Of a stretch of 64,000 nt of DNA, positions 1 through 64,000 are shown in pieces (within the stretch, counting starts at the first letter, position 1; each line of letters starts with the position of its first letter). A program made the position numbers and the translations under genes. The DNA is from an uncultured Planctomycetia bacterium. Lineage in GTDB: Bacteria; Omnitrophota; Gorgyraeia; B26-G9. The stretch is from assembly GCA_964437495.1 (NCBI GenBank), contig CAYTGV010000003.1, positions 17,910 to 81,909 of the forward strand. Reading direction: 5' to 3'. Below the pieces are notes generated by a model that was not told where the DNA came from, ran no database searches, and was given only the letters and a program-made list of their open reading frames with translations.

Positions 1-305
1 TCATGCACCAGAAGAAAGGCATGTAAAAGCTCTATGGCTAATGCGCTGCGGTAGAGGTTTTTGGGGTTTTTAGCAGAGAATCCCTTGTAGCCGATAACGA
101 AAAGTATCGGGCGGACTCTTTTACCTCTGCGCAGTATGAAATGTTTCATGTTATTAAAAAGAAATGCAGATGTATCAGTTAGGGCATAGCGGATGTTTAT
201 ATAGGAAATAAATTTTACAAGCTCTATTTCTAATGTATTTTTTAGTTTCTTAAACATGAGAGTATGATATCATATATCTTAACATGGGACAATTAAAAGC
301 ATGGG

Positions 306-1220
306 GTGTTTATGGAAATTAAGACAGGCCTTTTAAAATGCTGGATAAGGGCATTTCGGCTTCCTTTTATTACCGCGAGTATTATTCCCTTTATCGCAGG
401 CACATTTTTTTTTAAAGGAAGGACTGACTTTCTTTGTTTTTCCCTAGGTCTTGTGTCTGTAATTGCTACACATTTAGGGGCTAATCTTATAAACGATTAT
501 GCGGATTCCAGGTCCGGAGCAGATTGGCACGATAAAAAATTCTATGGCCTGTTCGGAGGATCAAAGCTTATACAGGAAGGTGTGTTGAGAGAGTCAACTT
601 ATCTTAAGGGGGGTGTGATTTGCTTCAGCCTTGCTTTCACTGCAGTGTTTTTTCTTGTGTATATGCTTAAAACATCAGCCGTCATAGGGTATTATCTGTT
701 GATTCTGATTATGGGGATATGTTATTCACAAGGACCTTTGCGGTTTGTTTACCGGTATTTAGGAGAACCTGTTATTTTTGTGCTTTTCGGCCCGGCATTA
801 GTAATGGGAGGATATTTTATCCAAAGCCATATTTTTCCAAGCACAGATGCTTTTGTTCTGTCTCTGTCGTTTGGACTGCTTACAACCGCAATCCTTTTTG
901 CCAATGAAGTGCCTGATTATAAAGTGGATATTCAGGTGAAAAAATTTACCTGGGTTAAGCTAACAGGAGTTAAGCGGGCCTATATGATGTATTATTTGCT
1001 TGTTTTTGCGGGGATTGCGGCTATCGGAGTAAATATTTATCAGGGGGCACTGTCTTTGCTTAGCCTGGCATCTCTGGCCTTGATTCCTTTGATCGTTAAA
1101 GCTGGGATTATTATCAAAACACACTATAATGATAAGCCTAAGCTGGTTGAGGCCTCTAAATTGACTATTTTTGTTCAAACAGTAATCGGATTACTTATAG
1201 CCTTGGATTTAATATTATGA
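306..1220 (+). CDS. UbiA-family aromatic prenyltransferase (MenA/UbiA-like), polytopic membrane protein
   Basis: NDYADSRSGAD motif (UbiA NDxxDxxxD signature) and about 8 hydrophobic segments. Confidence 0.75.
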   Translation: MFMEIKTGLLKCWIRAFRLPFITASIIPFIAGTFFFKGRTDFLCFSLGLVSVIATHLGANLINDYADSRSGADWHDKKFYGLFGGSKLIQEGVLRESTYLKGGVICFSLAFTAVFFLVYMLKTSAVIGYYLLILIMGICYSQGPLRFVYRYLGEPVIFVLFGPALVMGGYFIQSHIFPSTDAFVLSLSFGLLTTAILFANEVPDYKVDIQVKKFTWVKLTGVKRAYMMYYLLVFAGIAAIGVNIYQGALSLLSLASLALIPLIVKAGIIIKTHYNDKPKLVEASKLTIFVQTVIGLLIALDLIL

Positions 1221-2338
1221 AACGTGTTGTTATCATCGGAGGAGGATTTGCCGGACTTTCTGCTGCTGAGTGTCTTAAAAAGTATAAAAAACAGGTTGAG
1301 GTTGTGCTTATTGACAAAAAGAGCCGAACTGATTTTCTGCCATTATTGCCTGATATTTTAAGTGAGCGCATAGATAATAAATTTTTATCTGCTGATCTTA
1401 ATAAGCTTGGAGAAAAGTTGTTATTTGATTTTATTAACAGCCGTGTTAATGGGATAGATCTTGAAAAAAAGAAAATATCATTAATTGATAAAGATCTCTC
1501 GTATGATTATCTTATAATTTCCTCAGGCTCTCAAACTAATTTCTACAATAATATTTCTCTTAGCAAATCCGCGTTTAAGCTTGATGATATCCACGACGCA
1601 AAATTCCTATTGGATTGCCTTGATTGTCAAAAACATAAAAGTTTTATTGTTAGCGGTGGGGGGTATACAGGAATTGAAATAGCAACTAATATCTGGCGTT
1701 ACTTTTTTAAAAAGGATCAAAAGAAACGGATTGTAATAATAGAAAAAGCTTCGATTTTACTTGCGAAACTTCCAGATTGGATGAGAGAATATGTAATGGA
1801 TAATTTGCTTAGCTTAGGGGTGGAAATACGTCTTGATGCTCAGATTGAATCTTATTCACAAGACAGGGTTATTCTTAAGGGAGGAGAATCTTTTGCAAAT
1901 GCTGCGCTTATTTGGACAGCAGGTGTTAAGGTGCAGGATTTTGTCTGGAATTACGGTTTTGTTTGTGATCATCAGGGCCGGGTGATCGTGGATGAGTATT
2001 TGCGATTAAACAGCAATTGCTTTTGCGTTGGTGATACGGCGCATTTTGATCACAAAGGTGCTGCTCTTAGAATGTCTATTCAGTTTTCTATTATGCAGGG
2101 AGCATTGGCTGCGGCAAATATTATGCGTTGTATTACCAATAAACAATTGAAAGAGTATCGTCCTTTTGATCCGGGATATATAATACCTATGGCTAATAAC
2201 AAGGCCTGTGGTAATGTATTTGGTCTAAAGGTGAAAGGGCCTTTTGCGGTTTTATTGCATTATTCTATGTGTATTTTTCGTTCATATTCTTTGTCGAACA
2301 AATTGGGGATCATTAAAAATCTATTAAAAGGCTTTTAA
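1217..2338 (+). CDS. FAD-dependent pyridine nucleotide-disulfide oxidoreductase, type II NADH:quinone oxidoreductase (NDH-2)-like
   Basis: N-terminal VVIIGGGFAGLSAA Rossmann motif, TDFLPLLP motif typical of NDH-2, second GGGYTGIE dinucleotide motif; start overlaps the upstream prenyltransferase (ATGA). Confidence 0.65.
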   Translation: MKRVVIIGGGFAGLSAAECLKKYKKQVEVVLIDKKSRTDFLPLLPDILSERIDNKFLSADLNKLGEKLLFDFINSRVNGIDLEKKKISLIDKDLSYDYLIISSGSQTNFYNNISLSKSAFKLDDIHDAKFLLDCLDCQKHKSFIVSGGGYTGIEIATNIWRYFFKKDQKKRIVIIEKASILLAKLPDWMREYVMDNLLSLGVEIRLDAQIESYSQDRVILKGGESFANAALIWTAGVKVQDFVWNYGFVCDHQGRVIVDEYLRLNSNCFCVGDTAHFDHKGAALRMSIQFSIMQGALAAANIMRCITNKQLKEYRPFDPGYIIPMANNKACGNVFGLKVKGPFAVLLHYSMCIFRSYSLSNKLGIIKNLLKGF

Positions 2339-2768
2339 AAAAGACAAGGTGGCATAGGGGCTTAAATGTCTTGATAAGTATTGTATTTGCTTAGGATTTT
2401 AACTGAAAAACTGGAAGAATTTTTAAATAAAATAAGTAAAATCTCCGGATTTCTAAGGATATCGTAAGAAAGTCTGTTGCTTTTATAAATGGTAAGCACA
2501 AAACATTGGAAGGGCTTTAAGTGTAAATTGTATTAGAAAAACTATTTTTACTCATTCTCGATAGCCATCCTTGGCTATCTGCTAGGGAGGGATTGCCTTT
2601 GCTCATCCATGGTAAAAGAAATATTTAAATCCGCAAAAACAGTTTTCCTAGCACAATTGCTTAAAAAAGCAATAGAGTTCTTGACACTATGTTTCTAAGC
2701 AACCGCTTGCATAATAGCCGGAATAATTATATATAAATTAATGTAAAGATAAAAAATAAGAGGAAACT

Positions 2769-3242
2769 ATGAATGTATCACTGCAAACACCTAATTATTG
2801 TTTTGAAGCAAGGTTTAATCTCTCGTTGGCGGCAAAAGCAATTGTAGACGCATTACCGTATGATGCTAATATTTGTGTGGAAAAGCATGGTCTGTATTTT
2901 GAGACGGATATAAAATCGCCTAGCGGGCAGGCTACTGACCTGGTTAATGTCGGGGACATTGTTTACTCTGTAAATACTGGGAGAATCTGCATCTATTTCA
3001 GCCCGTTAAAGCTTGATCCGGATAATCCTGTTATCCCAATAGGCAGAACTCAGATCGATGTCGTAGCTATCGGGCGCATGAAAATAGGCGACCCTATACA
3101 TATAATGTCAATAATCCAAGATGAAAATAGCCAGAAACCGCAGTCGCCCAAAACAAACTTCCCCAAAAACCGCAAACTTAACCAGACTGAAATTGATGAT
3201 CTAGTTCAACAGCTTTTGAATAAGAAAAAAGAAAACCAATAA
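2769..3242 (+). CDS. hypothetical protein (157 aa), good RBS aagaggaaactATG
   Basis: ORF with upstream SD-like sequence; no recognisable motif. Confidence 0.4.
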   Translation: MNVSLQTPNYCFEARFNLSLAAKAIVDALPYDANICVEKHGLYFETDIKSPSGQATDLVNVGDIVYSVNTGRICIYFSPLKLDPDNPVIPIGRTQIDVVAIGRMKIGDPIHIMSIIQDENSQKPQSPKTNFPKNRKLNQTEIDDLVQQLLNKKKENQ

Positions 3243-3455
3243 GAATTTTTATCTTTTAACCCTCCTTATAATATAAAATATGCTTTTTCATTTCTTATAA
3301 TTAGCTTGAATTCAGCTAAAGATATAGCATATGCCCGCTGCCTAATCCGGGGAAAAGAATGTCTTGGCAATATTATTTGCAGGGATATAAGCATATCTAT
3401 TGACAAAATCATTGAATAGGGTAAACTATATAGCAGGATGGCTATATGAGGGGTT

Positions 3456-3818
3456 TTGGGAAAAATGGAAAATATATCAATTCTAAAATTGGATAAGATT
3501 GTAAAGGCATCAGCAGATATTAACCGAATGCGCATTCTAAAAATGCTCATGAGTCGGAAGATGTGTGTTTGTGAGATGGCTTTTGTCTTAGGAATCAGCC
3601 AACCTAGTGTTTCGCGGCATCTTAAGAAGTTAAAGATTGCTGGTTTTATAGGGAGTGAGAGCGAGGGCTTGTGGACAAATTATTATCTGCTGCCTAAAAA
3701 TGCTTATGCGAAAAATTTTATCAAAGAATTAAATAAATGGATTGAGCTAGATAAAACTATTGCTTTTGATGCGGAAAAAATCAAGAAGGTGAACAGGGAG
3801 AGTCTTTGCTGTCTCTGA
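3456..3818 (+). CDS. ArsR/SmtB-family transcriptional regulator
   Basis: HTH segment CVCEMAFVLGISQPSVSRHLKKLKIAGFI typical of ArsR family. Confidence 0.75.
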   Translation: MGKMENISILKLDKIVKASADINRMRILKMLMSRKMCVCEMAFVLGISQPSVSRHLKKLKIAGFIGSESEGLWTNYYLLPKNAYAKNFIKELNKWIELDKTIAFDAEKIKKVNRESLCCL

Positions 3819-3866
3819 TTTTCTTTATTAACATATATAGCTAATTTGTTGTGCAGGTGGATTTAC

Positions 3867-5042
3867 ATGAAAGAGTCTAAAAAATTTTTATTTATGGGGG
3901 CGGTATTTTTAACCTGTTTTTATCTACCGGTTGAATTATTGTCGTTTAGAAATCCAATCTTTGAGGCATTGGCATTGGTGCGCTGGTATGCAAGAGCGCA
4001 TGTTTTATTTTGTCTTGTCCCGGCCTTTTTTATTGCCGGGGCAATATCTGTGTTTGTGTCTCAGGCTTCGGTTATAAAGTATTTCGGGTCAAAGGCGAAT
4101 AAGTTTCTTGCTTATAGTATAGCATCTGTATCCGGTATGATCCTGGCGGTTTGTTCCTGCACGGTTTTACCGCTGTTTTCCGGTATTTATAAAAGAGGCG
4201 CAGGCCTCGGGCCGGCAACAGCATTTTTATATTCAGGACCGGCAATTAATGTGTTAGCAATTATTATGACAGCGCGGATACTTGGCTGGCAGCTTGGTCT
4301 TGCCAGAGCTGTGGGAGCTGTGCTTTTCAGTGTGATTATCGGACTATTAATGCATTTAATATTTATTAAGGAAGAGAGGGTAAGGCAGAGTGAAGGGGAT
4401 CTGGTCGCAGGTGAGGTCCAAGAGCCCAGGACATTAATTCAAAATGGCCTTTACTTTGCGTCAATGGTTGGCTTTCTTGTTTTTGCTAACTGGGCAAAAC
4501 CGCAGCATGGAGACAGCGGCCTATGGGCAGCTATTTTTTCGGCAAAATGGTATATTGCTTTGGGATTTCTATTGATGACGGGAATGATGCTTTTAAGGTG
4601 GTTTAAGAAAAATGAAGTCAGGGAATGGACACAAAGCTCATGGACTTTTGCAAAACAAATAATGCCTTTACTGCTTATGGGAGTTTTGATTGCAGGCCTT
4701 TTGCTTGGCCGTCCTGACCATGAAGGCCTGATCCCCTCATGGATAATTGCCAAGGCTGTGGGCGGCAATTCGTTTTTATCAAATTTTTTTGCGGCAATCG
4801 TGGGAGCGTTTATGTATTTTGCTACACTTACTGAGGTACCTATTTTACAGGGGCTTATCGGCGCGGGCATGGGCAAAGGGCCGGCTCTGGCGCTGCTTTT
4901 AGCAGGTCCGGCATTAAGCCTGCCGAATATGCTGGTTATCCGCGGCATTTTAGGAACAAAGAAAACAATCGTGTATGTAAGCCTGGTTGTTGTCATGGCC
5001 ACAATAAGCGGAATTATATTTGGTGCAATTATGGGAGGTTGA
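3867..5042 (+). CDS. predicted permease (DUF318/YraQ-like multi-pass membrane protein)
   Basis: About 8-10 TM segments; conserved ArsR / permease / small thioredoxin-like gene arrangement; start taken at internal MKESKKF (ORF begins 3846). Confidence 0.6.
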   Translation: MKESKKFLFMGAVFLTCFYLPVELLSFRNPIFEALALVRWYARAHVLFCLVPAFFIAGAISVFVSQASVIKYFGSKANKFLAYSIASVSGMILAVCSCTVLPLFSGIYKRGAGLGPATAFLYSGPAINVLAIIMTARILGWQLGLARAVGAVLFSVIIGLLMHLIFIKEERVRQSEGDLVAGEVQEPRTLIQNGLYFASMVGFLVFANWAKPQHGDSGLWAAIFSAKWYIALGFLLMTGMMLLRWFKKNEVREWTQSSWTFAKQIMPLLLMGVLIAGLLLGRPDHEGLIPSWIIAKAVGGNSFLSNFFAAIVGAFMYFATLTEVPILQGLIGAGMGKGPALALLLAGPALSLPNMLVIRGILGTKKTIVYVSLVVVMATISGIIFGAIMGG

Positions 5043-5043
5043 A

Positions 5044-5277
5044 ATGAAAATTGAAATTCTCGGGATAGGATGTCCAAAGTGTAAAATACTCTATGAAAAT
5101 TCTTTGGCGGCTGTTAAAGAATCTGGTATAGATGCAGAGGTTGTTAAAGTTGAAGATATGGATAAGATCACAGGATATGGTGTTATGATCACTCCTGCTT
5201 TGGTTATTGATGGAGAGGTTAAGACCGCAGGGAAAGTATCAGCACCGAGTGAGATAATCCAATGGTTAAAAGTATAA
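5044..5277 (+). CDS. thioredoxin-fold 'redox-active disulfide protein 2'-like small protein
   Basis: MKIEILGIGCPKCK with CxxC motif; RBS gggagg 7 nt upstream of ATG 5044. Confidence 0.7.
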   Translation: MKIEILGIGCPKCKILYENSLAAVKESGIDAEVVKVEDMDKITGYGVMITPALVIDGEVKTAGKVSAPSEIIQWLKV

Positions 5278-5511
5278 TAATTGGACTTTTAAAAAATATC
5301 CAAGAAGAATAACCACTATTATATTTGTAGCAGTAGTGTATTATTTTAGCCGTATGCATATTGCAGAGAGCCTTAAGGCATAAAAAATATTGTTTTTTTT
5401 CGGATTTTTGATTATTTCCTTGTTCAGTAATACTTAAAAATATACAATAAAGTTTAATTATACTTGACAAGACTGATTTTGTGATGTATGCTTGTTTTAG
5501 GAGGTAGAAAC

Positions 5512-6063
5512 ATGAAGATCGTGGGAGTAAATATAAAAAGAAGCAGGGAAAGCAGAGAAATTACTCTAAGAGAGCTGGCTGAGCAGGTAAAGCTTAGCGC
5601 GAGCCTACTGTCTCAAATAGAGACCGGGAAAGTATCTCCTTCTTTGTCGACATTAAAGAAGATATCAGATGCTTTGCAAACAACGGTAGGGGCTTTGGTG
5701 GGAGAGGATAATCAGCCGTCAGATGCGTTGGTTCTTCGTAAAAGCGATAGAAAGGTTCTCAGCCATCTTAGCGAAGGCATAAAAATGTTTATGCTTACTT
5801 ATAAAGATGCTAATAAGCAGATGGAGCCGTTGCTTTTCAGGCTTGATCCAAATGCGTCTTCCGGAAAATCTTTATATAAACATTTTGGCCAGGAATTTAT
5901 CTTAATCATCAAAGGAACCTTGGAGCTTAAGCTTAATGATGTGCGATATGTTTTGAAAAAGGGCGATAGCATGTATTTTAATTCAAATATCCCCCATAAA
6001 TTTAAAAATATTGACAGAGGCATTACCGAAGCCGTGTGGATCGTTACGCCGCCGACTTTTTAA
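5512..6063 (+). CDS. XRE-family HTH transcriptional regulator with C-terminal cupin domain
   Basis: LRELAEQVKLSASLLSQIETGK helix-turn-helix; C-terminal beta-rich cupin-like region; RBS ggaggtag before ATG 5512. Confidence 0.7.
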   Translation: MKIVGVNIKRSRESREITLRELAEQVKLSASLLSQIETGKVSPSLSTLKKISDALQTTVGALVGEDNQPSDALVLRKSDRKVLSHLSEGIKMFMLTYKDANKQMEPLLFRLDPNASSGKSLYKHFGQEFILIIKGTLELKLNDVRYVLKKGDSMYFNSNIPHKFKNIDRGITEAVWIVTPPTF

Positions 6064-6125
6064 TTTTTTTTGTCGAACTTGTTAACAAATAGTTAAATTT
6101 GTTAAGTATAATAAAATAGGAGGGA

Positions 6126-7346
6126 ATGATGAAGACTTTACTTGGTAGTAGATTGAGTGGACTTAGAAAGGGATTTCGTGCTTTTTCCCGCAAGGTAAGC
6201 GATTTTGAATTAATTCCGCAAAATATTGGGAAGTTTTCCCATATGTTTTCTGAGGAAATGAAGGCGCTGCATTATGATCAGGTGAAAATAGATAAGATCG
6301 GCAATGTCATCGGCCGTGTAAAAGGTTATTCCAATAAAACCCCTATTGTTCTTCTGGCTAATATTGATTATGCTTCTGGTTTGAAAGATGGGGACGCAGG
6401 GAATAAGCGCAATGATATGGCGGCTTTTAAAGCTGGGCTTTTAACCGCAGTTTATACAGGGGCTTTATTAAAGACAACCCTTGTGCCCTTGGACGGCGAT
6501 TTGTATGTCTGCTGTGTTCCCAGAATGGATAACTGCGATTACGGAATTAGGCATCTTTTTGACAATTCTTTGCCTGAGAAAACAAGCCGGATCAAAGGTG
6601 TTATTCTTAGTGAACCGACACGCGGTAATATTCATATAGGACATAAAGGCCGATTTGAATATGAGATAGTAGTGAGGGGAAAGGTGGGGGCACCTATGTT
6701 GCGCAACCGGGGAGTGAATATGCTGGGTGCTATGTTTCCGTTAATAAATGAACTGGAAAAGGCCTCCCGGATTTTGCCGCATAATTCGATTTTAGGGGAT
6801 TCTAATTTAAATATCAAAAACGTTAATATTAATCAAAATTCCGGATTGAAAGACTGCAGTGAGTTTAAGATCGTGATCGACCGCGGTTTTGTCCCGGAGG
6901 AAAATACGCAGGGGATATTGGAAAAAGCAAAAAAGATTGCGCAAAATATCTACAAGGATGAAGCGGATTTAAAAATTAATACACTGCTGAGTAAAGAAAA
7001 AATAAAAACTTATACAGGGGTAGCTATTGTCGCTAAAAAAGAGTATAAGCCCTGGAATATGAACTCGCATGACCCTTTTGTTTTGAATTCACTGGAAGCA
7101 TTAAGACAGCACAGATCAAAGGCTACGCTTGATTATTGGAAAAAGATAGTTACTGACGGCTCTTATACTTTTGCCGAACTAGGCATACCCACTATCGGCT
7201 TTGGGGCCGGATCAGAAGATGATATAGAGGATGTGCAGGGATCAGTTGCCGATAATCATTTAGAAAAGGCAGTGCTTGAAACAGGAATAATTATCCAGCG
7301 TAATATCGGTCTGCCTACTTTTGGATGGAGTTCTGATGAAATATAA
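6126..7346 (+). CDS. M20/M25/M40 peptidase-family-like protein (ArgE/DapE-like fold), possibly divergent active site
   Basis: Domain order and conserved glycine-rich segments (SEPTRGNIHIGHKG, GIPTIGFGAGSEDD) resemble M20 family; the canonical HxD metal motif is not obvious. Confidence 0.45.
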   Translation: MMKTLLGSRLSGLRKGFRAFSRKVSDFELIPQNIGKFSHMFSEEMKALHYDQVKIDKIGNVIGRVKGYSNKTPIVLLANIDYASGLKDGDAGNKRNDMAAFKAGLLTAVYTGALLKTTLVPLDGDLYVCCVPRMDNCDYGIRHLFDNSLPEKTSRIKGVILSEPTRGNIHIGHKGRFEYEIVVRGKVGAPMLRNRGVNMLGAMFPLINELEKASRILPHNSILGDSNLNIKNVNINQNSGLKDCSEFKIVIDRGFVPEENTQGILEKAKKIAQNIYKDEADLKINTLLSKEKIKTYTGVAIVAKKEYKPWNMNSHDPFVLNSLEALRQHRSKATLDYWKKIVTDGSYTFAELGIPTIGFGAGSEDDIEDVQGSVADNHLEKAVLETGIIIQRNIGLPTFGWSSDEI

Positions 7347-8577
7347 GCAGACAGCTGTTTTAGCCTTGAATTGCGGAAGTTCCTCTCTGAAATATAGACT
7401 GGTCTTAATGCCTGATAACCAGGAGCTGATCAGCGGAGAGGTTGAGCGGGTGGGGATAAAAACTCAGAAAAAAGCCCTTATCCGGCATAAACTTTTCGGT
7501 AAAACTCGGAGTATAAAACGGGAAATAGCTGATCACGGACAGGCCTTTGATCATGTGGTAAAACTAATTAAGCAGGATGCTCTTATTAATAAGAAGATCA
7601 GGATCGATATGCTGGCACATAGATATGTCCATCCGGGTAATCTGATCTCTGATACCGCTAAAATAACGCCGCGTCTGATAAATAAATTGTCTAAGACTCT
7701 GGAATTCGCGCCTATTCATAATCCCGTTATCTTCAGGATGATTACTCAATGCATTGGTAATTATCCCCGTATACCACAGTATGTGGTTTTTGACACATCT
7801 TTTCATAAAACCATTCCAGCTTCTTTGGCTACTTATGGGCTGCCGCGGGATTTGACGAGAAAATATCATTTGAAAAAAATGGGTTTTCACGGTATATCCC
7901 ATAAGTATGTAATGCACAAGGCCTGTGAATTTCTTAAAGTCAAAGAAAATACCCGGAAAATAATTAGCTGCCATCTGGGTACCGGAGGAGCAAGTGTTTG
8001 TGCGATCGATAAAGGAAAGTCCATTAATAATTCAATGGGCTTTACTCCTTTAGAGGGTCTTATCATGAATACTCGTTGCGGGGATGTAGATCTGGGACTG
8101 GTGTTTTATGTGATGTTTAAGGAAAATTACTCAGCTCAAATAATCGACAAGACTTTGAATAAGAAAAGCGGTCTTTTCGGACTATTCGGATCGTCATCGG
8201 ATTTAAGAGATATTATTGAAAAAGTGGCGAAAGAGCCAAGGGCAAAAGTTGCTTTTAATATGTATATAAAACGCATTAAAAAATATATAGGCTTTTACAG
8301 CCTACTGCTCAAAAAGGCAGATGTGCTTATATTCACCGATTCAATCGGTGTAGACAGCCTCTTGGTGCGTGAGAAGGTAGTTCAAGGTTTTGAATTTTTT
8401 GGTATGAGAATGGATAAAGATAAAAATGATTCATATTCGTGCGGGATAAAGGATATATCCGGAAAAAATTCACAGACAAAGATACTGGTTATTCCGACAA
8501 ATGAAGAATTGATGATTGCTCGTGAAGCCTATAAGGAGTTTTCCCATGATATTGGTAGTAGACGTAAAGGCAAATAA
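7336..8577 (+). CDS. ackA: acetate kinase
   Basis: LNCGSSSLKY N-terminal signature, HLGTGGASVC and GFTPLEG / CGDVD motifs of acetate/propionate kinase family. Confidence 0.8.
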   Translation: MKYKQTAVLALNCGSSSLKYRLVLMPDNQELISGEVERVGIKTQKKALIRHKLFGKTRSIKREIADHGQAFDHVVKLIKQDALINKKIRIDMLAHRYVHPGNLISDTAKITPRLINKLSKTLEFAPIHNPVIFRMITQCIGNYPRIPQYVVFDTSFHKTIPASLATYGLPRDLTRKYHLKKMGFHGISHKYVMHKACEFLKVKENTRKIISCHLGTGGASVCAIDKGKSINNSMGFTPLEGLIMNTRCGDVDLGLVFYVMFKENYSAQIIDKTLNKKSGLFGLFGSSSDLRDIIEKVAKEPRAKVAFNMYIKRIKKYIGFYSLLLKKADVLIFTDSIGVDSLLVREKVVQGFEFFGMRMDKDKNDSYSCGIKDISGKNSQTKILVIPTNEELMIAREAYKEFSHDIGSRRKGK

Positions 8578-9616
8578 AATAAAACTGAGTCTTATTTCCC
8601 CAGGCAATGAAAAGTCTGAGATAGCCCTGGACCTGGACGAATGTATGGGCCGGGGTGTTTTAAAAAAAACTGTGTATGGCTTGGCAAAAAGAAAAAAAAT
8701 TCGTGCCATTGCTTTTAGAACTGTTTTTGGCGGTAAGACCTTTAGCGGACCGGTTAAAGTCAATGCGCGTTTTTTTGATAAATTTATGAATTTAACCCGT
8801 GCCTTTCCTTTTTATGTTCCTAGAATGAAGATGCTAATAGAAGAGTTTTATAACTCATTTACGAAAATACCGCTATTTGTATTTTTTGAAACAGCATTTT
8901 TTTCTAAATTGCCTGTTGAGGAAAAATATTATGCGATTTCTTTTGAATTATCGAAATATTATAATCTTAGCCGTCATGGGTTTCACGGCCTTTACCATGG
9001 TTTTAATGCCGAATTAGCTGGACGCAATGATAAAGTTGTCTCAATTGTTTTTGACAAACAGACTACTGTAGCTGCTTTGAATAAGGGCAGGCCGTATTCA
9101 ATAAGCCTGGGGTATACGCCACTAGAGGGAATCATGAGTAATACGAGCTGCGGGGATTTGGATCCGGGTATAGTTTTTTATCTGATGAAAAGCCATGGCA
9201 TGAGTATTTACAGTATTGATGATACATTAAAGAATGAAAGCGGATTTAAAGGAGTGACCGGGTATGACCTTGATAAGACAAAGCTGATGAGTCTATATGG
9301 CCTGGACAAAAAAGTGGATCTTGCCTTTGAGATATATAAAAATCAAATAATAAAATATATGGGAGAAGCCGTGGCGGTTTTAAAAGGATTAGACAAGATT
9401 ATCATTTCAGGAGAAGAAACTAAAGCGCTTATGCCTTTTATTTTAAAATTATTAAAAGATATATCTTTTTTAGGCGTGAATTTGAAATGCCTGCCTTTTG
9501 CAGATTTCGATCAAAGTATGGAGTTGACTTCAGATAATTCGGATATAGCTGTAAAAATAAATAATAAACCATTGTCTGAAATCATTGTCTTGCACACAAG
9601 AAAACTTCTCAAGTGA
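8546..9616 (+). CDS. acetate/butyrate kinase-family paralogue (divergent, N-terminal signature degenerate)
   Basis: FHGLYHGF, GYTPLEG, CGDLDPG motifs conserved; N-terminal ILVVDVKANKIK replaces LNCGSSSLKY; RBS aaggag before ATG 8546. Confidence 0.55.
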   Translation: MILVVDVKANKIKLSLISPGNEKSEIALDLDECMGRGVLKKTVYGLAKRKKIRAIAFRTVFGGKTFSGPVKVNARFFDKFMNLTRAFPFYVPRMKMLIEEFYNSFTKIPLFVFFETAFFSKLPVEEKYYAISFELSKYYNLSRHGFHGLYHGFNAELAGRNDKVVSIVFDKQTTVAALNKGRPYSISLGYTPLEGIMSNTSCGDLDPGIVFYLMKSHGMSIYSIDDTLKNESGFKGVTGYDLDKTKLMSLYGLDKKVDLAFEIYKNQIIKYMGEAVAVLKGLDKIIISGEETKALMPFILKLLKDISFLGVNLKCLPFADFDQSMELTSDNSDIAVKINNKPLSEIIVLHTRKLLK

Positions 9617-9741
9617 ATTGCTGAGTTTTTTCGATGCATTCTCTATCTATTCCTGCGTTTATTCCTAAAATTAAGTAGACAGACTCTTAGGAAAACCTGT
9701 ATTATAAATAGGTTGGTAAAAATAGCGGGAGCCGGGAAAAT

Positions 9742-10191
9742 ATGGGAAAAAAAGTCTTATTTAGTCAAATACAAACTCTTCTTCATCAGCAGCATTTTGG
9801 CGTCTTGGCAACGCAGGGGAGTGTTTATCCTTATTGTTCTCTTGTAGGATTTATTGCTACTGAGGACGGCCAAGAGATTTTTTTTGCTACCATGCGAGAT
9901 ACGCACAAATATGCCAACCTTAAAAAAAATCCTCAAGTATCTCTGCTTATTGACAGCCAGACCAACAAAGAAAATGATTTTAAAAATGCAAAGGCTTTAA
10001 CCGTTCTGGGTAGTGTGCAGGAAATCAACAATACATCAGAAGCGGCTGTTTATTTCCCGCTCTATATAAAAAGACATCCGCATTTAGAAAGATTCATTAC
10101 TGATCCCGATTGTGCCTGGATTAAAATAATTGTTTTTAAATATATACTTGTAAATAATTTCCAAGATGTTTTAGAATATTCAGTGAAGTGA
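9742..10191 (+). CDS. pyridoxamine 5'-phosphate oxidase-like FMN-binding split-barrel protein
   Basis: GVLATQGSVYPYCSLVGF ... IFFATMRDTHKYANLKKNPQVSLLID pattern typical of PNPOx-like family. Confidence 0.55.
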   Translation: MGKKVLFSQIQTLLHQQHFGVLATQGSVYPYCSLVGFIATEDGQEIFFATMRDTHKYANLKKNPQVSLLIDSQTNKENDFKNAKALTVLGSVQEINNTSEAAVYFPLYIKRHPHLERFITDPDCAWIKIIVFKYILVNNFQDVLEYSVK

Positions 10192-10217
10192 TAAACTAAT
10201 CTAAAAAGGAGGGGGAG

Positions 10218-10601
10218 ATGAGCTTAATTGATTATTTTGAAAATAAAGAAGGTATCGGGATATTGGCTACTTCAAGCAGTAATGGAGCGGTTGATACTGC
10301 GATATATGCAAAACCGCATTTTATTGAAGAAGAAAAGTGCTTATTTTTAATGGCAGATAAATGTTCCCATGTAAATCTAAAAGAAAACCCGCATGCAACA
10401 TATATATTCATAGAAAAGACAGAGAATTATAAGGGCAAAAGAATCTATCTGAGGATGATAAAAGAAACAGTTGATGATGATTTAGCCGAGACTATTAGAA
10501 GAAAAAAACATGGATGTCCGGACTATGATAAAGATAAAACGACCTTTATTGTTTATTTTAAGGTAGATCATGTCAGGCCTTTGGTTGGAGATTCTGAGTA
10601 A
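10218..10601 (+). CDS. pyridoxamine 5'-phosphate oxidase-like FMN-binding protein (second paralogue)
   Basis: GIGILATSSSNGAVDTAIYA ... NLKENPHATYIF; RBS aaggaggggg. Confidence 0.55.
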   Translation: MSLIDYFENKEGIGILATSSSNGAVDTAIYAKPHFIEEEKCLFLMADKCSHVNLKENPHATYIFIEKTENYKGKRIYLRMIKETVDDDLAETIRRKKHGCPDYDKDKTTFIVYFKVDHVRPLVGDSE

Positions 10602-10612
10602 TCAAGATCCAG

Positions 10613-11611
10613 ATGAGTAAATTTCTTGGAAAAAGTATAGTTATTATTATATGTCTAACACTTCTGGTCGGTAAAGTGTTTGCAGAGCCAATTATGAATA
10701 ATGCCCGGTTTATTCCACCTGATGGAGGGATTTTACTGATTGTCGGTCAGTATAAAGAGGCAATAGATACATATGTGAGGGAATTGGGGCATATTCCTGC
10801 TGGGATAATGGTCTATACTTCAGTACAGCATGCAGAAGGGATTTATGATGCATTTGACCATGGAGGCGGCGCGCAGCATTTACAATATGAGATAGAGCAA
10901 TACCCAAATACAGTAATGCAGGTTGGACTTTACATGGTTGATGTGCTGCAGGAGATATTGAATGGAGTATATGATGAGAATCTGCAAAAGATCGGCAATT
11001 GGATAAAAAATTCTAAGAGGCCTGTATATCTAAGGATTGGCTATGAATTTTACGGTCCGCATAATCATTATGATCCGCAGTTATATATAAAAGCGTACCG
11101 CTATATTGCGGATAAGTTTCAAGCTATGGGAATAGATAATATATCCTATGTATGGCATTCCTATGCGAATTATACAAAAAGATCTGTAATGGATTGGTAC
11201 CCCGGTGATGAGTATGTAGATTGGGTGGCTCTGTCTTATTTTAACAATATGAAGGAAAGCCTTGAAAGTATAGCAGGGATTGCTAAAGCAAAGAATAAAC
11301 CGTTGATGATTGCAGAGGCAACCCCATGCGGCATTGGCGTAACGCATGAAAATAATGCCTTAAAGCGCTGGTATGAGCCATTTTTTAAGTTCATTGAAGA
11401 AAACAATGTAAAAGCTATAAGCTATATAAATTGCGATTGGGAAGCGCTTCCTATGTGGAAGGGCCAAGGCTGGAAGGATAGCCGTGTTCAGGCTAATCCA
11501 GTGATAAGAAAACGCTGGCTTGAAGAAGTGCAAAAAGATAAATACCTTAAGTCTTCATCGAGATTATTCAATATCCTAGGATTTTCTTTACAAAAAATAC
11601 CCTCTAAATAG
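10613..11611 (+). CDS. secreted glycoside hydrolase, GH26 (mannanase)-like TIM-barrel
   Basis: Signal peptide; YLRIGYEFYGP (acid/base Glu region) and MIAEATP (nucleophile Glu region) resemble GH26/clan GH-A. Confidence 0.45.
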   Translation: MSKFLGKSIVIIICLTLLVGKVFAEPIMNNARFIPPDGGILLIVGQYKEAIDTYVRELGHIPAGIMVYTSVQHAEGIYDAFDHGGGAQHLQYEIEQYPNTVMQVGLYMVDVLQEILNGVYDENLQKIGNWIKNSKRPVYLRIGYEFYGPHNHYDPQLYIKAYRYIADKFQAMGIDNISYVWHSYANYTKRSVMDWYPGDEYVDWVALSYFNNMKESLESIAGIAKAKNKPLMIAEATPCGIGVTHENNALKRWYEPFFKFIEENNVKAISYINCDWEALPMWKGQGWKDSRVQANPVIRKRWLEEVQKDKYLKSSSRLFNILGFSLQKIPSK

Positions 11612-11686
11612 AGTTTTATTTCATTTTCTTCCTCTAAAAGCCTCTTTTTCTGTAGTATATTTGTGTTTGCAACAAAAATATACTTG

Positions 11687-11702
11687 ACTATAATATTATA
11701 GT
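11687..11702. promoter_or_regulatory. 16-bp perfect palindrome ACTATAATATTATAGT overlapping the putative promoter of the TetR-efflux operon (candidate TetR operator)
   Basis: Directly read; located 40 bp upstream of the TetR start, embedded in cttgACTATAAT. Confidence 0.5.
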
Positions 11703-11741
11703 GTGCTATACTTTTAATATAAACTACAATAAGGAGGCAAA

Positions 11742-12413
11742 ATGACAAAAAAACGTTTTTCACTTAGAGAGCGCAAGAGCGCGAAAACAAAGATTGCATT
11801 AATGAATGAATTTGTTAAAAGGCTTGAGCATACTAACCTGGATAATATCTCTATTCGGGAGGTATGTGAGGCTGTGGATGTGTCTGAGGGCACATTTTAT
11901 AATTATTTTCCTGCAAAGCCGGATGTGATTTATTTTCATATTGCTGCTTTTAGTGCGGTATCTTTTTGGCGATTATTTCACGAAATCAAACCGAAAAGTG
12001 AATTAGAAAAAATAGATGGCCTTTTAACGGCAATGGCAATTGAGAAATTAAATCCTAATCAGCTCTATGGTCTGATGTCAGCGATAATTGGTCAAAGGCA
12101 ATGCGCCCTTGAAAATGAAAACCTCAAAATCACTGCTGCTGAAAAATATTATGCTTTTCCCGAGTGTGAGGGCATAGCAGATGTAGAGCCTTCCACGCTT
12201 TTATTTAAAAAGTTTTTTAAAGAATGCCTAAAGAAAGCTATAGAAAACAAAGAATTGCCCGTAGATACCAATGTAGAAGAGACAGTTGTCCATCTTAAAA
12301 CTATTCTCTCCGGTGTAGCTCTTGCTGTAGAGACTAAAGATTTTTCAAAAATCAGTGAATATAGAAATAAACATCTAGGGCTTCTTTGGAAGGCTTTAGA
12401 TAGAAAGTATTAA
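11742..12413 (+). CDS. TetR/AcrR-family transcriptional regulator
   Basis: N-terminal ISIREVCEAVDVSEGTFYNYFPAK HTH signature of the TetR family. Confidence 0.75.
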   Translation: MTKKRFSLRERKSAKTKIALMNEFVKRLEHTNLDNISIREVCEAVDVSEGTFYNYFPAKPDVIYFHIAAFSAVSFWRLFHEIKPKSELEKIDGLLTAMAIEKLNPNQLYGLMSAIIGQRQCALENENLKITAAEKYYAFPECEGIADVEPSTLLFKKFFKECLKKAIENKELPVDTNVEETVVHLKTILSGVALAVETKDFSKISEYRNKHLGLLWKALDRKY

Positions 12414-12426
12414 AAAAGGGGAGATA

Positions 12427-13725
12427 ATGAAGAAAAAGTTTATTGTAAAATTAATATTGCTGATTGTTCTGTGTTGTTTTTTTCAGGCAAAGGCAATTGC
12501 ACAGGAAAAAATAAGTATTGATTTAGATCAGGCCGTGGAAATGGCTGTACAAGAGAGTGAAGATTACAAGTTATCTGTTAATGAGGTTATTAAACGCAAT
12601 CAGCAGTATCGGCAGTCTAAGTCGGCTATTTATCCGCGGTTAAATGCTGATATAAGCTGGTTGAATAATTTTGAATATCCCAATAGCGTACGCAAAACTA
12701 CAAGGGACTATAGCTTTGATGCCGGGGTGTCGGTTTCACAGCTTGTATGGTCATTTGGAAAAGTGTCTTCTGCTATTCGTTTTGCCAGACAGTATGAAAA
12801 TATTGGACGTCTTGAGCAGGAAGCCGCAAAAGAGGATATTGTTTATGCCACTAAAATAAATTATTTTTCCGCTCTTTTGGCTCAGGATACACATGGAATA
12901 CTTGCGCAGTCTTTAGAAAACGCGCGTGAGAATAAGATTCTCTTAGAAAAGCGCTCGTCTTCAGGACGCAGCCCAAGAAGAGACCTGATAAAGATGGAAG
13001 CAGATATAGCGTCCCGTATCCCATCGGTAAATGAAGCGCGGGCAGGGCTTAATTCTGCGATACGCAGCCTAAAAGTTATTACCGGTATTAGTGCAACTGA
13101 TAAAGTTGAACTTGCTGATATTAATATGCTGGAGAAGACTCTTATTAAAAAAGAAAAATATATAGCTTCTCTTAATGCTAATGAGCCGACAATAAAGGCG
13201 CTTGAATCCAGCCTTAAGGCGCAGGATGAGGTAATTAAGATAAGACGCGCCGGTTATTATCCGACAATATCTGCTTTTGCCAGCTGGGATGAAATGGGAA
13301 TTAGTGATGATGCTGATCTTTATAACGGCAATGCTGACGGTTACGGGGTAGCTGGGGTTAAGGTCAGTGTGCCTCTTTGGACAGGAGGACAGACTGCGTC
13401 TGAGCTTGAACAGGCAAGAATTGATAAGCGCAGTGCAAAACTTGTGCTTCAAAAAACTAAAAAGCAGTTTTCGCTTAACCTTGAAAACGCATTATCTGAA
13501 TATCAGGAGTACATAAAAACTCTTGAAGCGAATATTCATGCGGTTGAACTGGCAAAAGAATCATTTGAACTTACCAGAGATATGTTTACAACCGGAAAAG
13601 TAACGCTTGCAGATCTTAATGATGCGGAGCTGATGCTTACCGGAGAACTTTTAAACAAACAGGTTACCTTGTATAACCTAAATCTAACAAAGGCAAAAAT
13701 TGAAAGATTGGCAGGGATGAAATGA
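12427..13725 (+). CDS. TolC-like outer-membrane efflux protein
   Basis: Signal peptide, about 430 aa, two repeated coiled-coil / beta-barrel halves typical of OEP family. Confidence 0.7.
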   Translation: MKKKFIVKLILLIVLCCFFQAKAIAQEKISIDLDQAVEMAVQESEDYKLSVNEVIKRNQQYRQSKSAIYPRLNADISWLNNFEYPNSVRKTTRDYSFDAGVSVSQLVWSFGKVSSAIRFARQYENIGRLEQEAAKEDIVYATKINYFSALLAQDTHGILAQSLENARENKILLEKRSSSGRSPRRDLIKMEADIASRIPSVNEARAGLNSAIRSLKVITGISATDKVELADINMLEKTLIKKEKYIASLNANEPTIKALESSLKAQDEVIKIRRAGYYPTISAFASWDEMGISDDADLYNGNADGYGVAGVKVSVPLWTGGQTASELEQARIDKRSAKLVLQKTKKQFSLNLENALSEYQEYIKTLEANIHAVELAKESFELTRDMFTTGKVTLADLNDAELMLTGELLNKQVTLYNLNLTKAKIERLAGMK

Positions 13726-14396
13726 GAAAATTATTAAAACTACGGATTGTCTGTTACCTGGTGATTCTGGCGGTATTCAGCCTTCTGGTTTTTATCCAGC
13801 AGCAAATAGTAATAAAAGAAAGGTCAAAGGAAATCGTAAGTGCTTTCAGTCAATGGCAGAATGAAGGCCGGCCGGTTACTGTTAAACAAATGCAGCGGCA
13901 GGATGTAAAAGAATTTCGCAGGCTGACCTTGTCGAATATAAACGGATTGAATGCTGTATCATTTGTATCTGCTGAAAAACGCGATAAATTAGCCGTAGGA
14001 CAGGAATTATTTTTTTCAGATAAGACAGAACGCAAAGCCGGAATTATTACCGCTGTATTTGATAAATTAGACCGGGATACCGGGTTGTTCCCCCTAAAAA
14101 TAAAGCTTGAAATGCCGCTTGAAGGTAAGGATAACCTGGTTTATGTTCATATTAATACTTTTAAGGATGTTTTTTCCCTGCCGCTGGAAATACTTGATAT
14201 ACACGGCGGATCTTTTTATATTTGGAAAGTTGACCAGGGCCGGGCTGTTGAACATAAAATTGAATTAGTTTGCCGTAACGGATATGGGGCAATAATCAAA
14301 AGTGGGATTGCAAAGGGCGATATGGTTATATTTTCCGGCCAGTCGCAACTGCGCTTAAAGGATAAAGTAAAAATAATAAAGGAGATATTACAATGA
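13722..14396 (+). CDS. RND efflux periplasmic adaptor (membrane fusion protein), short form
   Basis: N-terminal TM anchor, position between OMP and RND pump with overlapping start/stop codons. Confidence 0.6.
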   Translation: MRKLLKLRIVCYLVILAVFSLLVFIQQQIVIKERSKEIVSAFSQWQNEGRPVTVKQMQRQDVKEFRRLTLSNINGLNAVSFVSAEKRDKLAVGQELFFSDKTERKAGIITAVFDKLDRDTGLFPLKIKLEMPLEGKDNLVYVHINTFKDVFSLPLEILDIHGGSFYIWKVDQGRAVEHKIELVCRNGYGAIIKSGIAKGDMVIFSGQSQLRLKDKVKIIKEILQ

Positions 14397-17300
14397 TAGC
14401 TTTTTTCGTAAAACGGCCGGTTACGACTATAATGATGGTGTCTTTGTTTGTAATTATGGGCATTGTTTCCTTATCAGGGATGCTTGTGGAACAAACGCCT
14501 AAAGTTGATTTTCCAATTATAACCATAACTACTGAATATCCCGGAGCAACGCCGGTTGAGGTGGAAACTCTGGTTATTAATAAGATAGAGGATGCGGTTG
14601 CTGAAATCTCAGAGATTGAAAAAGTTCGCAGTATTTCCTATGATAATGTGGGGTTTGTATTTGTCCAGTTTCTGCTCAGTGCGGATGTTAATGTTAAATC
14701 AATTGAAGTTAAAGACAAGGTTGAGGCAATACTTAATGACCTGCCTGATGATATAGAACAGCCGATTATTGAAAAATATGATCCATTGATGCAGCCGGTA
14801 ATAGAGTTGGTGCTGTCAAGTGAGAGTATGAATATAAGAGATATCTACGAATACGCGGATAAGACTCTTAAAAATAAATTTTCTTCTATTGAGGGCGTGG
14901 CTAAGGTTGATGTTTATGGCGGTAAACAGCGGCAGATAAATGTCCGTCTTAATCCGGTACTGCTAAAGCAGAAATATATTACTGTTGAAGAGGTGGTTTC
15001 ACAGCTGAGCAATAAAAACAAAAATATACCAGGCGGTGAGATTGAAAAAGGATTTTCTAGCCTAAGCGTGCGTTTTGTCGGTGAATTCCAGAATGTAGAT
15101 GAAATAAAAAATCTGGAATTACAGTCTATAGACGGTAATAAATTTCTTTTATCTGATGTAGCTGATATTCAGGATAGCTTCAAGAAGGTTAATACTATTG
15201 CCCGCTATAACGGCAAAGAGGTTGTCGGTCTCTCTTTAAATAAAGTGTCTGATGGAAATGCTGTTAATATAGCACGTGAGGTAATGCAGCGTATAGATGA
15301 GTTCCGGGCTATGCTCCCTAAAGGTGTAGACATGGAAATCGCCTCTAATACGACCAATTTTATAGTTAATGAGACAACCGACGCGCAGTTTAATATTGCA
15401 ATAGGTATTTTTCTGACAATTATAATTTTGTATCTTTTTACCGGACAGGCAAAGCTTACTTTTATTGCCGCGCTGGTAATCCCGACATCGATTGTGTCTA
15501 CATTCTGGCCGATGAGCGGTTCAGATTTTACTATCAATTTTATGACTTTGCTGGCGATTGCCATGGCTTTAGGAACATTGATCGCTAATGCTATTGTTAT
15601 TATCGAAAACGTGCTTGAGCATATGGAGCATAATGAGAGCGCGCAGAACGCGGCAATAACTGGGACAAAAGAAGTGGCCGGCGCGATTATCGCATCAACC
15701 GGAACAAACCTTGTAGTGTTTACGCCGATTGCCATGATGGGCGGTATCGTCGGCAAGTTCTTTGTTTCTTTTGGTGTTACGGTTATTTACGCGACTTTGT
15801 TTTCTTTGCTCGCGTCATTTACATTGACTCCAATGCTTTGCGGATTGTTGTTAAAAAAAAGAAAAGCTGCACCTGCTAAAACCAAAAGCGCGCTGCTTAA
15901 TGCCTTTACCGCTCCGGTAAGGTTAACAGAAAGAATGATGAATTTCATGAAAATAGAGTATAAGCGTATATTTAATGCTGTATTCCGTCATCCTGTGTTG
16001 ACTTGTTTGGTGGTATTTCTTTCGCTTTGGTCTTTGCGCTTTGTCATGCCTTATCTGGGCAGTGAATTTATTCCTGCTGATGATGAAGATAAGGTTCAAG
16101 TTAATCTTGTTATGCCCAAAGGTGTTACTATAGATCGTACCCTTTCAGTGATTGAGAAAATTGAAGTAAAGGTCGCTGAACTCCCAGAGGTAGAATCTTA
16201 CTTAAGCAATATTGGTGAAAATGGAGTTGAAAATGCCTCGATTATAGTAAGCTTGATACCTTCAAAGGATCGTCAACGTTCTGACAGCGATATTATTGAT
16301 GTCTTGACTCCGTTTATGTCTGATATCCCGGACGCGGAAATTAATATGCTGCGTGCGGGCATGGAGTCACAGGGCAATGGGGATATATCGATAAATATAT
16401 CAGGTGATGATTATAATCAGGTAATAAATTACGCGTGGAAGATGAAACAGATTATGCAGCAAAGCGGTTATTTTCGTTCTGTAGATTCTTCTTATAAAAT
16501 GCCGAAAAAAGAAATTCGTTTTATTCCTGATCAGCAAAAACTGAATGAGTATGGCTTGAGCAGCGCACAGATAGCAGGTATGATGCGGGACAGTATTTAT
16601 GGAAATACAGATAATGTTTATAAGGAAAAAGGCGAGGAATATGATATAAATATCGAGCTTGACGATAAATATATGACTAACTTTGATGATGTTAAACAGA
16701 TTCTGGTAAGTTCTGCTCAGGGTATGATTCCGGTAACAGAGTTGGGGACTCTTGTGGATGATAAGTCCTTGCCGACCATAAGGCATCGTGATCGCAATCG
16801 GGTTATTCGACTGGAGGGTTTTTTGTCGAAAAGTAATGCCGGTTTTGTGCGTGGCTTGCTGGATAAAAAATTTAGTGAGTTGGGTATGTCTGCAGAATAC
16901 GGATATGCTTATGTTGAAGATGCTGAACATGAAGCTGAAGCGAGTGAGGAGATGGCAAAAGCCTTTATTCTTGCAGTTATTTTAACTTATATGCTTTTGG
17001 CTGCTATATTGAATTCCGGGTCTTATCCGATATCGATCATGATGACTGTATTGACATCTTTTGTCGGAGTATTTTATACAATGTTTTTCCTGGGATATTC
17101 TATGGGTGTAACTTCGATGATGGGTATGGTCATGCTTGTCGGCCTGGTGGTCAACAATGCTATTCTTTTACTTGATTACACTATCTTAAAGATGAAAGAA
17201 GGGCTGCCGGTGAAAGAGGCTCTGTGGCAGGGAGCATCAGTTAAATTTCGCGCGATTATTATGACCTCATTAGCAATTGTTTTAGGTGTTATGCCGCAGC

Positions 17301-17455
17301 TGTGGGCAATGATGGGCGCGAAAAGAGCTATGGGGGCTGTAATGGTCGGCGGAATGCTGGCTTCTATTGTATACACATTGATTTTTATTCCGATTGTATT
17401 CTGGTTTACCTGTAATATAGAAGAGTTTATTAAATCAAAAATAGGAAAACGATAA
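14393..17455 (+). CDS. RND-family multidrug efflux permease (AcrB/AcrD/AcrF family)
   Basis: 1020 aa, 12-TM plus two large periplasmic loops architecture, conserved N-terminal MIAFFVKRPV..TTIMMV. Confidence 0.85.
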   Translation: MIAFFVKRPVTTIMMVSLFVIMGIVSLSGMLVEQTPKVDFPIITITTEYPGATPVEVETLVINKIEDAVAEISEIEKVRSISYDNVGFVFVQFLLSADVNVKSIEVKDKVEAILNDLPDDIEQPIIEKYDPLMQPVIELVLSSESMNIRDIYEYADKTLKNKFSSIEGVAKVDVYGGKQRQINVRLNPVLLKQKYITVEEVVSQLSNKNKNIPGGEIEKGFSSLSVRFVGEFQNVDEIKNLELQSIDGNKFLLSDVADIQDSFKKVNTIARYNGKEVVGLSLNKVSDGNAVNIAREVMQRIDEFRAMLPKGVDMEIASNTTNFIVNETTDAQFNIAIGIFLTIIILYLFTGQAKLTFIAALVIPTSIVSTFWPMSGSDFTINFMTLLAIAMALGTLIANAIVIIENVLEHMEHNESAQNAAITGTKEVAGAIIASTGTNLVVFTPIAMMGGIVGKFFVSFGVTVIYATLFSLLASFTLTPMLCGLLLKKRKAAPAKTKSALLNAFTAPVRLTERMMNFMKIEYKRIFNAVFRHPVLTCLVVFLSLWSLRFVMPYLGSEFIPADDEDKVQVNLVMPKGVTIDRTLSVIEKIEVKVAELPEVESYLSNIGENGVENASIIVSLIPSKDRQRSDSDIIDVLTPFMSDIPDAEINMLRAGMESQGNGDISINISGDDYNQVINYAWKMKQIMQQSGYFRSVDSSYKMPKKEIRFIPDQQKLNEYGLSSAQIAGMMRDSIYGNTDNVYKEKGEEYDINIELDDKYMTNFDDVKQILVSSAQGMIPVTELGTLVDDKSLPTIRHRDRNRVIRLEGFLSKSNAGFVRGLLDKKFSELGMSAEYGYAYVEDAEHEAEASEEMAKAFILAVILTYMLLAAILNSGSYPISIMMTVLTSFVGVFYTMFFLGYSMGVTSMMGMVMLVGLVVNNAILLLDYTILKMKEGLPVKEALWQGASVKFRAIIMTSLAIVLGVMPQLWAMMGAKRAMGAVMVGGMLASIVYTLIFIPIVFWFTCNIEEFIKSKIGKR

Positions 17456-17682
17456 TGAACACAGTATATTATAAAAAAGTTAATAATACTTTCGTTTAAG
17501 ATGTTAATAAAATAATTCAGGAAGAACAGAATTTTAATATTGAGGTTATGGTATAACTTGCCTAAATCTCTAACCCGTTATACAATGAATAAATCATAGA
17601 AAATAGATTCAAGTAAATGTCTAAGTATTTGGAAATAGGCAGATTTAGGATTAGATGCGATAAATGGAGACATAAGGAATAT

Positions 17683-19086
17683 ATGAATATAATTATCGTC
17701 GGTGCTGGAGTAGTAGGCTTTGGACTTACTAAATATCTTTCGCAGCTTAATCATCACATTGCTGTAATCGATTATAACTCAAGACATTGTGATTATATAA
17801 GTAGTAAGCTTGATGTGCTTGTGATTAATGCTTTGGGCAGCTCTCCGGCAGCTCTGGAAAGTGCGGGAATAGAATCAGCAGACATGGTCATTGCGGTTAC
17901 TCCCAGCGATGAAGCGAATCTTTTAGTATGCAATTTTGCCGCTCAATATGGAGTATCCAAACGCATAGCTCGGGTTAAAACCGATATTTATACTGCTGGC
18001 TCTAAGCTTGATCTGGACAGGGTGGGAATAACGCATCTAATTGAGCCTGAAAAAGAAGTAATGCAGAAAATCATCCAATATATAGATTTGCCGGGGGTTT
18101 TGGAAACGGCTAATTTCCAGTCAAATAATATATATTTGCGGGGCTATCAGGTTACCGAAGAGATGCCTATTCACGGTAAACAACTCTTAGAGATAAAGGA
18201 TATTACCAAGGATTTTCCAGTACTTTTTGTCGTAATTAATCGCAACGGGAAAAGTCTGCCTCCGATCGGTACACAGACTATAATGGCCGGAGATAAAATT
18301 GTTGCGATTATGCCGAAAGATTCATTTAAAACATTTTGCTATCTGGTAAGTCATAAAATAGTAAAAATGAAAAAGGCGGTTGTCTTTGGGGACTCGCTTA
18401 CAGCTATTCATCTGGCGCAGGCTTTAGTCGGTCATTGTGAGGAAATATTTCTTGTGGATCCTGATTTAGAGCATGGGCATATAGCTGCCACGCAGCTTAA
18501 ATCAGTGCAAGTGCTTCATGGGGATTGTACAGACAGTGATTTTCTTCAGGAAATTGGGATTCAGTATGCGGATTGCTTTATCGCTGTTGCTGAGGATATG
18601 GAAGATAATATGATGTCCTGTATATTAGCAAAAAACGAGGGAGCAAAAAGAGTTATTGCTGTACGTAATAATCAGCGTCATAGTGAACTTTTTTATTCAC
18701 TGGGCATAGATCAAATTATTAATCCGCAGCAGATTACGCTTGATGCTATTATTGAAAAGATACAGATAATAGCACTTGGAACTCATTTAAAACTTCAAAG
18801 TGCAGATATTGAGGTGGTTCATTTCAAGGCTTCCGGTCAGAGTAATGTTATCGGAAAATCACTGCGTGATCTTAACAGACAATTTAAAAATGTAGTTGTG
18901 ATCGGCAGTATTATCAGAAAAAACTCAATAATTATACCCGAAGGCAATACTGTAATCGAAACAGAAGATGAAATTATTGCGCTTTCTCCAAAAAAATATA
19001 TCAAAAGACTAAACAGATTATTTAATCCAAGTTGGGCTAAAAAAATTTCCTCAACATTATCAAATAACCACGTAGAAAAAAAGTGA
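17683..19086 (+). CDS. trkA: Trk potassium uptake system NAD-binding subunit
   Basis: Two RCK/KTN domains (MNIIIVGAGVVG and VVFGDSLTAIHLAQAL Rossmann motifs); start chosen at MNIIIVGAG (ORF begins 17617). Confidence 0.8.
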   Translation: MNIIIVGAGVVGFGLTKYLSQLNHHIAVIDYNSRHCDYISSKLDVLVINALGSSPAALESAGIESADMVIAVTPSDEANLLVCNFAAQYGVSKRIARVKTDIYTAGSKLDLDRVGITHLIEPEKEVMQKIIQYIDLPGVLETANFQSNNIYLRGYQVTEEMPIHGKQLLEIKDITKDFPVLFVVINRNGKSLPPIGTQTIMAGDKIVAIMPKDSFKTFCYLVSHKIVKMKKAVVFGDSLTAIHLAQALVGHCEEIFLVDPDLEHGHIAATQLKSVQVLHGDCTDSDFLQEIGIQYADCFIAVAEDMEDNMMSCILAKNEGAKRVIAVRNNQRHSELFYSLGIDQIINPQQITLDAIIEKIQIIALGTHLKLQSADIEVVHFKASGQSNVIGKSLRDLNRQFKNVVVIGSIIRKNSIIIPEGNTVIETEDEIIALSPKKYIKRLNRLFNPSWAKKISSTLSNNHVEKK

Positions 19087-20687
19087 AAAAAAGATTTATA
19101 ATTTTTTCTGTTGGAACTTTGCTGGAAATCATTGCGTTTATTTTTCTTATCCCAGCGGCAATAGCTTTTTTCGAAATCCGCGATTCAGGGCCTATTCAAT
19201 TATTTTCTGATCCCCAGTTGCGTGGTTTTTTGATCGCGAGCATATCTTCATTAATCTGCGGAATAATTTTAAGGTGTGTGGGAAATAAAGAAATCACAGG
19301 CACCGGAGTAAAAGAAGGATTTGCAATAGTCACTTTTGGTTGGGTAATATTATCATTTTTTGGCGCAATCCCTCTTTTTAATTATTTTCTTGCTCAAAGT
19401 GATCACGTAACAATATCAACACTGATATCTGCTTTTACTGATGCTTATTTTGAGACAATGAGTGGATTTACTACAACAGGTGCGACAATCATAAGCAATG
19501 TAGAGGCATTACCGCACGGTATTCTTTTCTGGAGAAGTTTAACTCACTGGCTTGGTGGAATGGGCATTATTACACTGGCACTTGCTATATTGCCGGTATT
19601 TGGAGTAGCTAGTTATCAGATGTTTCGCGGAGAAGTTCCTGGGCCTTCCGCAGAACGGCTAAGTCCCAGGCTTACTCATACAGCAAAAATCCTCTGGGGT
19701 GCCTATGCATTACTAACACTTATCCAAACAATATTACTTAAGCTTGGAGGGATGTCTGTTTTTGATGCACTGTGTCATTCTTTTGGAACAATGGCTACCG
19801 GAGGGTTTTCAACAAAGAATGCTTCTTTGGCTGCCTACAACAGCCCTTATATACAGTGGGTTGTAATTATTTTTATGTTTTTTGCGGGCATGAATTTCAT
19901 TATTCACTATCAGATATTATTCACTGGCAAATTCAGCTCACTTAGAAAAAACCGGGAATTCAAATTTTATACATTGGTTATTGTTACGGTTATTTTAATG
20001 AGTACTATTTTTCTTCAAATACGCGGCCTTGCTCCTAAACAAGAAATCAGCAGGCGTTTTCGCAATCAAGCTCTGAGTGAATCTCAAATAGATGATAAAA
20101 TCGACTTGGAAAATAGGAGAATAAGTTCTTTCGGTCAAACCCTGCGTCATGCTGCATTTCAGACGGTATCGATCACTACGACAACAGGATATAGCACAGC
20201 TGATTTTGATACTTGGCCTAATGCAATCAGGTTCACACTGGTAATCCTTATGTTCTTTGGCGGATGTGCTGGTTCAACTGGCGGAGGGATAAAAATGTAC
20301 AGGGTATTGATTTTCATCAAATGTGCCTTGAGAGAAATAAAGACGATTATTCATCCGCGGATTATTTTACCGCTTAAAGTTGACGATAAAGCGATAGAAG
20401 AAAAACAGGTGGCTAATATTATTGGATTTATAGCGCTATTTATGGGTAGTTTTTTATTTTTTACAATTATTATGAGTTTTATGATTGAGGATTTTAGCAC
20501 GGCAGTTACAGCTGTTGCGGCAACAATGTGTAATATCGGTCCAGGGCTTGCCGGAGTGGGAGCAACAGAGAACTATGCCTGGATACCAATGCAGGGGAAA
20601 TGGGTCCTTAGCCTTTGTATGCTGCTCGGCCGTTTGGAAATTTATACTGTGTTTATCCTTTTTATGCCAAGCTCCTGGAGGAAATAG
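19083..20687 (+). CDS. trkH: Trk potassium uptake system membrane subunit
   Basis: About 10-12 TM, repeated GGM/TTTG selectivity-filter-like motifs (TTTGATI, TGGFST, TTTGYS, GSTGGGIK); GTG start overlapping trkA stop. Confidence 0.8.
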   Translation: MKKRFIIFSVGTLLEIIAFIFLIPAAIAFFEIRDSGPIQLFSDPQLRGFLIASISSLICGIILRCVGNKEITGTGVKEGFAIVTFGWVILSFFGAIPLFNYFLAQSDHVTISTLISAFTDAYFETMSGFTTTGATIISNVEALPHGILFWRSLTHWLGGMGIITLALAILPVFGVASYQMFRGEVPGPSAERLSPRLTHTAKILWGAYALLTLIQTILLKLGGMSVFDALCHSFGTMATGGFSTKNASLAAYNSPYIQWVVIIFMFFAGMNFIIHYQILFTGKFSSLRKNREFKFYTLVIVTVILMSTIFLQIRGLAPKQEISRRFRNQALSESQIDDKIDLENRRISSFGQTLRHAAFQTVSITTTTGYSTADFDTWPNAIRFTLVILMFFGGCAGSTGGGIKMYRVLIFIKCALREIKTIIHPRIILPLKVDDKAIEEKQVANIIGFIALFMGSFLFFTIIMSFMIEDFSTAVTAVAATMCNIGPGLAGVGATENYAWIPMQGKWVLSLCMLLGRLEIYTVFILFMPSSWRK

Positions 20688-20796
20688 TTCCTGGATTAGA
20701 CAGGAAATACTTCGATGTTTAAAGATCATCTATAATTTTATCCGTAATTTTGATAGAACTTGCCTAAATTCCTGCTTCGAGATACAATAGAAAAAC

Positions 20797-21312
20797 ATGA
20801 AAGATGCTAAGACCAACAAATACTATAAATGCTCGAGATGTTTTAAAGAGCTCAAGAAGCATGAGATCTGTATTATTGATGATGCTCCTGTATGCCTGCG
20901 CTGTATATACGGCAAGTTAAGGCCATTTGAGATCTATCCGATAGGTGAAGTTAAGAATGATCTCAAGGTTGCTGATACAGGGTTTGGTACTACTGGTGAA
21001 AAGGGGATATCGCGAATAGAATTGATCGAATCTCAAAGACCTTTTCTGTATAGATTAGAAGAGGAAAAAAATATCACTGTGGTATATTATCTACATGAGA
21101 CCGACTCAGTAAAATCTGTTTTCAATCGCGGCCTAGACGGGAAAAAAGTAGGAGTTTTTGCTTCTCGTACACCTTATAGGCTTTCTAAAATAGCTATTCA
21201 GGATGTGAAACTTGTAAACATAGAAAATACGACACTTTATGTGCGTGGATTGGACGCGGTTAACGGAACTCCGATTCTTGATATAAAGATGAAGAAGAAT
21301 AATTTTTTTTAA
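20797..21312 (+). CDS. tsaA: tRNA (adenine37-N6)-methyltransferase TsaA-like (YaeB family)
   Basis: IYPIGEVKND ... GVFASRTPYRLSKIAI ... GLDAVNGTPILDIK pattern of TsaA/YaeB family; N-terminal Cys4 zinc-ribbon extension. Confidence 0.65.
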   Translation: MKDAKTNKYYKCSRCFKELKKHEICIIDDAPVCLRCIYGKLRPFEIYPIGEVKNDLKVADTGFGTTGEKGISRIELIESQRPFLYRLEEEKNITVVYYLHETDSVKSVFNRGLDGKKVGVFASRTPYRLSKIAIQDVKLVNIENTTLYVRGLDAVNGTPILDIKMKKNNFF

Positions 21313-21353
21313 AATTTATAATTAGTGTTAAGAATATTAAAAAGGAGGATAAT

Positions 21354-22082
21354 ATGATGCGTTCTGGAAACCCGGCTTTACAGGCCAATGCCTTTAAGTC
21401 AATACCTCGTTCCGACGATAAGGCAAATGCCATGAGTGTACAGGGTACGGTAAATAAGACACTGATCTTACTGGCATTATCATTTTTAAGTGCAAGCTGG
21501 GTATGGGAACATATACAACAGGCAATGCCTTTTATAATGCCGGCTTGTATCGCGGGCCTGATCCTGGGTTTTGTGACTATTTTTAAAAAAGAGTGGGCTG
21601 GGATGACCTCTCCTGTATATGCGATTATTGAGGGAGTTGTTTTGGGCGGGGTTTCGGTTATGTTTGAACGCAAATTTCCAGGGATCGTTATTCAGGCAGT
21701 AGCGCTTACCTTTGGCGTGCTTTTTTGTATGCTTATGGCCTATAAAATGAAAATCATACAGGTTACAGCTAAATTCAGAATGGGTATTTTTGCCGCGACC
21801 GGAGCAATTGCTTTGGTATATCTTATTAGCATGGTCATGGGGTTTTTCGGCGCAAGGATTCCTTTTATACATGAATCAGGGCCTACCGGTATTATTTTCA
21901 GTATATTTGTTGTAAGTATCGCTGCTTTAAATCTGGTGCTTGATTTTGATTTTATTGAAAAGGGAGCTGAACATGGATTGCCAAAATATATGGAATGGTA
22001 CGGAGCATTCGGGATAATGGTAACCCTTATTTGGCTTTATTTGGAAATATTGAGATTGTTGTCTAAAACAAGAAGAAGATAA
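21354..22082 (+). CDS. 7-TM membrane protein, Bax-inhibitor-1/YccA-like
   Basis: About 240 aa, 7 hydrophobic helices, hydrophilic N-terminus; family assignment by architecture only. Confidence 0.4.
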   Translation: MMRSGNPALQANAFKSIPRSDDKANAMSVQGTVNKTLILLALSFLSASWVWEHIQQAMPFIMPACIAGLILGFVTIFKKEWAGMTSPVYAIIEGVVLGGVSVMFERKFPGIVIQAVALTFGVLFCMLMAYKMKIIQVTAKFRMGIFAATGAIALVYLISMVMGFFGARIPFIHESGPTGIIFSIFVVSIAALNLVLDFDFIEKGAEHGLPKYMEWYGAFGIMVTLIWLYLEILRLLSKTRRR

Positions 22083-22085
22083 TCA

Positions 22086-22985
22086 ATGTCAGGGAGGCTG
22101 GGCATGGATAAGTTTGTGGATATTATTGCCGGATTTATAAAAATGCCGTTGTTTAGAATAGGTGCAACGGAAGTAACAATCAGTAATCTCTTGCTTGCTT
22201 TATTGACTTTCATCTTAACTATTTTTCTGTCTTCATTTGCACGTAGATTAATCAAAAAACGCTTGAGTAAAGATCTTAAATTCTCTAAGGGCATGACTTA
22301 TGCTGTACAGCGTATAGTGCACTATATAATTATTTCACTTGGAGTTATTATTGCTGCGCAGTTTTTAGGGATAAATTTAAGCAGTTTTGCAATCGCTTTT
22401 GGCTTTATCGGGGTTGGTATCGGCTTTGGTCTGCAGAACCTGACTTCCAATTTTATTTCCGGTCTTATTATGCTGATTGAACAGCCGGTTACGGTAGGCG
22501 ATCTGGTAACTATTGAAAGTCAGATCGGAAAGGTAAGTAAAGTGCAGCTCAGAGCTACGATTATAAATACCATAGATAATATCTCAATAATTGTTCCCAA
22601 TGCCAAATTTGTGGAAAATCAGCTTATAAACTGGTCTCATGGAGACCCCCGAGTAAGGTTGCATTGCCCCGTGGGTGTTGCATACGGCTCTGATGTCCCA
22701 TTAGTACGAAACACATTATTACAAGTTGCAAAAGGCCATTCTCAAGTGCTTAAAAATCCTGCTCCGCAAGTGCTTTTTGAGCGGTTTAATAATTCCTCAT
22801 TAGATTTTGATCTATTGGTTTGGATAAATAACCCGGAGAAGCAATTTGTCGTAAAAAGCGAAATCAATTATGCGATTGATGAGGCTTTTAGGAAGAACTC
22901 GATAAGGATACCCTTTCCTCAAAGTGATGTGCATTTTTATACCGAAGCCGGCAAGGTTATTCCGGTCGAAGTGAAAAATACGTAG
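22086..22985 (+). CDS. small-conductance mechanosensitive channel (MscS family)
   Basis: 3 TM helices followed by GFIGVGIGFGLQNLTSNFISGLIMLIEQPVTVGD pore-lining / beta domain signature. Confidence 0.8.
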   Translation: MSGRLGMDKFVDIIAGFIKMPLFRIGATEVTISNLLLALLTFILTIFLSSFARRLIKKRLSKDLKFSKGMTYAVQRIVHYIIISLGVIIAAQFLGINLSSFAIAFGFIGVGIGFGLQNLTSNFISGLIMLIEQPVTVGDLVTIESQIGKVSKVQLRATIINTIDNISIIVPNAKFVENQLINWSHGDPRVRLHCPVGVAYGSDVPLVRNTLLQVAKGHSQVLKNPAPQVLFERFNNSSLDFDLLVWINNPEKQFVVKSEINYAIDEAFRKNSIRIPFPQSDVHFYTEAGKVIPVEVKNT

Positions 22986-23023
22986 TGTATAATATTTGAT
23001 ATCGGTTTTATTCGGAGAAAAAT

Positions 23024-23635
23024 ATGATTATATTATTGAACTGTACGCTTGCATTATTGGCATTGATCAACCCGGTAAGTAAAATTTTTGTGCTTTCTAC
23101 TCTGGCAGAAGAAGCTGACTCCAGGGAATTAAGAAGGATATCTCTGAAAGCCTCTATGATTGCCGGAGCAATATTATTAATTTTTGCGCTTAGCGGCAAA
23201 TTTATTTTACAGACAATCTTTCACGTACAGCTGTATTCATTTCAGATAGTCGGGGGAATAGTTCTTTTTGCCAGGGGTTTCATGGCGCTGAACAAGGGGC
23301 TTTTTTTTGAAACAGAAGCTAATCAAAAGCTTGAGGATGCCTCTATCGTTCCTTTGGCATCTCCGATGATCGCCGGGCCGGCGACACTATCAGCCGCAAT
23401 ATCTTTCCCTGTACAGTACGGCCTGGGCAGGACATTGACTGCAATAATAATAGCAGTAACAGTTAATCTTTTAGTGATGATCTACTCTCAAAAGATCGGC
23501 TCTGTTTTAAAGCGGCAGAATCTAATGGGAGCGCTTATAAGGATAACCGGCTTGATAGTTGCTACTATCGGCGTACAGATGATGCTTGAGGGGATACTTG
23601 CTTATCTTAGTGTCTCAGGGATTATTGTTAATTGA
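23024..23635 (+). CDS. MarC-family (UPF0056) integral membrane protein
   Basis: About 200 aa, 6 TM, N-terminal LALLALINPV motif typical of MarC family. Confidence 0.55.
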   Translation: MIILLNCTLALLALINPVSKIFVLSTLAEEADSRELRRISLKASMIAGAILLIFALSGKFILQTIFHVQLYSFQIVGGIVLFARGFMALNKGLFFETEANQKLEDASIVPLASPMIAGPATLSAAISFPVQYGLGRTLTAIIIAVTVNLLVMIYSQKIGSVLKRQNLMGALIRITGLIVATIGVQMMLEGILAYLSVSGIIVN

Positions 23636-23691
23636 GTGCAGTATTATCGTTTGGTTTTTAATTATATTTTGTAAATTGTAGGAGATAAAGC

Positions 23692-24756
23692 ATGATAAGG
23701 CGCAATAAAAAGATATCAAAGACTGCCGGACATATTCCGGGAGAGCTTGTTCATGTGGGAGAAAAAAAGATAGATAAAGTTCAAATATCAGTATTAGCTT
23801 ATGATGAGAAGAATCTGCAAGAGAAGGAAATAAATAATATAAAAGAGACCTTTACCTTTAAAGATACTCCGACAGTTACATGGATTAATATTAATGGTTT
23901 ACATGAATTAGGTTTAATCGAAGAAATCGGTAATAATTTTGAGATGCACCCTTTGACTCTTGAAGATATAGTTAATACCGCACAGCGCCCAAAATATGAA
24001 GATTTTGATAAATATATTTTTGTGGTATTGAAGATGATTATGTTTGATGAGGAAAAAAAAGAGATTATTTCAGAACAAGTAAGCCTGATCTTAGGTTCAA
24101 ATTTTGTGATATCTTTCCAGGAGCGAACAGGAGACGTGTTTGATTCCGTGCGCGAGCGTATTCGCAGCGCTAAGGGCAGGATTAGAAAACTTGGAGCGGA
24201 TTACCTTGCTTACAGCCTTTTAGATGCTGTTGTGGATAATTATTTTTCTGTTTTAGAAAAATTGGGAGATAAGATCGAGGATCTGGAAGAAGAGCTGATA
24301 ACTAACCCCCTGCCGAAAACTCTGCAGGCAATACATAATCTAAAAAGAGATACAATATTTTTGCGAAAAGCAGTATGGCCTTTGAGGGAAGTTGTTAGCA
24401 GTCTTGAGCGGGGAGAGTCGAAATTCATAAAAAAAGGCACGCGAATATTTTTGCGTGATTTGTATGATCATACTATACAGACGATAGATACCATTGAGAC
24501 ATTCCGTGATATGGTTTCGGGAATACTTGATATCTATATGTCCAGCGTTAGCAACAGGATGAATGAAATAATGAAAGTGTTGACTATATTTGCCGCTATA
24601 TTCATTCCCTTGACATTCATGGCTGGTATTTACGGTATGAACTTTGAATTCATGCCGGAATTGAAATGGAAATATGGATATTTTGTAGTATTGGGCTTGA
24701 TGGCCTTAGTCGGTTTTGGGATGCTTTATCAATTTAGAAAGAAAAAATGGATATGA
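23692..24756 (+). CDS. corA: CorA magnesium/cobalt transporter
   Basis: C-terminal two TM helices with YGMNFEFMPE (GMN signature). Confidence 0.85.
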   Translation: MIRRNKKISKTAGHIPGELVHVGEKKIDKVQISVLAYDEKNLQEKEINNIKETFTFKDTPTVTWININGLHELGLIEEIGNNFEMHPLTLEDIVNTAQRPKYEDFDKYIFVVLKMIMFDEEKKEIISEQVSLILGSNFVISFQERTGDVFDSVRERIRSAKGRIRKLGADYLAYSLLDAVVDNYFSVLEKLGDKIEDLEEELITNPLPKTLQAIHNLKRDTIFLRKAVWPLREVVSSLERGESKFIKKGTRIFLRDLYDHTIQTIDTIETFRDMVSGILDIYMSSVSNRMNEIMKVLTIFAAIFIPLTFMAGIYGMNFEFMPELKWKYGYFVVLGLMALVGFGMLYQFRKKKWI

Positions 24757-24762
24757 TGTCAC

Positions 24763-24975
24763 TTGAAAGGGGGCATGAATTCTATGAAACCTAAGGCTAT
24801 AGCTATGCTGATTTTAAGCGGGTTATTTCTCATTATTTTTCTGCAAAACACTCAGGTTGTCTCTGTGCAGTTTTTATTCTGGAAAATAAGTATGTCCCGG
24901 ATAATTCTACTGCCCTTAATGATTATAATTGGTTTCATCGCCGGATTTTTAACAAGCAGAAAATCCTTTAAGTGA
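24763..24975 (+). CDS. small membrane protein, LapA-like (DUF1049)
   Basis: Two TM helices flanking FLQNTQVVSVQFLFWKISMSRIILL typical of LapA family. Confidence 0.45.
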   Translation: MKGGMNSMKPKAIAMLILSGLFLIIFLQNTQVVSVQFLFWKISMSRIILLPLMIIIGFIAGFLTSRKSFK

Positions 24976-25055
24976 CTTACCTTTGATCGCATGATAGAAA
25001 AAGCTTAAAAATCTGACTTAATAAGTCTATTTATAAAAAACGGGGAACTAAAAAT

Positions 25056-25736
25056 ATGAATGATTACTATGCAATAATGGGTCTTTCCAAGAATGCCTCA
25101 GCGGAAGAAATAAAAAAGGCATACAAAAAACTTGCCTTTAAATATCATCCGGACAGATGTCCGGATAAAAATAAAAAAGAGGGTGAAGAGAAGTTTAAGG
25201 AAATGGCTGCTGCTTATTATGTATTGGGTGATGCCAAGCGTAAGAAAGAATATGATGACTATAAAAAAGGAGCTTATTCTTTTAGAAGCGGCCCGGGTGC
25301 CGGAGATTTTGCCTCACAATCCGGATTTGATTTTGAAGATCTGATCAAACATTTTCATAATACGGGCGCTGGTGGAGGGACCCGTCAAAAAAGAACATCT
25401 AATAGGTATGTATTTTTTGACGATTTGTCCGATATCTTTCAAGGAATGGACTCAATGCCAGGTAATCAGGCCGGAGGTAATTATAGGGCATATCAATCCC
25501 CTAATGTCGGCGGCCAGAAAAAATATGATACAGATATAAATGCTGAAATAAAAATACCTGCTCATATTGCTCAAGTCGGAGGGGAGGTTAAGGTAAAATT
25601 AAGTGATGGCAGAATGATAACATTAAAAATAAATAAAGGGACCAAGAAAGGCCAGAAATTAAGGCTAAAAGGTATTGGAAAAATGTGTCATACTTGTGAG
25701 CATAAGGGTGATTTGATCGTTTCTGTGCGGTATTAA
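25056..25736 (+). CDS. DnaJ (J-domain) protein
   Basis: [32 protein letters not shown] with HPD tripeptide. Confidence 0.75.
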
Positions 25737-25755
25737 TGTTAAAAAGGAGGTTTTT

Positions 25756-26031
25756 ATGAGCAGTAGAAAAAAGTTTAGTTTAGATGATGCAAAGGAAATA
25801 GGCAAACAGCTGGGGATAAAATGGGACAAATTTGATGAAGAGCAATTTCGCATGGGTATGGATGTGGAACTAGAGCATGGATTAATTGATGAGGTTACTA
25901 ATGTTACTGATGACAATCCAATGACAACGGGCAAAATAGCTTTAGCGCATCTTAATGAGTTTCCCGATTATTATACAAGGCTTCAAATAATGGAAGAAGA
26001 AGCGGATGTCTTTTGGGGAAAAGAGGACTAA
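25756..26031 (+). CDS. conserved hypothetical small acidic protein
   Basis: ORF with RBS aaaaggagg; no known motif recognised. Confidence 0.4.
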   Translation: MSSRKKFSLDDAKEIGKQLGIKWDKFDEEQFRMGMDVELEHGLIDEVTNVTDDNPMTTGKIALAHLNEFPDYYTRLQIMEEEADVFWGKED

Positions 26032-26066
26032 TATTTTTTTGTGCCATCAGATGAAGGAGGCCAATT

Positions 26067-26186
26067 ATGCAGGTCAAAGAAACTGGTGAGAAATATCGTT
26101 GTAATGTCTGCGGCAATGAAGTGACAGTGACTAAAGCCGGCGGAGGAGAATTAGTCTGCTGCGATCAGCCCATGGAGAAGATCTAA
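26067..26186 (+). CDS. desulforedoxin (Dx-type rubredoxin-like Fe(Cys)4 protein), 39 aa
   Basis: [39 protein letters not shown]: CxxCG ... CC spacing identical to desulforedoxin; RBS gaaggagg 8 nt upstream; not in ORF track because <60 aa. Confidence 0.65.
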
Positions 26187-26325
26187 AAGCATTTGCGTAT
26201 TGTTTAGGGATTAATTGAAAATAATAAAATCAGCAGCTTTTATTTGAAGCATTAAAATGATATTTTGCAGTAATTTTTTATGAAGCTTTGTCTAAAACTT
26301 TTACTCGATATAAAATATAGCTACT

Positions 26326-26361
26326 ATGAATAGAAAATTCTACATTAAAACCTTCGGCTGA
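26326..26361 (+). pseudogene. miaB: host-derived 5' remnant of miaB (MNRKFYIKTFG then TGA) left at the left junction of the integrated element
   Basis: atgaatagaaaattctacattaaaaccttcggcTGA; FYIKTFG identical to residues 16-22 of the intact MiaB at 45508; TTCGG core 26353-26357. Confidence 0.65.
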
Positions 26362-26692
26362 CCCTTGGATTGCGCTCTACAAAGTTCTCAAACCATTCCT
26401 TTTAACTATTTTCCATCCTGAATTGACTTAATAATGCACCGCCCCGCCTTCGGCGGGGCTACTTGGGCATTGTTTAACCGTTCGCCTCAGCTAGGGCTTC
26501 GGCTCTCTGCGCACTCGCTAGGCCGCTCGCTTCGTGCTCATGCGTTACTACGATCCGGCTTTGGTCTGCCTCACTTCGCCAGAAATGGCTTCGTTTGGCA
26601 TCCCAGCGTCCTCTCCCGAGCAAAACCTCATAATTTAATGCTTATTTCTTTTTTTGGCGGCGGCGAAATATTTATTTAAAAAGGTGTGTTTT
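26362..26692 (+). repeat. GC-rich structured repeat 'a' (copy 1, element left end), about 330 bp, multiple UUCG-type hairpins
   Basis: About 90% identical to reverse complement of 36627-36966; GC content far above flanking DNA; e.g. ccgccccgccTTCGgcggggc hairpin. Confidence 0.7.
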
Positions 26693-26737
26693 GCTCGGTC
26701 GAGTCCGCGCGTCGCTTCGCGCCGCCAAGCCGAATCT

Positions 26738-26852
26738 GTCTTGCTGTCGTAGTGCTGTAATACCCCACCCACCCGGCAGTCTTTGTGCTCGGGCTCAACC
26801 ACTTCGTGTTTTCGCTTACCTGCGCTCAAAGCCAGCTTCCCCTTAAAAGGAA
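26738..26852 (+). repeat. repeat 'b' (copy 1) containing ccccacccacccg ... cctgcgctcaaagcc, followed by promoter of first island operon
   Basis: Direct-orientation similarity to 37143-37318. Confidence 0.5.
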
Positions 26853-27060
26853 GAGGAGACCTGTATCAAATATTCATCAACACTTCTGTCTTTTTTGCAA
26901 AAAGCCAGAACAGTCCGCAACGCCAAAAGACATCCGCCTTAGGCGGAAGACATTTGCCCTTCGGGTTCGCGTTGCTTTGATGAATATTTGAAAAGTTTTC
27001 AATACAAAGCTTTTGCTAATATATATTGCACACACGGTGCAATATGTGTATAATATTAAC

Positions 27061-28068
27061 ATGACTAATGTTTCTATTCCAGAAGCTTCATATTCCAATC
27101 TATTAAAAAAATTAAAAAAAGAAATTGCTGAAGGCCTAGTCCGTGCCCAGAGAGCTTATGACAGGGAAAAAGTCATAGCTTACTGGAAAATAGGTCAATC
27201 AATCTCCAAACATCTTTCAAAAAATAAGGATAGAGCAGATTATGGCAAGAAACTATATAAAAGACTTTCTGATGATCTTTCTATCGGGGAACGCCTACTT
27301 TATCAAATATCTCAATTTTACAATACATATCCTCATTTTAAACCTTCCCAAAACTTAAAATGGTCCCATTATCGTTTATTGACCTCAGTTAAAGACGAAG
27401 GGAAGAGAACTCTTCTTGAAACTAAAGTCTCAAATGATAACTGGTCAAAGAGAGCATTAGAAGATTTTATTAGAGAAGACAAAGAGCAAGATGTTGAACC
27501 TACAAAGCCTTCCATAAAAAGAACGAAAAAGCTATCTTGTTCTAAAGGCAGGTTGTATACATACAAGATATTCAAAGATGACTATGCGGATAATATGCTT
27601 ATAGATTGCGGGTTTAATACTTATAGAGAATCCGAAATGGCAAGTTTTAAGGGGGACTTTGTAGAAACCGTTAAAGCAGAAGATAGCTACAAACTGCTTA
27701 AGTCAACCGCTACTCGTAAACATCTATATACTTACAAGGCATATATTAAAAAGATAATTGACGGTGATACTATCTGGGTAAATATAGATTGTGGTTTTAA
27801 GACATGGGTTAAGCAAAAAATCCGGTTGCGTGGCATAGATACTCCCGAGATTGAGACGAAAAAGGGGATAGAATCGTTTAAGTTTGTTTGCAAGGTACTT
27901 AAAAACCTACCATTCATTATAATCAAAAGTCATGGCAGAGATAAATACGACCGTTATCTTATGGATCTTTATTACACAAAAGGAGAAGAAAACCCTTTAG
28001 TTGTCCTAGAGAAGGGGGCATTTCTTAATCAAGTGCTTTTGGATAAGAATTTAGCAATACGGGTATAA
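27061..28068 (+). CDS. nuclease: DUF1016 (YhcG) N-terminal domain fused to staphylococcal-nuclease (SNase/thermonuclease) domain
   Basis: N-terminal LKWSHYRLLTSV motif of DUF1016_N. C-terminal IIDGDTIWVN...IRLRGIDTPEIETKKG matches the SNase motif (DGDT ... R.GID.PE). A degenerate first SNase-like repeat precedes it. TATAAT 27046-27051 only 9 nt before ATG 27061 suggests a leaderless transcript. Confidence 0.6.
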   Translation: MTNVSIPEASYSNLLKKLKKEIAEGLVRAQRAYDREKVIAYWKIGQSISKHLSKNKDRADYGKKLYKRLSDDLSIGERLLYQISQFYNTYPHFKPSQNLKWSHYRLLTSVKDEGKRTLLETKVSNDNWSKRALEDFIREDKEQDVEPTKPSIKRTKKLSCSKGRLYTYKIFKDDYADNMLIDCGFNTYRESEMASFKGDFVETVKAEDSYKLLKSTATRKHLYTYKAYIKKIIDGDTIWVNIDCGFKTWVKQKIRLRGIDTPEIETKKGIESFKFVCKVLKNLPFIIIKSHGRDKYDRYLMDLYYTKGEENPLVVLEKGAFLNQVLLDKNLAIRV

Positions 28069-28134
28069 ATAATACAGATGTAGGGGGAGGGGCTTGTCTC
28101 CGCCCGCTAATCATAGACAGTTGTGTTAATAAAT

Positions 28135-28156
28135 AGTACGTAGTATACTACGTACT
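28135..28156. promoter_or_regulatory. 22-bp perfect palindrome AGTACGTAGTATACTACGTACT immediately upstream of the AbrB-like gene (candidate operator)
   Basis: Read directly; 12 bp upstream of RBS taggagg for ATG 28169. Confidence 0.5.
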
Positions 28157-28168
28157 ATAGGAGGCTTA

Positions 28169-28351
28169 ATGATGGCTAGATATAAGAAGGAAGATGGAGT
28201 GGTTAGGAAATTAACCAAAACAGGAAAATACACTTATTACGTAACAATTCCAAGAGAATATATTGCAACACTTGGATGGAGAAAAAAGCAAAAAGTATCA
28301 GTTCGGCTTTCAGGAAAGAAGATTATTATTGAGGATTGGAAGACACAATAA
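28169..28351 (+). CDS. AbrB/MazE/SpoVT-like swapped-hairpin DNA-binding protein (antitoxin-like), 60 aa
   Basis: YYVTIPREYIATLGWRKKQKVSV matches SpoVT/AbrB domain consensus (tv.IPkeir..lgi..gd.v). Confidence 0.5.
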   Translation: MMARYKKEDGVVRKLTKTGKYTYYVTIPREYIATLGWRKKQKVSVRLSGKKIIIEDWKTQ

Positions 28352-28464
28352 GCATTATTGTTGTATTTTTTGTACTTTGATTGCTCTAACTATATGAATG
28401 TTGTATAATAGATACTAACATTGTATATTTCAATAATAAAGACAATAATATTATTGAGGGAGAT

Positions 28465-28911
28465 ATGAGTATAATTGACTTAACACAACAAGAAGCAGAT
28501 GCATTAATTGCTATGGATAAAGTACGTATTAGCGATGAGCGGTATCTATTTCCTCAGCTTGGTGGTTCCTTAAGAATTCCTTTAAAATCGAAGGATGCAC
28601 GAGAGGAATTTATGCTTGATATTACCAGAGGTCAGATTAACCTTAAGAAAAATACTTTTCAAAATAGAGCACGTAAAGCAATAGTGCTAGTTAGGGTTGA
28701 TATTGATGGCCCCCCTCATTGTAATCCAGATGATAAAATAGTAGATTGCCCACATATTCATACTTATCGTGAAGGTTTTGGTGATAAATGGGCAGTCTCT
28801 TTGCCGGATTTTTTCTCGAAACCCGATGATAGTTGGACGACACTCGAAGAATTCATGAAGTATTGTAATATTTCTGATAAGCCGAATATTACTAGGGAAT
28901 TATTTATATGA
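28465..28911 (+). CDS. hypothetical protein (148 aa) with [10 protein letters not shown] motif, translationally coupled to next gene
   Basis: ORF; stop overlaps next start (ATGA). Confidence 0.4.
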
Positions 28912-29675
28912 AGGATGAAATTCAAAAATTATTAGATAATTATAATTTGTGGTTAAAAGATAGAACCGTTCTGAAACAAATTACTGATAAATGGGTTGAA
29001 ATTACTACGCCTCATCTTGATCGGCATAATGATTGTTTGCAGATTTATGTATTCAAACAAAATAATGGCTATTTAATAACAGATGATTCATATATAATTA
29101 CTGACTTAGCAAATTCAGGGTGTACTATAGATACTCCTAAGCGTCAAGAGCTTCTTAGGATGACTTTAGCTGGTTTTGGAGTGCAATTAGATGGTGATCG
29201 TTTAGTTGTTCATGCTACTTTTGAAAATTTTTCGCAAAAAAAACATAATATTATTCAGGCAATGGTGGCAGTTAATGATCTTTTTTATTTGGCGTCTCCT
29301 TATGTGTCTAGTATTTTTTATGAAGATGTTGCCAAATGGCTTGATCTTTCCGACATACGTTATACCCCTAAAGTTAAATTTACTGGTAAAACAGGGTATG
29401 ATTATATGTTTGATTTTGTAGTGCCTAAATCTAGGCAAGCACCTGAACGGATTTTACAGACAGTTAATAATCCTAAAAAAGATTCTGCTGAAGCCCTGCT
29501 TTATAGATGGATGGATACAAAGGAAACAAGACCACCAGATTCTAGATTGTATGCCTTTTTAAATGATTCCAATTTTCGTGTTTCGCAATCTGTTGTTGAT
29601 GCATTGGCAAGTTATGATGCGGTTCCTATTTTGTGGTCAAACCGTGAAGGGACACGCAAAGCATTATGTTCTTAG
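28908..29675 (+). CDS. DUF1828/DUF1829-type protein (255 aa)
   Basis: N-terminal LWLKD ... [20 protein letters not shown] resembles DUF1828 N-terminal region, C-terminal half DUF1829-like; assignment from memory of family consensus. Confidence 0.45.
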
Positions 29676-29809
29676 ATTTGTTATGATTAAAGGTCACATA
29701 TAATATCTAAAAAGAGGTCTCTTACTGCAATAAGTTGTTTTTTGAGTAGAATACGTTTACTTAATAGGTGAAAATCTAAAACTTAAATATTTTCGAAAAA
29801 GGGTATCAA

Positions 29810-32800
29810 ATGAGCTCTGATTTAACCTTTATAACCAATGAAAAGAATAAGCACTTACTTGACCGCTTTAAAGTTCTTATTAAAGACACACGTTTCTTTG
29901 ATGTTCTTGTCGGGTATTTTTATACAAGTGGTTTTCATGCCTTATATAAATCATTAGAATCTACTGAGAAGATCAGAATTCTTATTGGTATCAGCACTAA
30001 TAAAGAGACTGTTACTCTTTTTAATAAAGCAAATTATAATCTCCAGCCAACCTTTCAGTTTTCTCATGCAGAAGTTAAAAAGGAATTTGAAAATCATGTA
30101 AGTGAAGAGATGGAGAATTCGGAAGATAATCCCCATGTCGAAGAAGGGGTTTTAAAGTTCATTGAATGGCTAAAAATTGGAAAGCTTGAGATCAAAGCTT
30201 ATCCAACTCAAAATATACATGCAAAACTCTACATTATGACCTTTACTGAAGATGATCGCGATAAAGGGAGGGTGATAACAGGTTCAAGTAATTTTACTGA
30301 AGCTGGATTAAGGGATAACTTAGAATTTAATGTTGAGTTAAAAAATAGATCGGACTACGATTTTTCCTTGCAGAAATTCAATGAGCTTTGGGAAGATGCA
30401 GTAGATGTTAAAGATAAGTATATTGAGTCTATTCAGACAAAAACGTGGTTGAATGATACTATTACGCCTTATGAGTTGTATTTAAAGTTTTTATATGAAT
30501 ATTTTAAAGAAGATTTGAGTCAACCTGAAGAGGTTTTTTACCGTTATGTCCCTTCAGAATTCATGAAGCTTGAATATCAAGAACAAGCAGTATTGAATGC
30601 AAAGCGAATTCTTGATGAGTATGGCGGGGTTTTTATTTCTGATGTTGTTGGTTTAGGAAAAACTTATGTTTCTGCCTTACTTGCGCAACAATTAGATGGG
30701 CGGACATTAGTTATTGCTCCCCCGGTTCTTTTAGATAAGTGTAATCCGGGGTCGTGGCCAAATGTATTTTCTGATTTTAAAGTGGCTGCTGATTTCGAAT
30801 CATTAGGCAAGTTAGATAGCTTAATTAAAAGAGGAGCAGATAAATATAAAAATATCTTTATTGATGAAGCTCATCGTTTTAGAACAGAAACTAATATGAC
30901 CTATGAAAAGCTTGCTCAAATTTGCAGGGGCAAACGAATAATTTTAGTTACAGCAACTCCTTACAATAACTCTCCTAAAGATATTTTAAGTCAGATTAAG
31001 CTCTTTCAAAAAGGCAGGAATAGCACTATTCCTAATCTACCTGATTTGGAAAGGTTTTTTGGGGCTTTAGGGAAAAGAATAAAGAAGCTTGATAGACAGA
31101 AAGATTATAAAGAATATATAAGTATTGTTAGAAATAATGCGAAAGAAATCAGAGAAAAAGTTTTAAAATATTTAATGGTTCGGCGCACTCGCAATGAAAT
31201 CGTCAACCATTTTTCAAGGGATTTAAAAGAGCAAAATTTGAAGTTTCCAGATGTAGCTGATCCTGAAGCTATATTCTACGAATTAAATGATGAGGAAGAT
31301 AAGGTTTTTACTCAGACTATAGAGCTTATTGCTAAGAAGTTTAAATATTCTCGTTACACCCCATTATTATATTATCAAGGGAAAATTACCCAACCAGAAG
31401 AGTTAGCTCAAAGAAATATGGGCAAGTTCATGAAAATTCTTTTGATTAAAAGACTAGAGAGTAGCTTTTTTGCTTTTAGAAATTCTATAAGTAGATTTAT
31501 TGTTTCGTATACCCACTTTTTGAATGAACTAGATAAAGGCAATGTTTATGTCAGTAAAAAGCATATGAGTAAATTATTTGACTTGCTAGAAAATGACGAT
31601 GAAGAAGCAATTCAACGACTAATAGAAGAAGATAAAGCTAAAAAATATGATGCAAAAGATTTCAAAAAAGATTTTAAAAATGACTTAAAACATGATTTAG
31701 GAATATTATTAACCATTAAGAGGTTATGGGAAACCGTAAAAAGAGACCCTAAGCTTTTAGCGGCAAAACAGAAGTTGTCATCGAGGAAAATACTTAAAGA
31801 GCAAAAACTGATTATTTTTACTGAATCAAAAGAAACTGCTGATTATTTGTCAGGACATCTCAACGAATTATATAAAGATAAAGTTTTATGTTTTTCAGGC
31901 AGTTCTAGCGCTAGGATAAGAGAAAGGGTAATTGAAAATTTTGATGCAAAGGCTAGATATCCGAAGGATGATTATAGAATTCTTGTAAGTACAGAGGTTC
32001 TTTCAGAAGGTGTTAATTTGCATAGGTCCAATGTAGTTATTAATTACGACATTCCTTGGAATCCAACCCGTTTAATGCAAAGGGTAGGGCGAATTAATCG
32101 TGTCGATACAAAATTTAATAAGATTCATAGTTTTAATTTTTTTCCGACTAAGCAGTCAAATGATCAGATTAAACTGAAAGAGGCTGCTGAAGGTAAAATC
32201 CATGCTTTTATTTCAATGCTTGGAGCAGATGCTCGGTTGCTCACTGAAGGTGAGCCTATTGAGTCATTCGAATTGTTTAATAAATTACTTTCTAAAAAGA
32301 CGATTACTGGGGAAGATGAGCATGAGGAAAGCGAGTTGAAATATTTACAAGTTATAAAGGAGATTCGAGATAAAAACATAGACTTATTTGAAAAAGTAAA
32401 ACGATTGCCAAAAAAATCTAGGACAGCAAGGATTTTAAAAGATGCAAAAAATGCCCTTCTTACTTATTTTCGAAAGGGCAAATTACATAAGTTTTATATG
32501 GTAAGAATGAAGACTGAACCCGAGGAATTAGATTTTATTTCTGCAGCAAAGCGGTTGGAGGCTAGCCAGAGTGAGAAACGAGAAAAAATAAGTAAAGATT
32601 TATATGAGTTGTTAGAGAAAAATAAGCAAGCTTTTCATCATGCCACATTTGAAGAAGTGCCTGAGATTAAAGGGAAAGGTGGTCGTGATACTGTAACTTT
32701 AGTGTTAAGGATTCTTAAAACGAATGATATCAGGCGTTATAAGGGGTATACAGAGGATGATGAGCTCTATATTAAAAAAGTAATCAAAGAGGTAGAAGAA

Positions 32801-33001
32801 GGCGGTCTACCCAGACAAACTTCAAAGACTTTATTGAAAGAACTTCAAAAAGAATTGAAAAAAGGAGTTAATCCATTAAAGATATTAGCAATTTTAAAGA
32901 TGAATATTCCTGCTGAATTTTTACAAGAAGCTGCTTTTCAAACTGCTGCTCAAATTTTCGGCCCCAGAGAAGTGATTTTATCAGAATATTTTAAAGGTTG
33001 A
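29810..33001 (+). CDS. PLD-family (HKD) nuclease domain fused to SNF2/DEAD-like helicase (1063 aa)
   Basis: N-terminal NIHAKLYIMTF ... ITGSSNFTEAG is the HxK(x)4D(x)6GSxN PLD motif. Helicase domain shows Walker A GLGKTYVSALLA, DEAH-like FIDEAHRF, motif VI MQRVGRINR, and C-terminal STEVLSEGVNLHRSNVVINYDIPWNP. Confidence 0.8.
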   Translation: MSSDLTFITNEKNKHLLDRFKVLIKDTRFFDVLVGYFYTSGFHALYKSLESTEKIRILIGISTNKETVTLFNKANYNLQPTFQFSHAEVKKEFENHVSEEMENSEDNPHVEEGVLKFIEWLKIGKLEIKAYPTQNIHAKLYIMTFTEDDRDKGRVITGSSNFTEAGLRDNLEFNVELKNRSDYDFSLQKFNELWEDAVDVKDKYIESIQTKTWLNDTITPYELYLKFLYEYFKEDLSQPEEVFYRYVPSEFMKLEYQEQAVLNAKRILDEYGGVFISDVVGLGKTYVSALLAQQLDGRTLVIAPPVLLDKCNPGSWPNVFSDFKVAADFESLGKLDSLIKRGADKYKNIFIDEAHRFRTETNMTYEKLAQICRGKRIILVTATPYNNSPKDILSQIKLFQKGRNSTIPNLPDLERFFGALGKRIKKLDRQKDYKEYISIVRNNAKEIREKVLKYLMVRRTRNEIVNHFSRDLKEQNLKFPDVADPEAIFYELNDEEDKVFTQTIELIAKKFKYSRYTPLLYYQGKITQPEELAQRNMGKFMKILLIKRLESSFFAFRNSISRFIVSYTHFLNELDKGNVYVSKKHMSKLFDLLENDDEEAIQRLIEEDKAKKYDAKDFKKDFKNDLKHDLGILLTIKRLWETVKRDPKLLAAKQKLSSRKILKEQKLIIFTESKETADYLSGHLNELYKDKVLCFSGSSSARIRERVIENFDAKARYPKDDYRILVSTEVLSEGVNLHRSNVVINYDIPWNPTRLMQRVGRINRVDTKFNKIHSFNFFPTKQSNDQIKLKEAAEGKIHAFISMLGADARLLTEGEPIESFELFNKLLSKKTITGEDEHEESELKYLQVIKEIRDKNIDLFEKVKRLPKKSRTARILKDAKNALLTYFRKGKLHKFYMVRMKTEPEELDFISAAKRLEASQSEKREKISKDLYELLEKNKQAFHHATFEEVPEIKGKGGRDTVTLVLRILKTNDIRRYKGYTEDDELYIKKVIKEVEEGGLPRQTSKTLLKELQKELKKGVNPLKILAILKMNIPAEFLQEAAFQTAAQIFGPREVILSEYFKG

Positions 33002-33005
33002 CCTA

Positions 33006-36000
33006 ATGGAAAGAAAGCAAGCAAATAAGATAGTCAAAGATACTTTTGAAAATCCCTTCAATAAAGAACAATTCGTCTATTTTATCAAAAACCTTCTTAA
33101 TCATATTGAAGAAACTCCTGGTACGCTTTATCGTGGTAATTATATTCCTGATGCTTATGCTCCTTATGTAAATACATTAGAGCGTTTAGGTAAATATTTA
33201 GATGCTGATGAACGGTCAATAGATGTATTGATAGTTAATCTTAAAAAAAATACTTCTCTAGAGCGTGCACGTACTATGCAGCGTAATTTTATTGCTTGGT
33301 ATTTGAATGGTAGTCGAGGAGGGGTATTAAAAGATGCTGCATTGGTTGCTTTTGTTTCTCCAGCACAAGAAGATTGGAGATTTTCTCTAGTAAAAATGGA
33401 GTATAGTTTAGATACCAGCGGAGAAAAGGTTAAAACAAAAAAAGAGTTAACCCCTGCCAGAAGATTTTCTTTCTTAGTTGGAAAAAATGAAAATACGCAT
33501 ACTGCCCAAAGTTACTTATCCCCTATAATAGCTGATGAGAGTAAAGATTTAAATTTAAGTAATATAGAGAATGCCTTCAGTATTGAAAAAGTAACAAAAG
33601 AATTCTTTGAAAAATATAGAGATTTATTTCTTAAATTGACAGACTCTCTAAATGAGATAGTTAAAAAAGATCAAAAAGTTAGGGCTGATTTTAAAAACAG
33701 AGGAGTAGAAACTGTAAATTTTACCAAAAAGCTTTTAGGGCAGGTAGTATTTCTTTATTTTTTGCAAAAGAAAGGTTGGTTTGGAGTAGGAAGAGATGAA
33801 GAGTGGGGAACAGGACCTAAGAATTTTTTAAGGCTTCTTTTTGAGAAAAAGATTGTTGATTATAATAATTTTTTCAATGATATTTTGGAACCATTGTTCT
33901 ATGAGGCATTAGCTACTGAAAGAGAAGATAGTTTTTATAGCAGATTTAACTGTAAAATTCCATTTTTAAATGGCGGATTATTTGATCCTATTAATAATTA
34001 CGATTGGGTTCATACCGATATTGTTTTATTAAATGATATTTTCTCAAATAAGCATAAGACAAAAGAAGGTGATGAAGGGTCAGGAATTTTAGATGTTTTT
34101 GATAGATATAATTTTACTGTTAAGGAAGATGAGCCGCTTGAAAAAGAAGTAGCCGTAGACCCTGAAATGCTTGGTAAGGTTTTTGAGAATTTATTGGAAG
34201 TAAAAGATAGAAAGTCCAAAGGTACTTATTATACTCCCAGAGAGATTGTGCACTATATGTGCCAACAAAGTTTATGCAATTATTTGGCAGAAGAGCTTAA
34301 GGAAAAAATCACAAAAGAAGAGATTGATACGCTTATAAAATACGGAGAAAGTGCTATAGAACATGATAGTAGAGTTGAAACCTATGGAAAAGAAACAAAA
34401 ACTTATTCTTTTAAACTTTCTGAGAATATTAGAAAGAATGCATCTTTAATTGATGAAAAACTTTCGGATATTCGTGTATGTGATCCTGCTGTTGGTTCTG
34501 GAGCTTTTCTCGTTGGAATGATGAACGAAATTGTTCGTGTCCGCAATGCTTTAACTACCTATTTAAGAGATAAAAAGCAAAGAACCTTTTATGATTTTAA
34601 ACGGAATGCTATCCATTATTCTCTTTATGGGGTAGATATGGATCCAGGTGCTACTGAGATAGCTAAACTTAGACTTTGGTTGTCACTTGTTGTAGATGAA
34701 GAAGATATTAAACAAATTAAACCATTGCCTAATTTGGACTATAAGATTATGCAGGGCAATAGTCTAATTGAGGATTTAGTTATTAACAATATTGTTATTA
34801 AGTTTAATCTAGATGATGTAGTTAAAGTTGATCGTCGTACCAAGAAAACAAAAGAGTTATTTAAAAAAGAAGTGCAGCATACACTTTTTAAAGATAAAAG
34901 TGAGGATATTTTTGAAGAATTAAAGAAGTTGCATTCTGTTTATTTTGAAGAGAATAATAAAAACAAGAGGTTAATTTTAAAAGAAAAGATTGTTAGTACA
35001 GAGCAGTTATTTATAACAGCAAAATGCGAAGAAGAAATAGAGCGGTTAAATGTATTTAAGAATAATTGTCGAGATAGAAAAAGAATAAGCAATGTCGAAA
35101 GTCAAATAAAAACCATTCATTCTACGCTTCGTAAATTAAAAAAAGAAGGAACAAAACCTTTTTTCTTATGGAAGCTTAATTTTTCTGAAGTTTTTATTGA
35201 TAAAGGTGGGTTTGATGTGATTGTGGGGAATCCTCCTTATGTTCAGCTTCAAAAAACTGGTGGAGAATTAGCTAATGTTTATGAGCAGTGCGATTATGTT
35301 ACTTTTTCACGGACTGGTGACATTTATACATTATTTTATGAAAAAGCTCATCGCTTGTTGCGGACTCATGGGATAGCTTGTTTGATAACTTCTAATAAAT
35401 GGATGCGGGCTGGATATGGCAAATTGATTCGTAGGTACTTTATAGATGTTGTTTCTCTTCTTATTCTTATTGATTTTGGTGATGCACCATTATTCAAGAA
35501 TGCAACAACTTATACCAATATACTTCTTTTTAAGAATATTCCACCTAGTGATTGCAGATGTTCTGTTTATGACTTAAGTAAAGAGAAAGGCGTAGAGGGT
35601 AGATTATTATATTACCTCAGGAACTTGCAAGGAAAATATATTTCCAATTTTACAGAGGTAAGTTATTTGATTGTTAATAAATATGAATTCCAAATAAAGC
35701 AGAAGGTTGAAGCTAAAGGCATACCATTAAAAAATTGGGATATTGATATTTATCGGGGTATTTTGACTGGATTCAATGAAGCTTTTATTATTAACACCGA
35801 GATAAAAGAACGTTTATGCCGGGAAGATCCTAATTGTTTAAAAATTATTAAACCTATATTGAGAGGGCGGGATGTTAAAAGGTATAAAGCGGAATTTGCT
35901 GGATTGTGGTTGATTAATACCCACAATGGTTATGATAATGAGCCTCCAGTTGATATTAATGATTATCCAGTAATTAAAGATTATTTGAAGGAGATTGAAA

Positions 36001-36530
36001 GGAAACGTGTGGCTGGCGAGTATGGAGAAAAGGCCAAAAAAGCTAAAGGATTATTTAAGCGTGATGATCAGGGCATAACACCTTATAACTTAAGAAATTG
36101 TGCATATATCCCTAGTTTAGAGTTGGGTAAGATTATTTGGGCAGAAATAGTATTTGATTCTGCATTTTATTATGATGAGGATAACTATTATCCTGAGGCA
36201 ACATGTTTTGTCATGATAGGTAATAGGTTAAAGTACTTACAGGCTCTACTAAATTCTAAATTACTAACGTTTGCATTTAGAAAGTATTATGCTGGAGGAG
36301 ATTTAAGAGGTAATACTTTTAGATACAAGAAAGTTTTTGTTGAAAAACTGCCTGTGCTACGAATTTCTGAGCGCGAACAGCAATCTTTTGGAAAAATAGT
36401 AGATAAGATAGTTGGTGATAAAAAGAAAGGTAAAGATACTCTTATTTTGGAAGAAGAAATTGATGAACTTGTGTTTGATCTCTATGCTTTGACTGCAGAA
36501 GAACGAGAACAGGTAAGGAATTCATACTAA
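33006..36530 (+). CDS. large gamma-class N6-adenine DNA methyltransferase with C-terminal target-recognition region (PglX/MmeI-like, 1174 aa)
   Basis: Motif I VCDPAVGSGAFLVG (FxGxG), motif IV VGNPPYVQ (NPPY), about 430 aa C-terminal extension; separated by 4 nt from helicase gene (operon). Confidence 0.75.
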   Translation: MERKQANKIVKDTFENPFNKEQFVYFIKNLLNHIEETPGTLYRGNYIPDAYAPYVNTLERLGKYLDADERSIDVLIVNLKKNTSLERARTMQRNFIAWYLNGSRGGVLKDAALVAFVSPAQEDWRFSLVKMEYSLDTSGEKVKTKKELTPARRFSFLVGKNENTHTAQSYLSPIIADESKDLNLSNIENAFSIEKVTKEFFEKYRDLFLKLTDSLNEIVKKDQKVRADFKNRGVETVNFTKKLLGQVVFLYFLQKKGWFGVGRDEEWGTGPKNFLRLLFEKKIVDYNNFFNDILEPLFYEALATEREDSFYSRFNCKIPFLNGGLFDPINNYDWVHTDIVLLNDIFSNKHKTKEGDEGSGILDVFDRYNFTVKEDEPLEKEVAVDPEMLGKVFENLLEVKDRKSKGTYYTPREIVHYMCQQSLCNYLAEELKEKITKEEIDTLIKYGESAIEHDSRVETYGKETKTYSFKLSENIRKNASLIDEKLSDIRVCDPAVGSGAFLVGMMNEIVRVRNALTTYLRDKKQRTFYDFKRNAIHYSLYGVDMDPGATEIAKLRLWLSLVVDEEDIKQIKPLPNLDYKIMQGNSLIEDLVINNIVIKFNLDDVVKVDRRTKKTKELFKKEVQHTLFKDKSEDIFEELKKLHSVYFEENNKNKRLILKEKIVSTEQLFITAKCEEEIERLNVFKNNCRDRKRISNVESQIKTIHSTLRKLKKEGTKPFFLWKLNFSEVFIDKGGFDVIVGNPPYVQLQKTGGELANVYEQCDYVTFSRTGDIYTLFYEKAHRLLRTHGIACLITSNKWMRAGYGKLIRRYFIDVVSLLILIDFGDAPLFKNATTYTNILLFKNIPPSDCRCSVYDLSKEKGVEGRLLYYLRNLQGKYISNFTEVSYLIVNKYEFQIKQKVEAKGIPLKNWDIDIYRGILTGFNEAFIINTEIKERLCREDPNCLKIIKPILRGRDVKRYKAEFAGLWLINTHNGYDNEPPVDINDYPVIKDYLKEIERKRVAGEYGEKAKKAKGLFKRDDQGITPYNLRNCAYIPSLELGKIIWAEIVFDSAFYYDEDNYYPEATCFVMIGNRLKYLQALLNSKLLTFAFRKYYAGGDLRGNTFRYKKVFVEKLPVLRISEREQQSFGKIVDKIVGDKKKGKDTLILEEEIDELVFDLYALTAEEREQVRNSY

Positions 36531-36626
36531 TATTCCCGCCCTTTGCAATCGCAGTCGTCCGGCTTCATCCCGATAATTCGGTATTCCGCAACGTACTTTG
36601 TGCGCTTGCCCCCCCCCTAAAGGAAA

Positions 36627-36966
36627 CAAAAACACACCTTTTTAAAAAAATATTTCGCCGCCGCCAAAAAAAGAAATAAACGTTCAATTATGAGGGTTTT
36701 GCTCGGGAGAGGACGCAGGGATGCTAAACGAAGCCATTTCTGGCGAAGTGAGGCAGACCAAAGCCGGATCGTAGTAACGCATGAGCACGAAGCGAGCGGC
36801 CCAGCGAGCGAGGCAGTGAGCCGAAGCCCCAGCTGAGGCGAACGGTGCAAACACTGCCCAAGTAGCCCCGCCGAAGGCGGGGCGGTGCATCATAAAGTCA
36901 ATTCAGGTAGGAAAACAGTAAAAAGGAATGGTTTGAGAACTTTGTAGAGTGCAATCCAAGGGTCAA
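36627..36966 (-). repeat. GC-rich repeat 'a' (copy 2, inverted)
   Basis: Reverse complement aligns base-for-base with 26362-26692, with scattered substitutions. Confidence 0.7.
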
Positions 36967-37141
36967 CCGAATGTCTTAATGTAGAAACTTTTCGGCGAAT
37001 TTTTGTAAGCCGTTGATTTTGTTGACATTGTGATTTTCTTTCTGTTTCTGAAAACAAAAAATTAAAAGGGGGGAAAAGAGAAAAAGAAATTCTTTTATGG
37101 GGTCGAGCGCCGCCGATGGCGGGGGCGATTTTGATGTTTTT
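36967..37141 (-). repeat. inverted copy of miaB promoter/5'-start segment 'r' (near-identical to 45395-45569); with repeat 'a' forms an attP-like junction
   Basis: Reverse complement of 36967-37141 is almost identical to 45395-45569, including ttctacattaagacaTTCGGttg; continues into repeat 'a' instead of miaB. Confidence 0.7.
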
Positions 37142-37142
37142 C

Positions 37143-37318
37143 GTCTTGCTCTCGCTAATGTCTCGCAATCCGTCACACATCTCCCTAGATGTGCGTTAAA
37201 AAGCAGAAAAAAAGAAAAACCCCCACCCACCCGAAAATTGTCTCTGTGCTCGGACTTCTACGCCTCTGGCGTATTCGTTCCCTGCGCTCAGAGCCAATTT
37301 GTTCCCCCTAAAAATGGA
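37143..37318 (+). repeat. repeat 'b' (copy 2), followed by TTGACA...TAAAGT promoter of second island operon
   Basis: Similarity to 26738-26852 (gtcttgctNtcg ... ccccacccacccg ... cctgcgctcagagcc). Confidence 0.5.
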
Positions 37319-37319
37319 G

Positions 37320-37348
37320 CTTGACAAAATATGACAAAATGTGTAAAG
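37320..37348 (+). promoter_or_regulatory. sigma70-like promoter TTGACA-N17-TAAAGT, about 10 nt before ATG 37359 (near-leaderless)
   Basis: ttgacaaaatatgacaaaatgtgtaaagt read directly. Confidence 0.45.
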
Positions 37349-37358
37349 TGGGTTCACT

Positions 37359-37541
37359 ATGGAAAAACGATATAATTTAAGCAAAGCGGCAAAAGAATTA
37401 GGCATCACTCGCCAAGGTCTTTATTACTGGATAAAGAAAGGGTGGGTTACGCCTAAACGTGATTTTAAGAATCATCCTGTTTTTACGGATGCTGATTTGA
37501 AAAAGATTAAAGGGTGGATGAATAAATTAAAGGATTCCTGA
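37359..37541 (+). CDS. excisionase/AlpA-like HTH DNA-binding protein (candidate recombination directionality factor or regulator), 60 aa
   Basis: LSKAAKELGITRQGLYYWIKKGWV helix-turn-helix of excisionase-type; first gene of second island operon. Confidence 0.5.
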   Translation: MEKRYNLSKAAKELGITRQGLYYWIKKGWVTPKRDFKNHPVFTDADLKKIKGWMNKLKDS

Positions 37542-37543
37542 TT

Positions 37544-39148
37544 ATGAATATTGAAATCTTTATTGGGTTCTTAGGGCTTTTGATTACGATGTATGCTATT
37601 GCCCCAGAGGTGGTCAAGGCTAGGGTTCATGCTTTTATTAATCCATTGCTGTTTAAAATCGCGATACCTTTATATATAGTTGTATCTTTGTGCGTTCTTT
37701 ATTTTGAGCATTATTACTTAGATGATGTTTTAATGTGTGAAGTTTTATTTTGGGCAAAATATCTTTCTTATTGTGGGATATTCTTGTTAATATGGTTTAT
37801 CTATACATCTTTGAGAGATAGAAAGCTGGGGAAATCAAATATTGAAAGGTTTTATAAATTCCTAAAAGTTCTTTTGTCAAAGCAGCAGTTTTCAATATTA
37901 ATTGATATATTACATGGTAGTCTTAAATACATACTTCCATTATATAATGTTCAAGCAAAACCTGAAAAGTGTAAGAAATTAAAAAATACCATTATGGTTG
38001 GCGGCAAGGTTATTCCTTTTCCAGTTTTTCCATCTGATTCTTTTGAGACAGAGATTTCAAAAAAGATATTTAGAGACGTAATTTTTAACGAATCGTTCAT
38101 AAGGGCAAATATTCATTATGGGAAAAATTTTTCTATTGATTTTATAAGTGGTTGTAGAAAAAATAAAATACACATAAGTGATTATTCGGACTTGTTTCTT
38201 TATGAGCTTTTAAAAAACAAAGACTCTTTCCTCTATCAAGAATTAAAAGAAACGCTTACAGTCTATTCTCCAAGTAACGATGAATTTGATAGGTTTCCAT
38301 TTTTACATGTATTATTTGAGGATATTAAATACTTTAATGAACAGGGATTTTATAGAGGAATAGGGGAGTATGTCATTGAATTTGTTGATAGAAATATTGA
38401 CAGTAATAATGAGCGATATAGCCGTAGTACTAAATATTATTGGGATCAACGTGAGCGAGATGGTAAATACAAATGTCCTGTTTATATGGGACTTAGTTAT
38501 TTTACATATATGGTGAACAAGGCTATACGTGAGAATATTCAAAGCCATATGTGGCTTTTGTATGTTCATTATTGGGTTAAAGCGATATGTAAGAAAATGG
38601 TTTACTATGAAGATGAATGGCAGGGGGGCGGTGAGTTTCCTACAATTTACTGTTATTTGCTTTATGAGCTGCTTGGTATCCATGGCAATTGGGTTAAGCA
38701 TATATATGAAGTTTCAAGCGAGGAACAACATGGTAGTTCTTTTCAGCAGGACGATAAATCAATTGATATAAGTGAGGAAAGGGAGTTAATTTTAGAATGG
38801 ATACTTAAGGATATGCTTTATTGTGCTGATAGTATCGCGCAATGTGAAGCCATCCCCTATGATAAGCGTGTGTACTTACTTAAAACGTTTATGGGTGTAA
38901 ATATTGGGATAAAAAGCAACTTTTCTCAATACGGGAAAGCTTGTATTGCAAAAGCCACCAATTTAAATAAAGTTATTAGTATATATATAGATGAGTTTGA
39001 AAAAAGAATACGTAACAAGAATTACTCAAAAGCTTTTAACGAAGATTTAAAAAATGCGTGTCAAGATGCATTAGAATCAATGGATACAATTCCTTTAGAC
39101 AGTAATATTGTTAGATTTTGGAAGGGCTGGCTCAGTGGATTACAGTAA
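37544..39148 (+). CDS. membrane-anchored protein of unknown function (534 aa; 3 N-terminal TM helices + large cytoplasmic domain)
   Basis: Hydrophobic segments at residues about 5-20, 40-55, 75-90; no recognisable catalytic motif; start 3 nt after HTH gene stop. Confidence 0.4.
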   Translation: MNIEIFIGFLGLLITMYAIAPEVVKARVHAFINPLLFKIAIPLYIVVSLCVLYFEHYYLDDVLMCEVLFWAKYLSYCGIFLLIWFIYTSLRDRKLGKSNIERFYKFLKVLLSKQQFSILIDILHGSLKYILPLYNVQAKPEKCKKLKNTIMVGGKVIPFPVFPSDSFETEISKKIFRDVIFNESFIRANIHYGKNFSIDFISGCRKNKIHISDYSDLFLYELLKNKDSFLYQELKETLTVYSPSNDEFDRFPFLHVLFEDIKYFNEQGFYRGIGEYVIEFVDRNIDSNNERYSRSTKYYWDQRERDGKYKCPVYMGLSYFTYMVNKAIRENIQSHMWLLYVHYWVKAICKKMVYYEDEWQGGGEFPTIYCYLLYELLGIHGNWVKHIYEVSSEEQHGSSFQQDDKSIDISEERELILEWILKDMLYCADSIAQCEAIPYDKRVYLLKTFMGVNIGIKSNFSQYGKACIAKATNLNKVISIYIDEFEKRIRNKNYSKAFNEDLKNACQDALESMDTIPLDSNIVRFWKGWLSGLQ

Positions 39149-39267
39149 ATTATGAAAGTATCAATTTGTATAAGAGTTTCAACTGGAGACCAAGTTAAAG
39201 AGAGGTTACTCTAAGAAATCTAAATAGGTTGTTTTGAGGGCGTTGTTATTATTAAGATTTAAAATTT

Positions 39268-40149
39268 ATGAGAAATATAAATAGATATTTTTGTCGAGCA
39301 TTAGATTCCAATAACACATTTTCGCCAAGTGTTCATTGGGAGCATTGTCTTTTGTTAGAAAAGGCAATGTTGGATATATTACAATATATTCCCATACATG
39401 ATGGGATGCCGGATGAGAATTGGAAAGTTAGCAGTCCAAAATTAATAGATATATTTGTCAAGTCATGCTTCCTTTTTGAAGCGGCATTTAAAGGTATTTC
39501 AAATGAACCAACGGATCGTATTGTCAACTATCTTAAACAAAATGCATATGTATGGAGTGAATATTTTCTTGATGGAAAAAATCGCAACGGCAAATGTAAA
39601 GAATTAGATATTTGCGATTTTTTAACCTTTTATGACGCGTATTGTTCCTTGAACTTCTTAGAAGCAAGAATCAGATGTTCTCAAAATATTAGTGACGTTT
39701 GGGTAAATAAAATGACTGTAATTCGTCCATTTTTTAATATGAAACTCGAAAATAATGTAGTAATTAAATCCCCTGATTGGTGGAAAAAATACACACAAAT
39801 TAAACATAATTTTTATTCCTATCCACAAGAAATTAATTTGGAAGCTACAATTGAAGCTTTAGCTGCATTGATATCTTTCACCGCAGTTGTTCCTCAGATG
39901 CGTCGATTACTCTGCGATCATGGGTACATACAGGATAATTTTAAAAAACCTTTTGATATTGAAAAAATCGGACGAAAAATTAATGATAAATTTGTTAAGG
40001 ACCCTTGGGTTAACCATAAAAAAATGTTCTTCGAGGAATATGATGATATTGATACGATGCCCGCTATTGCATGTGTATCAGATTTATTTATAGTACCTTT
40101 TGTAGGCGATTATAGAAAAGCTAGATTATGGTCGGGGATAGGAAAATAA
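39268..40149 (+). CDS. hypothetical protein (293 aa), no recognised domain
   Basis: ORF in operon context; Cys/His-rich, W-rich C-terminal region. Confidence 0.35.
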   Translation: MRNINRYFCRALDSNNTFSPSVHWEHCLLLEKAMLDILQYIPIHDGMPDENWKVSSPKLIDIFVKSCFLFEAAFKGISNEPTDRIVNYLKQNAYVWSEYFLDGKNRNGKCKELDICDFLTFYDAYCSLNFLEARIRCSQNISDVWVNKMTVIRPFFNMKLENNVVIKSPDWWKKYTQIKHNFYSYPQEINLEATIEALAALISFTAVVPQMRRLLCDHGYIQDNFKKPFDIEKIGRKINDKFVKDPWVNHKKMFFEEYDDIDTMPAIACVSDLFIVPFVGDYRKARLWSGIGK

Positions 40150-40154
40150 GAGTT

Positions 40155-40246
40155 GATAAAACCAGAAAGAGATTATAGTACTTTTCCGGTGTTTACAAAT
40201 GCTGATTTAAAGAAAATTAAAAGGTGGAAAGATAAAATTAAATAAA
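40155..40246 (+). pseudogene. 3'-end remnant of a second copy of the excisionase-like HTH gene (ELIKPERDYSTFPVFTNADLKKIKRWKDKIK then stop)
   Basis: Translation aligns with C-terminus of 37359 gene (GWVTPKRDFKNHPVFTDADLKKIKGWMNKLK); no start codon or HTH portion. Confidence 0.5.
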
Positions 40247-40268
40247 GAGGTGTTAAGGACTTAATAAT

Positions 40269-41060
40269 ATGGCACATTTAACTACTAATGAAAAACAAAT
40301 TCTTGAGAAGCTCTTTCAACTGGGAGGGGGCTATGTTTTGAATTTTTCTGATAGAACCATGGGGGAGTTTTTTAAAGACGATGTTGGTATTGATATATAC
40401 GATGAAAAGTATAATTATGCCAGTGGTTCAAAGGCTAATCGTATGCGTGGATTTTGGCGTGAGGCAAATAATGCAATAGTTAGCGCCTCGATTATTAAAT
40501 TAGTTGAGTATCTTAAAAACCAGATGCTTTTAGGCGAATTGAAAGAGAAAGAATTTCCTGAAAAATTATTACAGCGTGCTTTACAAATAGCGAGTAAATT
40601 AGCCGCAAATGATAACAAGAATGTGGTTTTTACAGTAAAGCCAATCAAAACACTTGTAGCCCAACTTCAAGAAGCTAAATTAAAAGATGGTAAAATTACT
40701 ATAACTTTACACAAGAAAGTTTTTGACCACGTTCAAAGCCTTCTGTCTGATGGACACTACTTTAATGCAGTTGAAGAAGCATATAAAATCGTTAGAAATA
40801 AATTGCGCGATGTTAGCGGTAGCGAGAGGGCAACGGATGCTTTTAAAGAGGCTAACTATGAGCGTATTTTTGGTCATAATCCGGCAAATCAAGCGGAAAA
40901 AGATTTTTATGAAGGAGTAAAATTTTTACATATGGCTATACAGTTTTTAAGGAATGAAAAAGCTCATACACCAGCATATGATTTAGATAAAAATTTGGCA
41001 ATTCATTATATAGCACTAGCTAGCTTGGCGTATGATTTGGTTGATAGGCAAAAGAAGTAA
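40269..41060 (+). CDS. HEPN-domain protein of the TIGR02391-like family (263 aa)
   Basis: C-terminal FLRNEKAHTP (R-x4-H HEPN motif) within GHYFNAVEEAYKIVRNKLRD ... context typical of TIGR02391/Abi-associated HEPN. Confidence 0.5.
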   Translation: MAHLTTNEKQILEKLFQLGGGYVLNFSDRTMGEFFKDDVGIDIYDEKYNYASGSKANRMRGFWREANNAIVSASIIKLVEYLKNQMLLGELKEKEFPEKLLQRALQIASKLAANDNKNVVFTVKPIKTLVAQLQEAKLKDGKITITLHKKVFDHVQSLLSDGHYFNAVEEAYKIVRNKLRDVSGSERATDAFKEANYERIFGHNPANQAEKDFYEGVKFLHMAIQFLRNEKAHTPAYDLDKNLAIHYIALASLAYDLVDRQKK

Positions 41061-41144
41061 ATATCTATTGCAATTATCCTGTATTTACAGAACTAGATTT
41101 TTTAAAAATTAAAATTTGGGAAAAGAAACTAAAAGAGGTGTGAT

Positions 41145-43916
41145 ATGAATTGTTTGACAGGTTCATTGTGGCGTAAATGGGATTTGCATGTGCATGCTCC
41201 GGGAACAAAACTTAATGATGGATATAAGGTTGAAGATGGAAAAAATGTCTGGGATGATTTCTGCAAAATTGTAGAAGAATCTGATGTTGAGGTTTTTGCT
41301 ATTACGGATTATTTTTCAACTGATGTATATAAAACTTTTAAAATTGAGTATCAAAAAAGATATCCAGAATCAAGAAAAAAGTTCTTTTTGAACATTGAAC
41401 TTAAACTTAATGAGTCAGTAAATAGTAAATCAGAAGAAATTAATTTACATTTAATCTTTAATCCATTATCCGCTGATAAGGCTGACGATTTCTTGAGTAA
41501 TTTGAAGCTTGTAAAAACAGGGAAAGATGGAATCTCAATAAAGTGTTCAGACTTAAATTCAGTTGATGACTATAAATCGGCAACTGTTACAAGAGATTTT
41601 ATCGAATTTGCATTTCAGGAGACCTTTGGAAAGAAAGCTATTCGGCAAGATCATTTTCTTATTTTTACAGCTGCTAATAATGAGGGGATTCGTCCTGAAA
41701 AAGGTAAAAAGAGAAAAGAAATTATAAGTGATGAAGTTGATAAATTTAGCGATGTTTTTTTGGGAGGGGCGCAAAATGTAGTGTATTTTTTGGGAGAGGA
41801 TAGGCTTGAAGATAATGAACAGAAAATAATCAAAAAACCTGTTGTCTCAGGTAGTGATTGTCATTCCTTTCAAGATTTAAATGCATTTCTTGGGAAGAGG
41901 GTTATTAAAAATATTGATGGGAAAGAAATAATTATAAAAGATATCACTTGGATAAAGGCAAATCCAACCTTTGAAGGTTTAAAACAGATAATTTATGAGC
42001 CAGAGCCTGGAGAACGGGTTTATATCGGCACACTCGAACCTGATAGGAAAAATGATTTTCAAATAATACGAAAAATAAGGTTTGAAAATTCAACTGATTT
42101 TCCTACTGAAATTTATTTCAACAATAACCTTTGCTCTATTATTGGCAGTAGATCTACTGGTAAATCGGCGTTACTTGCATATATAGCGCATTCTATAGAT
42201 AAAGATTTAGCTGAAATGCTGAGGCCTGGCCCAGGAGATGGGGATGATTACCATTGGGATAAAATTGATATTGATTGTTTTGTGGAGTGGGGGAATGGAA
42301 TTTCTTCTAATGATGCTAAGTGAAAGGTAGTTTATATACCGCAAAATTATCTACTTGATAAAAGTAAAGATTCAGAAGAGATAAAGAATAAGATTGAACC
42401 GGTATTGTTTAAAAAATTTACTGAGTTCAAACTGCGATATGAGCAGGCGAAAAAACAGATAGCTGATTGTAATGCTAATATTTCTGATTATGTGAATACT
42501 TGGATTAAATTAGCAGATGCAATTTGTTCGTTTGCAAAAAGTCTAAAAGACTTAGGGGATAAAGAAGGAATTAAGAAAGAAAATAAAAATACTGAAATAA
42601 AAATAGAAGAGCTTAAAAAAAAGTATCAGTTAAGTGAAAGTGATGTTAAAAAATATAAAGAGATAAGTTCTGACTTATCTATGTATGAAGTAAATATCAA
42701 AGAAAGGGAAAAAGAGCTTGCTCAAATTGGTAGTGAAGGGGAAATAGATCAATTTTTTTCATCATTAAACTGGACTTTTGTTCCAAATATCGAAAGTTTG
42801 CCACAGAAGTTGCAAGATGTAATTAAAAAAGAAATGGAAGATGTTGACAACGGAATTCTAAAAAAAGCAAATGAACTAGTTGTTAAATATAAAATTAAGC
42901 TAGATAAAGATATAGATGATTCTGAAAAAGCAATCATCGGAATTAAAAGTGTTAATAATATCTTAATTGAAAAATATCAGAAAAATATTGAGCTCAATGC
43001 GCTTATCAAGAAAATAGAGGGGCTTAATAAGAACTTGCAAACTATAGAATCATTAGAGAAAGAGATAAATATAAAAAGAGTGTTATTGGGTGAATGTCAA
43101 AAAAACATTGATATAGAAATAAGCAAAAGAGAGGATCAATTTAAACAGCTTAAGGAAGATCTTGAAGCTAAAGATCAAAAAGGAGCCGATATAGAATTTA
43201 ATATTGAATATGGATTAAATCCTGGAGATGTGGAAAGGGTTGCAAAAAAAATAAATTTAAAGGAAAGATCCGATTTCGTTGAAAAAAACGAATTAAAAGT
43301 AGATGACATAAGAAAAAAATCAAACGAATTTTTAAAAGCAATTTATTTTGGAAAGCAAAAAATAAATTCAGGTAATATAAAGAAAGATGTTATAGAAGAT
43401 ACGCTAACGTTGACCGAGAATATTTTATTTGCTGCTAAAATGGAAGGGGATCGGATAGGAGGCTTTCTTGAAACTACCATGACTCCTGGCAGGCGAGCTC
43501 TTTTTCTTTTAAGATTGATTCTGGACGAATCAGATGATGCTTGGCCTATTCTCATTGATCAGCCAGAAGATAATTTAGATAGTAGATCTATTGCTAAGGA
43601 AATAGTTCCATTTTTTAAAGGCAGGAAAAAAGAAAGACAAATAATTATGGCTAGTCATAATGCAAATCTCGCAATTGGAGCAGATTCAGAACAAATCATT
43701 GTAGCAAATAGACATGGACAAGATAAGCCAAATTTAGATGGAAAGCAGTTTAATTATTTAACAGGTGGTATCGAAAACACAAAAGAGAAGTCTGAAAAAA
43801 TCAAGGACACGCTAGGATCTCAAGGTATTCGAGAACATGCATGTGAAATATTAGATGGTGGAAAAGAGGCTTTTGAATACAGAAGAAACAAGTATAATTT
43901 TAAAAAGAGATATTGA
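41145..43916 (+). pseudogene. PHP-domain + SMC/ABC-type ATPase (Ppl/PplA-like single-gene defence protein) interrupted by one in-frame TGA (42321-42323)
   Basis: N-terminal WDLHVHAPGT...DG PHP motif. Walker A GSRSTGKSALLAYI. After the stop comes a long coiled-coil, then Walker B/D-loop ILIDQPEDNLD and H-loop MASHNANL. ORFs 41145-42323 and 42405-43916 are in the same frame with no other stop between them. Confidence 0.6.
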
Positions 43917-43918
43917 AA

Positions 43919-45580
43919 ATGCAAGTTGCTTTATATATTAGAGTTTCTACCGAAGATCAAGCAAAAGAGGGATATTCTCTTGAAGTCCAAAGAGAATATC
44001 TTGAATCTTTTGCTAAGCGCGAATGCTTTGAAGTTTTTAAAATCTATTGTGATGAGGGGATAAGTGCCTACTCTACTAGACGAGAAGCGTTACAGCAATT
44101 AATAAAGGATTCTAAGGATAAAAAGTTTGATCTTGTGCTTGTTTATAAAATAGACCGCTTTAGTCGTAAGCTAAAAGACCTTTTAAATTTGGTTGATGAG
44201 TTGTCTTCTTATGGTGTTGGCTTTAAGTCTGCAACTGAGCCTTTCGATAGCACAACATCAGCAGGAAAGTTGATGTTTCAGCAATTAGGTTCCTTTGCAG
44301 AGTTTGAGCGAAATCGTATTTCTGAGAGAGTATTCCCTGGAATGGTTAAAGGTGTTCAACAAGGCAATTGGCAGGGAGCGAGGTTTTCACCGTTTGGCTA
44401 TACTTACAATAAAGAAAAAAAGCTATTAGAAGTTGAGCCTCGGGAAGCGGATATTGTTAAGTTGATTTATACAATGTATCTAACTGGCAAAAGCACGCAT
44501 GAGATTGCTGAGTATTTGAATAAGAAAAAATATCAAACTAGGACAGGAAAACAATTTTATACTAAATTTATAGGTGATATTTTAAAGAATAGAATTTATA
44601 CAGGGAAGATCGTTTGGAATAAAAAGCATTATGATAAAAATCAAAAAACAAAGAAGCATTATAAATATATTAAAAATGATGCTTCAAAAATTATAATTGC
44701 TCAAGGCAAGCATGCTCCAATAATTGATGAGCAGGATTTTGAAGCAGTACAGAAGTTATTAGCTGAAAAGAAAAGAACATGGCGGCCAAGAGTAAAAAAT
44801 AAAGAGTATCTTTTAACTGGTTTGCTTACTTGTACGAAATGTAATCATAAATACAATGGAGTATCATCAATATCAAATCATAGAACTAATAAAAAGAAAC
44901 GATGGTATCGTTGCTCAGGGCCTTATGCTAATCATATTAGATGTACAAATGGATCAGTCAAGGCAGAGGATATTGAACCGGAAGTTACAAAGATTGTGGC
45001 TCAGTTGATTCAAAATGATAGGTTAAAACAGAGCCGATGGATGAGCGGGACTTTGCCAAAAAGCGCAAATTTTCCCAATTTTGGCAAAAATACCAAAATT
45101 GACGCATCTAAACTTAAAAATAAGCTTGAAGATAACCAAAGAAAGCAGTCAAAACTAACAGACGCTTATTTGGAAAATTTGCTTGGAGAAGATGTGTTTC
45201 GTGGTAAGATAGAACAACTTCGCAAGGAAGAGGATGAACTAAAGATAATCCTTGCAGGATATGAACTTAGGGAGATTGAAAGCGAAAGATCAGAAGGGTA
45301 TATTAACAGAGTAAAAGACTTTTTGGATGGGCATGACGAGGCTAAGTCAGCAATAGATTTTGCTACCAAGAAAGCGATGTGCGGACTGCTTTTTAAAAAC
45401 ATCAAAATCGCCCCCGCCATCGGCGGCGCTCGACCCCATAAAAGAATTTCTTTTTCTCTTTTCCCCCCTTTTAATTTTTTGTTTTCAGAAACAGAAAGAA
45501 AATCACAATGTCAACAAAATCAACGGCTTACAAAAATTCGCCGAAAAGTTTCTACATTAAGACATTCGGTTGCCAGATGA
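43919..45580 (+). CDS. large serine recombinase (integrase) of the integrated element
   Basis: N-terminal resolvase catalytic domain with catalytic-Ser context YIRVSTEDQ...DRFSR. Followed by recombinase domain and Cys-rich zinc-ribbon LTCTKCNHKYNG...RCSGP and coiled-coil. The ORF 3' end runs into the att/miaB-promoter repeat and overlaps miaB start. Confidence 0.85.
   Translation: MQVALYIRVSTEDQAKEGYSLEVQREYLESFAKRECFEVFKIYCDEGISAYSTRREALQQLIKDSKDKKFDLVLVYKIDRFSRKLKDLLNLVDELSSYGVGFKSATEPFDSTTSAGKLMFQQLGSFAEFERNRISERVFPGMVKGVQQGNWQGARFSPFGYTYNKEKKLLEVEPREADIVKLIYTMYLTGKSTHEIAEYLNKKKYQTRTGKQFYTKFIGDILKNRIYTGKIVWNKKHYDKNQKTKKHYKYIKNDASKIIIAQGKHAPIIDEQDFEAVQKLLAEKKRTWRPRVKNKEYLLTGLLTCTKCNHKYNGVSSISNHRTNKKKRWYRCSGPYANHIRCTNGSVKAEDIEPEVTKIVAQLIQNDRLKQSRWMSGTLPKSANFPNFGKNTKIDASKLKNKLEDNQRKQSKLTDAYLENLLGEDVFRGKIEQLRKEEDELKIILAGYELREIESERSEGYINRVKDFLDGHDEAKSAIDFATKKAMCGLLFKNIKIAPAIGGARPHKRISFSLFPPFNFLFSETERKSQCQQNQRLTKIRRKVSTLRHSVAR
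45395..45569 (+). repeat. element right end 'r': replacement promoter + first 20 codons for miaB, ending at attR core TTCGG
   Basis: Near-identical inverted copy at 36967-37141. Confidence 0.7.
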
Positions 45581-46809
45581 ATGACCGCGATTCTGAGCTT
45601 GTTGCCGGGCTTTTGATCAAAAAAGGCTATAAACTTGCGGACTCTATTGAAGGCGCGGATATTATTCTGTTTAATACCTGCAGCGTCAGACAAAGGGCTG
45701 AGGATAAGGTCTGGTCTGCGATTGGGAAGCTGAAAAAGCTTAGGACTACAGACCACAGACCACAGACCACAGTTAAAAGCAAAAAAAAAGAATCTATTAA
45801 CTATAGACCATTGACCATTGACCATCGACCAATTATTGGCCTCATTGGCTGTATGGCCCAGGAATGGCAGCAGGCAGTGTTTAATAAGACTCCCTTGGTA
45901 GACCTGGTGGTCGGTCCGAACAATATTTCAGCTATCCCTGGGCTATTAGATGACATGCAAACATCTAATGCAAAAGGCCTGGCTGTCGGAGCTGATCAAA
46001 GAGATGCAAAAGTGTATAATACAGAATATATTGGAGAGATTTCCCATTGTAATGTTAATATAATGGAGGGATGTAATAATTTCTGCTCATACTGTATCGT
46101 GCCGTATGTCAGGGGCAGGGAAAGCAGTCGTCCGGCTGAGGATATTATAAAAGAAATAAAGGCCTTGGTAAAAAAGGGAGTAAAGGAAATAACGCTTTTG
46201 GGGCAGAATGTCAATAGCTACAACAGCGCATCTGTAATTACAAATGACAAATTACAAATGACAAATAAAAAACAAAAGGATGTAGGGGGGGGGCTTGCCT
46301 CCTCCCGTAATAAAAAAACATTCACTGATTTATTGAAAATGGTTAATGATATTAAGGGGATAGAAAGATTTGACTTTGTGACCTCTAATCCTAAAGATGC
46401 CAATACGAAACTGTTCAAGACCATGGCTGAACTGACAAAATGTAAAAGGTTTTTACATTTGCCAGCACAGTCCGGCTCTGATAGAATATTAAAGAAGATG
46501 GGCCGCGGTTATACGCGCAGTAAATATCTGGGGCTTATTAAAAAAGCAAGGCAGATAATGCCTGATCTGAGGATGACTACAGATATTATGGTCGGCTTTC
46601 CGGGTGAGACAAAAAAGGATTTTGAAGATACATTTGATCTAATGAAACAGGTGCAGTTCAGTGCGGCATATATTTTTAAATATTCGCCGCGGCCGTTTAC
46701 CAAGGCTGCTAAAATGGAAGATGATGTTTCTCAAAATGAAAAAAAGCGCAGAAACCAAATATTGCTTGAATACCAGAGAAGTCTACATAAAAAAAGAAAG
46801 CAATTATGA
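45508..46809 (+). CDS. miaB: tRNA-i6A37 methylthiotransferase MiaB (radical SAM MTTase) with two in-frame low-complexity insertions
   Basis: FYIKTFGCQMND MTTase N-terminal, CxxxCxxC radical-SAM (CNNFCSYCIVP), C-terminal TRAM; insertions at about 45745-45840 and about 46228-46318. Confidence 0.9.
   Translation: MSTKSTAYKNSPKSFYIKTFGCQMNDRDSELVAGLLIKKGYKLADSIEGADIILFNTCSVRQRAEDKVWSAIGKLKKLRTTDHRPQTTVKSKKKESINYRPLTIDHRPIIGLIGCMAQEWQQAVFNKTPLVDLVVGPNNISAIPGLLDDMQTSNAKGLAVGADQRDAKVYNTEYIGEISHCNVNIMEGCNNFCSYCIVPYVRGRESSRPAEDIIKEIKALVKKGVKEITLLGQNVNSYNSASVITNDKLQMTNKKQKDVGGGLASSRNKKTFTDLLKMVNDIKGIERFDFVTSNPKDANTKLFKTMAELTKCKRFLHLPAQSGSDRILKKMGRGYTRSKYLGLIKKARQIMPDLRMTTDIMVGFPGETKKDFEDTFDLMKQVQFSAAYIFKYSPRPFTKAAKMEDDVSQNEKKRRNQILLEYQRSLHKKRKQL
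45750..45833 (+). repeat. in-frame heptanucleotide microsatellites inside miaB ((gaccaca)x3 and (gaccatt)x3-4)
   Basis: actacagaccacagaccacagaccacag ... ctatagaccattgaccattgaccatcgacca read directly. Confidence 0.7.
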
Positions 46810-47591
46810 ATAAGAAATTTAAAATCTTGTGTCTTGTGACTTGTGTCTTGTGTCTTGTGGGCAGTTCTGTGTCCAATGTTTATGCTTATAAATACAATAG
46901 GTCTCTTGATGCAGCATTGACGCTTATGCTGCATGGCGAATATCAAAGTGCCTTAGATGAGTGCTGGAATCTGGAACACATTGAAAAAAAGGAGCTTAAA
47001 GGTGAAATCTGGTATTTAAGGGGAATCTGCTTTATGGAGCTTAATATGTATGTCCAGGCACGCAAGGTCTTTAAAGAAGCGATTCCTTTTGCCAAAGGAG
47101 ATCTTTCTACAGAGATTTATATTGGCATTGCGGATTCTTATTTTATAGAGAGAAAATACAGCAAAGCGATTACAATCTATGAACAGCTTCTAAATAAGAT
47201 AAAAAATGAGGATGCGTATTTGTGTGCTTTTTATTATAAGCTTGGTAAATCATTTCAGAAAGAAAGCCAGTGGTCGAAAACAAAGTATTATTTCAATCTG
47301 CTTGAGAGAAAATTCCCCGATAGCCTTGAATCCAAACTTGTTAAAAAATCATCTGTCGGAGGAAATTTCTTTACTATCCAGGTCGGTTGTTTTTCTAATA
47401 TCAGGAATGCGGAAAAACTCCAGCGTGATTTAGAGGTAAAGGGCTATGAGGTTTATCTCACTCCTTTTAAAAGTAACGGTAGACAGTTCTACCGTGTAAG
47501 GGTCGGAGAATTTATGAGCCGGATAGCGGCTCAAAATACTGAAGCAATGCTTAAATCAAAAGAGCATCTGCCTACTCACATTTTCCCCTAA
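46806..47591 (+). CDS. TPR-repeat lipoprotein/secreted protein with C-terminal SPOR peptidoglycan-binding domain
   Basis: Signal peptide; TPR-like helices; C-terminal FTIQVGCFSNIRNAEKLQRDLEVKGYEVYL ... YRVRVGEF SPOR consensus. Confidence 0.6.
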   Translation: MNKKFKILCLVTCVLCLVGSSVSNVYAYKYNRSLDAALTLMLHGEYQSALDECWNLEHIEKKELKGEIWYLRGICFMELNMYVQARKVFKEAIPFAKGDLSTEIYIGIADSYFIERKYSKAITIYEQLLNKIKNEDAYLCAFYYKLGKSFQKESQWSKTKYYFNLLERKFPDSLESKLVKKSSVGGNFFTIQVGCFSNIRNAEKLQRDLEVKGYEVYLTPFKSNGRQFYRVRVGEFMSRIAAQNTEAMLKSKEHLPTHIFP

Positions 47592-47601
47592 AATAGTATA
47601 A

Positions 47602-48615
47602 ATGCTATTATTTGCCTTGTGCAAAGAGGTGAAGAATAACAGAAAATCAAGCAATAGTGAAAATATTGCAGAAAGCAATTATATCGTGAATATGAAAAAA
47701 CCAATGATAATATTTCTAGTCGGACCTACGGCAAGCGGTAAATCAGGTGCGGCAAATGAGCTTGCCAGAGAGATCAATGCGGAGATTGTTTCTGCTGATT
47801 CTATGCAGGTCTATAGAGGTATGGATATTCTAAGCGCAAAGCCGGATATTAAAGAGCAAAAACAAATATCGCATTATCTGATAGATATTTTAGAGCCGTC
47901 TGAAGAATATAGCGCGGCGATCTTTCGCAATAAGGCCTTAAAGTGCATTGAAGATATAATAGCTCGCAAGAAAATACCTCTATTTGTCGGCGGCACAGGC
48001 CTATATGTAAAAGCGCTCACAAAAGGGCTTTTTTCTGATAACGGCAAGGATGAGAAACTGCGCAAGGAGTTAGCACAAGAAGCCAAGCATAAGGGCAATG
48101 CATGTCTTTATGAGAGATTGCAGGCTGTTGATCCAAGGGCCGCAGAAAAAATCCATCCCAATGATATGCGTCGTATTATTCGTGCACTTGAGGTATATGA
48201 GTTAAGTAGTCGGACGATAACAGAGCTTAAAACAGAAATTGAAGGTCTGGATGAAAAATATGAGTTTAAAATATTTGCTATTGAAAGGGAGCGCAGAGAA
48301 CTCTATGGCCGGATTGAATTAAGAGTAGAAAAAATGTTTGAGGCTGGACTGGTCGATGAAGTAAAAAGATTGATAGCTCTGCCCTTAAGCCATACTGCAA
48401 AACAGGCCTTGGGTATAAAACAGATCAGCGCTTATCTGAACAAAGAATGCTCTCTTGATTTTGCCAAAGATCTGCTTAAGCGCGATACCCGGCGTTTTGC
48501 TAAGCGCCAGCTTACATGGTTCAGGGCGGAAAAGGATATTGTCTGGACTCCAGCAGAACCGGAAACTACCCCCCAGGAATTATCTGCAAAAATCCTTTCT
48601 TTCTTGAATCTTTGA
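47602..48615 (+). CDS. miaA: tRNA dimethylallyltransferase MiaA (probable true start at ATG 47692)
   Basis: IFLVGPTASGKSGAANELAREINAEIVSADSMQVYRGMDI P-loop / MiaA signature. Confidence 0.85.
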   Translation: MLLFALCKEVKNNRKSSNSENIAESNYIVNMKKPMIIFLVGPTASGKSGAANELAREINAEIVSADSMQVYRGMDILSAKPDIKEQKQISHYLIDILEPSEEYSAAIFRNKALKCIEDIIARKKIPLFVGGTGLYVKALTKGLFSDNGKDEKLRKELAQEAKHKGNACLYERLQAVDPRAAEKIHPNDMRRIIRALEVYELSSRTITELKTEIEGLDEKYEFKIFAIERERRELYGRIELRVEKMFEAGLVDEVKRLIALPLSHTAKQALGIKQISAYLNKECSLDFAKDLLKRDTRRFAKRQLTWFRAEKDIVWTPAEPETTPQELSAKILSFLNL

Positions 48616-48844
48616 GTGATACTTAATAAAATAACCTAAAAACTTCAACTAAAATACATATCTTTATATTTTTCAGTATGTTATGATCTTTAAAAATTGC
48701 CTGTTTGTTTTGCAAAAACTCCACTCTTATGGTATACTTTAAGTACTTTTATTAACTCTTTAGAAACTGGCAGGAAAATAGTAGCTACACTAGATTGAAT
48801 CTTAAGATTAGATAGAGTTAAAATATTCAGAAAGGGGGCATTGG

Positions 48845-50446
48845 ATGCAAATATTGCATAGGTTTAAGGTGAATACTTGTAGATTGATCGCCATAGTGCT
48901 AGTGTATGCATTTTTATGTCCACAATGGGTTTATGCATTAGATGATGTTAATAGATCAGTAAAAATACAAGTTAGTAGAAATACTTTATCTCCAGAATTA
49001 AGTATTTATGATGCACAAGTACAAGAATTTTTTTCTGTGGGAGATCAAAATAGGCCGTTAGAAGGTAAAAATATTTTATTTACATCTTTTCGTTTTGATT
49101 TCACGCATAATTTAGGCGGAAAATCATCTTTAGATGGAGTTTCTTTGGAAACAATAAAATGGATAAAAATTTTTCGTAAAATGGGGGCACGCATATTTTG
49201 TTATGCAGGTGAAATTATCCCGACAGATTTTGATTTAATTGATGGATTTAAAGTTAATGAAAATGTGCATTTTCGCTCTGATACAATTAACGGATCAGAA
49301 AGAATAGAACAGGTGTTTAAGTTAAACAGAGATATGGATAATGCTTTTAAACGCGGATATCTTAATGATCAGGAGATGAAAAATATAAAAAAGATGCAGC
49401 AGGAAATTGCTGATGATTTACTTAAATATATGAATGAAAATAATATTGATCTGGTTGTCTCTGAAAATTCTAATGCATATCCAGGGAATCTCCCTTTTGC
49501 CTTAGCTCTAAAAGACGCGACAAAAGGAATTAAATTTATCAGTCACGGACATGATTACCCTTGGGAAAGGAAAAAATTTATTATTGCACCAGGAAGTAAC
49601 TTAGATGATCTGCTGAAGAAAATGCTTAACGGAAAAAAGGTAAATACTGCAGTTATTAATACATCACAGAAAAAAGAGTTAGAAAAATTTAATATGGATT
49701 CGATTATTGTACCGAATGTTATGGATTTTGATAATCCACCGGTTATTGATAAAGAAAAATTGACTGCATTCAGAAAGCATTTTTCGCTTGATCCGGAAAA
49801 AGATGTTTTAGTTTTATTACCGGTAAGGCCGATTCAAAGAAAAAATATCGATACATCTCTAGAATTGGTAAAACTGATTATGAAACAGGCAAAACAAAGA
49901 ATGCCGGGCAAAAATATTAAAGTCATGGTTACGCATCCCTCTGGTGATGAAGATCCGGAATATTGGCAGAATTTAAAACAAAAAGCGCGGGAGGAGGGGA
50001 TTGAACTCTTAGACGTTGGAGATCCAAAAGATCAAGGCCAGGGAGCAGAAATTTTTGAATTAAGCATAGCTTATGCAGCTTGTGATATTACTTTTTTCTT
50101 AAGTACATTGGAAGGATGGGGGAACGGTTTAATTGAATCTTTTTATTATAAAAAGCCAATAGTTGTGTACCCGTATTATGTATATATGACCGATATAAAA
50201 AAAGTTGGACCTGATTGCATTGAAGTCGAAAAAGCTACAGAGGCCAAAGCTGCGCAGATTATTGATTTGTTGCTAGATAAGGAAAAAATTAAAAAAGTAG
50301 TTGATTACAATTATGAAGTTGGACAGAAGTTTTTTTCCTTTAGAATTTTAAGGGAAAAATTGCTACCTTTTATAAAAGAGGTGATTTCTGTAAAAAATAA
50401 TAATAGTTTAGAGGAGAGGTCTTTTATCATTGATAGAGCTATTTAA
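48845..50446 (+). CDS. glycosyltransferase-like protein (GT-B fold, GT4-like C-terminal domain)
   Basis: C-terminal EGWGNGLIESFYYKKPIVVYP resembles GT-B E(x7)E donor-binding motif; N-terminal half unassigned. Confidence 0.4.
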   Translation: MQILHRFKVNTCRLIAIVLVYAFLCPQWVYALDDVNRSVKIQVSRNTLSPELSIYDAQVQEFFSVGDQNRPLEGKNILFTSFRFDFTHNLGGKSSLDGVSLETIKWIKIFRKMGARIFCYAGEIIPTDFDLIDGFKVNENVHFRSDTINGSERIEQVFKLNRDMDNAFKRGYLNDQEMKNIKKMQQEIADDLLKYMNENNIDLVVSENSNAYPGNLPFALALKDATKGIKFISHGHDYPWERKKFIIAPGSNLDDLLKKMLNGKKVNTAVINTSQKKELEKFNMDSIIVPNVMDFDNPPVIDKEKLTAFRKHFSLDPEKDVLVLLPVRPIQRKNIDTSLELVKLIMKQAKQRMPGKNIKVMVTHPSGDEDPEYWQNLKQKAREEGIELLDVGDPKDQGQGAEIFELSIAYAACDITFFLSTLEGWGNGLIESFYYKKPIVVYPYYVYMTDIKKVGPDCIEVEKATEAKAAQIIDLLLDKEKIKKVVDYNYEVGQKFFSFRILREKLLPFIKEVISVKNNNSLEERSFIIDRAI

Positions 50447-50560
50447 ATGATTGAAATAGTTTGTTAAGGCCAGTTTTAGAAAATATAATGAAATATTTAT
50501 AAATAATTTCTGAAATTGGTTTTTTTATATAATTAGATAATTAAGAGTGATGGAAAAGTT

Positions 50561-52660
50561 ATGAAAAAGTTAAAAATTAAAACATTAAAAATTAGATTAA
50601 TTGCGTTGGTAATTGCTCAAATTCTATTTGTCAGTAATGTGAGTTTTGCGGATATTAGTAGGCAAGAAGCAGATGCCGCAATTTTTACTCTTTCTCCTAA
50701 AATTGTAGTTGGAAATATTGTCGATAGAATTATGTTGAGGGCTCGAGTGCTTGAAGCAAATATAGATACGGATTCAATTAAAAACATTAAATTCCAATTA
50801 GAGCAAGTTAAAAATAAAAAAGGAGTTTTGAAAGAAGAAGAATTGCAGGCAATATTTAGTAATCGAAAGAATGTTGTCGGGCGCTTGGCTGCGGCAATAG
50901 AAAAAGGGAAAAAATCTCATGAGGATATTACGCTTATTTTATACGTGATTGTCGATAACATGAAAACACTTGATAATTTACCATTATTTATTGCGACGGA
51001 ACTCAGACGTAATGAGCCGATAAAACAGAGGCGTAAGCAGGGAAAACTGGCTGGGCCGGATTTTGAATCGCTAAAAATAATTTACGATTTTTTTAAATTT
51101 GCAGTAATGTTTGAAGAGTGTCATGAATTATTGGAGATTAGGACAGAAATCATCAATAAATTACATGCTTATATTGATTTACATTTAACGGCGAATATTA
51201 AAAATTTAGATGAATTAGTAAATAAGTTTGATGAGCTTTATTTTTCTTGGCAGGATGAAGTAAAAGTTATAGAAGTTTTTAATAATAAACTATTAGATTT
51301 AATATTACAATGGGGGAAATTTACTTCGCATGCTGAGAAAATGTTTTATCAAGAAGAATCGCGTTTAAGTATTAATAAAGCACGCAGTAGGCGTTATTAT
51401 GTTAAATCGCGTGATAATAATTTACGAGAGGCTTTAAAAGCTATATATTGTGTTTTTCCAAGTACAAATTTATTAAAAATGTTTTTATATAGATTGCAAA
51501 ATAAAAACATAGAAGGGGAAAGTTTAGAAGAATGGCTAAAAGAATTTGATTGGAAAATGTTAGAAGTTTTAATGGATATATTTTATTGGAGAGAGTTAGA
51601 AAATGGACAAAAATATCAATGGCAGAGTGATTTCAAGGATGAGTTATTTTCATTGTTTGAGCAGGAAAAATTAAGGACGACAATTGTATTGTTAAAAATT
51701 GCTACTACGAGTGAGAATAAAGATATAGAAAATAGATTAATGCATCTTTGGGATGATTACAAAATTATTGAAAGAATTCTTGAAGTTTTTAGAAAACGGA
51801 TAACTAATGAGAACGCAGTAAATAGCTTTAGCCGTAGGCGTGAACGTATATTAAACAAAATTGTCTTACGAGAAGATTGGGCTAGGCAAGAAGCTGAGAA
51901 AAAAGAAAATGTAGTTTTGGAAAATATATCTCCTGTATCTTCAGTTTCTAAAGATTCTAACGTGATCGGACAAAAAGAGCAAACAGGAGAAAATATTAGA
52001 CCGGTGCTAAGGGCAACAGTGTCTAAATTAACGTATTCTGAGAAGCTTAAGCAAGCAGTGGATATCTTTGTGAAAGATTGTGTGCAAAATGAACGTCTAG
52101 ATGTTATTGATTTGTTTTCTTTTGATTTTGATAAATTTATTTGGGGTAAGAATAAATGTGATGCAGCAATTATTCCCGCCAAACTTACAGATGATCAAAT
52201 CATTCAGGTTCTACAACATACTAAAGTTAACGGGATAATTTGGATTTTAAACGGAAGAACTACGAATAATCAAAAGCATAAAGATAGAGTTGTAACGTTG
52301 GGTGCAGATTTAGGGATGAGGATTAATAAAACGAGAAATCATGGGTTTAGCGGTATTATTTGTACGGTTAGGAAGCAAAGAGTATTAGAGGACGATAAAG
52401 ATGAAATTATTGAGATGACAGAGATCACCTTAGACGTACAAAGTCTAGATACTCAAAATGCTCAAGATAATCCGGGTAATGCTACTATAATTAGGAAAAA
52501 AAGTAAAGATGAAGTGGGAATGAAATTTGCTTTACGCCGATGGGTAAGTGATGTAGTGAGAAAAAATCCGATTGTCAGTAAAATCTTAAACACGATTAAT
52601 GCAGTTAGTATTGGTAAACAAAAATTAGGTTTAGAAAACAGAATAGAGCAAGCGATATAA
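50561..52660 (+). CDS. large secreted hypothetical protein (699 aa) with signal peptide
   Basis: N-terminal KKLKIKTLKIRLIALVIAQILFVSNVSFA signal; helical, no known motif. Confidence 0.35.
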   Translation: MKKLKIKTLKIRLIALVIAQILFVSNVSFADISRQEADAAIFTLSPKIVVGNIVDRIMLRARVLEANIDTDSIKNIKFQLEQVKNKKGVLKEEELQAIFSNRKNVVGRLAAAIEKGKKSHEDITLILYVIVDNMKTLDNLPLFIATELRRNEPIKQRRKQGKLAGPDFESLKIIYDFFKFAVMFEECHELLEIRTEIINKLHAYIDLHLTANIKNLDELVNKFDELYFSWQDEVKVIEVFNNKLLDLILQWGKFTSHAEKMFYQEESRLSINKARSRRYYVKSRDNNLREALKAIYCVFPSTNLLKMFLYRLQNKNIEGESLEEWLKEFDWKMLEVLMDIFYWRELENGQKYQWQSDFKDELFSLFEQEKLRTTIVLLKIATTSENKDIENRLMHLWDDYKIIERILEVFRKRITNENAVNSFSRRRERILNKIVLREDWARQEAEKKENVVLENISPVSSVSKDSNVIGQKEQTGENIRPVLRATVSKLTYSEKLKQAVDIFVKDCVQNERLDVIDLFSFDFDKFIWGKNKCDAAIIPAKLTDDQIIQVLQHTKVNGIIWILNGRTTNNQKHKDRVVTLGADLGMRINKTRNHGFSGIICTVRKQRVLEDDKDEIIEMTEITLDVQSLDTQNAQDNPGNATIIRKKSKDEVGMKFALRRWVSDVVRKNPIVSKILNTINAVSIGKQKLGLENRIEQAI

Positions 52661-53394
52661 AATGCAGGGTCATGGTTGATGTGGCAGCTTGCTTTTAGGA
52701 AAAGAAAGTTTATTAAAATGAAAAAATTATTAAGACCACATAGAAATATTCCTAAGCAAATGGTTGTGTTGAGCAGATTAGAAAAAGCGCAGCAGCAATT
52801 AATTTGCAGAATAAGAGCATGAGAGCCTGGGGGCTTGGTTTATTATATGATTTGCATTTTTTTATCTGGGAATATGAAAAACCAGGTAGAATAATAAGCA
52901 TTGATAAATTATTTGATAAAATTCACGTAGGGATTGAAGAATTAGCCGGTTGAAAAATAAAAAAACTTAATACAAAGCAAAAACTGAAAGATGAATTTAG
53001 CCTGGTTGCACAGGAAATTTTGGCAGGAGTTCCGTTTTTTATAAGCGGCAGATGCAATTGCCTTGGAATTTAGAAGGTTAAACGGAAGAGATATGCATAT
53101 TTACTATTAAAACGTGAGGCTCCAGTATATAAATAAAATAGGGAGTTCGATTTAAGGGAAGGAGTGTAAATAATGAAATATAAGATGTTATGTAAAATAA
53201 CATTTTTTTAATGCAGACACTACTTTTGGTCAATGTAGCCATGGCCGCCACGGTTTTGCCTATGCGTATAAAAATATGCTCCAGTTGACTAAGTAAAGTC
53301 ATTTGTCTGCCTAAATTGGGATAGGGTTGAAATCATTGAGTATTCCATATGATAATCATTAGACTAATAGTATTAGCTATTTTACAGAAGAGCG

Positions 53395-54294
53395 TTAACA
53401 CGGATTATTTTTTTGTAAAAATTTAAAGATTATATCAGAGATACTGCCGATCTTAGAAATTGTTAGTTGTTCTCCCCGAATAGAAGGATCAATATCAAGA
53501 TCAAGTAGCATGGCAAGTATCTCTTTTTTATCTAATTGCCATCCTGCATTTGATAATCCGTTTAGCAGTGTTTTTCTTCTCTGCAAGAAAATAGCCTTAA
53601 CAACCTGAAAAAACATTTTTTCATCTACAACAAAAATAGATGGTTTTTCAAGAATCTCTAATTTGACAAGCGCTGAATCGACTTCCGGACTTGGCATGAA
53701 AAAATTTCTGGGGAATATCTCTATCAATTCCGTTTTTGTATAGTATTGCAAAAGACAGGAAAGCCTTCCGTAATCTTTGTTTCCCGGGCTGGCCACAATA
53801 CGTCGGGCTACTTCTTTTTGTACGGTTATGCAAATGCTGTCAATATACTTTTTTTGGTCTATAAGGTGCAGAAGTATGGGGGAAGTAATATAGTAGGGCA
53901 AATTGCCGATAACTTTTATTTTCTTGCCATTAAATATGTTTTTCAGGTCAAATTTAAGAATGTCAGATATGATGATTGTGGTGTTACTGAATCCGGACAG
54001 CTCTTTATTCAATGTCTTTTTCAAAAATCTGTCTTTTTCCAGCGCATAAAATTCACCGGCAAGAGGGGCGATAAGGCAACTCAAATTTCCAATGCCTGAG
54101 CCTATCTCAAGCACGCAATCTGATGTGTTTAGATTTGCCGTACTGGTAATTAATTCAAGCGCTTGAATATTAATTAAGAAATTCTGCCCAAACCTTTTTT
54201 TTGCGCGGATATGATTTTCACTAAGAATGTTCTTTATGCGGGACATAAACTCTTTTTTTTCTGCGCTTTCGAGGCTTATTGGAGGCCATTTCAA
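53395..54294 (-). CDS. rsmA: 16S rRNA (adenine1518/1519-N6)-dimethyltransferase RsmA/KsgA (likely start at 54246)
   Basis: KKRFGQNFLIN and LEIGSGIGNLS SAM-binding motifs. Confidence 0.8.
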   Translation of the reverse strand: MKWPPISLESAEKKEFMSRIKNILSENHIRAKKRFGQNFLINIQALELITSTANLNTSDCVLEIGSGIGNLSCLIAPLAGEFYALEKDRFLKKTLNKELSGFSNTTIIISDILKFDLKNIFNGKKIKVIGNLPYYITSPILLHLIDQKKYIDSICITVQKEVARRIVASPGNKDYGRLSCLLQYYTKTELIEIFPRNFFMPSPEVDSALVKLEILEKPSIFVVDEKMFFQVVKAIFLQRRKTLLNGLSNAGWQLDKKEILAMLLDLDIDPSIRGEQLTISKIGSISDIIFKFLQKNNPC

Positions 54295-55279
54295 CTGCTA
54301 GTTTTATAGCTTCTTTCATCGCGGTTGGATTGGCTTTATTTTTACCGGCAATATCAAAAGCAGTGCCATGGTCAGGGGATGTGCGGATAAAAGGCAATCC
54401 TAAAGTAGTGTTTACGCCCTTGTCAAAGTATAATGTTTTAAATGGGATGCAGGCTTGATCATGGTACATGGCAATAATTGCGTCATATTCGCCCTGCCTG
54501 GCTTTCCAGAAAAGACTGTCCGCAGGAAAAGGTCCTTCCACTTTTATTTTTTGAGCACGGGCTTTTTTAATAGCCGGGATAATATGATCTTTTTCTTCCG
54601 AGCCGAATAATCCGTCTTCACTTGCGTGCGGGTTTAAACCGCAGACTGCAATACGTGGCTTTTTCATGTTGAAATATACGTTCATTGTTCTTTGAACCGC
54701 AAAAATTGTATCCTGAACCTCTTTTTTTGTGATCTGGTCAGGAACGTTTCTCAGGGGTATATGTATAGTTACAAGGATAACCTTCATCTTATCAGCGGAA
54801 AACATCATGCGTACATAACGGGATTTAAAACGTTGCGCCAGTATTTGTGTATGTCCTTGAAATTTGAAGCCGGCCAGGTTAAGAGATTCTTTGTTTATCG
54901 GAGCCGTTACTAGTGCGTCAAGTGAGTTGCGGGATCGAAGCAACAGACATGCCATATTGATATATTCATAGGCTGCCTTACCGCAGCGTGCGTCTATTTT
55001 TCCATATGGAATCGTATATGTAACATTACCCAAATTTATGAAGTTTATTAGTTCTTCGCTTAGTCTCAGCCTTCCGATATCTCCGAGTATATGATAATTA
55101 ATTGCCTTTTTCCCCAGCATTCTTTGTGTCTGCATAGCTACGCCATAATCACCGATAAGCAGAAAAGAAGCAGACTCTCTGATCTTTTTATCGTTAAGTG
55201 CTTTTAATGTTATTTCTGTTCCGATCCCTGCCGGATCACCTAAAGTAATTCCGATTTTAACCTTATTTTTTATTTTCAT
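54221..55279 (-). CDS. pdxA: 4-hydroxythreonine-4-phosphate dehydrogenase PdxA
   Basis: IGITLGDPAGIGTEI N-terminal and HGTAFDIAGK C-terminal PdxA signatures; Lys/Arg-rich C-terminal tail overlapping rsmA start. Confidence 0.85.
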   Translation of the reverse strand: MKIKNKVKIGITLGDPAGIGTEITLKALNDKKIRESASFLLIGDYGVAMQTQRMLGKKAINYHILGDIGRLRLSEELINFINLGNVTYTIPYGKIDARCGKAAYEYINMACLLLRSRNSLDALVTAPINKESLNLAGFKFQGHTQILAQRFKSRYVRMMFSADKMKVILVTIHIPLRNVPDQITKKEVQDTIFAVQRTMNVYFNMKKPRIAVCGLNPHASEDGLFGSEEKDHIIPAIKKARAQKIKVEGPFPADSLFWKARQGEYDAIIAMYHDQACIPFKTLYFDKGVNTTLGLPFIRTSPDHGTAFDIAGKNKANPTAMKEAIKLAVEMASNKPRKRRKKRVYVPHKEHS

Positions 55280-56243
55280 TTTTCTTTACCTCAATAAGAG
55301 CAGATTCTTTTAGTTTATTTATCCATTCATCAAGTTTTTTCTCTACTTCTTGGCCGAAAAGCTTATTGCGTATTTGCTCCTGAACGGTTTCCAGCGTCGG
55401 GATTACAGCTTCTTTTTTGCCGATAACTTTAAATAAATAATAACCATTTGATGTTTTTAATGGCCTTGTAATCGCTCCGACTTCAAGCTCAAAAACTATA
55501 TCTTCGATTTCTTTCCGAAAAGATCCCCGCTTAATATAACCCATGTCTCCGGAATCAACAACATTAGGAGCTTCGCTGTATTTTTCTACAAGTTCGATAA
55601 ATTTTGTTCCTTTTTGCAGCTCCTCATATATGCTGTTTGCTTTTTGCTCTATTTCTTCTGTATTGCCATTTATGCTAAGGAATATACTTCTCAATCGTAT
55701 CTGTTTTGGTGTTGTGAAATCTTTTTTGTGTTTTTCGTAAAACTCTGCTATCTCAACAGGGGAGACGACCATTTTGGAGATAACTTCGCGGCCTACGGCC
55801 AATTTAATTAAAAGCTGTTCTTCGTAGCGTTTTCTAAGATCAGGCAAAGTTACGTTTTGTGTATTTAGTATCTTGTCGAATTCTTCTAATGTTTTGAATT
55901 TTGCTTTTAGTTCGTTGATAAGCTTGTCAACTTCTTTGGGATCTACGCTTAGCTCTTTTCTTTTTGCTTCCTGCAGGATGAGCTTGTCTCCGATTAACTG
56001 ATCAAGAGTATCCGCCCGGGCAATGTCCAGTTTTTTTTCAAGTTCTTTGCCTGAGTATGTGTTTTTATACTGCTGATATATGGGGGCAAGGATTTCATCA
56101 ATGTCTATTTCAGTGATTGGTTCTCCATTAACTACGGCAAGAATTTTTTGTGTATAGCTGACTTGCTCTTCTTTGGCAATAGCAGCAGAGCATATCGATA
56201 AACATATAATAATGGCGATTAGGAAAGTAGAGGTATAGTTCAT
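55263..56243 (-). CDS. surA: SurA-like periplasmic chaperone / parvulin-type peptidyl-prolyl isomerase
   Basis: Signal peptide; ILAVVNGEPITEIDIDE SurA N-domain; parvulin core (GDMGYIKRGSF ... ); conserved surA-pdxA-rsmA order. Confidence 0.7.
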   Translation of the reverse strand: MNYTSTFLIAIIICLSICSAAIAKEEQVSYTQKILAVVNGEPITEIDIDEILAPIYQQYKNTYSGKELEKKLDIARADTLDQLIGDKLILQEAKRKELSVDPKEVDKLINELKAKFKTLEEFDKILNTQNVTLPDLRKRYEEQLLIKLAVGREVISKMVVSPVEIAEFYEKHKKDFTTPKQIRLRSIFLSINGNTEEIEQKANSIYEELQKGTKFIELVEKYSEAPNVVDSGDMGYIKRGSFRKEIEDIVFELEVGAITRPLKTSNGYYLFKVIGKKEAVIPTLETVQEQIRNKLFGQEVEKKLDEWINKLKESALIEVKKNENKK

Positions 56244-56329
56244 TTATATTATTCCTTTAAGAAAATTAACTTGTATAAAATATAAGTATAACATACAAAT
56301 GAGCAGAATTCAATAGAGAAATGCGTGGA

Positions 56330-58192
56330 TTAGATGGTTTTTTTTAGGCTTTCAATCGCCTGATTAAGCAGCTGGCAGTATAGGTCAAAGCCTACGGCCA
56401 TGATAAAACCGTGCTGCTGTTCGCCCAGTAGATTTCCGGCACCGCGTATTTCCAGATCTTCCATGGCGATCTTGAAGCCTGAGCCCAAGGCAGTAAACCT
56501 GCGGATTGATTTCAGACGGCGCTTTGCGTCAGGGTTAAAGGTGGCATGCTTGGGAGTAAGAAAATAGGAATAGGCCTGTTTGTCCAGCCTGCCGACCCGT
56601 CCGCGCAGCTGATACAGGTCAGCCAGTCCGAAATTCTGTGCATTATTGACGATTAGGGTATTAGCATTGGGTATGTCCAGACCTGACTCGACAATGGTTG
56701 TAGATAGGAGGATATCTATTCTATGCTCGATGAAATCGATCATTACCTTTTCCAGGTCTTTTTCATGCATGCGTCCGTGCCCGATGGCAATATTGGCTTC
56801 AGGAACAAGAGCGCTGATACGCTCATATATGGTTTCAATGTCTTTGATCCTGTTATGTATGAAAAATACCTGTCCATTGCGTTCGAGCTCGGTATTGATC
56901 GCGTTTTTCAGCAGTTCATCGTCAAAAACGCAGACAAAAGTCTCAATAGGCATGCGCATTTGAGGCGGAGTATTGATGGTTGACATATCCTTGACTCCCA
57001 ATAAAGCCATGTACAGTGTGCGAGGTATGGGCGTTGCAGTTAAGGTCAATACATCCACAAGCTCTCTGATATGTTTGAGTTTTTCTTTGGCCTTAACGCC
57101 AAAGCGCTGTTCTTCATCTATGACAACAAGCCCAAGATTATTAAAGAGTACATCTTCAGAAAGAAGCCTGTGCGTGCCAATTACAATATCTACTTTTCCA
57201 TTCTTAAGTTTCTCAATTATCTTGTCTTGTTCAGAGGCGGTTTTAAAGCGGCTGAGCATTTCAACAACAACCGGGAAATCTTTAACGCGTTCTTTTAAAT
57301 TATGATAATGTTGTTCAGCCAGGATGGTTGTAGGCACAAGCATTGCTACCTGCTTATTATCCATTACCGCTTTAAATGCAACCCTGAATGCAACCTCTGT
57401 TTTGCCATAACCCACATCACCACAGAGCAGTCTGTCCATAGGCCGGGCAGTTTCCATATCCTTTTTTGCATCAAGTGAGGCTGTTTTCTGGTCCGGAGTT
57501 TCTTTATACTGAAAGCTTTTTTCAAAATTCCTTTGCCATTGCGTATCAGAAGAAAAGGCAAAGCCGGAGAGTGAATTTCTTTTCGCCTGAATTCCTAGAA
57601 GATCCAAAGCAAAACTGGTAATGCCTTGTTTTGTCTTTGTCTTTGTGTTTTGCCATGTTTTTCCGCCGAGCTTATGCAGTCGCGGTGTATGGCCGGAAAA
57701 GCCGATATATTTTTGCAAAAGATTTTTCTGCTCGATCGGTACATAAAGCAGATCTCTGTCTGCATATTCGATTTTGATATGCTTTTTTTTCTTGATGCTG
57801 GTTATGCCAAGATATTTTCCAATGCCGTGGTCCAAATGCACGATAAAGTCATTTTTTTCAAGCTCTTCAAACTTATTAATAGAAAGGCGTTCTATTTTTA
57901 AATTTGACGGCGCCAGGCCCAAAGGCAGGATTATCAACGGGTTTTGATTTGATATCTTTTTCCCGGTTTCTCGTGAGAAAGTAAACAGTTTTTCGATTTT
58001 ATCAAAATCTATTTCAATGCGTACAGGGCTTTCATAATTTATCGCATAGATATCAATGACATCGCCGCGTTGTGCAAATTCGCCTTTTTCGCCGATTGCC
58101 TCCACTGCTTGATATCCAAAATCAACAAGCTGCTTTAATGTCTTATCAATGTTTATATATTGACTGGGGTAGAATTTTAAGGTTCTAAACAT
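56330..58192 (-). CDS. mfd: Mfd/TRCF-like SF2 helicase, short form (620 aa) lacking UvrB-homology N-terminal domains
   Basis: LLCGDVGYGKTEVA Walker A, DEEQRFGV, QLRGRVGR motif VI, partial C-terminal TRCF region (DLEIRGAGNLLGEQQHG). Confidence 0.7.
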   Translation of the reverse strand: MFRTLKFYPSQYINIDKTLKQLVDFGYQAVEAIGEKGEFAQRGDVIDIYAINYESPVRIEIDFDKIEKLFTFSRETGKKISNQNPLIILPLGLAPSNLKIERLSINKFEELEKNDFIVHLDHGIGKYLGITSIKKKKHIKIEYADRDLLYVPIEQKNLLQKYIGFSGHTPRLHKLGGKTWQNTKTKTKQGITSFALDLLGIQAKRNSLSGFAFSSDTQWQRNFEKSFQYKETPDQKTASLDAKKDMETARPMDRLLCGDVGYGKTEVAFRVAFKAVMDNKQVAMLVPTTILAEQHYHNLKERVKDFPVVVEMLSRFKTASEQDKIIEKLKNGKVDIVIGTHRLLSEDVLFNNLGLVVIDEEQRFGVKAKEKLKHIRELVDVLTLTATPIPRTLYMALLGVKDMSTINTPPQMRMPIETFVCVFDDELLKNAINTELERNGQVFFIHNRIKDIETIYERISALVPEANIAIGHGRMHEKDLEKVMIDFIEHRIDILLSTTIVESGLDIPNANTLIVNNAQNFGLADLYQLRGRVGRLDKQAYSYFLTPKHATFNPDAKRRLKSIRRFTALGSGFKIAMEDLEIRGAGNLLGEQQHGFIMAVGFDLYCQLLNQAIESLKKTI

Positions 58193-58200
58193 AAAAGTAA

Positions 58201-58615
58201 AAAGTTATGAGTTGTGAATTATGAATTATGAATAACAGGATATATTCTATAACTTATAGGGGAAAGACACAAGAATAAGGTGAATTTGTGCTATCTGAAA
58301 AAGGTTGCGTGTAGGTGAGAACAGAGGTGGGGAATTAAGGCAAATAGATAATTTTACACTCAGCATGATTTTTCCACCGCCAAAGAACGGCGAGACTAGG
58401 ACGAGGGACGTTAATTCAAGTAAAAAGGTAAGCGGTTGAGATGCCCGTATCGTTGGGAAAAGGCAACGGTGAGGGCTAAAAGCAAAAGATGGATGGCTGA
58501 TAGTAAAAGTGTTTGTTAGGATTTTTAAACGCAATACTCAATACGCGATACACAATACTATTTTTTAATAACTCATAATTCGTAATTAGTAATTCATAAC
58601 TAGTAACTGAGCATA
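58201..58615. other. GC-enriched intergenic segment flanked by imperfect AT-rich inverted repeats (ttatgaattatgaat motifs)
   Basis: 58206-58240 ttatgagttgtgaattatgaattatgaataa vs reverse complement of 58569-58610; interior about 310 bp richer in G/C than surroundings. Confidence 0.3.
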
Positions 58616-58675
58616 TTTGGCAAAATTGACTGAAATATGGTATAATTCACAATGTAAAGTTCTTAAGTTGTTATA

Positions 58676-59569
58676 ATGAGAGAAGATATGAAAAAAATAT
58701 TCAAAAAAATCATAATCAGAATGCTGATACTTATTCTTTGCCTGAGTTTACGGGTAAACTCTGTTTTGGCGCAATATCCGGTTGACAGGGTAACGCTTTC
58801 CCCAAAGATCAATATTAGCTTGGAATCTCTGCAAAATGCAATCCAGCAGGTTGGCATTGATAAGTCTCAACTTACTGTCGAAGCCTTGCCTGAATGGCTG
58901 AATCTGGAGGAACTGGAAAATCTAAAGGGACTAAAGATCACCCGTTCTATAATAACTGATCAGATTTCAACTATTGACAGTGATGAAGGTAACGAGCGCT
59001 TTGATAGGATTAAATTTAAATTTTCATATTTGGATGATGCGGGCAATGATTTTCAAGCAGGGGAGATAACTCTTTGGAAATATCATCGTCCAGAGGGAGT
59101 TCGTTTATTTTTGCACAAATCAAATCGTTTTAATGTTCGTGTGGTTAGATTTAAGCCCAATTTACCCAGAGGTAAGGCAGTTAAGGAGCCGGGAGGAAGA
59201 GTGCAAAAGGCCGGCATAGGCATCAGCATGCTTTGGTTCTTGCTTGCTCAAGAGCAAGGATGGCAGGATCAAAAAGCATTGATTTTTAATGCAGAACCGC
59301 CATCTCAAAGAGCATTCCAAAACATTAATGGTAGATGGAATAGCTTATTGTTCGTAGGAACGCCGTTTTATGCCAAAGAGCTCAGGCTGGCGCCTTTAGT
59401 GCATGTAGGTTTTAATATTCCAAAATTAACTAAAGCGCAGATGAGAATAGTTAAGGATTTCTTTGAAAATAAGGTTGATTTTATAGATGAAACTGAACAA
59501 AAAATAATTATTCCCTTTATCAACTTCCTATCTTTAAATACGCCTACTTCCATTGAAACCTCAATTTAA
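58676..59569 (+). CDS. secreted hypothetical protein (297 aa)
   Basis: Signal peptide MLILILCLSLRVNSVLA; no motif. Confidence 0.35.
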   Translation: MREDMKKIFKKIIIRMLILILCLSLRVNSVLAQYPVDRVTLSPKINISLESLQNAIQQVGIDKSQLTVEALPEWLNLEELENLKGLKITRSIITDQISTIDSDEGNERFDRIKFKFSYLDDAGNDFQAGEITLWKYHRPEGVRLFLHKSNRFNVRVVRFKPNLPRGKAVKEPGGRVQKAGIGISMLWFLLAQEQGWQDQKALIFNAEPPSQRAFQNINGRWNSLLFVGTPFYAKELRLAPLVHVGFNIPKLTKAQMRIVKDFFENKVDFIDETEQKIIIPFINFLSLNTPTSIETSI

Positions 59570-59665
59570 TTTACAAACTAATAGGTTTTTATTGTGCTAA
59601 TTATATTCAAAGAGTATAATATTTTTAATTACTAATCAGTTGTTGAAAATTAAAGGAAATAGGGA

Positions 59666-60217
59666 ATGGATAAGATCAGAGAATTAAGAGAAATTGCGAT
59701 TGCTATTGATAACTGGGATGATGTTTTTTCTGATTTTGACCCCAGGCCTCTAAGCGAACGGGTTCTTTCGGAAGATTTCATTATTGAATTGAAGCAGCGT
59801 TATCGGGAGACCAGCAAGGGGGATTTTATTGTGACCATCTGCGCGCCTCAATTCCTTGAAAACAAGAAATCCGAGCGCACAGTTGCCAAAAGGCTTAAGC
59901 GCCATTTTCTGCACAGGGCTTTAGTGCGAAAAAAAGAAAACATTCGTTTGCGTATTCGAGGTTTGGTGTTTGTATTATGCGGTATTTGTTTTCTTACTTT
60001 TCTGACTTTGGCTGCCTATTATAAATGGTTTGATGATCTAGTGATAAATATCATCAGCATTGTAGTAATGCCTTTGGGCTGGTTTGGCATCTGGGAGGGG
60101 TTTTCCAAGATAGTAGATCCATCTTCGGCATCTATACAGGATGAAAAATTTTATAATAAACTTAGCAAGGCTCAGTACCGCTTCACATATATCCCTACTA
60201 AGTCCGAACTAACTTAA
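59666..60217 (+). CDS. hypothetical membrane protein (183 aa, 2 TM)
   Basis: ORF with RBS; hydrophobic segments 105-150. Confidence 0.35.
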   Translation: MDKIRELREIAIAIDNWDDVFSDFDPRPLSERVLSEDFIIELKQRYRETSKGDFIVTICAPQFLENKKSERTVAKRLKRHFLHRALVRKKENIRLRIRGLVFVLCGICFLTFLTLAAYYKWFDDLVINIISIVVMPLGWFGIWEGFSKIVDPSSASIQDEKFYNKLSKAQYRFTYIPTKSELT

Positions 60218-60304
60218 AAACTAAAATAAAAAATTATATTGTTGGAAGTGTGGTAGGGGGGTTAGGTTTGAACTATTGACAAAGCGATTATAAATTGATT
60301 AAAT

Positions 60305-60553
60305 TTGTTTATGGCAAGACCATTAAGGATAGAATATCCAGGAGCGATATATCATGTAACAAGCCGGGGGATAGACCGGCGGAAGATATTTAATGCAGAT
60401 AAAGATTTCCGGCATCTAGTAGAGTTGTTAAAAGAAGGTGCGGATTTTTTTAGAGTGGAAGTAATCGTTTATTGTTTAATGAGCAATTACTTTTATTTTT
60501 TAATGCAGCCACTTCAAAAAAAACGATTGACATTTTTTTTATCTATGATATAA
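60305..60553 (+). pseudogene. truncated/degenerate IS200-family (Y1) / REP-associated tyrosine transposase (RAYT) remnant
   Basis: RIEYPGAIYHVTSRGIDRRKIF ... VEVIVYCLMSNYFYFLMQP matches Y1 transposase N-terminus but HxH motif degraded (NYFYF) and C-terminal catalytic Tyr region missing. Confidence 0.6.
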
Positions 60554-60588
60554 AGATATTCGAATATCTGAATAAGAAGGAGGTGAAA

Positions 60589-60873
60589 ATGATGGGTATC
60601 GATTACAGAAAAGTTTCTGATTTTTTTAATGTCTTTTCTCATCCTACTCGCGTTGAAATGGCCGCGGAATTATTGAAAGGTAAAAAATGTGTTAGTGACA
60701 TAAGAGAGCTGTTGGAGGTAAATCAACCGAATGTTTCACAGCATCTATCTTTATTAAAGTTAAATGATATTGTTGACTGGGGTCAGGAAGGAAAGAGAAA
60801 ATGTTATTTCTTAAAAAATCCTCACTTGATAAAGGACATTTTTGATGTATTGAAGAAAAATAATTTATTATAA
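60589..60873 (+). CDS. ArsR-family transcriptional regulator
   Basis: HPTRVEMAAELLKGKKCVSDIRELLEVNQPNVSQHLSLLK HTH; RBS aaggaggtg. Confidence 0.7.
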   Translation: MMGIDYRKVSDFFNVFSHPTRVEMAAELLKGKKCVSDIRELLEVNQPNVSQHLSLLKLNDIVDWGQEGKRKCYFLKNPHLIKDIFDVLKKNNLL

Positions 60874-60922
60874 TCTTGAATAAAGCCTTATCTTGTGAAG
60901 GTTTTTGATTTGGGGAGAAAAA

Positions 60923-61840
60923 ATGAAGCGAAAAGATTTAATAGTAATAGGCGCGGGGCCAGCAGGTCTTAGCGCGGGTATACATGCTGGTTATTTTGGC
61001 GTCAAGGCATTAATTTTTGAAGGAAATATCCCAGGGGGATTGGCGGCAGAAATTCCTTTATTGGAGAACTACCCAGGTCTTAAAGATGGAATTAACGGCA
61101 GCGGTTTTATTGAGATGATGATTGAGCAATGTAATAAATATAAAGCAGAGATGCATCAGTTTGAAAAAGTGGTTAAATTAGATCTTAAGGGTAAAGAAAA
61201 AATAATTAAAACAGACAAATCTGAATATATAACTGACGCAGTTATTATTGCCTCGGGCAGGATGCCAAAGACGCTTGGGGTTTCCGGTGAAGATGAATTT
61301 CGCGGTAAGGGAGTTAGCTACTGTGCTGTTTGCGACGGAGCTTTTTTTAAGGGCAAGAAGGTAATTGTAATAGGAGAAAAGAGTCCCGCTGCAGAGATTG
61401 CTGTATACTTTTCCAGTATAGCATCAAAAGTAACTTTGATATGTTTAAGGCCTCAAATAGAAGCAGAGAAGCTTCTTATAGAAAGATTGGTAGGAAAGAA
61501 AGCGGAAATTTTTAACAATGTGGAAGTAAGAGAGCTTAAAGGAGATGTTAAGATAAAAAGTATCGTTTTATCCGACAAGAATACAGGTGATATTAAAGAA
61601 ATAGAAGCTGATGGAGTATTTTTTCAGTTGGAAGAAATTCCTAATAGCCAGTTAGCAAAAAAGGCGGGGATAGAGATAAATGAAAAGGGCTATATAATTG
61701 TTGATGAAAAAGGAAGAACGAATATTAATGGAGTATACGCGGTTGGTGATGTAACTAATCATTCGGTAAAACAGGTAATTACTGCTGTTGCCCAAGCGGC
61801 TGTTGCGGTTAATGATATATTTGAGAAAAGAGATATATAA
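60923..61840 (+). CDS. trxB: thioredoxin-disulfide reductase
   Basis: DLIVIGAGPAGLSAG FAD motif, redox-active YCAVCDGAFF, second GEKSPAAEIAVY NADPH motif. Confidence 0.8.
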   Translation: MKRKDLIVIGAGPAGLSAGIHAGYFGVKALIFEGNIPGGLAAEIPLLENYPGLKDGINGSGFIEMMIEQCNKYKAEMHQFEKVVKLDLKGKEKIIKTDKSEYITDAVIIASGRMPKTLGVSGEDEFRGKGVSYCAVCDGAFFKGKKVIVIGEKSPAAEIAVYFSSIASKVTLICLRPQIEAEKLLIERLVGKKAEIFNNVEVRELKGDVKIKSIVLSDKNTGDIKEIEADGVFFQLEEIPNSQLAKKAGIEINEKGYIIVDEKGRTNINGVYAVGDVTNHSVKQVITAVAQAAVAVNDIFEKRDI

Positions 61841-61842
61841 GA

Positions 61843-63630
61843 ATGGCACAGGATAAAAAGGAAAAACGAATAGGTGTTTTTATCTGTCATTGCGGTAAAA
61901 ATATTGCCGGCGGTGTAGATATAGATTCTTTACTTGAATATTCAAAAGGGCTCCAGGACGTTGTTTTTGTCATAGATAACAAATTCTCCTGTTCTGAGGA
62001 AGGACAGGTTGCTATTCAAAACGCCATAAAAGAAAATAAATTAAATCGATTTATTGTTGTCGCTTGCAGCCCCAGCCTTCATTTAGCGACTTTTCAGCGA
62101 TGTGGAAAGAAAATGGGCGTAGAAGAGGCATTTGTAGACTTAATTGATGTCAGGAAGTGGACTATGCATAGCAGTCCCCATAAGGTTAATCATGAGAAAG
62201 CACTAGAGAATTCTACGAAACTTATTGAACAAGCTGCGAGAAGAATGCGTTTAAAACGGAGGATTCCCAAGGTTACCATAGAGGTTAATTCTTCAATTTT
62301 GGTTATTGGCGGAGGAGTCGCTGGTTTAGAGGCCTCCTTGGATTTAGCGGATAAGGGGTATAAGGTAGATCTTGTAGAAAGATTGCCGACTATTGGCGGA
62401 AAGATGGCCTTGCTTTATAAAGTGTTTCCCACAAACGATTGTGCTCCTTGCATATTAGCTCCTAAAACCGCATATGCTAATATCCATTCAAACATAAATT
62501 TGTTGATCAATTCAGAGATAATAAATGTAGAAGGCTATATAGGTAATTTTAGCGTTATGGTTAATCAAAATCCTAGATATGTTGACGAGAAAAAATGTAC
62601 CGGCTGCGGATTATGTGTTGAAAAATGTCCGATAAAGGTGATTGATAATGAATATTCAAGAGGTTTAGGTAAGCGTAAGGCAATATATATACCCTATGAC
62701 CAGGCAATACCGAAGAAAGCGATCATAGATAAACAAAATTGTCTTTATTTTCAAAAAGGTTCTTGTAAGCTATGTGAAAAAGTTTGTCCTGCTCAAGCAA
62801 TAGATTTTGAGCAGCAGCCGAAAGAGATAGCGTTAAAAGTGGGTGCGATCATTGTGGCTACGGGTTTTGATGAGTATAATCCTACTCCAAAGACTGAATA
62901 TGGGTATGGGCGTTACGGAAATGTTGTTACCCAGTTTCAATTAGCGAGGCTGTTAGACATAGATGGGCCTACAAAAGGCAGGCTTTTGAGGCCGACTGAC
63001 GGGAAGGAACCAAAGAATATTGTTATGATTCAATGCGTGGGCTCACGAGATGAAAATACGAATGGTTATTGTTCTTCAGTTTGCTGTATGTACGCCTTAA
63101 AGCACGCACAAATAATAAAGGAAATGGTTTTACCTGATAGCGAAATCTATATTTGTTATATAGATATACGTACTACAGGGAAAGGTTTTGAAGAGTATTA
63201 TAGACACACCAGGGAATTGGGTGTTAATTTTATTCGCGCCAGGCCTTCTGAGATTGTGGAAAACAGAGAGACAAAAAATCTTATTTTAAAAGTAGAAGAT
63301 CCTGATATTGGCGCGCTTATTGAGCTGGAAGCGGATTTAGTAGTATTATCTTCTGCCACAGTTCCATCCCGGGGGACAAGAGAACTTTCAGAGATTTTAC
63401 GTTTAAATTTAGATGAGAATGGATTTTTTAAGGAAGTTCATCCCAAGCTTCGTCCGGTAGAAACGAATGTCCGGGGAATTTATATCTGCGGTTCTGCGCA
63501 GGGACCAAAAGATATTCCTGATTCAATCGTGCAGGCAAAAGCCGCGGCTTCTTGCGTGGATACTGAGTTAAGAAAAGGTAAGATAGAACTTCCTGAGGTT
63601 GTAGTAAATTCCGTTAAAATTTTGCATTAA
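61843..63630 (+). CDS. HdrA-like FAD-dependent heterodisulfide-reductase-family flavoprotein with [4Fe-4S] ferredoxin domains
   Basis: RIGVFICHCGKNIAG N-terminal HdrA motif, VLVIGGGVAGLEAS FAD motif, two CxxCxxCxxxCP clusters (CTGCGLCVEKCP, CKLCEKVCP). Confidence 0.75.
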   Translation: MAQDKKEKRIGVFICHCGKNIAGGVDIDSLLEYSKGLQDVVFVIDNKFSCSEEGQVAIQNAIKENKLNRFIVVACSPSLHLATFQRCGKKMGVEEAFVDLIDVRKWTMHSSPHKVNHEKALENSTKLIEQAARRMRLKRRIPKVTIEVNSSILVIGGGVAGLEASLDLADKGYKVDLVERLPTIGGKMALLYKVFPTNDCAPCILAPKTAYANIHSNINLLINSEIINVEGYIGNFSVMVNQNPRYVDEKKCTGCGLCVEKCPIKVIDNEYSRGLGKRKAIYIPYDQAIPKKAIIDKQNCLYFQKGSCKLCEKVCPAQAIDFEQQPKEIALKVGAIIVATGFDEYNPTPKTEYGYGRYGNVVTQFQLARLLDIDGPTKGRLLRPTDGKEPKNIVMIQCVGSRDENTNGYCSSVCCMYALKHAQIIKEMVLPDSEIYICYIDIRTTGKGFEEYYRHTRELGVNFIRARPSEIVENRETKNLILKVEDPDIGALIELEADLVVLSSATVPSRGTRELSEILRLNLDENGFFKEVHPKLRPVETNVRGIYICGSAQGPKDIPDSIVQAKAAASCVDTELRKGKIELPEVVVNSVKILH

Positions 63631-63694
63631 AGGCGCGACAGTTATATTGGATGAGGGGGTAAAACAAAAAAGGAAAATTAAGGAGGTATTAATT

Positions 63695-63970
63695 GTGGCA
63701 GAGGTTTATGTAGAGGAATTTATGTCCCCGGGATGCACAGGGTGCCCGGCAGCAAGGCAGATGCTTAAAGAATTATCTGAAGAGTTAGAGGGTGAGATGA
63801 CAGTGGAGGAAGTGGATATAACTGTTGATACTACTAGAGCGGCAGAGTACGGTATTATGTCAGTTCCCTCCATAGTTATTAATGGCGTGCTTAAATTTAC
63901 GGGGGTGCCGAAGAAAGAAGAATTGAAAAAAGCACTTGAGGAAGAATTTGAGACGGATGAACCCAGTTAG
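63695..63970 (+). CDS. thioredoxin/glutaredoxin-fold small redox protein (CxxC: CTGCP)
   Basis: FMSPGCTGCPAARQMLKEL active-site context; GTG start with RBS aaggagg 8 nt upstream. Confidence 0.55.
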   Translation: MAEVYVEEFMSPGCTGCPAARQMLKELSEELEGEMTVEEVDITVDTTRAAEYGIMSVPSIVINGVLKFTGVPKKEELKKALEEEFETDEPS

Positions 63971-64000
63971 ATCTGAACAAAAAAAGTCTAATGGGGTAAT

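Follow-up and report, generated by a model that had tools for sequence, protein, structure and literature searches.

The 64,000-nucleotide stretch of DNA from an Omnitrophota bacterium analyzed here (the window) carries a mobile defence island of 19 kb, and the point of insertion reads as codon 12 of miaB. The inverted junction within this island is a real second attP and a conserved part of the element's design. Its minus strand reads as an intact attP for the large serine recombinase (LSR) encoded at 43913–45580, with a P arm, a TG crossover, and a P' arm. A new finding is that the LSR reading frame runs across the crossover, as attP lies near the end of the LSR gene, within its 3' part. The frame continues past the crossover into the repeat a, and therefore integration truncates the integrase. 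The internal site holds the only intact LSR 3' end that adjoins the HTH-LSR module.

Comparison of the three junctions revealed a common core in attL, attR, and the internal site. The attL junction reads ..AAAACCTTCGGC-TG-ACCCTTGG.. with the TG at 26359–26360 (plus strand), and attR reads ..AGACATTCGGT-TG-CCAGATGAA.. with the TG at 45571–45572 (plus strand). On the minus strand, the internal site reads ..AGACATTCGGT-TG-ACCCTTGG.. (plus-strand CA at 36964–36965), which is exactly P-TG-P'. The base preceding TG is C (host-type) in attL and T (element-type) in attR and in the internal site, and flanking polymorphisms confine the exchange point to the TG, a 2 bp crossover. The B arm of attL, read from the sequence at 26326–26358 (plus strand; ATG AAT AGA AAA TTC TAC ATT AAA ACC TTC GGC), is the displaced original miaB start (MNRKFYIKTFG), near which a sigma-70-like site is located (26288–26316). 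B arm and B' arm together encode MNRKFYIKTFG-CQMND, an intact target gene, and the B arm joined to position 45573 onward gives MNRKFYIKTFG-CQMNDRDSE, a normal MiaB N-terminus. Joining the outer flanks thus restores an intact MiaB N-terminus, which places the 19 kb island at codon 12.

A repeat search and blastn defined the components of the internal site. The segment 36964–37141 is the reverse complement of 45395–45572 (178 nt, 100%), 36629–36993 is the reverse complement of 26333–26692 (92.3% over 365 columns), and a direct similarity termed b links 26763–26848 with 37221–37313 (74%). The P' arm and left end of the element, a1 (26361–26692, plus strand), is 92.8% identical to its inverted counterpart a2 (36629–36963, minus strand). 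The P arm of the internal attP, r1 (36966–37141, minus strand), repeats the last 59 LSR codons (KNIKIAPAIGG...RHSV) in inverted orientation and without a start of its own; it includes the replacement miaB start and is 100% identical to r2 (45395–45570, plus strand), the LSR 3' end that forms the P arm of attR and contains the new miaB start (ATG 45508). The internal site as a whole (36629–37141, minus strand) consists of inverted r, TG, and a without a start codon and is also a complete attP. The present miaB gene (45508–46809, plus strand) has an element-supplied N-terminus (MSTKSTAYKNSPKSFYIKTFG) and overlaps the LSR ORF by 73 nt. The internal attP and attR are inverted relative to each other and bracket the HTH-LSR module, with the recombinase inside.

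A sequence-only reading of the same DNA had described much of this correctly: the coordinates of its repeats were right to within a few bases, and the attP-type joint of the right and left element ends, inverted inside an island in the miaB 5' end, the element-supplied miaB start, and the order of b, promoter-like site, and operon after the junction were all supported. The two r copies that it called almost identical are in fact identical. Its description of r as mainly a miaB promoter had to be replaced; r comprises the last 59 LSR codons and overlaps the new miaB start. A consensus promoter scan of r gave no sigma-70-like match, and the promoter label is therefore unsupported.

Downstream of a1 lies b1 (26693–27010, plus strand), a conserved non-coding block with partial similarity to b2 (74%); b1-type blocks also follow a in the related loci L007, L014, L021, L034, and L114. 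The C1 cargo (27013–36530, plus strand), annotated by Pfam and PADLOC scans, comprises a DUF1016/PDC-S02 nuclease, a small ORF (28169–28351), PDC-M24 A/B (DUF6978, DUF1828/1829), a PLD-SNF2 helicase (1063 aa), and a type IIG restriction-methylase (1174 aa). Neither a recombinase gene nor a separate r is present in this left part of the island. A conserved block, b3 (36531–36628, plus strand), extends from the last cargo gene to the inverted a2. In most relatives, a is followed by the reverse complement of b3, and two direct b3 copies bound a cargo cassette in L095.

On the other side of the junction, b2 (37142–37358, plus strand) is the conserved leader of the HTH-LSR operon and contains a promoter-like site (TTGACA-17-TAAAGT, 37321–37349). 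The r/b2 joint, on the minus strand ..ggcaagacg followed by AAAAACATC, is conserved within the subfamily. The first gene of the operon (37359–37541, plus strand) encodes a MerR/excisionase-like HTH protein of 60 aa according to Pfam. According to tblastn, this protein is always found with the LSR and is located upstream of it in most loci; it is a candidate directionality factor or regulator. The C2 cargo (37544–43916, plus strand) encodes proteins of 534 aa, 293 aa, 263 aa (Hypoth_Ymh), and 392 aa, and an AAA_21-type ATPase (503 aa). The LSR gene (43913–45580, plus strand), the ORF of which crosses attR, encodes the Resolvase, Recombinase, and Zn_ribbon_recom domains (PF00239, 1.6e-39; PF07508, 7.7e-25; PF13408, 3.8e-11). 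This LSR (553–575 aa) is the sole recombinase found in the island, and neither a small serine invertase nor a tyrosine recombinase was found there. Rfam searches of the whole window and of both repeat regions gave no match at the gathering threshold or at E<=1. The distal part of a has conserved hairpins with a folding energy no better than that of shuffles. The view of a as a wholly non-coding RNA was revised, its first ~72 nt being coding.

These first ~72 nt encode a conserved C-terminal helix of 22–25 residues. The severed LSR tail is an amphipathic helix. In the window, the tail codons occur at attL (26360–26431; DPWIALYKVLKPFLLTIFHPELT, then a stop), where the frame is intact and the remainder of a1 is G+C-rich and hairpin-rich, and in the internal copy (36890–36963, minus strand; DPWIALYKVLKPFLFTVFLPELTL, then a stop). 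The integrated LSR ends at a TGA formed by the miaB ATGAA (..HSVAR, then the stop), and two residues followed by a stop thus take the place of the tail. In all loci, the LSR ORF stays open across r and slightly beyond the core, including subfamilies with diverged DNA, and in the attP context the frame after the core encodes a conserved peptide (DPWFVLYKLSKPFFFTAFQVELAA; DPWATIYHQLKRVLEMIYKNTL in L052; AIWLEIYRKLKPVLEFIYKDQI in L053). Substitutions in the tail stretch were distributed 647/480/1211 over codon positions 1/2/3. Database LSR proteins fall into two classes, one of ~553 aa ending in ..S[AV][RK] and one of 564–583 aa carrying the tail, with the full-length C-terminus ..HSVDPWIALYKVLKPFL[FL]T[VI]F... 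Tail-bearing (a-type) LSRs were found only on contigs of <=15.7 kb, truncated LSRs on contigs of up to 448 kb. LSR-r-TG-a joints with a full-length LSR occur on the short contigs L007, L014, L021, and L112; the joint in L114 has an apparently chromosomal context.

The internal copies keep the tail frame intact and yet lack a conserved start, which suggests that they are periodically used. No conserved start codon lies upstream of the r1-type copy in the relatives. The reading of the left copy as a small gene in its own right, encoded by a 96 aa ORF in the window, was rejected because in relatives stops, but no start, occur immediately upstream. In an AlphaFold model of a full-length homologue, the tail was helical and attached through a disordered linker, and its docking was not confidently predicted. 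The integrated LSR retains every catalytic and DNA-binding domain, and the tail may therefore be dispensable. Exact look-ups of the LSR and MiaB proteins as delimited here returned no record, their starts probably being called differently elsewhere, and look-ups of two small ORFs over the junction matched the source contig as the sole entry.

The arrangement recurs well beyond the window. In ~20 related contigs of Omnitrophota, at LSR identities as low as 53%, the HTH and LSR module is bracketed by the same inverted pair of r copies (L010, L011, L013, L018, L019, L052, L053, L055, L087, L088, L090, L092, L093, L095, L097, L099, L102, L105, L112, and L114); in a further 14 contigs the left r copy is cut by the contig end. 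The ~20 left copies listed all run into a (TGACCCTTGG..) or into a divergent P'-type arm (L046/L108), and none into miaB. The same layout in ~20 related islands argues for a built-in design feature and against a chance event or a misassembly. In distant subfamilies, r has a different inner boundary. Within a locus, the r copies are mostly 96–100% identical, compared to 75–94% between loci, which indicates concerted evolution. Within-locus identities of r and a are 100% vs 92.8% in the window and 96.6% vs 86.3% in L112. Only ~76 nt of the inverted site (23 nt of r and 52 nt of a) are kept in L103, which suggests that the att site itself is the retained part. Homologous exchange within r between elements was detected by comparing L114 with L011. 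Tandem accretion at the miaB locus is found in L035, L103, and L114, with direct arrays in L035 and L103. Host-looking genes (pilMNO, rpoN, and a two-component system) lie directly to the left of b3-a, with no attL, in L011/L114, L018, and L099. Exact-pattern scans of viral contigs for a sequences gave no match.

The sequence-only reading had offered a recent event at this locus and an artefact of assembly as possible origins of the junction and had taken the near-identity of the r copies as a sign of recency. None of these views is supported: the same inverted arrangement and the same r/b2 joint are present in ~20 contigs from many samples and assemblers, the junction is reproduced in other assemblies, and the similarity of the r copies is a family-wide property. 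Two MEGAHIT contigs of 55 kb (L119 and L120), each from another sample, match the window at 30006–37104 with 100% and 99.99% identity; they cross b3, a2, and the core and end exactly 141 nt (= k) into r1. In total, the a2-core-r1 junction is crossed by two other assemblies and the r1/b2 junction by three; the contigs L002, L003, L004, and L117 cross the latter. L002 represents the whole 37001–45535 module and terminates on each side in 141 nt of r, the two stretches being inverted. As r (178 nt) is longer than k = 141, the MEGAHIT contigs cannot fix the orientation of 37142–45394 relative to the flanks; this orientation depends on the JGI contig and on the agreement of every related locus. The excess of r over the k-mer size, by which k-mers alone do not settle how the module bounded by the r copies is oriented, is the one argument for a misassembly at inverted repeats. 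An artefact is nevertheless barely conceivable: both internal junctions recur in independent MEGAHIT and Logan assemblies, the a2-core-r1 joint persists under every resolution of the repeat graph, and many relatives show the same layout, be they assembled by SPAdes, MEGAHIT, or JGI. The junction that had been flagged is thus genuine and heritable, and inverted att copies in Omnitrophota miaB defence islands should not be "corrected" as misassemblies.

The best explanation, to which we assign roughly an even chance, is that the second attP is conserved and that inversion of the module would rebuild a full-length LSR. Integration into miaB swaps the LSR tail for AR and a stop, and r meanwhile gives miaB a new start. 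Recombination between the internal site and attR would invert the 8.4 kb HTH-LSR module and rejoin the full tail to the LSR body; the tail-less integrated form, which is the state in all assemblies, would thereby switch to the full-length form. The exchange could be site-specific at the TG or RecA-dependent across the identical 178 nt r copies. The P arm closely resembles the host B arm, and hence attR resembles attB, which makes a site-specific exchange at the TG conceivable; by our reading, B and P arms are equivalent at 20 of 26 positions, an argument from sequence only. The repeats, the anatomy of the att sites, the conservation across the family, the coding tail, and its loss on integration are demonstrated; what we infer is the occurrence of the inversion and an effect of the tail on LSR activity or directionality. 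LSRs recombine attP with attB without a cofactor and require a directionality factor for attL × attR. These canonical rules do not predict recombination of attP with attR, which counts against the inversion model, and no derivation of the inverted architecture from the canonical attP × attB or attL × attR reaction series was found. Further points against the best explanation are the possible dispensability of the tail, its docking in the AlphaFold model, which lacks confidence, and the left flanks of L011/L114, L018, and L099, for which integration of a circle accounts only with extra deletions. Orientation heterogeneity had been proposed as a sign of an invertible segment. In the assemblies, no flipped module was present among 111 related loci or in look-ups of the HTH and type IIG proteins, and the LSR was co-oriented with miaB and miaA in all loci with a visible miaA (21/21), i.e., only one orientation was seen. 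Inversion by the recombinase, as already suggested from the sequence, or by RecA is still the most attractive function, but a flipped copy of the module was not seen.

Several other explanations were weighed. The island could derive from an excised circle of ~19 kb in which two inverted r-TG-a repeats separate the C1 cargo from the C2 recombination compartment, resembling the yeast 2-micron plasmid. Integration would occur via either site, or the circle would undergo flip-flop isomerisation, and the internal site on the chromosome would be the unused attP. L112 shows the corresponding order on one contig, namely reverse-complemented a, core, and reverse-complemented r, followed by RES, HTH, DUF4238, and a full-length LSR, and then r, core, and a. 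The restriction of tail-bearing LSRs to short contigs fits as well, as does the LSR-r-core-a-b1 joint in L007, which is the expected attL × attR excision product of the L086/L087 arrangement, and all four combinations of the LSR/b2 side with the b1/b3 side are present among the contigs. Integration through the second site, however, would leave the LSR antiparallel to miaB, which was seen in 0/21 loci; circularity is demonstrated for no contig; and the full-length configuration in L114 has host-like pil genes on its left. We consider the circle unlikely, and it overlaps with the best explanation without excluding it. Quite improbable is a functionless relic, in which a single ancient inversion of an attP joint in a tandem array was frozen and has since been homogenised by gene conversion. 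Tandem arrays and decayed neighbours do exist at the locus (L035, L103, L113, and L114), the identity of the r/b2 joint across the subfamily is consistent with one origin, and the copies have drifted in some loci (85% in L018, 89% in L013, 72% in L096, and 69% in L108). A relic does not agree with an arrangement kept down to 53% LSR identity with differing inner boundaries, with a tail frame in the silent copy that is open and has mostly synonymous changes, or with the retention of just the att core in L103.

The scenario of the sequence-only reading, two tandem elements (26.4–36.6 kb and 37.1–45.6 kb) followed by a recent inversion of the 0.5 kb joint, is very unlikely and already contradicted by the family-wide conservation. 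What speaks for it is that a1 and a2 differ by 7%, as if separately sourced, that b1 and b2 are related leaders, and that the resemblance of attR to attB makes a second integration plausible, with arrays occurring in relatives. Its idea of accretion stands for L035, L103, and L114, but accretion leaves the conserved inverted site unexplained. The window itself does not show an SCCmec-like tandem array: the joint is inverted, and the left part lacks a recombinase gene and an r. Furthermore, the 0.5 kb segment has no flanking repeats able to invert it, and the inverted joint with the same boundaries in ~20 other contigs predates this genome. An equally slim chance is left for a regulatory decoy, in which the internal attP, ~200 nt upstream of the HTH-LSR promoter, would be an operator bound by the LSR or the HTH protein for autoregulation of the operon or titration of the integrase, with no recombination involved. 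The constant position directly upstream of b2 and the promoter-like site would suit such a role, as would the minimal site in L103, but the kept and homogenised coding sequence of 178 nt and the tail frame of 72 nt would be left unexplained. We know of no precedent for such a decoy among LSRs.

Literature searches returned no report of this miaB element family, nor of LSRs with an internal inverted attP; individual features of the conserved second attP and the proposed inversion have counterparts in known systems. In the Mu G and P1 C segments (Gin/Cin), the R64 shufflon, and the hsdS shufflers, inversion provides a constant 5' body with another 3' end, a recombinase gene lies beside or inside the segment, and both orientations are readily observed. 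Similarly, the inverted sites of the miaB island lie within a gene and the recombinase is part of the module. These systems use small serine invertases or tyrosine recombinases, whereas in the miaB island an LSR would switch the 3' end of its own gene, a host gene takes part in the att junction that forms one partner site, and no flipped copy was seen. Engineered phiC31 cassettes and latches place inverted att sites around a segment, which results in inversion or cassette exchange instead of excision. Such latches are synthetic and pair attP with attB, whereas the miaB arrangement is natural, its sites share an identical left arm, and the products would equal the substrates. SCCmec islands, mobilized by the Ccr LSRs, reside in the end of rlmH (orfX), where the gene is restored and an attB-like site is regenerated, and arrays accrete. 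The miaB-island LSR likewise inserts into the end of a conserved housekeeping gene and forms arrays (L035, L103, and L114), but SCC occupies the 3' end of its target, and the miaB islands target the 5' end and supply a new start. Moreover, an internal inverted attachment site is absent from SCC, and ccr does not contain an att site.

Islands specific for dusA, with DAI integrases, insert into a tRNA-modification gene, the 5' end of which they replace at the site of integration (PMC4482086). The miaB island also replaces the 5' end of a tRNA-modification gene; the DAI differ from it in having tyrosine integrases, no second att site, and an unsplit integrase gene. In the mycobacteriophage BPs and its relatives, attP is located inside a phage gene, and integration alters the C-terminus and the behaviour of its product (PMC4557955). 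BPs splits a repressor, uses a tyrosine integrase, and has no internal second attP, whereas the miaB island splits its integrase. A further counterpart is the suicidal integrases of the SSV type, found in archaeal viruses and plasmids (SSV1, pTN3, and pT26-2), where the site lies in the integrase's own gene, integration breaks this gene, and only the free form carries it whole; these enzymes are tyrosine recombinases, stated to be found only in archaea (PMC8371274). The miaB-island LSR similarly has its recombination site in its own coding sequence, and integration splits the gene between the two ends of the element, here by only ~24 codons. It is an analogue, not a member, of this group, being a bacterial LSR from Candidatus Omnitrophota MAGs rather than an archaeal tyrosine recombinase. 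Unlike the SSV-type enzymes, it keeps its catalytic and DNA-binding domains intact after integration, and the island keeps an inverted spare of the severed end together with an attP, which is not described for the SSV type.

With attP within the integrase gene, integration alters the C-terminus of the enzyme, and the second, inverted attP preserves the lost end. Only tentatively do we propose a "self-truncating" bacterial serine integrase that has its own means of reset, in which recombination removes and restores the C-terminal helix. If this is true, integration would remove the helix, and excision, or inversion against the internal spare attP, would restore it; the DNA state would set the form of the integrase and perhaps its directionality, and the inverted spare copy would solve the exit problem of a suicidal integrase. 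A serine-recombinase counterpart in bacteria would extend the concept of suicidal integrases. Genome engineering relies heavily on large serine integrases, and the control of their directionality is an active question. The miaB islands of the Omnitrophota would offer a natural, testable case of integrase control that depends on the recombination state.

The repeats described in the sequence-only reading, with r and a inverted and b in direct orientation, were confirmed by repeat comparison. The inverted copies of r (36964–37141 and 45395–45572) match perfectly over 178 nt, those of a (26333–26692 and 36629–36993) share 92.3% identity, and the direct copies of b (26763–26848 and 37221–37313) show a weaker similarity of 74%. 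A common core occurs at all three junctions: attL (plus strand, TG at 26359–26360) reads ..AAAACCTTCGGC-TG-ACCCTTGG.., attR (plus strand, TG at 45571–45572) reads ..AGACATTCGGT-TG-CCAGATGAA.., and the internal site shows ..AGACATTCGGT-TG-ACCCTTGG.. on the minus strand. The nucleotide preceding TG is host-type at attL and element-type at attR, and the nucleotides past TG differ between the partners; given these polymorphisms on either side, the exchange point is TG itself. The outer flanks, when joined, read ATG AAT AGA AAA TTC TAC ATT AAA ACC TTC GGC TGC CAG ATG AAT and translate as MNRKFYIKTFGCQMN, a normal MiaB N-terminus. The recombinase encoded at 43913–45580 has all three large serine recombinase (LSR) domains, and its gene is followed by miaB and then miaA. 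Together with the rebuilt MiaB N-terminus, these features identify the 19.2 kb between the outer TGs as an LSR island inserted at miaB codon 12. The internal junction had been rightly recognized as an inverted attP-like site; reading P-TG-P' on the minus strand, it is an intact attP. By reading of the sequences, the P arm and the host B arm are alike at 20 of 26 positions and identical from -11 to -21, because the P arm has to encode ..FYIKTFG as the B arm does. As the two arms are nearly alike, attL resembles attP, and attR resembles attB. Directly upstream of the displaced miaB start lies a small 39-codon ORF (26067–26186) with two CxxC pairs, zinc-ribbon/desulforedoxin-like, which is shorter than the length cutoffs of the ORF lists used.

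The contig of the window corresponds to JGI Ga0307991_1000101. L119 and L120, MEGAHIT contigs of 55 kb assembled from two further samples, match 30006–37104 at 100% and 99.99%, traverse block b3, the internal copy of a and the core, and both stop exactly 141 nt (= k) into the internal copy of r. Another contig, L002, equals 37001–45535 and carries 141 nt of r, inverted, at each end; the joint between internal r and block b2 is also spanned by L003, L004, and L117. Since these contigs span them, both internal joints are reproducible across assemblies, and the junctions cannot be an assembly artefact, a possibility considered earlier. However the repeat graph is resolved, a never becomes adjacent to b2, so the internal site cannot become a simple tandem joint. 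Because k falls short of the 178 nt of r, k-mers leave the orientation of 37142–45394 relative to its flanks unfixed.

An LSR search of metagenome and genome contigs yielded 105 loci, mostly from Candidatus Omnitrophota MAGs. In about 20 contigs with both sides visible (L010, L011, L013, L018, L019, L052, L053, L055, L087, L088, L090, L092, L093, L095, L097, L099, L102, L105, L112, and L114), an inverted pair of the LSR-gene 3' end brackets the module of the HTH and LSR genes; in 14 further contigs, the contig end falls within the left copy. The repeat unit comprises the last 160–263 nt of the LSR gene (mostly 160–182), and the smallest spacing between the inverted r copies is 2.3–2.9 kb, with the HTH and LSR genes only. 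The left copy always runs into a or into a divergent P'-type arm (L046/L108), and the right copies run into miaB, a, or a third P'-like arm, 'X'. The inner joint of r and b2 is uniform throughout the window's subfamily; distant subfamilies have this inner end of the repeat shifted by -32 to +9 codons. In locus L103, the internal site has shrunk to ~76 nt around the core. Given the recurrence of the inverted pair and its joints in relatives, the internal attP is inherited and conserved across the family and is not a recent event in the window genome. Identity between r copies is mostly 96–100% within a locus, and r divergence between loci is 6–25%; within-locus identity of r vs. a is 100% vs. 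92.8% in the window and 96.6% vs. 86.3% in L112. The near-identity of the r copies, earlier taken as a sign of recency, thus reflects concerted evolution within a family-wide arrangement. Contigs L114 and L011 are 99.7% identical across 10.2 kb. In alignment A3 (L114 9850–10330, L011 11274–11760), L114 belongs from about r nt 25 through r, core, a, and b1 to another, L095-like lineage, which looks like a homologous crossover of two elements within the LSR 3' end, though it might instead be a chimeric assembly.

In every locus, DNA-diverged subfamilies included, the LSR frame is open across the whole of r and stops only past the core. Where it adjoins miaB, the frame ends 2–5 codons past the core (..HSVAR) at a TGA inside miaB's invariant ATGAA (CAG-ATG-AA); where it adjoins a, it runs on for 22–25 codons. 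This tail reads DPWIALYKVLKPFLFTVFLPELTL before the stop in the internal copy of the window, DPWFVLYKLSKPFFFTAFQVELAA.. in most relatives, and DPWATIYHQLKRVLEMIYKNTL and AIWLEIYRKLKPVLEFIYKDQI, each followed by a stop, in the distant subfamilies of L052 and L053. Tail differences by codon position 1/2/3 amount to 647/480/1211 (first 20 codons, 19 sequences). A protein-collection search with the reconstructed full-length LSR gave two classes of matches: proteins of ~553 aa ending in ..S[AV][RK], on contigs up to 448 kb, and proteins of 564–583 aa with this tail, among which those of the a type come from contigs no longer than 15.7 kb. Other P' arms encode an analogous helix, as is evident from the related X-type tails ([GDV]R[WM]CKYR..IL.IL..). 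With attP lying within the LSR gene and the frame continuing into a, integration removes the last ~24 integrase residues. As points against the switch proposed below, the integrated LSR retains all known domains, and in the AlphaFold prediction for a full-length homologue (mean pLDDT 67) the tail is seen only as a helix on a disordered linker. The 'X' flank (TGGCCG[AT]TGG..) was seen after the LSR gene and r in L011 (11640–13260), L008, L012, L033, L038, and L090, and X-type tails in proteins P0003, P0011, P0025, P0038, P0094, and P0098. This flank is present on contigs as long as 120 kb; in L011, a distance of 1.6 kb separates it from a downstream miaB with its own start. It could represent, within tandem arrays, the P' arm belonging to a sister type of element.

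The repeat r starts with conserved LSR residues (KNIKIAP...KRISFSLFPPFNFLFSE; RISPSLFEPFGKIFS in distant relatives), and a promoter scan found no sigma-70-like site in it. Its description as a miaB promoter segment therefore did not hold as its primary nature; r constitutes the 3' part of the integrase gene, and the replacement miaB start overlaps it in a different frame. The overlap between the LSR ORF and the miaB start that the element supplies spans 73 nt (45508–45580), a layout that suggests co-transcription of miaB with the LSR operon.

Read along the minus strand from 37141 to 36890, the internal copy comprises the last 59 LSR codons, the core, and the entire tail. Because stop codons and no conserved start are found just upstream of it in relatives, the internal copy is a silent spare 3' end, not a gene. 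The tail frame is intact in all internal copies examined, which would be hard to explain if the copy were not used from time to time. In the favoured, inferred mechanism, the internal attP would recombine with attR, either at TG through the LSR or over the 178 identical nt through RecA. The 8.4 kb HTH-LSR module would thereby be inverted, the internal tail joined to the LSR body, and the gene, truncated while the element is integrated, made full-length. If the tail-less form were less active, the observed orientation would be a sink and hence the only one assembled. That the internal site constitutes a conserved second attP with a spare integrase end is, in our judgement, highly probable; its function as an inversion switch is a tentative and rather doubtful proposal. 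The flipped state was found in none of the loci, LSR being co-oriented with miaB in 21/21 loci showing miaA, and in none of those compared does the left r copy abut miaB.

A circle with two attP sites, alternating between flip-flop isomers, is compatible with this account and partly overlaps it: in L112 both joints on one contig are attP, and L007 has the joint expected post-excision. Rival readings regard the internal site as a functionless relic kept uniform through gene conversion, or as an operator or decoy. Tandem integration followed by a recent local inversion, as first proposed, finds arrays in the relatives L035, L103, and L114, but the conserved joint is older than the window genome. 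The inverted duplication was produced by no series of canonical LSR reactions considered. In L011/L114, L018, and L099, host-like genes (pilMNO, rpoN, and those of a two-component system) stand directly left of b3 and a without attL; these loci need extra deletions or another integration route. In the regions concerned (L011 7848–8571, L018 5929–6484, L099 7130–7759), where ACP genes and two cargo genes also figure among the neighbours of b3 and a, the attL copy of a and the displaced miaB start are missing.

Cargo left of the internal attP (27.0–36.5 kb) comprises a DUF1016/PDC-S02 nuclease, PDC-M24 A/B, a PLD-SNF2 helicase, and a type IIG restriction-methylase. Between HTH and LSR are a Hypoth_Ymh protein, an AAA_21-type ATPase, and three proteins of 534, 293, and 392 aa (37544–39148, 39268–40149, 41145–42323) without Pfam or PADLOC match, candidates for an undescribed defence system. 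The same compartments in relatives hold other defence cargo, namely Gabija-like OLD+UvrD, HerA+PD-(D/E)XK, NTase/HEPN, AbiV, RhuM, and RES, and also a diversity-generating retroelement. The latter (reverse transcriptase, bAvd, Lcl_C target) was seen in L112 (981–6973) alongside an IS110-family transposase and NTase/HepT toxin-antitoxin genes.

Both the b blocks and the distal two-thirds of a are rich in G+C, with conserved hairpins and compensatory changes; neither matched Rfam, and the window copy of a folds with an energy no better than that of shuffles. Distal a (26432–26692 and 36629–36889) is non-coding and conserved family-wide with variable inserted hairpins. In alignment A2, 89.5% of its cells are paired, compared with 34–47% for slid controls, and the G-U pairs point to the r-to-a strand. 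Distal a could thus serve the mRNA for full-length LSR as a 3' UTR or terminator, or act at the level of DNA. Columns 361–391 (e.g., L011 vs. L018) form a perfect 17 bp hairpin whose stem is unchanged or compensated between relatives and whose loops, CCCCACCC vs. GGGTGGGG, are mutually reverse-complementary. This difference is the kind of hairpin-loop inversion that characterizes DNA palindromes. The conserved non-coding blocks b1 (26693–27010), b3 (36531–36628), and b2 (37142–37358) have a common CCCC(T)TAAAAGGAA end and are placed at gene-cassette starts and ends; two direct b3 copies enclose one cargo cassette in L095 (2721–2800 and 6274–6347). These blocks could act as terminators or mark cassette boundaries. 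The end of b3 (36607–36617) contains a nine-C run (gcttgCCCCCCCCCtaaagg), a possible slippage-prone tract, with shorter C runs in relatives.

The 'suicidal' integrases of the SSV type, found in archaea only according to a 2021 review (PMC8371274), follow the same logic as the Omnitrophota LSR, in that integration breaks the integrase gene. Unlike these archaeal enzymes, the Omnitrophota integrase is a serine recombinase from bacteria and is truncated only in part. The split integrase gene with a spare inverted end is a new combination, related to LSR islands, suicidal integrases, and 3'-end-swapping invertible segments, and makes experimental follow-up worthwhile.

Follow-up and report, generated by a model that had tools for sequence, protein, structure and literature searches.

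Probably independent passengers of a large-serine-recombinase cassette in Omnitrophota, one of them a candidate single-gene membrane-anchored defence protein

Elements of the staphylococcal cassette chromosome (SCC/SCCmec) type use a large serine recombinase (LSR) to enter the chromosome at the end of a gene that is conserved and has a housekeeping role, and that gene is left intact. They carry variable accessory cargo, pile up side by side and decay into composites with leftover junctions. In type I restriction-modification (RM) loci, the position right after hsdS is the classic one for an embedded abortive-infection gene, and PrrC is a soluble ATPase-anticodon nuclease embedded in such loci. 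As for DNA inversion, PinQ inversion of cryptic-prophage DNA is reported to affect adsorption of phage T2 (PMC12529663).

The locus analysed here belongs to a stretch of 64,000 nucleotides of an Omnitrophota genome (hereafter the window). It is like SCC/SCCmec in the LSR insertion that spares a housekeeping gene, in the variability of the cargo, and in stacking and decay into composites. Unlike SCC/SCCmec, the element has an Omnitrophota MiaB-like gene as its target and sits at the 5' end of that gene, it is bounded by inverted repeats of ~180 nt that are near-perfect and take in the 3' end of the recombinase gene itself, it includes a small HTH gene in its backbone, and its cargo is of the defence type instead of resistance genes. 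With the serine-invertase switches (Gin/Hin/Pin; PinQ) it shares a repeat-flanked segment, a local serine recombinase, relatives in both orientations and a link to phage defence. Those switches, however, rely on small enzymes and repeats of ~26-34 bp, whereas here the segment itself encodes a 555-aa LSR and contains the cargo promoter, and each arm measures 178 nt.

Three ORFs, all on the plus strand, were found exactly where a first-pass annotation had placed them, namely at 37359-37541 (60 aa), 37544-39148 (534 aa) and 39268-40149 (293 aa). That annotation had read them as a tightly packed operon for an excisionase-like HTH protein, a membrane-tethered effector and its partner. The packing is indeed tight between the first two genes, with a gap of 2 nt (TGA-TT-ATG) instead of the 3 nt given before, but 119 nt precede the 293-aa gene. 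As far as sequence can tell, the 2-nt spacing means that the HTH and 534-aa genes are expressed together here, and hence that there is a real regulatory link between them within this locus. The promoter that had been proposed, TTGACA-N17-TAAAGT, is present at 37321-37349, in a leader (37142..37358, +) of which similar sequences exist in other loci, and the ATG begins 9 nt past the end of the -10 element. In AT-rich DNA the bare consensus is not above chance (24 sites vs 17.8 +/- 4.7 in shuffles). We nevertheless accept the promoter as real, and as leaderless or near-leaderless, because 18 HTH homologues with diverged flanks have all kept TTGAC(A/T)-N17-(G)TAAA(G/A)T upstream, ~9-11 nt before an ATG. 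Transcription is predicted to start at about 37356-37359, and repeated GTAAAGT motifs may be sites for the HTH protein.

Co-orientation of the genes, the short first gap, the single conserved promoter upstream, the defence-island setting and our failure to find a convincing terminator between the genes would all be expected if the three formed one abortive-infection system, with the HTH protein as regulator, the 534-aa protein as membrane-tethered effector and the 293-aa protein as a soluble partner or sensor. However, the 534-aa and 293-aa genes are found together in this genome only: none of the 6 loci with close homologues of the 534-aa protein, none of the 71 distant ones and none of the 7 other contexts of the 293-aa family holds the pair. 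In addition, the HTH gene stands before dozens of unrelated genes and belongs to the backbone of the cassette, and the stub of a recombinase 5' end parts the 534-aa gene from the 293-aa gene. For lack of co-occurrence, the single-system reading is largely refuted, and we consider it very improbable. The explanation that we prefer, and regard as probable, is that the 534-aa and 293-aa genes are unrelated passengers in an LSR cassette, with the 534-aa protein as a solo defence candidate.

The island splits the MiaB-like gene of this Omnitrophota genome at codon 12. Its left boundary is the orphaned native 5' end of that gene (MNRKFYIKTFG; 26326..26360, +), which includes the left copy of a 23-nt core (26338-26360). 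When the fragment starting at 26326 is joined to position 45573 onward, it reads MNRKFYIKTFGCQMNDRDSE, a canonical MiaB N-terminus that matches intact ones in other genomes. The host gene, encoding a MiaB-like radical-SAM methylthiotransferase (45508..46809, +; UPF0004 and Radical_SAM domains), has had its 5' end re-supplied by the element, and the synteny of the MiaB-like, TPR/SPOR and MiaA genes is kept in related loci. From inverted repeat to inverted repeat the cassette measures 8.6 kb (36964-45572). The left repeat (36964..37141, -) duplicates, in reverse and without a mismatch, the 3' end of the recombinase gene together with the core: its 178 nt are 100% complementary to 45395-45572 and translate to recombinase residues 495-553. 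In the right repeat (45395..45572, +) lie the core (45550-45572) and, at 45508, the start codon that the MiaB-like gene has received as a replacement, and a three-way alignment shows the core to be common to 26338, 36964 (in reverse) and 45550. The LSR itself (555 aa; 43913..45580, +) has Resolvase, Recombinase and Zn_ribbon_recom domains, the last ~178 nt of its gene serve as the right inverted repeat, and its homologues follow an HTH gene or cargo in 32 loci. By these domains, the splitting of the target at a shared core and the restoration of the target ORF, this is an integrative element driven by an LSR.

To the left of the cassette lies a second block of the island, of ~10 kb (26361-36963). 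It holds two copies of a GC-rich, non-coding element of ~330 nt: R', inside the left boundary (26361..26692, +; 82-94% complementary to 36629-36986), and R, the inverted second copy, outside the left inverted repeat (36629..36963, -). The element is kept in 9 other loci and has hairpins with compensatory changes. Neither the window nor this element matched any Rfam family, and the window contained no tRNA or tmRNA genes.

Within a locus, the two arms of a cassette share 98-100% identity (L099, L101, L094, L112), and the same sequence is 74-86% identical between loci. Between different genomes, the cassette is found in both orientations relative to its flanks (L094 and L096 vs the window and L101). 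Repeat homogenisation and locus comparison together suggest that the cassette flips; such an inversion would not switch the cargo on or off, because the cargo promoter lies inside the segment. It might be objected that the inverted repeats and the stubs are static scars or assembly artefacts, and that the cassette never inverts and its repeats have no function. Recombination between attP-type and attR-type sites is not something that canonical LSR integrases carry out, short-read assembly is unreliable at repeats, and the cassette is known from assemblies. Against this objection, the arm-to-interior junctions are reproduced in an independent assembly that breaks exactly k nt into each arm (in a k141 contig, after precisely 141 nt of either arm), the same design with equally well-matched arms recurs in four other diverged loci, and both orientations are seen among relatives. 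We find static scars or artefacts a rather improbable account.

The first backbone gene of the cassette encodes a 60-aa MerR-type HTH protein (37359..37541, +), as assigned from Pfam, PADLOC, its cluster and locus comparison. The earlier label "excisionase-like" was loose: the HTH fold stands, with scores above the Pfam cut-offs for MerR_1 (28.9 bits, cut-off 21.6) and HTH_8 (29.6 vs 22), but HTH_17 does not bear out the relation to excisionases, the protein being below its gathering threshold (17.6 bits vs cut-off 27). Full-length MerR regulators have in addition a dimerisation and effector part, which is absent from this sequence. At 90% clustering the protein belongs to a group of 55, from Omnitrophota and annotated as MerR-family. 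Homologues of the HTH protein were present in 80 fetched loci, 32 of which also contain the recombinase; it directly follows the HTH gene in 7 of the 80 and comes after variable cargo in 23 more. In related cassettes, unrelated cargo, mostly of the defence type, follows the HTH gene by only a few nt. We assign the HTH gene to the cassette backbone; its product is probably a regulator of the cargo/recombinase operon, or possibly a directionality factor. It would autoregulate its promoter and thereby control expression of both cargo and recombinase. Since some homologues lie directly upstream of intact MiaB-like genes, without a recombinase, the HTH protein may also serve the host. Although such loci exist, we did not adopt the idea of a purely host gene of the MiaB locus, because inverted repeats enclose the gene within the cassette, many loci couple it tightly to the recombinase, and stubs of it stand before the stacked cargo.

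The HTH protein is also like mad1 of MADS and other small HTH regulators that precede defence operons, in that it comes first in its operon and matches the PADLOC profile for mad1 (E 1.2e-9, residues 1-51). Unlike mad1, it co-varies with the recombinase and not with any one defence system. Among 10 proteins scanned, the HTH protein alone matched mad1 and none matched mad3-mad8; a type IIG enzyme matched mad2 weakly, and type IIG models far more strongly. A MADS defence system was rejected, as a set of other mad genes was not found among these 10 proteins around the mad1-like HTH gene. Our search of the literature on MADS/mad1 returned nothing relevant.

The history of the cargo can be read from gene remnants. 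A remnant of a serine-recombinase 5' end, MKVSICIRVSTGDQVKE, starts 3 nt past the stop codon of the 534-aa gene (39152..39202, +). It matches residues 3-19 of the LSR encoded here at 65% identity (E 0.014 when 21 kb were searched) and includes the RVST catalytic-serine motif. Further on, 29 codons of an HTH 3' end (40156..40242, +; 59% to HTH residues 30-58, E 7e-10) stand directly upstream of a gene for a 263-aa Hypoth_Ymh (TIGR02391) protein with RNEKAH (40269..41060, +; Pfam 1.6e-16, NCBIfam 2e-31). This protein is separate cargo, and in a related locus (L096) its homologue is the first cargo gene. A second HTH 3'-end remnant, of 22 codons (41072..41137, +; 59% to HTH residues 38-59, E 9e-6), directly precedes an interrupted gene for a TrlF-family (Ppl-like) AAA-type ATPase (41145..43916, +). 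The NCBIfam model TrlF_fam_ATP (NF045780) matches both halves, at 227 and 217 bits when taken separately, each below the 350-bit cut-off. The halves share a frame that goes on past a single TGA (42321-42323), and because this one in-frame stop is what parts them, we take the gene to be a family member that is interrupted here. An intact TrlF homologue of 995 aa comes right after the HTH gene in another locus (L090); a literature search on TrlF found nothing relevant. In related cassettes the cargo slot is occupied by AbiTii, RhuM/PDC-S05, AEP-TOTE, a Pycsar-type TIR, DUF4238, UvrD and PDC-S01/S19/S23. The first-pass annotation was right about the setting, which is a low-GC defence island with a recombinase.

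The remnants that stand between the genes show that separate cassettes were fused here. The array was put together from four units, namely HTH, 534-aa gene and recombinase stub; the 293-aa gene; HTH stub and Ymh gene; and HTH stub and TrlF gene with its internal stop. The functional recombinase follows the last of these. A cargo built by fusing separate HTH-cargo-recombinase cassettes implies that the 534-aa and 293-aa proteins are independent passengers, and we are rather confident that they are independent cargo in an LSR cassette.

The 534-aa protein (37544..39148, +), the solo cargo of the first unit, was characterised by hydropathy, an AF2 model and family searches. Three N-terminal TM helices, as had been claimed for it, are supported by the hydropathy scan (residues 3-21, 35-53 and 68-86) and the AF2 model alike. 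In the model the remainder is an all-alpha cytoplasmic domain of ~440 aa, and the positive-inside rule predicts an N-out, C-in topology. The statement that neither this protein nor the 293-aa protein belongs to a recognisable family also stood up: Pfam and NCBIfam gave no match to either, and no PADLOC-DB 2.0 profile reached E <= 0.01. Profile searches with 40 diverse members of the 534-aa family gave one match, a chance one to Tetraspanin. The 534-aa protein does match phrog_13820, a PHROG of unknown function (E 7.5e-26; residues 82-397 vs profile positions 91-387 of 505). No PDB chain was found for the family at E <= 1, and profile searches against PDB sequences gave nothing useful. Foldseek against PDB and BFVD, run with AF2 models of moderate quality (pLDDT 66-69), returned generic helical-repeat matches only, and the protein has no fold match. 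A second 534-aa ORF in the window (19083-20687) was rejected as a paralogue, since it does not match the family HMM.

The family comprises 499 clusters at 50% identity (E <= 1e-3) and is spread across numerous phyla of bacteria and archaea, with members in Omnitrophota, haloarchaea and E. coli O157 alike; its 3-TM plus helical architecture is conserved. The close-family alignment A1 found nothing in GTDB representative genomes or IMG/VR. In the 6 loci with homologues 50-82% identical to the 534-aa protein, the recombinase is the only other family common to any of them, and it directly follows the homologue in two (L006, L091). Sub-alignment A4 identified the 71 genome loci of distant homologues, in which no neighbouring family or cluster recurs in >5 loci. 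In Bacteroidota, distant members come directly after hsdS within type I RM loci. In three cases the homologue overlaps hsdS by 14 nt (L073, L080, L081), and the first of these has an hsdR-like gene further downstream. This position is reminiscent of PrrC, but the 534-aa family is membrane-anchored and lacks a nuclease/NTPase motif, and the copy in the window is outside any type I locus. The protein is also like single-gene membrane-anchored abortive-infection or exclusion proteins and the TM effectors of CBASS/Pycsar, in its N-terminal TM part, its solo occurrence and its presence in prophages and defence islands. Unlike the short CBASS/Pycsar effectors, it has a large conserved helical cytoplasmic domain, and it matches no PADLOC profile at the threshold given above.

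RM, Mrr and AbiU2 genes are among the neighbours of the family, an association with defence that is an enrichment judged by eye, with no statistic; many nearest neighbours of the wider family are housekeeping genes. The latter observation would suit a family that serves mobile elements or a general membrane function, not anti-phage immunity, and merely hitch-hikes in islands. Its role might then be entry or surface exclusion of related elements, element maintenance or addiction, or a response to membrane stress. Members do travel on mobile DNA, namely on phage-plasmids, conjugative plasmids, LSR cassettes and prophages. In E. coli Stx prophages the homologue adjoins the integrase; one such copy, of 517 aa, lies in an Stx2c prophage (L169, 3407-4960) and is present in 35 RefSeq E. 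coli genomes. A search of the family for nuclease, NTPase and further domains typical of defence found none. On the other hand, members also occur within type I RM operons and beside Mrr, GmrSD, RmuC and AbiU2, far from obvious mobile backbones, and the slot filled by the 534-aa gene here otherwise holds recognised defence genes. On balance we think a purely mobile-element or membrane function unlikely. We favour the 534-aa protein as a plausible candidate for a single-gene membrane-anchored defence protein, and put the chance that the family is anti-phage at somewhat better than even; that it acts by membrane damage in abortive infection is a more doubtful proposition. As an inner-membrane protein acting alone, it would sense infection through its helical cytoplasmic domain, and exclusion or abortive infection would be executed by its three membrane helices or at a partner site in the membrane.

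Lastly, the 293-aa protein (39268..40149, +) is, on the basis of family search and contexts, an orphan and independent cargo. Its family is tiny, with 19 clusters among 5.8 billion proteins, and a profile search for distant relatives added two more proteins only. All 7 of its other contexts are without a 534-aa homologue, and elsewhere the family often comes directly behind restriction enzymes. No common gene was found downstream of its homologues, the ~300-aa neighbours in three of the loci (L007, L008, L167) being mutually unrelated. The structural model (pLDDT 66) weakly resembles the HEPN toxin 7ae8 (TM about 0.5, E about 4, probability 0.15), its only fold match at TM about 0.5. An invariant Rx4-6H is missing from the family, in which K179-H180 is the invariant motif instead. 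The protein would be an accessory or defence factor in its own right, like those found appended to restriction enzymes.

A more ambitious interpretation is conceivable, in which the HTH-LSR cassette would be a self-inverting, integron-like docking platform that gathers defence genes cassette by cassette at the MiaB-like gene, with a structured R, as RNA or DNA, at the attachment site, and in which the 3-TM/helical family would represent anti-phage immunity of a new class, membrane-anchored and based on one protein. We hold this combination to be unlikely as a whole. The probable reading, that of unrelated passengers in an LSR cassette, removes a false lead, as there would be no three-gene system here. 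It also draws attention to a family of ~500 clusters that is nameless in every library searched and is always solo, in positions that are variable, rich in defence genes or mobile. For the growth of defence islands, the locus offers a model in which HTH-cargo-recombinase units stack at one housekeeping gene while the internal backbones decay to stubs that can still be read.

The first-pass annotation had put forward the HTH gene and the 534-aa and 293-aa genes behind it as a candidate for one undescribed system, possibly of abortive-infection type. All three ORFs are present on the forward strand, at 37359-37541 (60 aa), 37544-39148 (534 aa) and 39268-40149 (293 aa). The spacing from the HTH stop to the next ATG is 2 nt rather than 3, and a 119-nt gap precedes the 293-aa gene. 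The promoter TTGACA-N17-TAAAGT was found at 37321-37349, with the end of its -10 element 9 nt ahead of the HTH ATG. Promoter-consensus matches as such are not above chance (24 versus 17.8 ± 4.7 in shuffled sequence). Eighteen HTH homologues with diverged surroundings keep the -35 element, the 17-nt spacer, a (G)TAAA(G/A)T -10 element and an ATG approximately 9-11 nt further on. Because this arrangement is conserved despite the diverged flanks, we regard the promoter, which contains repeated GTAAAGT motifs, as real and its predicted transcript as leaderless or nearly so.

The surroundings were identified by Pfam, PADLOC and NCBIfam scans. An HKD-SNF2 helicase (PADLOC C3a139; 29810-33001) and a type IIG restriction-modification enzyme (33006-36530) are separated by a GC-rich gap of 830 nt from the HTH gene (37359-37541, +; MerR_1/HTH_8; PADLOC mad1, 1.2e-9). 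The genes beyond the 293-aa gene encode, in turn, a Hypoth_Ymh/TIGR02391 protein (40269-41060), a TrlF-family (Ppl-like) ATPase divided over two ORFs (41145-42323 and 42405-43916), a large serine recombinase (43913-45580) and a MiaB-like radical-SAM enzyme (45508-46809). The DNA between ~27 kb and 45.5 kb has a GC content of 30-35%, against 36-42% outside. One housekeeping protein of the window falls, at ≥90% identity, into a cluster with a protein from a Candidatus Omnitrophota MAG, and the 90% cluster of the HTH also bears Omnitrophota names.

A repeat search revealed a perfect 178-nt inverted repeat, 36964-37141 versus 45395-45572, enclosing exactly the HTH-to-recombinase block (the cassette), and a second inverted set, 26338-26692 versus 36629-36986 (82-94% identical), enclosing the helicase and type IIG block. 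By three-way alignment, a 23-nt core, TTCTACATTAARACMTTCGGYTG, is common to 26338 (+), 36964 (-) and 45550 (+). Positions 26326-26360 encode MNRKFYIKTFG, and when fused to 45573 onward they yield MNRKFYIKTFGCQMNDRDSE, the N-terminus found on intact MiaB-like genes of other genomes. Since the rejoined ends give an intact N-terminus, the stretch from 26361 to ~45572 (~19 kb) is, as judged from sequence, an insertion splitting the host MiaB-like gene at codon 12. The right repeat consists of the recombinase 3' end and the start of the MiaB-like ORF, and gives that gene a new start codon, at 45508, in place of its own; the native 5' end, left orphaned together with the region upstream of it, is now directed into the island. 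An independent k141 assembly contig of 8535 nt spans the cassette and reaches exactly 141 nt into each arm, as expected for the ends of a contig at a true repeat longer than k. The block at 27013-36530, bounded by inverted copies of a GC-rich element that we call R, is without an HTH or recombinase of its own; besides the helicase and the type IIG enzyme it encodes DUF1016_N (YhcG-like), DUF6978 and DUF1828/DUF1829 proteins, and a 60-aa ORF that is possibly MazE-like.

R adjoins the attachment core, and ~215-250 nt of it are conserved, at 26434-26648 (+) and 36674-36890 (-) in the window and in eight other retrieved loci (L092, L094, L099, L102, L107, L112, L119, L166). It had no Rfam match. 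Its consensus fold shows compensatory changes at 9 of 23 pairs, against 3.1 ± 1.2 in shuffles, and its G-U pairs favour the strand running from the core into R. The element may be an unknown structured RNA or an accessory element of the recombination site.

Scanning metagenomes with the HTH gave 80 loci, which were compared with the window proteins. The recombinase occurs in 32 of them and the MiaB-like gene in 21, in many cases with the same TPR/SPOR and MiaA genes behind it. In seven loci the recombinase lies 5-25 nt after the HTH, while in 23 one to three unrelated genes, starting a few nucleotides past the HTH stop, stand between the two. Going by this gene order, the HTH is a backbone gene of the cassette. 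Four loci (L140, L142, L155, L157) contain the HTH in two or three copies with other genes between them. In 12 of the 80 the HTH is upstream of the MiaB-like gene with no recombinase between, directly adjacent (~100-175 nt apart) in nine. An HTH of 50-60% identity precedes an intact MiaB-like gene, with no recombinase, in L139, L148, L151, L152, L155, L132, L146, L153 and L160. Such loci may reflect either a host role for the HTH at the MiaB locus or decayed cassettes.

The repeat arms of a single locus are nearly identical (99.5% over 182 nt in L099, 98.3% over 178 nt in L101, and 100% in L094 and L112, both truncated loci), whereas arm sequences are just 74-86% identical between loci; each genome therefore keeps its two arms alike. 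Compared with the window and L101, L096 has the MiaB-like gene at the opposite end, next to the HTH, and L094 has R at the opposite end, next to the recombinase. From this between-genome comparison we infer that the cassette inverts, or has at least inverted repeatedly, and the arm homogeneity in four related loci suggests ongoing inversion or gene conversion. Islands of the SCC type, which use a large serine recombinase, pile up at one housekeeping gene. The cassette likewise stacks at one housekeeping gene, but is set apart from them by long homogenised inverted repeats and by the HTH in its backbone. With invertase switches such as PinQ it has only the repeats and a serine recombinase in common (PMC12529663). 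MADS was rejected for this locus, where PADLOC finds the mad1-like HTH alone.

When the island was searched sensitively with the HTH and recombinase proteins, three gene remnants (stubs) came to light: one of a recombinase 5' end, MKVSICIRVSTGDQVKE, at 39152-39202, beginning 3 nt past the 534-aa stop, and two of HTH 3' ends, at 40156-40242 (E = 7e-10) and 41072-41137 (E = 9e-6), right ahead of the Ymh and TrlF genes, respectively. We read these stubs, which lie between cargo genes, as fossils of earlier cassettes. Minimal forms of the unit with the 534-aa gene exist elsewhere: L091 carries HTH, a 539-aa homologue of the 534-aa protein and recombinase, and L006 carries repeat, leader, a 540-aa homologue, recombinase and MiaB-like gene, without the HTH or the 293-aa gene. 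The stubs and these units therefore resolve the array into HTH, 534-aa gene and recombinase stub; the 293-aa gene; HTH stub and Ymh; HTH stub and TrlF; and the recombinase. The simplest origin would be that separate cassettes arrived in tandem and then suffered internal deletions. The TrlF gene is interrupted by one in-frame TGA (42321-42323), giving ORFs of 392 and 503 aa, and its frame goes on (KVVYIPQNYL...); this is probably a recent nonsense mutation, and L090 has an intact 995-aa homologue after the HTH. The slot between HTH and recombinase carries defence cargo in related loci: domain and defence scans of 50 ORFs from it gave defence-type matches that include AbiTii, RhuM/PDC-S05, DUF3644, DUF4143/AAA_14, UvrD-type helicases, EC042_2821, AEP-TOTE primase, CAP12/Pycsar TIR, DUF4238, CHAT and the PADLOC candidates PDC-S01, S19 and S23. 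A few ORFs are plainly non-defence (transporters), and may derive from loci with more than one HTH copy.

The three N-terminal transmembrane helices ascribed to the 534-aa protein were confirmed as hydrophobic helices, and the remainder is modelled as all-alpha (AF2 pLDDT 68.8, pTM 0.59). Because basic residues follow helices 1 and 3 and acidic residues helix 2, as read from the sequence, the predicted topology is N-out, C-in. Just 8 close full-length homologues (50-100% identity) were found in 5.8 billion clustered proteins. Profile searching over 1.84 billion representatives yielded 499 clusters at E ≤ 1e-3, of which 342 reach E ≤ 1e-10. Most members have 480-620 aa and the same two or three N-terminal hydrophobic helices, and residues conserved in 140 members include S228, Y231, E233, G274, N293, P312, F320, M323, H335-M-W-L-x-Y340, E364-x-P366, W383 and D514. 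No Pfam match was found in 40 diverse members, no PDB sequence match for the family and no meaningful Foldseek match to the fold in PDB or BFVD; the sole library match is phrog_13820, of unknown function.

In GTDB representative genomes the family occurs at 73 loci, spanning Pseudomonadota, Acidobacteriota, Bacteroidota, Elusimicrobiota, cyanobacteria, haloarchaea and methanogens. Clustering of flanking ORFs at 71 loci revealed no neighbour family in more than five, the nearest large neighbours being a mixture that includes S and R subunits of type I systems, type IIG enzymes, N6_N4 methylases, Mrr, AbiU2 and mad5-like proteins as well as housekeeping genes; in three Bacteroidota genomes the family gene overlaps the hsdS end by 14 nt. 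Contexts of close homologues are defence-rich (two GmrSD genes and methylases in L001, FRG/AAA_13/RmuC/reverse transcriptase in L004, DUF8426-Mrr and an integrase in L005), and no two share a neighbour other than the recombinase. A DUF8426 protein occurs at two of six close loci (L004 5496-6020, L005 5387-6373), in one fused to Mrr_cat, which may be coincidence or a loose association. Distant 517-aa members stand at the end of Stx1a/Stx2c prophages of E. coli, in convergent orientation to the integrase (L169 3407-4960, Stx2c prophage LC727877.1), and others are carried by phage-plasmids of Klebsiella and E. coli (L170 5911-7500, on the E. coli plasmid CP056250.1). In 35 of the 5426 complete E. 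coli genomes the prophage copy bears the label 'hypothetical protein'; the plasmid copy has this label too. The location resembles that of embedded or prophage-borne single-gene exclusion proteins, but the 534-aa protein has no sequence match to any of these.

The 293-aa family comprises 17-19 clusters in all, and profile search found no distant relatives. In L008 (4782-4785) the homologue overlaps the stop codon of a type IIG enzyme and in L167 (8001-8004) that of a ResIII protein, suggestive of translational coupling to restriction enzymes in those genomes. In L007 the homologue is ~2 kb downstream of a type IIG enzyme, in L009 it is beside an MNT/HEPN-type toxin-antitoxin pair, and in L168 and the contig of the homologous protein P0022 the neighbours are unremarkable; the ~300-aa genes downstream of homologues are mutually unrelated. 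In the model (pLDDT 66, pTM 0.68) the N-terminal half is helical and predicted with confidence, the C-terminal part poorly so. A HEPN toxin was the only fold match at TM ~0.5, with a non-significant E value, and the invariant motif of the family is KH, not Rx4-6H.

Given the lack of pairing and the mosaic origin, the proposal of one three-gene system is unsupported, and the 534-aa and 293-aa genes are very probably independent cargo. The HTH would repress or tune its own leaderless promoter and so control cargo and recombinase. The 534-aa protein would be an inner-membrane protein that works by itself, with the helical domain in the cytoplasm as its sensor or interaction module, and the 293-aa protein would act separately, perhaps as an adjunct to restriction. 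An anti-phage role for the 534-aa family has slightly better than even chances, and membrane-damaging abortive infection specifically is a doubtful proposition. What is left is a rare orphan protein of 293 aa, an instructive recombinase element that stacks cassettes, and a widespread, unnamed family of membrane proteins, which makes a reasonable and cheaply testable candidate for single-gene defence.

What the first reader, a model, noticed from the sequence alone, without database searches (positions are those of the whole stretch)
41145..43916. Ppl-like PHP + ABC-ATPase defence gene split by a single in-frame TGA
41145-42323 (PHP motif WDLHVHAPGT...DG, Walker A GSRSTGKS) and 42405-43916 (coiled coil, Walker B/D-loop ILIDQPEDNLD, H-loop ASHNANL) are in the same frame. 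The only stop between them is TGA at 42321-42323. Together they form a protein of about 920 aa with the architecture reported for the single-gene Ppl anti-phage system (PHP domain + ATPase). TGA is a genuine stop elsewhere in this genome. So this is a nonsense-inactivated defence gene, a sequencing error, or programmed readthrough; no SECIS-like context was evaluated.
Basis: partly seen in the sequence, partly recalled or inferred. Interest (0 to 1): 0.6.

Follow-up and report, generated by a model that had tools for sequence, protein, structure and literature searches.

The report
Defence gene broken by stop codon
A 923-codon gene for a nuclease-plus-ATPase protein of the TrlF family (a distant relative of the Ppl anti-phage protein) carries one premature TGA stop in place of a universally conserved glycine, so it is most likely a recently killed gene, which is an ordinary event.

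Summary
Positions 41145-43916 are one reading frame with a single internal stop, TGA at 42321-42323. The joined product is a full-length TrlF-family protein (NCBIfam NF045780, 460 bits, cutoff 350). It has a PHP nuclease domain and an SMC/Rad50-like ABC ATPase with a coiled coil. This is the Ppl architecture, but the protein fails the Ppl model (54 bits, cutoff 1000).

In 114 intact orthologues (915-972 aa) the TGA column is Gly in 113. Orthologues use GGA or GGG there, so one G-to-T change explains the stop. It lies seven codons before the invariant Q-loop glutamine.

TGA is a normal stop here. It ends 17 of 50 long ORFs, and it ends this gene at the C-terminus seen in orthologues. No hairpin follows the stop, and the window has no tRNA gene or Rfam match. 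The first in-frame restart codon lies beyond the Q-loop. The same TGA is present in three separately assembled metagenomes, one with a SNP elsewhere, so an assembly error is unlikely.

The downstream 530 codons are intact and keep 86 of 89 conserved residues, so the lesion is recent.

Verdict: an ordinary nonsense pseudogene in a serine-recombinase-linked defence island next to miaB. Low interest. The island's nested inverted repeats are unexplained.

The parts
41145..43916 (+). TrlF-family gene (PHP nuclease domain + SMC/Rad50-like ABC ATPase), disrupted by one nonsense codon; 923 sense-codon positions
   Evidence: NF045780 scores 460 bits (cutoff 350) over residues 6-918. Orthologues cover 99-100% of the query at up to 64% identity.
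41145..42320 (+). N-terminal fragment (392 aa): PHP domain and the Walker A lobe of the ATPase head. PHP residues H15/H17 lie at 41187-41195, D55 at 41307-41309, E85 at 41397-41399, H102 at 41448-41450 and D238/H240 at 41856-41864. Walker A GSRSTGKS lies at 42144-42167.
   Evidence: The PHP fold is supported by the AlphaFold model of orthologue P0001, which matches RNase AM (9etk, 7ug9) and the Pol III alpha PHP domain (2hpi). There is a good ribosome-binding site before 41145 (AAGAGGTG, -9.6 kcal/mol).
42321..42323 (+). Premature TGA replacing an invariant glycine (codon 393)
   Evidence: The column is Gly in 113 of 114 orthologues. Orthologue codons are GGA, GGG and GGA. The TGA is identical in L001, L002 and L090.
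42324..43913 (+). Remainder of the gene, still open. It holds the strand and Q-loop VVYIPQNYL (42327-42353, Q400 at 42342-42344), a coiled coil of about 270 residues, a probable signature motif TMTPGRRAL (43476-43502), Walker B/D-loop ILIDQPEDNLD (43548-43580) and the H-loop ASHNANL (43650-43670).
   Evidence: The query keeps 86 of 89 columns that are at least 95% conserved downstream of the stop. Assignment of the Q-loop and signature motif is inferred from SMC/Rad50 topology.
42405..42407 (+). First in-frame start codon (TTG) after the stop. It lies 28 codons downstream, beyond the Q-loop, and has no Shine-Dalgarno match.
   Evidence: -1.5 kcal/mol.
43914..43916 (+). Natural TGA stop of the gene, at the C-terminus seen in orthologues
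   Evidence: The tail after Y917 is 6 residues, against 2-7 in orthologues.
43919..45580 (+). Large serine recombinase immediately downstream (Resolvase + Recombinase + Zn-ribbon domains). Its last 60 or so codons run through the right arm of the inverted repeat and overlap the miaB start.
37359..37541 (+). 60-aa MerR/excisionase-like HTH gene at the left end of the cassette that carries the pseudogene
36964..37141 (.). Left arm of a perfect 178-nt inverted repeat bracketing the 8.25-kb cassette. It is an inverted copy of the miaB upstream region plus its first 65 nt.
45395..45572 (.). Right arm of the 178-nt inverted repeat. It contains the miaB start (45508).

Best explanation
This is a TrlF-family gene that a single G-to-T substitution (GGA Gly393 to TGA) has recently inactivated.

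Intact proteins of this family have three parts: an N-terminal PHP metal-dependent phosphoesterase/nuclease domain, an SMC/Rad50-type ABC ATPase head, and a long antiparallel coiled coil that splits the head. By analogy with the distantly related single-gene Ppl system, I infer that the ATPase senses or gates and the PHP domain degrades nucleic acid during phage infection. This function has not been shown for TrlF.

Termination at codon 393 would give a 392-aa product with the PHP domain and the Walker A lobe only. It would lack the Q-loop, coiled coil, signature motif, Walker B, D-loop and H-loop, so it cannot form an ATP-hydrolysing head. The rest of the gene is not separately translatable in a way that keeps the Q-loop.

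The allele is fixed in the sampled population. The gene shows no further decay, so the lesion is young.

Shown: the stop, its position, the family, the fold, and reproducibility across assemblies. Inferred: the defence role, loss of function, and recency.
For: - One internal TGA in an otherwise full-length frame.
- 114 intact single-gene orthologues have Gly (113) or Arg (1) at that column. The three orthologue codons checked are GGA, GGG and GGA, and GGA is the commonest Gly codon in this gene at 23 of 52.
- TGA is a normal stop in the window. It ends 17 of 50 ORFs of at least 150 codons, and standard-code (table 11) ORFs of 150 codons or more sum to 58 kb in the 64-kb window. It also ends this gene where orthologues end.
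- No stable structure follows the stop (z = +0.54). The window has no Rfam family and no tRNA gene.
- The first in-frame restart is TTG at 42405, after Q400, with no Shine-Dalgarno match.
- The TGA is identical in JGI 3300031657 (L090), ENA ERZ27316756 (L001, which differs from the window by one SNP at 44292) and ENA ERZ27317826 (L002).
- Family and fold: NF045780 at 460 bits against a cutoff of 350. The AlphaFold model of orthologue P0001 has pLDDT 87.5. It matches SMC, JetC, MukB and Rad50 heads, and RNase AM and Pol III PHP domains.
- Conserved columns retained are 55 of 57 upstream and 86 of 89 downstream, and there is no second lesion.
Against: - The 530 codons after the stop are completely intact and as conserved as the upstream part. 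This fits a very recent lesion, but it equally fits continued selection on a product made by readthrough.
- No intact allele of this lineage was found. The best relative is 64% identical, so the ancestral GGA is inferred, not observed.
- No reads were available, so minor intact alleles cannot be excluded.
- UGA is the leakiest bacterial stop (general knowledge), so some full-length protein may be made.
Confidence: 0.8

Rival explanations
1. The gene is still partly functional through spontaneous or context-enhanced UGA readthrough. Near-cognate tRNA-Trp is the usual decoder. Readthrough would give a low level of full-length protein, perhaps a useful way to keep a toxic nuclease scarce.
For: The downstream 530 codons are intact and keep 86 of 89 conserved residues. 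The allele is the only one seen in three assemblies. UGA is the leakiest stop in bacteria (general knowledge).
Against: The replaced residue is an invariant Gly in a turn just before the Q-loop strand. Trp there is unlikely to be tolerated. No structure or known recoding signal follows the stop. None of the 114 orthologues uses a stop here. A recent lesion explains the intact downstream part equally well.
Confidence: 0.07
2. The two pieces work together as a split protein. The N-terminal piece would carry PHP and Walker A, and the C-terminal piece the coiled coil, signature motif and Walker B. SMC and Rad50 heads can be reconstituted from two halves in this way.
For: Gene callers predict two ORFs, 392 aa and 503 aa. 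SMC-type heads are naturally formed from N- and C-terminal halves (general knowledge; fold matches).
Against: The first in-frame start after the stop is TTG at 42405, with no Shine-Dalgarno match. It lies 21 residues past Q400, so neither piece would contain the invariant Q-loop strand. All 114 full-length orthologues aligned are single unbroken proteins, and the seven whose genomic contexts were examined are each one gene.
Confidence: 0.04
3. The TGA is a sequencing or assembly error and the real genome has GGA.
For: A single-base difference from a sense codon is the kind of change an error could produce. No reads could be inspected.
Against: The TGA is identical in three separately assembled metagenomes from JGI and ENA. 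One of them carries an independent SNP at 44292, so it is a different consensus. The context GCTAAGTGAAAGG has no homopolymer run longer than three bases and no simple repeat.
Confidence: 0.04
4. The UGA is decoded on purpose. One option is glycine, by a tRNA-Gly(UCA) as in genetic code 25 of Gracilibacteria/Absconditabacteria, supplied by the host, a donor lineage or an infecting recoded phage. The other option is selenocysteine.
For: The stop aligns exactly with an invariant Gly, which is what code 25 would give. One of the closest orthologues (P0003) is annotated as from a Patescibacteria-group MAG.
Against: - Of the 106 codons in this gene that are one step from TGA, 23 (22%) are GGA, so landing on Gly is unremarkable.
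- The window is densely tiled by standard-code (table 11) ORFs. 17 of 50 end in TGA, and ORFs of 1029-1184 codons contain no TGA.
- The same gene uses TGA as its real stop.
- The other cassette genes have no in-frame TGA.
- The window has no tRNA gene.
- Selenocysteine normally aligns with Cys, not Gly, and needs a hairpin directly downstream. None is present.
Confidence: 0.02

Closest known systems
TrlF family AAA-like ATPase (NCBIfam NF045780), named after TrlF of the Photorhabdus laumondii Temperature Restricting Locus trlR-trlF-trlG (bioRxiv 10.1101/2020.06.02.129163)
   Same: The end-to-end profile match is above the curated cutoff (460 bits against 350). Length and domain order are the same. 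The family is annotated on plasmids of Lactococcus, Citricoccus and Companilactobacillus. Photorhabdus TrlF was annotated as a histidinol phosphatase, i.e. a PHP protein.
   Different: This copy has a premature stop. The window has no TrlG (AlbA_2 + HATPase_c_4) partner. Only one of the seven orthologue contexts (L004) has an AlbA_2 gene downstream. No biochemical or defence function has been shown for TrlF itself. In Photorhabdus, all temperature-tolerant mutations mapped to trlG, not trlF.
Ppl single-gene anti-phage system of E. coli (PHP exonuclease + NTPase)
   Same: It is a single gene of about 900 aa with an N-terminal PHP domain followed by an ATPase. The weak matches to the PADLOC Ppl model are collinear: fragment 1 residues 268-353 align to model 223-310, and fragment 2 residues 385-463 to model 776-852. 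Ppl is described as a ssDNA 3'-5' exonuclease that is inhibited by NTPs and activated by 3'-OH ends (PMC12904381).
   Different: It fails the curated Ppl model (NF042955, 54 bits against a cutoff of 1000, C-terminal 130 residues only). The PADLOC Ppl score is only 44.5 bits. No function has been tested for this family.
Spaf_1101 family AAA-like ATPase (NCBIfam NF045781)
   Same: The C-terminal ATPase lobe is similar (78 bits, residues 782-918).
   Different: The score is far below the cutoff of 475, and only the C-terminal lobe matches.
SMC/Rad50-type ABC ATPase heads with coiled coils (Smc, MukB, JetC of Wadjet, Rad50, LmuB of Lamassu, AriA of PARIS)
   Same: These are the best structural matches of the ATPase part of the orthologue model (Foldseek E-values 1e-9 to 1e-4). 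The protein has Walker A, Q-loop, Walker B/D-loop and H-loop in the same order, with the coiled coil inserted between the two head halves.
   Different: The coiled coil is much shorter, at about 270 residues. The head is fused to a PHP nuclease instead of working with separate kleisin or nuclease subunits. Sequence identity is 9-14%.
RNase AM (YciV) and the PHP domain of DNA polymerase III alpha
   Same: The N-terminal domain of the orthologue model matches them structurally (9etk E = 1e-4; 7ug9 target TM-score 0.56; 2hpi). The metal-binding His/Asp/Glu set is conserved: H15 (Gln in 21 of 114 orthologues), H17, D55, E85, H102, D238 and H240.
   Different: There is no Pfam PHP hit by sequence, either in the window protein or in 10 orthologues. 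The substrate is unknown.

Membership tests
TrlF family (NCBIfam NF045780) | Whole-protein score above the curated cutoff (350 bits) with an end-to-end match | tested here: met
   The score is 460.4 bits, with residues 6-918 aligned to model positions 2-944 of 944. The stop codon was entered as X.
TrlF family (NCBIfam NF045780) | One uninterrupted ORF of about 900-970 aa | tested here: not met
   The window copy has a TGA at codon 393. All 114 full-length orthologues are uninterrupted. It is therefore a disrupted member, i.e. a pseudogene.
TrlF family (NCBIfam NF045780) | Operon partners TrlG (AlbA_2/HATPase_c_4) and TrlR, as in the Photorhabdus TRL locus | tested here: not met
   No AlbA_2 protein lies next to the gene in the window. 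Only 1 of 7 orthologue contexts has one (L004). The partner is therefore not a family-wide feature.
Ppl anti-phage protein (NCBIfam NF042955 / PADLOC PDLC02208) | Score above the curated cutoff (1000 bits) over the full length | tested here: not met
   One search gives 54 bits, residues 780-913 only. One search gives PADLOC Ppl scores of 44.5 bits (C-terminal fragment) and 15.1 bits (N-terminal fragment).
Ppl anti-phage protein (NCBIfam NF042955 / PADLOC PDLC02208) | Single-gene architecture: N-terminal PHP domain plus NTPase | tested here: met
   In the orthologue model, the PHP fold is followed by an SMC-like ABC ATPase. The catalytic residues are conserved in the window sequence.
Ppl anti-phage protein (NCBIfam NF042955 / PADLOC PDLC02208) | Demonstrated protection against phage; 3'-5' ssDNA exonuclease activity regulated by NTPs | not testable with these tools
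   This needs expression of the repaired gene and phage and nuclease assays.
SMC/Rad50-type ABC ATPase | Walker A, Q-loop, signature motif, Walker B, D-loop and H-loop, with a coiled coil inserted between the head halves | tested here: met
   All motifs are present in the conceptual full-length translation. The stop separates Walker A from every other motif.
PHP (polymerase and histidinol phosphatase) domain | Match to Pfam PF02811 by sequence | tested here: not met
   There is no PHP hit at E <= 0.01 in the window protein or in 10 orthologues.
PHP (polymerase and histidinol phosphatase) domain | PHP fold with a conserved metal-binding His/Asp/Glu set | tested here: met
   One search shows matches to RNase AM (9etk, 7ug9) and Pol III alpha (2hpi). 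One search shows H17, D55, E85, H102, D238 and H240 are at least 97% conserved and present in the query.
Bacterial selenoprotein gene | UGA aligned with Cys in homologues, and a SECIS hairpin directly downstream | tested here: not met
   One search shows the aligned residue is Gly. One search shows no stable hairpin (z = +0.54). One search shows no Rfam match.
Genetic code 25 or 4 (UGA as a sense codon) | UGA frequent inside conserved genes and not used as a terminator | tested here: not met
   17 of 50 long ORFs end in TGA. ORFs of up to 1184 codons contain no TGA. This gene ends in TGA at the C-terminus seen in orthologues.

The most novel reading that the evidence does not exclude
The UGA at codon 393 could be a conditional switch rather than a lesion. 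Full-length, active TrlF would be made only when a UGA-decoding tRNA is present. One candidate is a tRNA-Gly(UCA) of the code-25 type, or another suppressor, brought in by a recoded phage or mobile element. The cell would then arm this nuclease specifically on infection by code-switching invaders.

The evidence does not exclude this. The stop sits exactly on an invariant Gly, the downstream 530 codons are pristine, and only this allele is seen in the population.
Probability: 0.02. Interest if true: 0.85.

Novelty: new member of a known kind. Interest (0 to 1): 0.15.

Why it matters
This matters little beyond annotation. The two ORFs that gene callers report as separate hypothetical proteins (392 aa and 503 aa) should be annotated as one TrlF-family pseudogene.

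It is one more example of a costly defence gene being switched off by a point mutation inside a mobile defence island.

It also makes clear that PHP + SMC-like ATPase genes of this type belong to the large TrlF family. That family gave about 2,600 hits in this search, is found on plasmids and recombinase-linked islands, and has no tested function. Ppl is only a distant relative.

A repaired GGA version of this gene, or an intact orthologue, would be a reasonable candidate for testing whether TrlF proteins defend against phages.

Tried and rejected
1. Alternative genetic code (4 or 25). Rejected on stop usage and ORF tiling and on the gene's own terminal TGA.

2. Selenocysteine. Rejected because the aligned residue is Gly. 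There is also no hairpin, no Rfam hit and no tRNA gene in the window.

3. A second in-frame TGA split at 3450-5042. This is simply an ArsR-type regulator followed by a permease with its own start.

4. Search for an intact or alternative allele. The pattern TCTAATGATGCTAAGNGAAAGGTAGTTTATATACCGC had no match in the metagenome contig collection. The exact-protein look-up for the JGI copy of the C-terminal fragment found nothing on record, and that copy differs only in how the TTG start is translated. The best full-length relative is 64% identical.

5. Sequence search against solved structures. No hit at E <= 1.

6. Pfam PHP by sequence. No hit. The fold search was needed instead.

7. Literature on TrlF. 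The first two searches returned mostly spectroscopy (TRLFS) papers and other unrelated papers. The origin of the name was found only through the trlG/trlF search.

8. Organism identification. The nearest MiaB relatives are only 44-46% identical (Omnitrophota and other MAGs). No source gives the window's proteins a name. No empty-site comparison was therefore possible.

9. The GC-rich 365-nt repeat. There is no Rfam match even at E <= 1, no significant fold (z = -1.2 and -0.4) and no match in metagenome contigs.

Full report
**Observation**

Translating 41145-43916 in one frame gives 924 codons. There is one internal stop, TGA at 42321-42323 (codon 393), and a terminal TGA at 43914-43916.
- WDLHVHAPGT, residues 12-21
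- GSRSTGKS, residues 334-341
- ILIDQPEDNLD, residues 802-812
- ASHNANL, residues 836-842

Mechanical ORF listing gives 41145-42323 (392 aa) and 42405-43916 (503 aa, TTG start) in the same frame.

**What the gene is**

The joined product, with X at the stop, matches NCBIfam NF045780 'TrlF family AAA-like ATPase' end to end. It scores 460 bits against a cutoff of 350, with residues 6-918 aligned to model positions 2-944.

It scores only 54 bits against the Ppl model NF042955, whose cutoff is 1000, and only over the last 130 or so residues. PADLOC's Ppl model gives weak but collinear matches to both fragments, at 15 and 44.5 bits.

A search of 5.8 billion proteins returned 2,613 relatives. The best 120 are mostly single proteins of 915-972 aa that cover 99-100% of the query at 43-64% identity.

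An AlphaFold model of the closest orthologue (P0001, 60-sequence alignment) is confident, with mean pLDDT 87.5 and pTM 0.73. It shows an N-terminal alpha/beta domain, an ABC-type head and a helical hairpin of about 270 residues. Foldseek against the PDB matches two groups:
- the head and coiled coil match Smc, condensin, cohesin, MukB, JetC, Rad50, LmuB and AriA (E = 1e-9 to 1e-4);
- the N-terminal domain matches RNase AM (9etk, 7ug9) and the PHP domain of Pol III alpha (2hpi).

Pfam's PHP model does not hit by sequence. The metal-ligand set is nevertheless at least 97% conserved across 114 orthologues and present here: H17, D55, E85, H102, D238 and H240. H15 is His in 91 orthologues and Gln in 21.

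The 'PHP + ABC ATPase, Ppl-like architecture' reading is therefore right. The family is TrlF, and Ppl is only a distant relative.

The name comes from the Photorhabdus laumondii Temperature Restricting Locus, trlR-trlF-trlG. There TrlF was annotated as a histidinol phosphatase, and every selected mutation fell in trlG, not trlF (bioRxiv 10.1101/2020.06.02.129163). No function has been shown for TrlF.

**What aligns with the stop**

In an alignment of the query with 114 full-length orthologues, the TGA column is Gly in 113 and Arg in 1. It sits in the block 'SPG-K-[IV]-V-Y-I-P-Q', seven residues before a Gln that is invariant in all 114. By SMC/Rad50 topology this Gln is the Q-loop, which is an inference.

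The three closest orthologues whose DNA I fetched use GGA, GGG and GGA at this codon. GGA is the commonest Gly codon in the window gene, at 23 of 52. A single G-to-T transversion therefore explains the stop.

Landing on Gly is not remarkable. Of the 106 codons in this gene that lie one step from TGA, 23 are GGA.

**Is TGA a stop here?**

Yes.
- Standard-code (table 11) ORFs of at least 150 codons sum to 58 kb in the 64-kb window.
- 17 of those 50 ORFs end in TGA.
- ORFs of 1029, 1073 and 1184 codons contain no TGA.
- This gene's own terminal TGA falls where orthologues end, with a tail of 6 residues after Y917 against 2-7 in orthologues.
- The window has no tRNA gene and no Rfam family.
- The 96 nt around and after the stop fold no better than shuffled sequence (z = +0.54).

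Selenocysteine and a code 4 or 25 reading are therefore unsupported.

**Is it an artefact?**

The same TGA is present in three places:
- a JGI assembly (3300031657, L090, 21.6 kb identical to the window);
- ENA ERZ27316756 (L001);
- ENA ERZ27317826 (L002).

L001 differs from the window by one SNP at 44292 in the recombinase gene, so it is a separate consensus. The local sequence has no homopolymer run longer than three bases and no simple repeat. An assembly error is unlikely. Reads were not available.

**Could it still work?**

The first in-frame start after the stop is TTG at 42405. It is 28 codons downstream, past Q400, and has no Shine-Dalgarno complementarity. Several real genes here also have weak Shine-Dalgarno sites, so that last point is weak evidence.

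Neither predicted fragment would contain the Q-loop strand, so a two-piece enzyme is improbable.

Readthrough by a near-cognate tRNA cannot be excluded. The usual insertion would be Trp, which would replace an invariant Gly in a turn.

The 530 codons after the stop carry no further lesion. They keep 86 of 89 columns that are at least 95% conserved, against 55 of 57 upstream. Leave-one-out values for intact orthologues average 98%, with a 5th percentile of 94-95%. The simplest reading is a recent inactivation.

**Context**

The gene lies in a defence-type island. The genes, in order, are:

| Coordinates | Gene or protein |
|---|---|
| 27013-28068 | DUF1016/SNase nuclease |
| 28390-28911 | DUF6978 protein |
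| 28896-29675 | DUF1828/1829 protein |
| 29780-33001 | PLD-SNF2 helicase |
| 32976-36530 | Eco57I/MmeI-type methyltransferase |
| 37359-37541 | Excisionase-like HTH |
| 37544-39148 and 39268-40149 | Two proteins with no family hits |
| 40269-41060 | TIGR02391/Hypoth_Ymh protein |
| 41145-43916 | The TrlF pseudogene |
| 43919-45580 | Large serine recombinase |
| 45508-46809, 46806-47591, 47602-48615 | Housekeeping genes miaB, a SPOR/TPR protein and miaA |

This order rests.

Seven orthologue contexts show a single intact gene with variable neighbours:
- restriction-modification methyltransferases in four;
- large serine recombinases in three;
- a TrlG-like AlbA_2 protein in one.

TrlF-family genes are also annotated on Lactococcus, Citricoccus and Companilactobacillus plasmids. 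They are nearly absent from phage genomes, with one 62%-coverage hit. This pattern fits a stand-alone, mobile defence-type gene, although no defence function has been tested.

The host is an uncultivated bacterium. Its MiaB is at most 44-46% identical to any species representative. The best matches are mostly Omnitrophota MAGs, together with a Makaraimicrobium MAG.

**Side observation, unexplained**

The 8.25-kb cassette carrying the pseudogene is bracketed by a perfect 178-nt inverted repeat, 36964-37141 and 45395-45572. The right arm is the miaB upstream region plus its first 65 nt. The recombinase ORF runs through it with a low-complexity tail.

A second, imperfect inverted repeat has arms at 26333-26692 and 36629-36993. 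It is 92% identical and GC-rich. It brackets the restriction-like module.

Aligning the three junctions shows a shared 'TTCTACATTAA[A/G]AC[C/A]TTCGG[C/T]TG' sequence, which encodes the MiaB N-terminal motif FYIKTFG. At 26362 and at 36964 (minus strand) it is followed by the GC-rich repeat. At 45572 it is followed by the rest of miaB.

This looks like attachment-site junctions of a serine-recombinase element that targets the 5' end of miaB, with one junction duplicated in inverted orientation. I could not derive a clean history. A short-read contig (L001) ends inside the repeat at both sides, as expected for a real inverted repeat longer than the assembler's k-mer. Whether the cassette inverts is untested.

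**Verdict**

This is a real, reproducible nonsense codon in a TrlF-family (PHP + SMC-like ATPase) gene. It is most likely a recent pseudogene (confidence 0.8). The remaining probability is split as follows:
- low-level readthrough, 0.07
- functional split, 0.04
- sequencing or assembly error, 0.04
- programmed Gly or Sec decoding, 0.02

The finding is ordinary, and interest is 0.15.

Noticed in passing
window 36964-37141 and 45395-45572: A perfect 178-nt inverted repeat brackets the 8.25-kb cassette (HTH, two unknown proteins, Hypoth_Ymh, the TrlF pseudogene, the serine recombinase). The right arm contains the miaB start and 113 nt upstream. An independent MEGAHIT contig (L001) ends inside the repeat on both sides. 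The cassette may be invertible. Three longer assemblies show the same orientation as the window.
   Followed up: partly
window 26333-26692 and 36629-36993: A second inverted repeat of about 365 nt is 92% identical and about 53% GC in a 36% GC genome. It brackets the PLD-helicase/methyltransferase module. There is no Rfam match even at E <= 1, no significant RNA fold on either strand, and no match in metagenome contigs.
   Followed up: partly
window 26326-26362, 36964-36993 (minus strand), 45545-45572: There are three copies of a miaB 5' motif (FYIKTFG, TTCTACATTAARACMTTCGGYTG). Two are joined to the GC-rich repeat at '...GGYTG|ACCCTTGGATTGC' and one continues into miaB. 26326 carries an ATG (MNRKFYIKTFG*), which looks like an orphaned miaB start. 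The pattern resembles attL-type junctions of an element inserted in the miaB 5' end.
   Followed up: partly
window 26763-26848 and 37221-37313: A direct repeat of about 90 nt (74% identity, 'CCCACCCACCC...GTGCTCGG...CTGCGCTCA') lies just inside the left boundary of each of the two cassettes. It may be a shared promoter or recombination box.
   Followed up: no
window 45395-45580: The serine recombinase ORF continues for about 60 low-complexity codons through the inverted repeat and overlaps the miaB start by 73 nt. Its natural C-terminus seems to have been replaced at the repeat boundary. A GC-rich hairpin with flanking T/A runs at 45408-45440 looks like a bidirectional terminator.
   Followed up: no
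window 44292: This is the only difference between the window and contig L001 over 8.5 kb. It is C/T at codon position 2, giving Ser/Phe in the 'QQLGSFAEFER' motif of the recombinase catalytic domain.
   Followed up: no
window 27013-36530: The neighbouring defence-type module holds a DUF1016_N + SNase-like nuclease, DUF6978, DUF1828/DUF1829, a 1073-aa PLD + SNF2/ResIII helicase and a 1184-aa Eco57I/MmeI-type methyltransferase with a TaqI_C specificity domain. It was not classified further.
   Followed up: partly
window 37544-39148, 39268-40149, 40269-41060: Three cassette genes lie upstream of the pseudogene. The 534-aa and 293-aa proteins have no Pfam, NCBIfam or PADLOC hit. The third is a TIGR02391/Hypoth_Ymh protein with a weak PD-Lambda-3_B match (E = 5e-5). 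They may form their own defence system.
   Followed up: no
L004 10821-12206; L003, L088, L089: One TrlF orthologue is followed by an AlbA_2 (TrlG-like) gene, as in the Photorhabdus TRL operon. Three others lie within a few kb of large serine recombinases, as in the window. This suggests the family often travels on serine-recombinase elements.
   Followed up: partly
proteins P0072, P0081, P0089: Several orthologues on contigs of 17-39 kb are truncated at the N- or C-terminus (728-798 aa). Disrupted copies may be common in this family. I did not check whether they sit at contig ends.
   Followed up: no
window 3450-5042: Two stop-to-stop ORFs are adjacent in one frame and separated by TGA. They are an ArsR-type regulator ending '...CCL*' and a permease with its own ATG, so these are two ordinary genes and not a second split.
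   Followed up: yes
window 1-64000: There is no tRNA or tmRNA gene and no Rfam family at gathering threshold anywhere in the 64 kb. Almost all genes from 0 to 52 kb are on the + strand, with steadily rising cumulative GC skew where it was profiled (22-50 kb).
   Followed up: no
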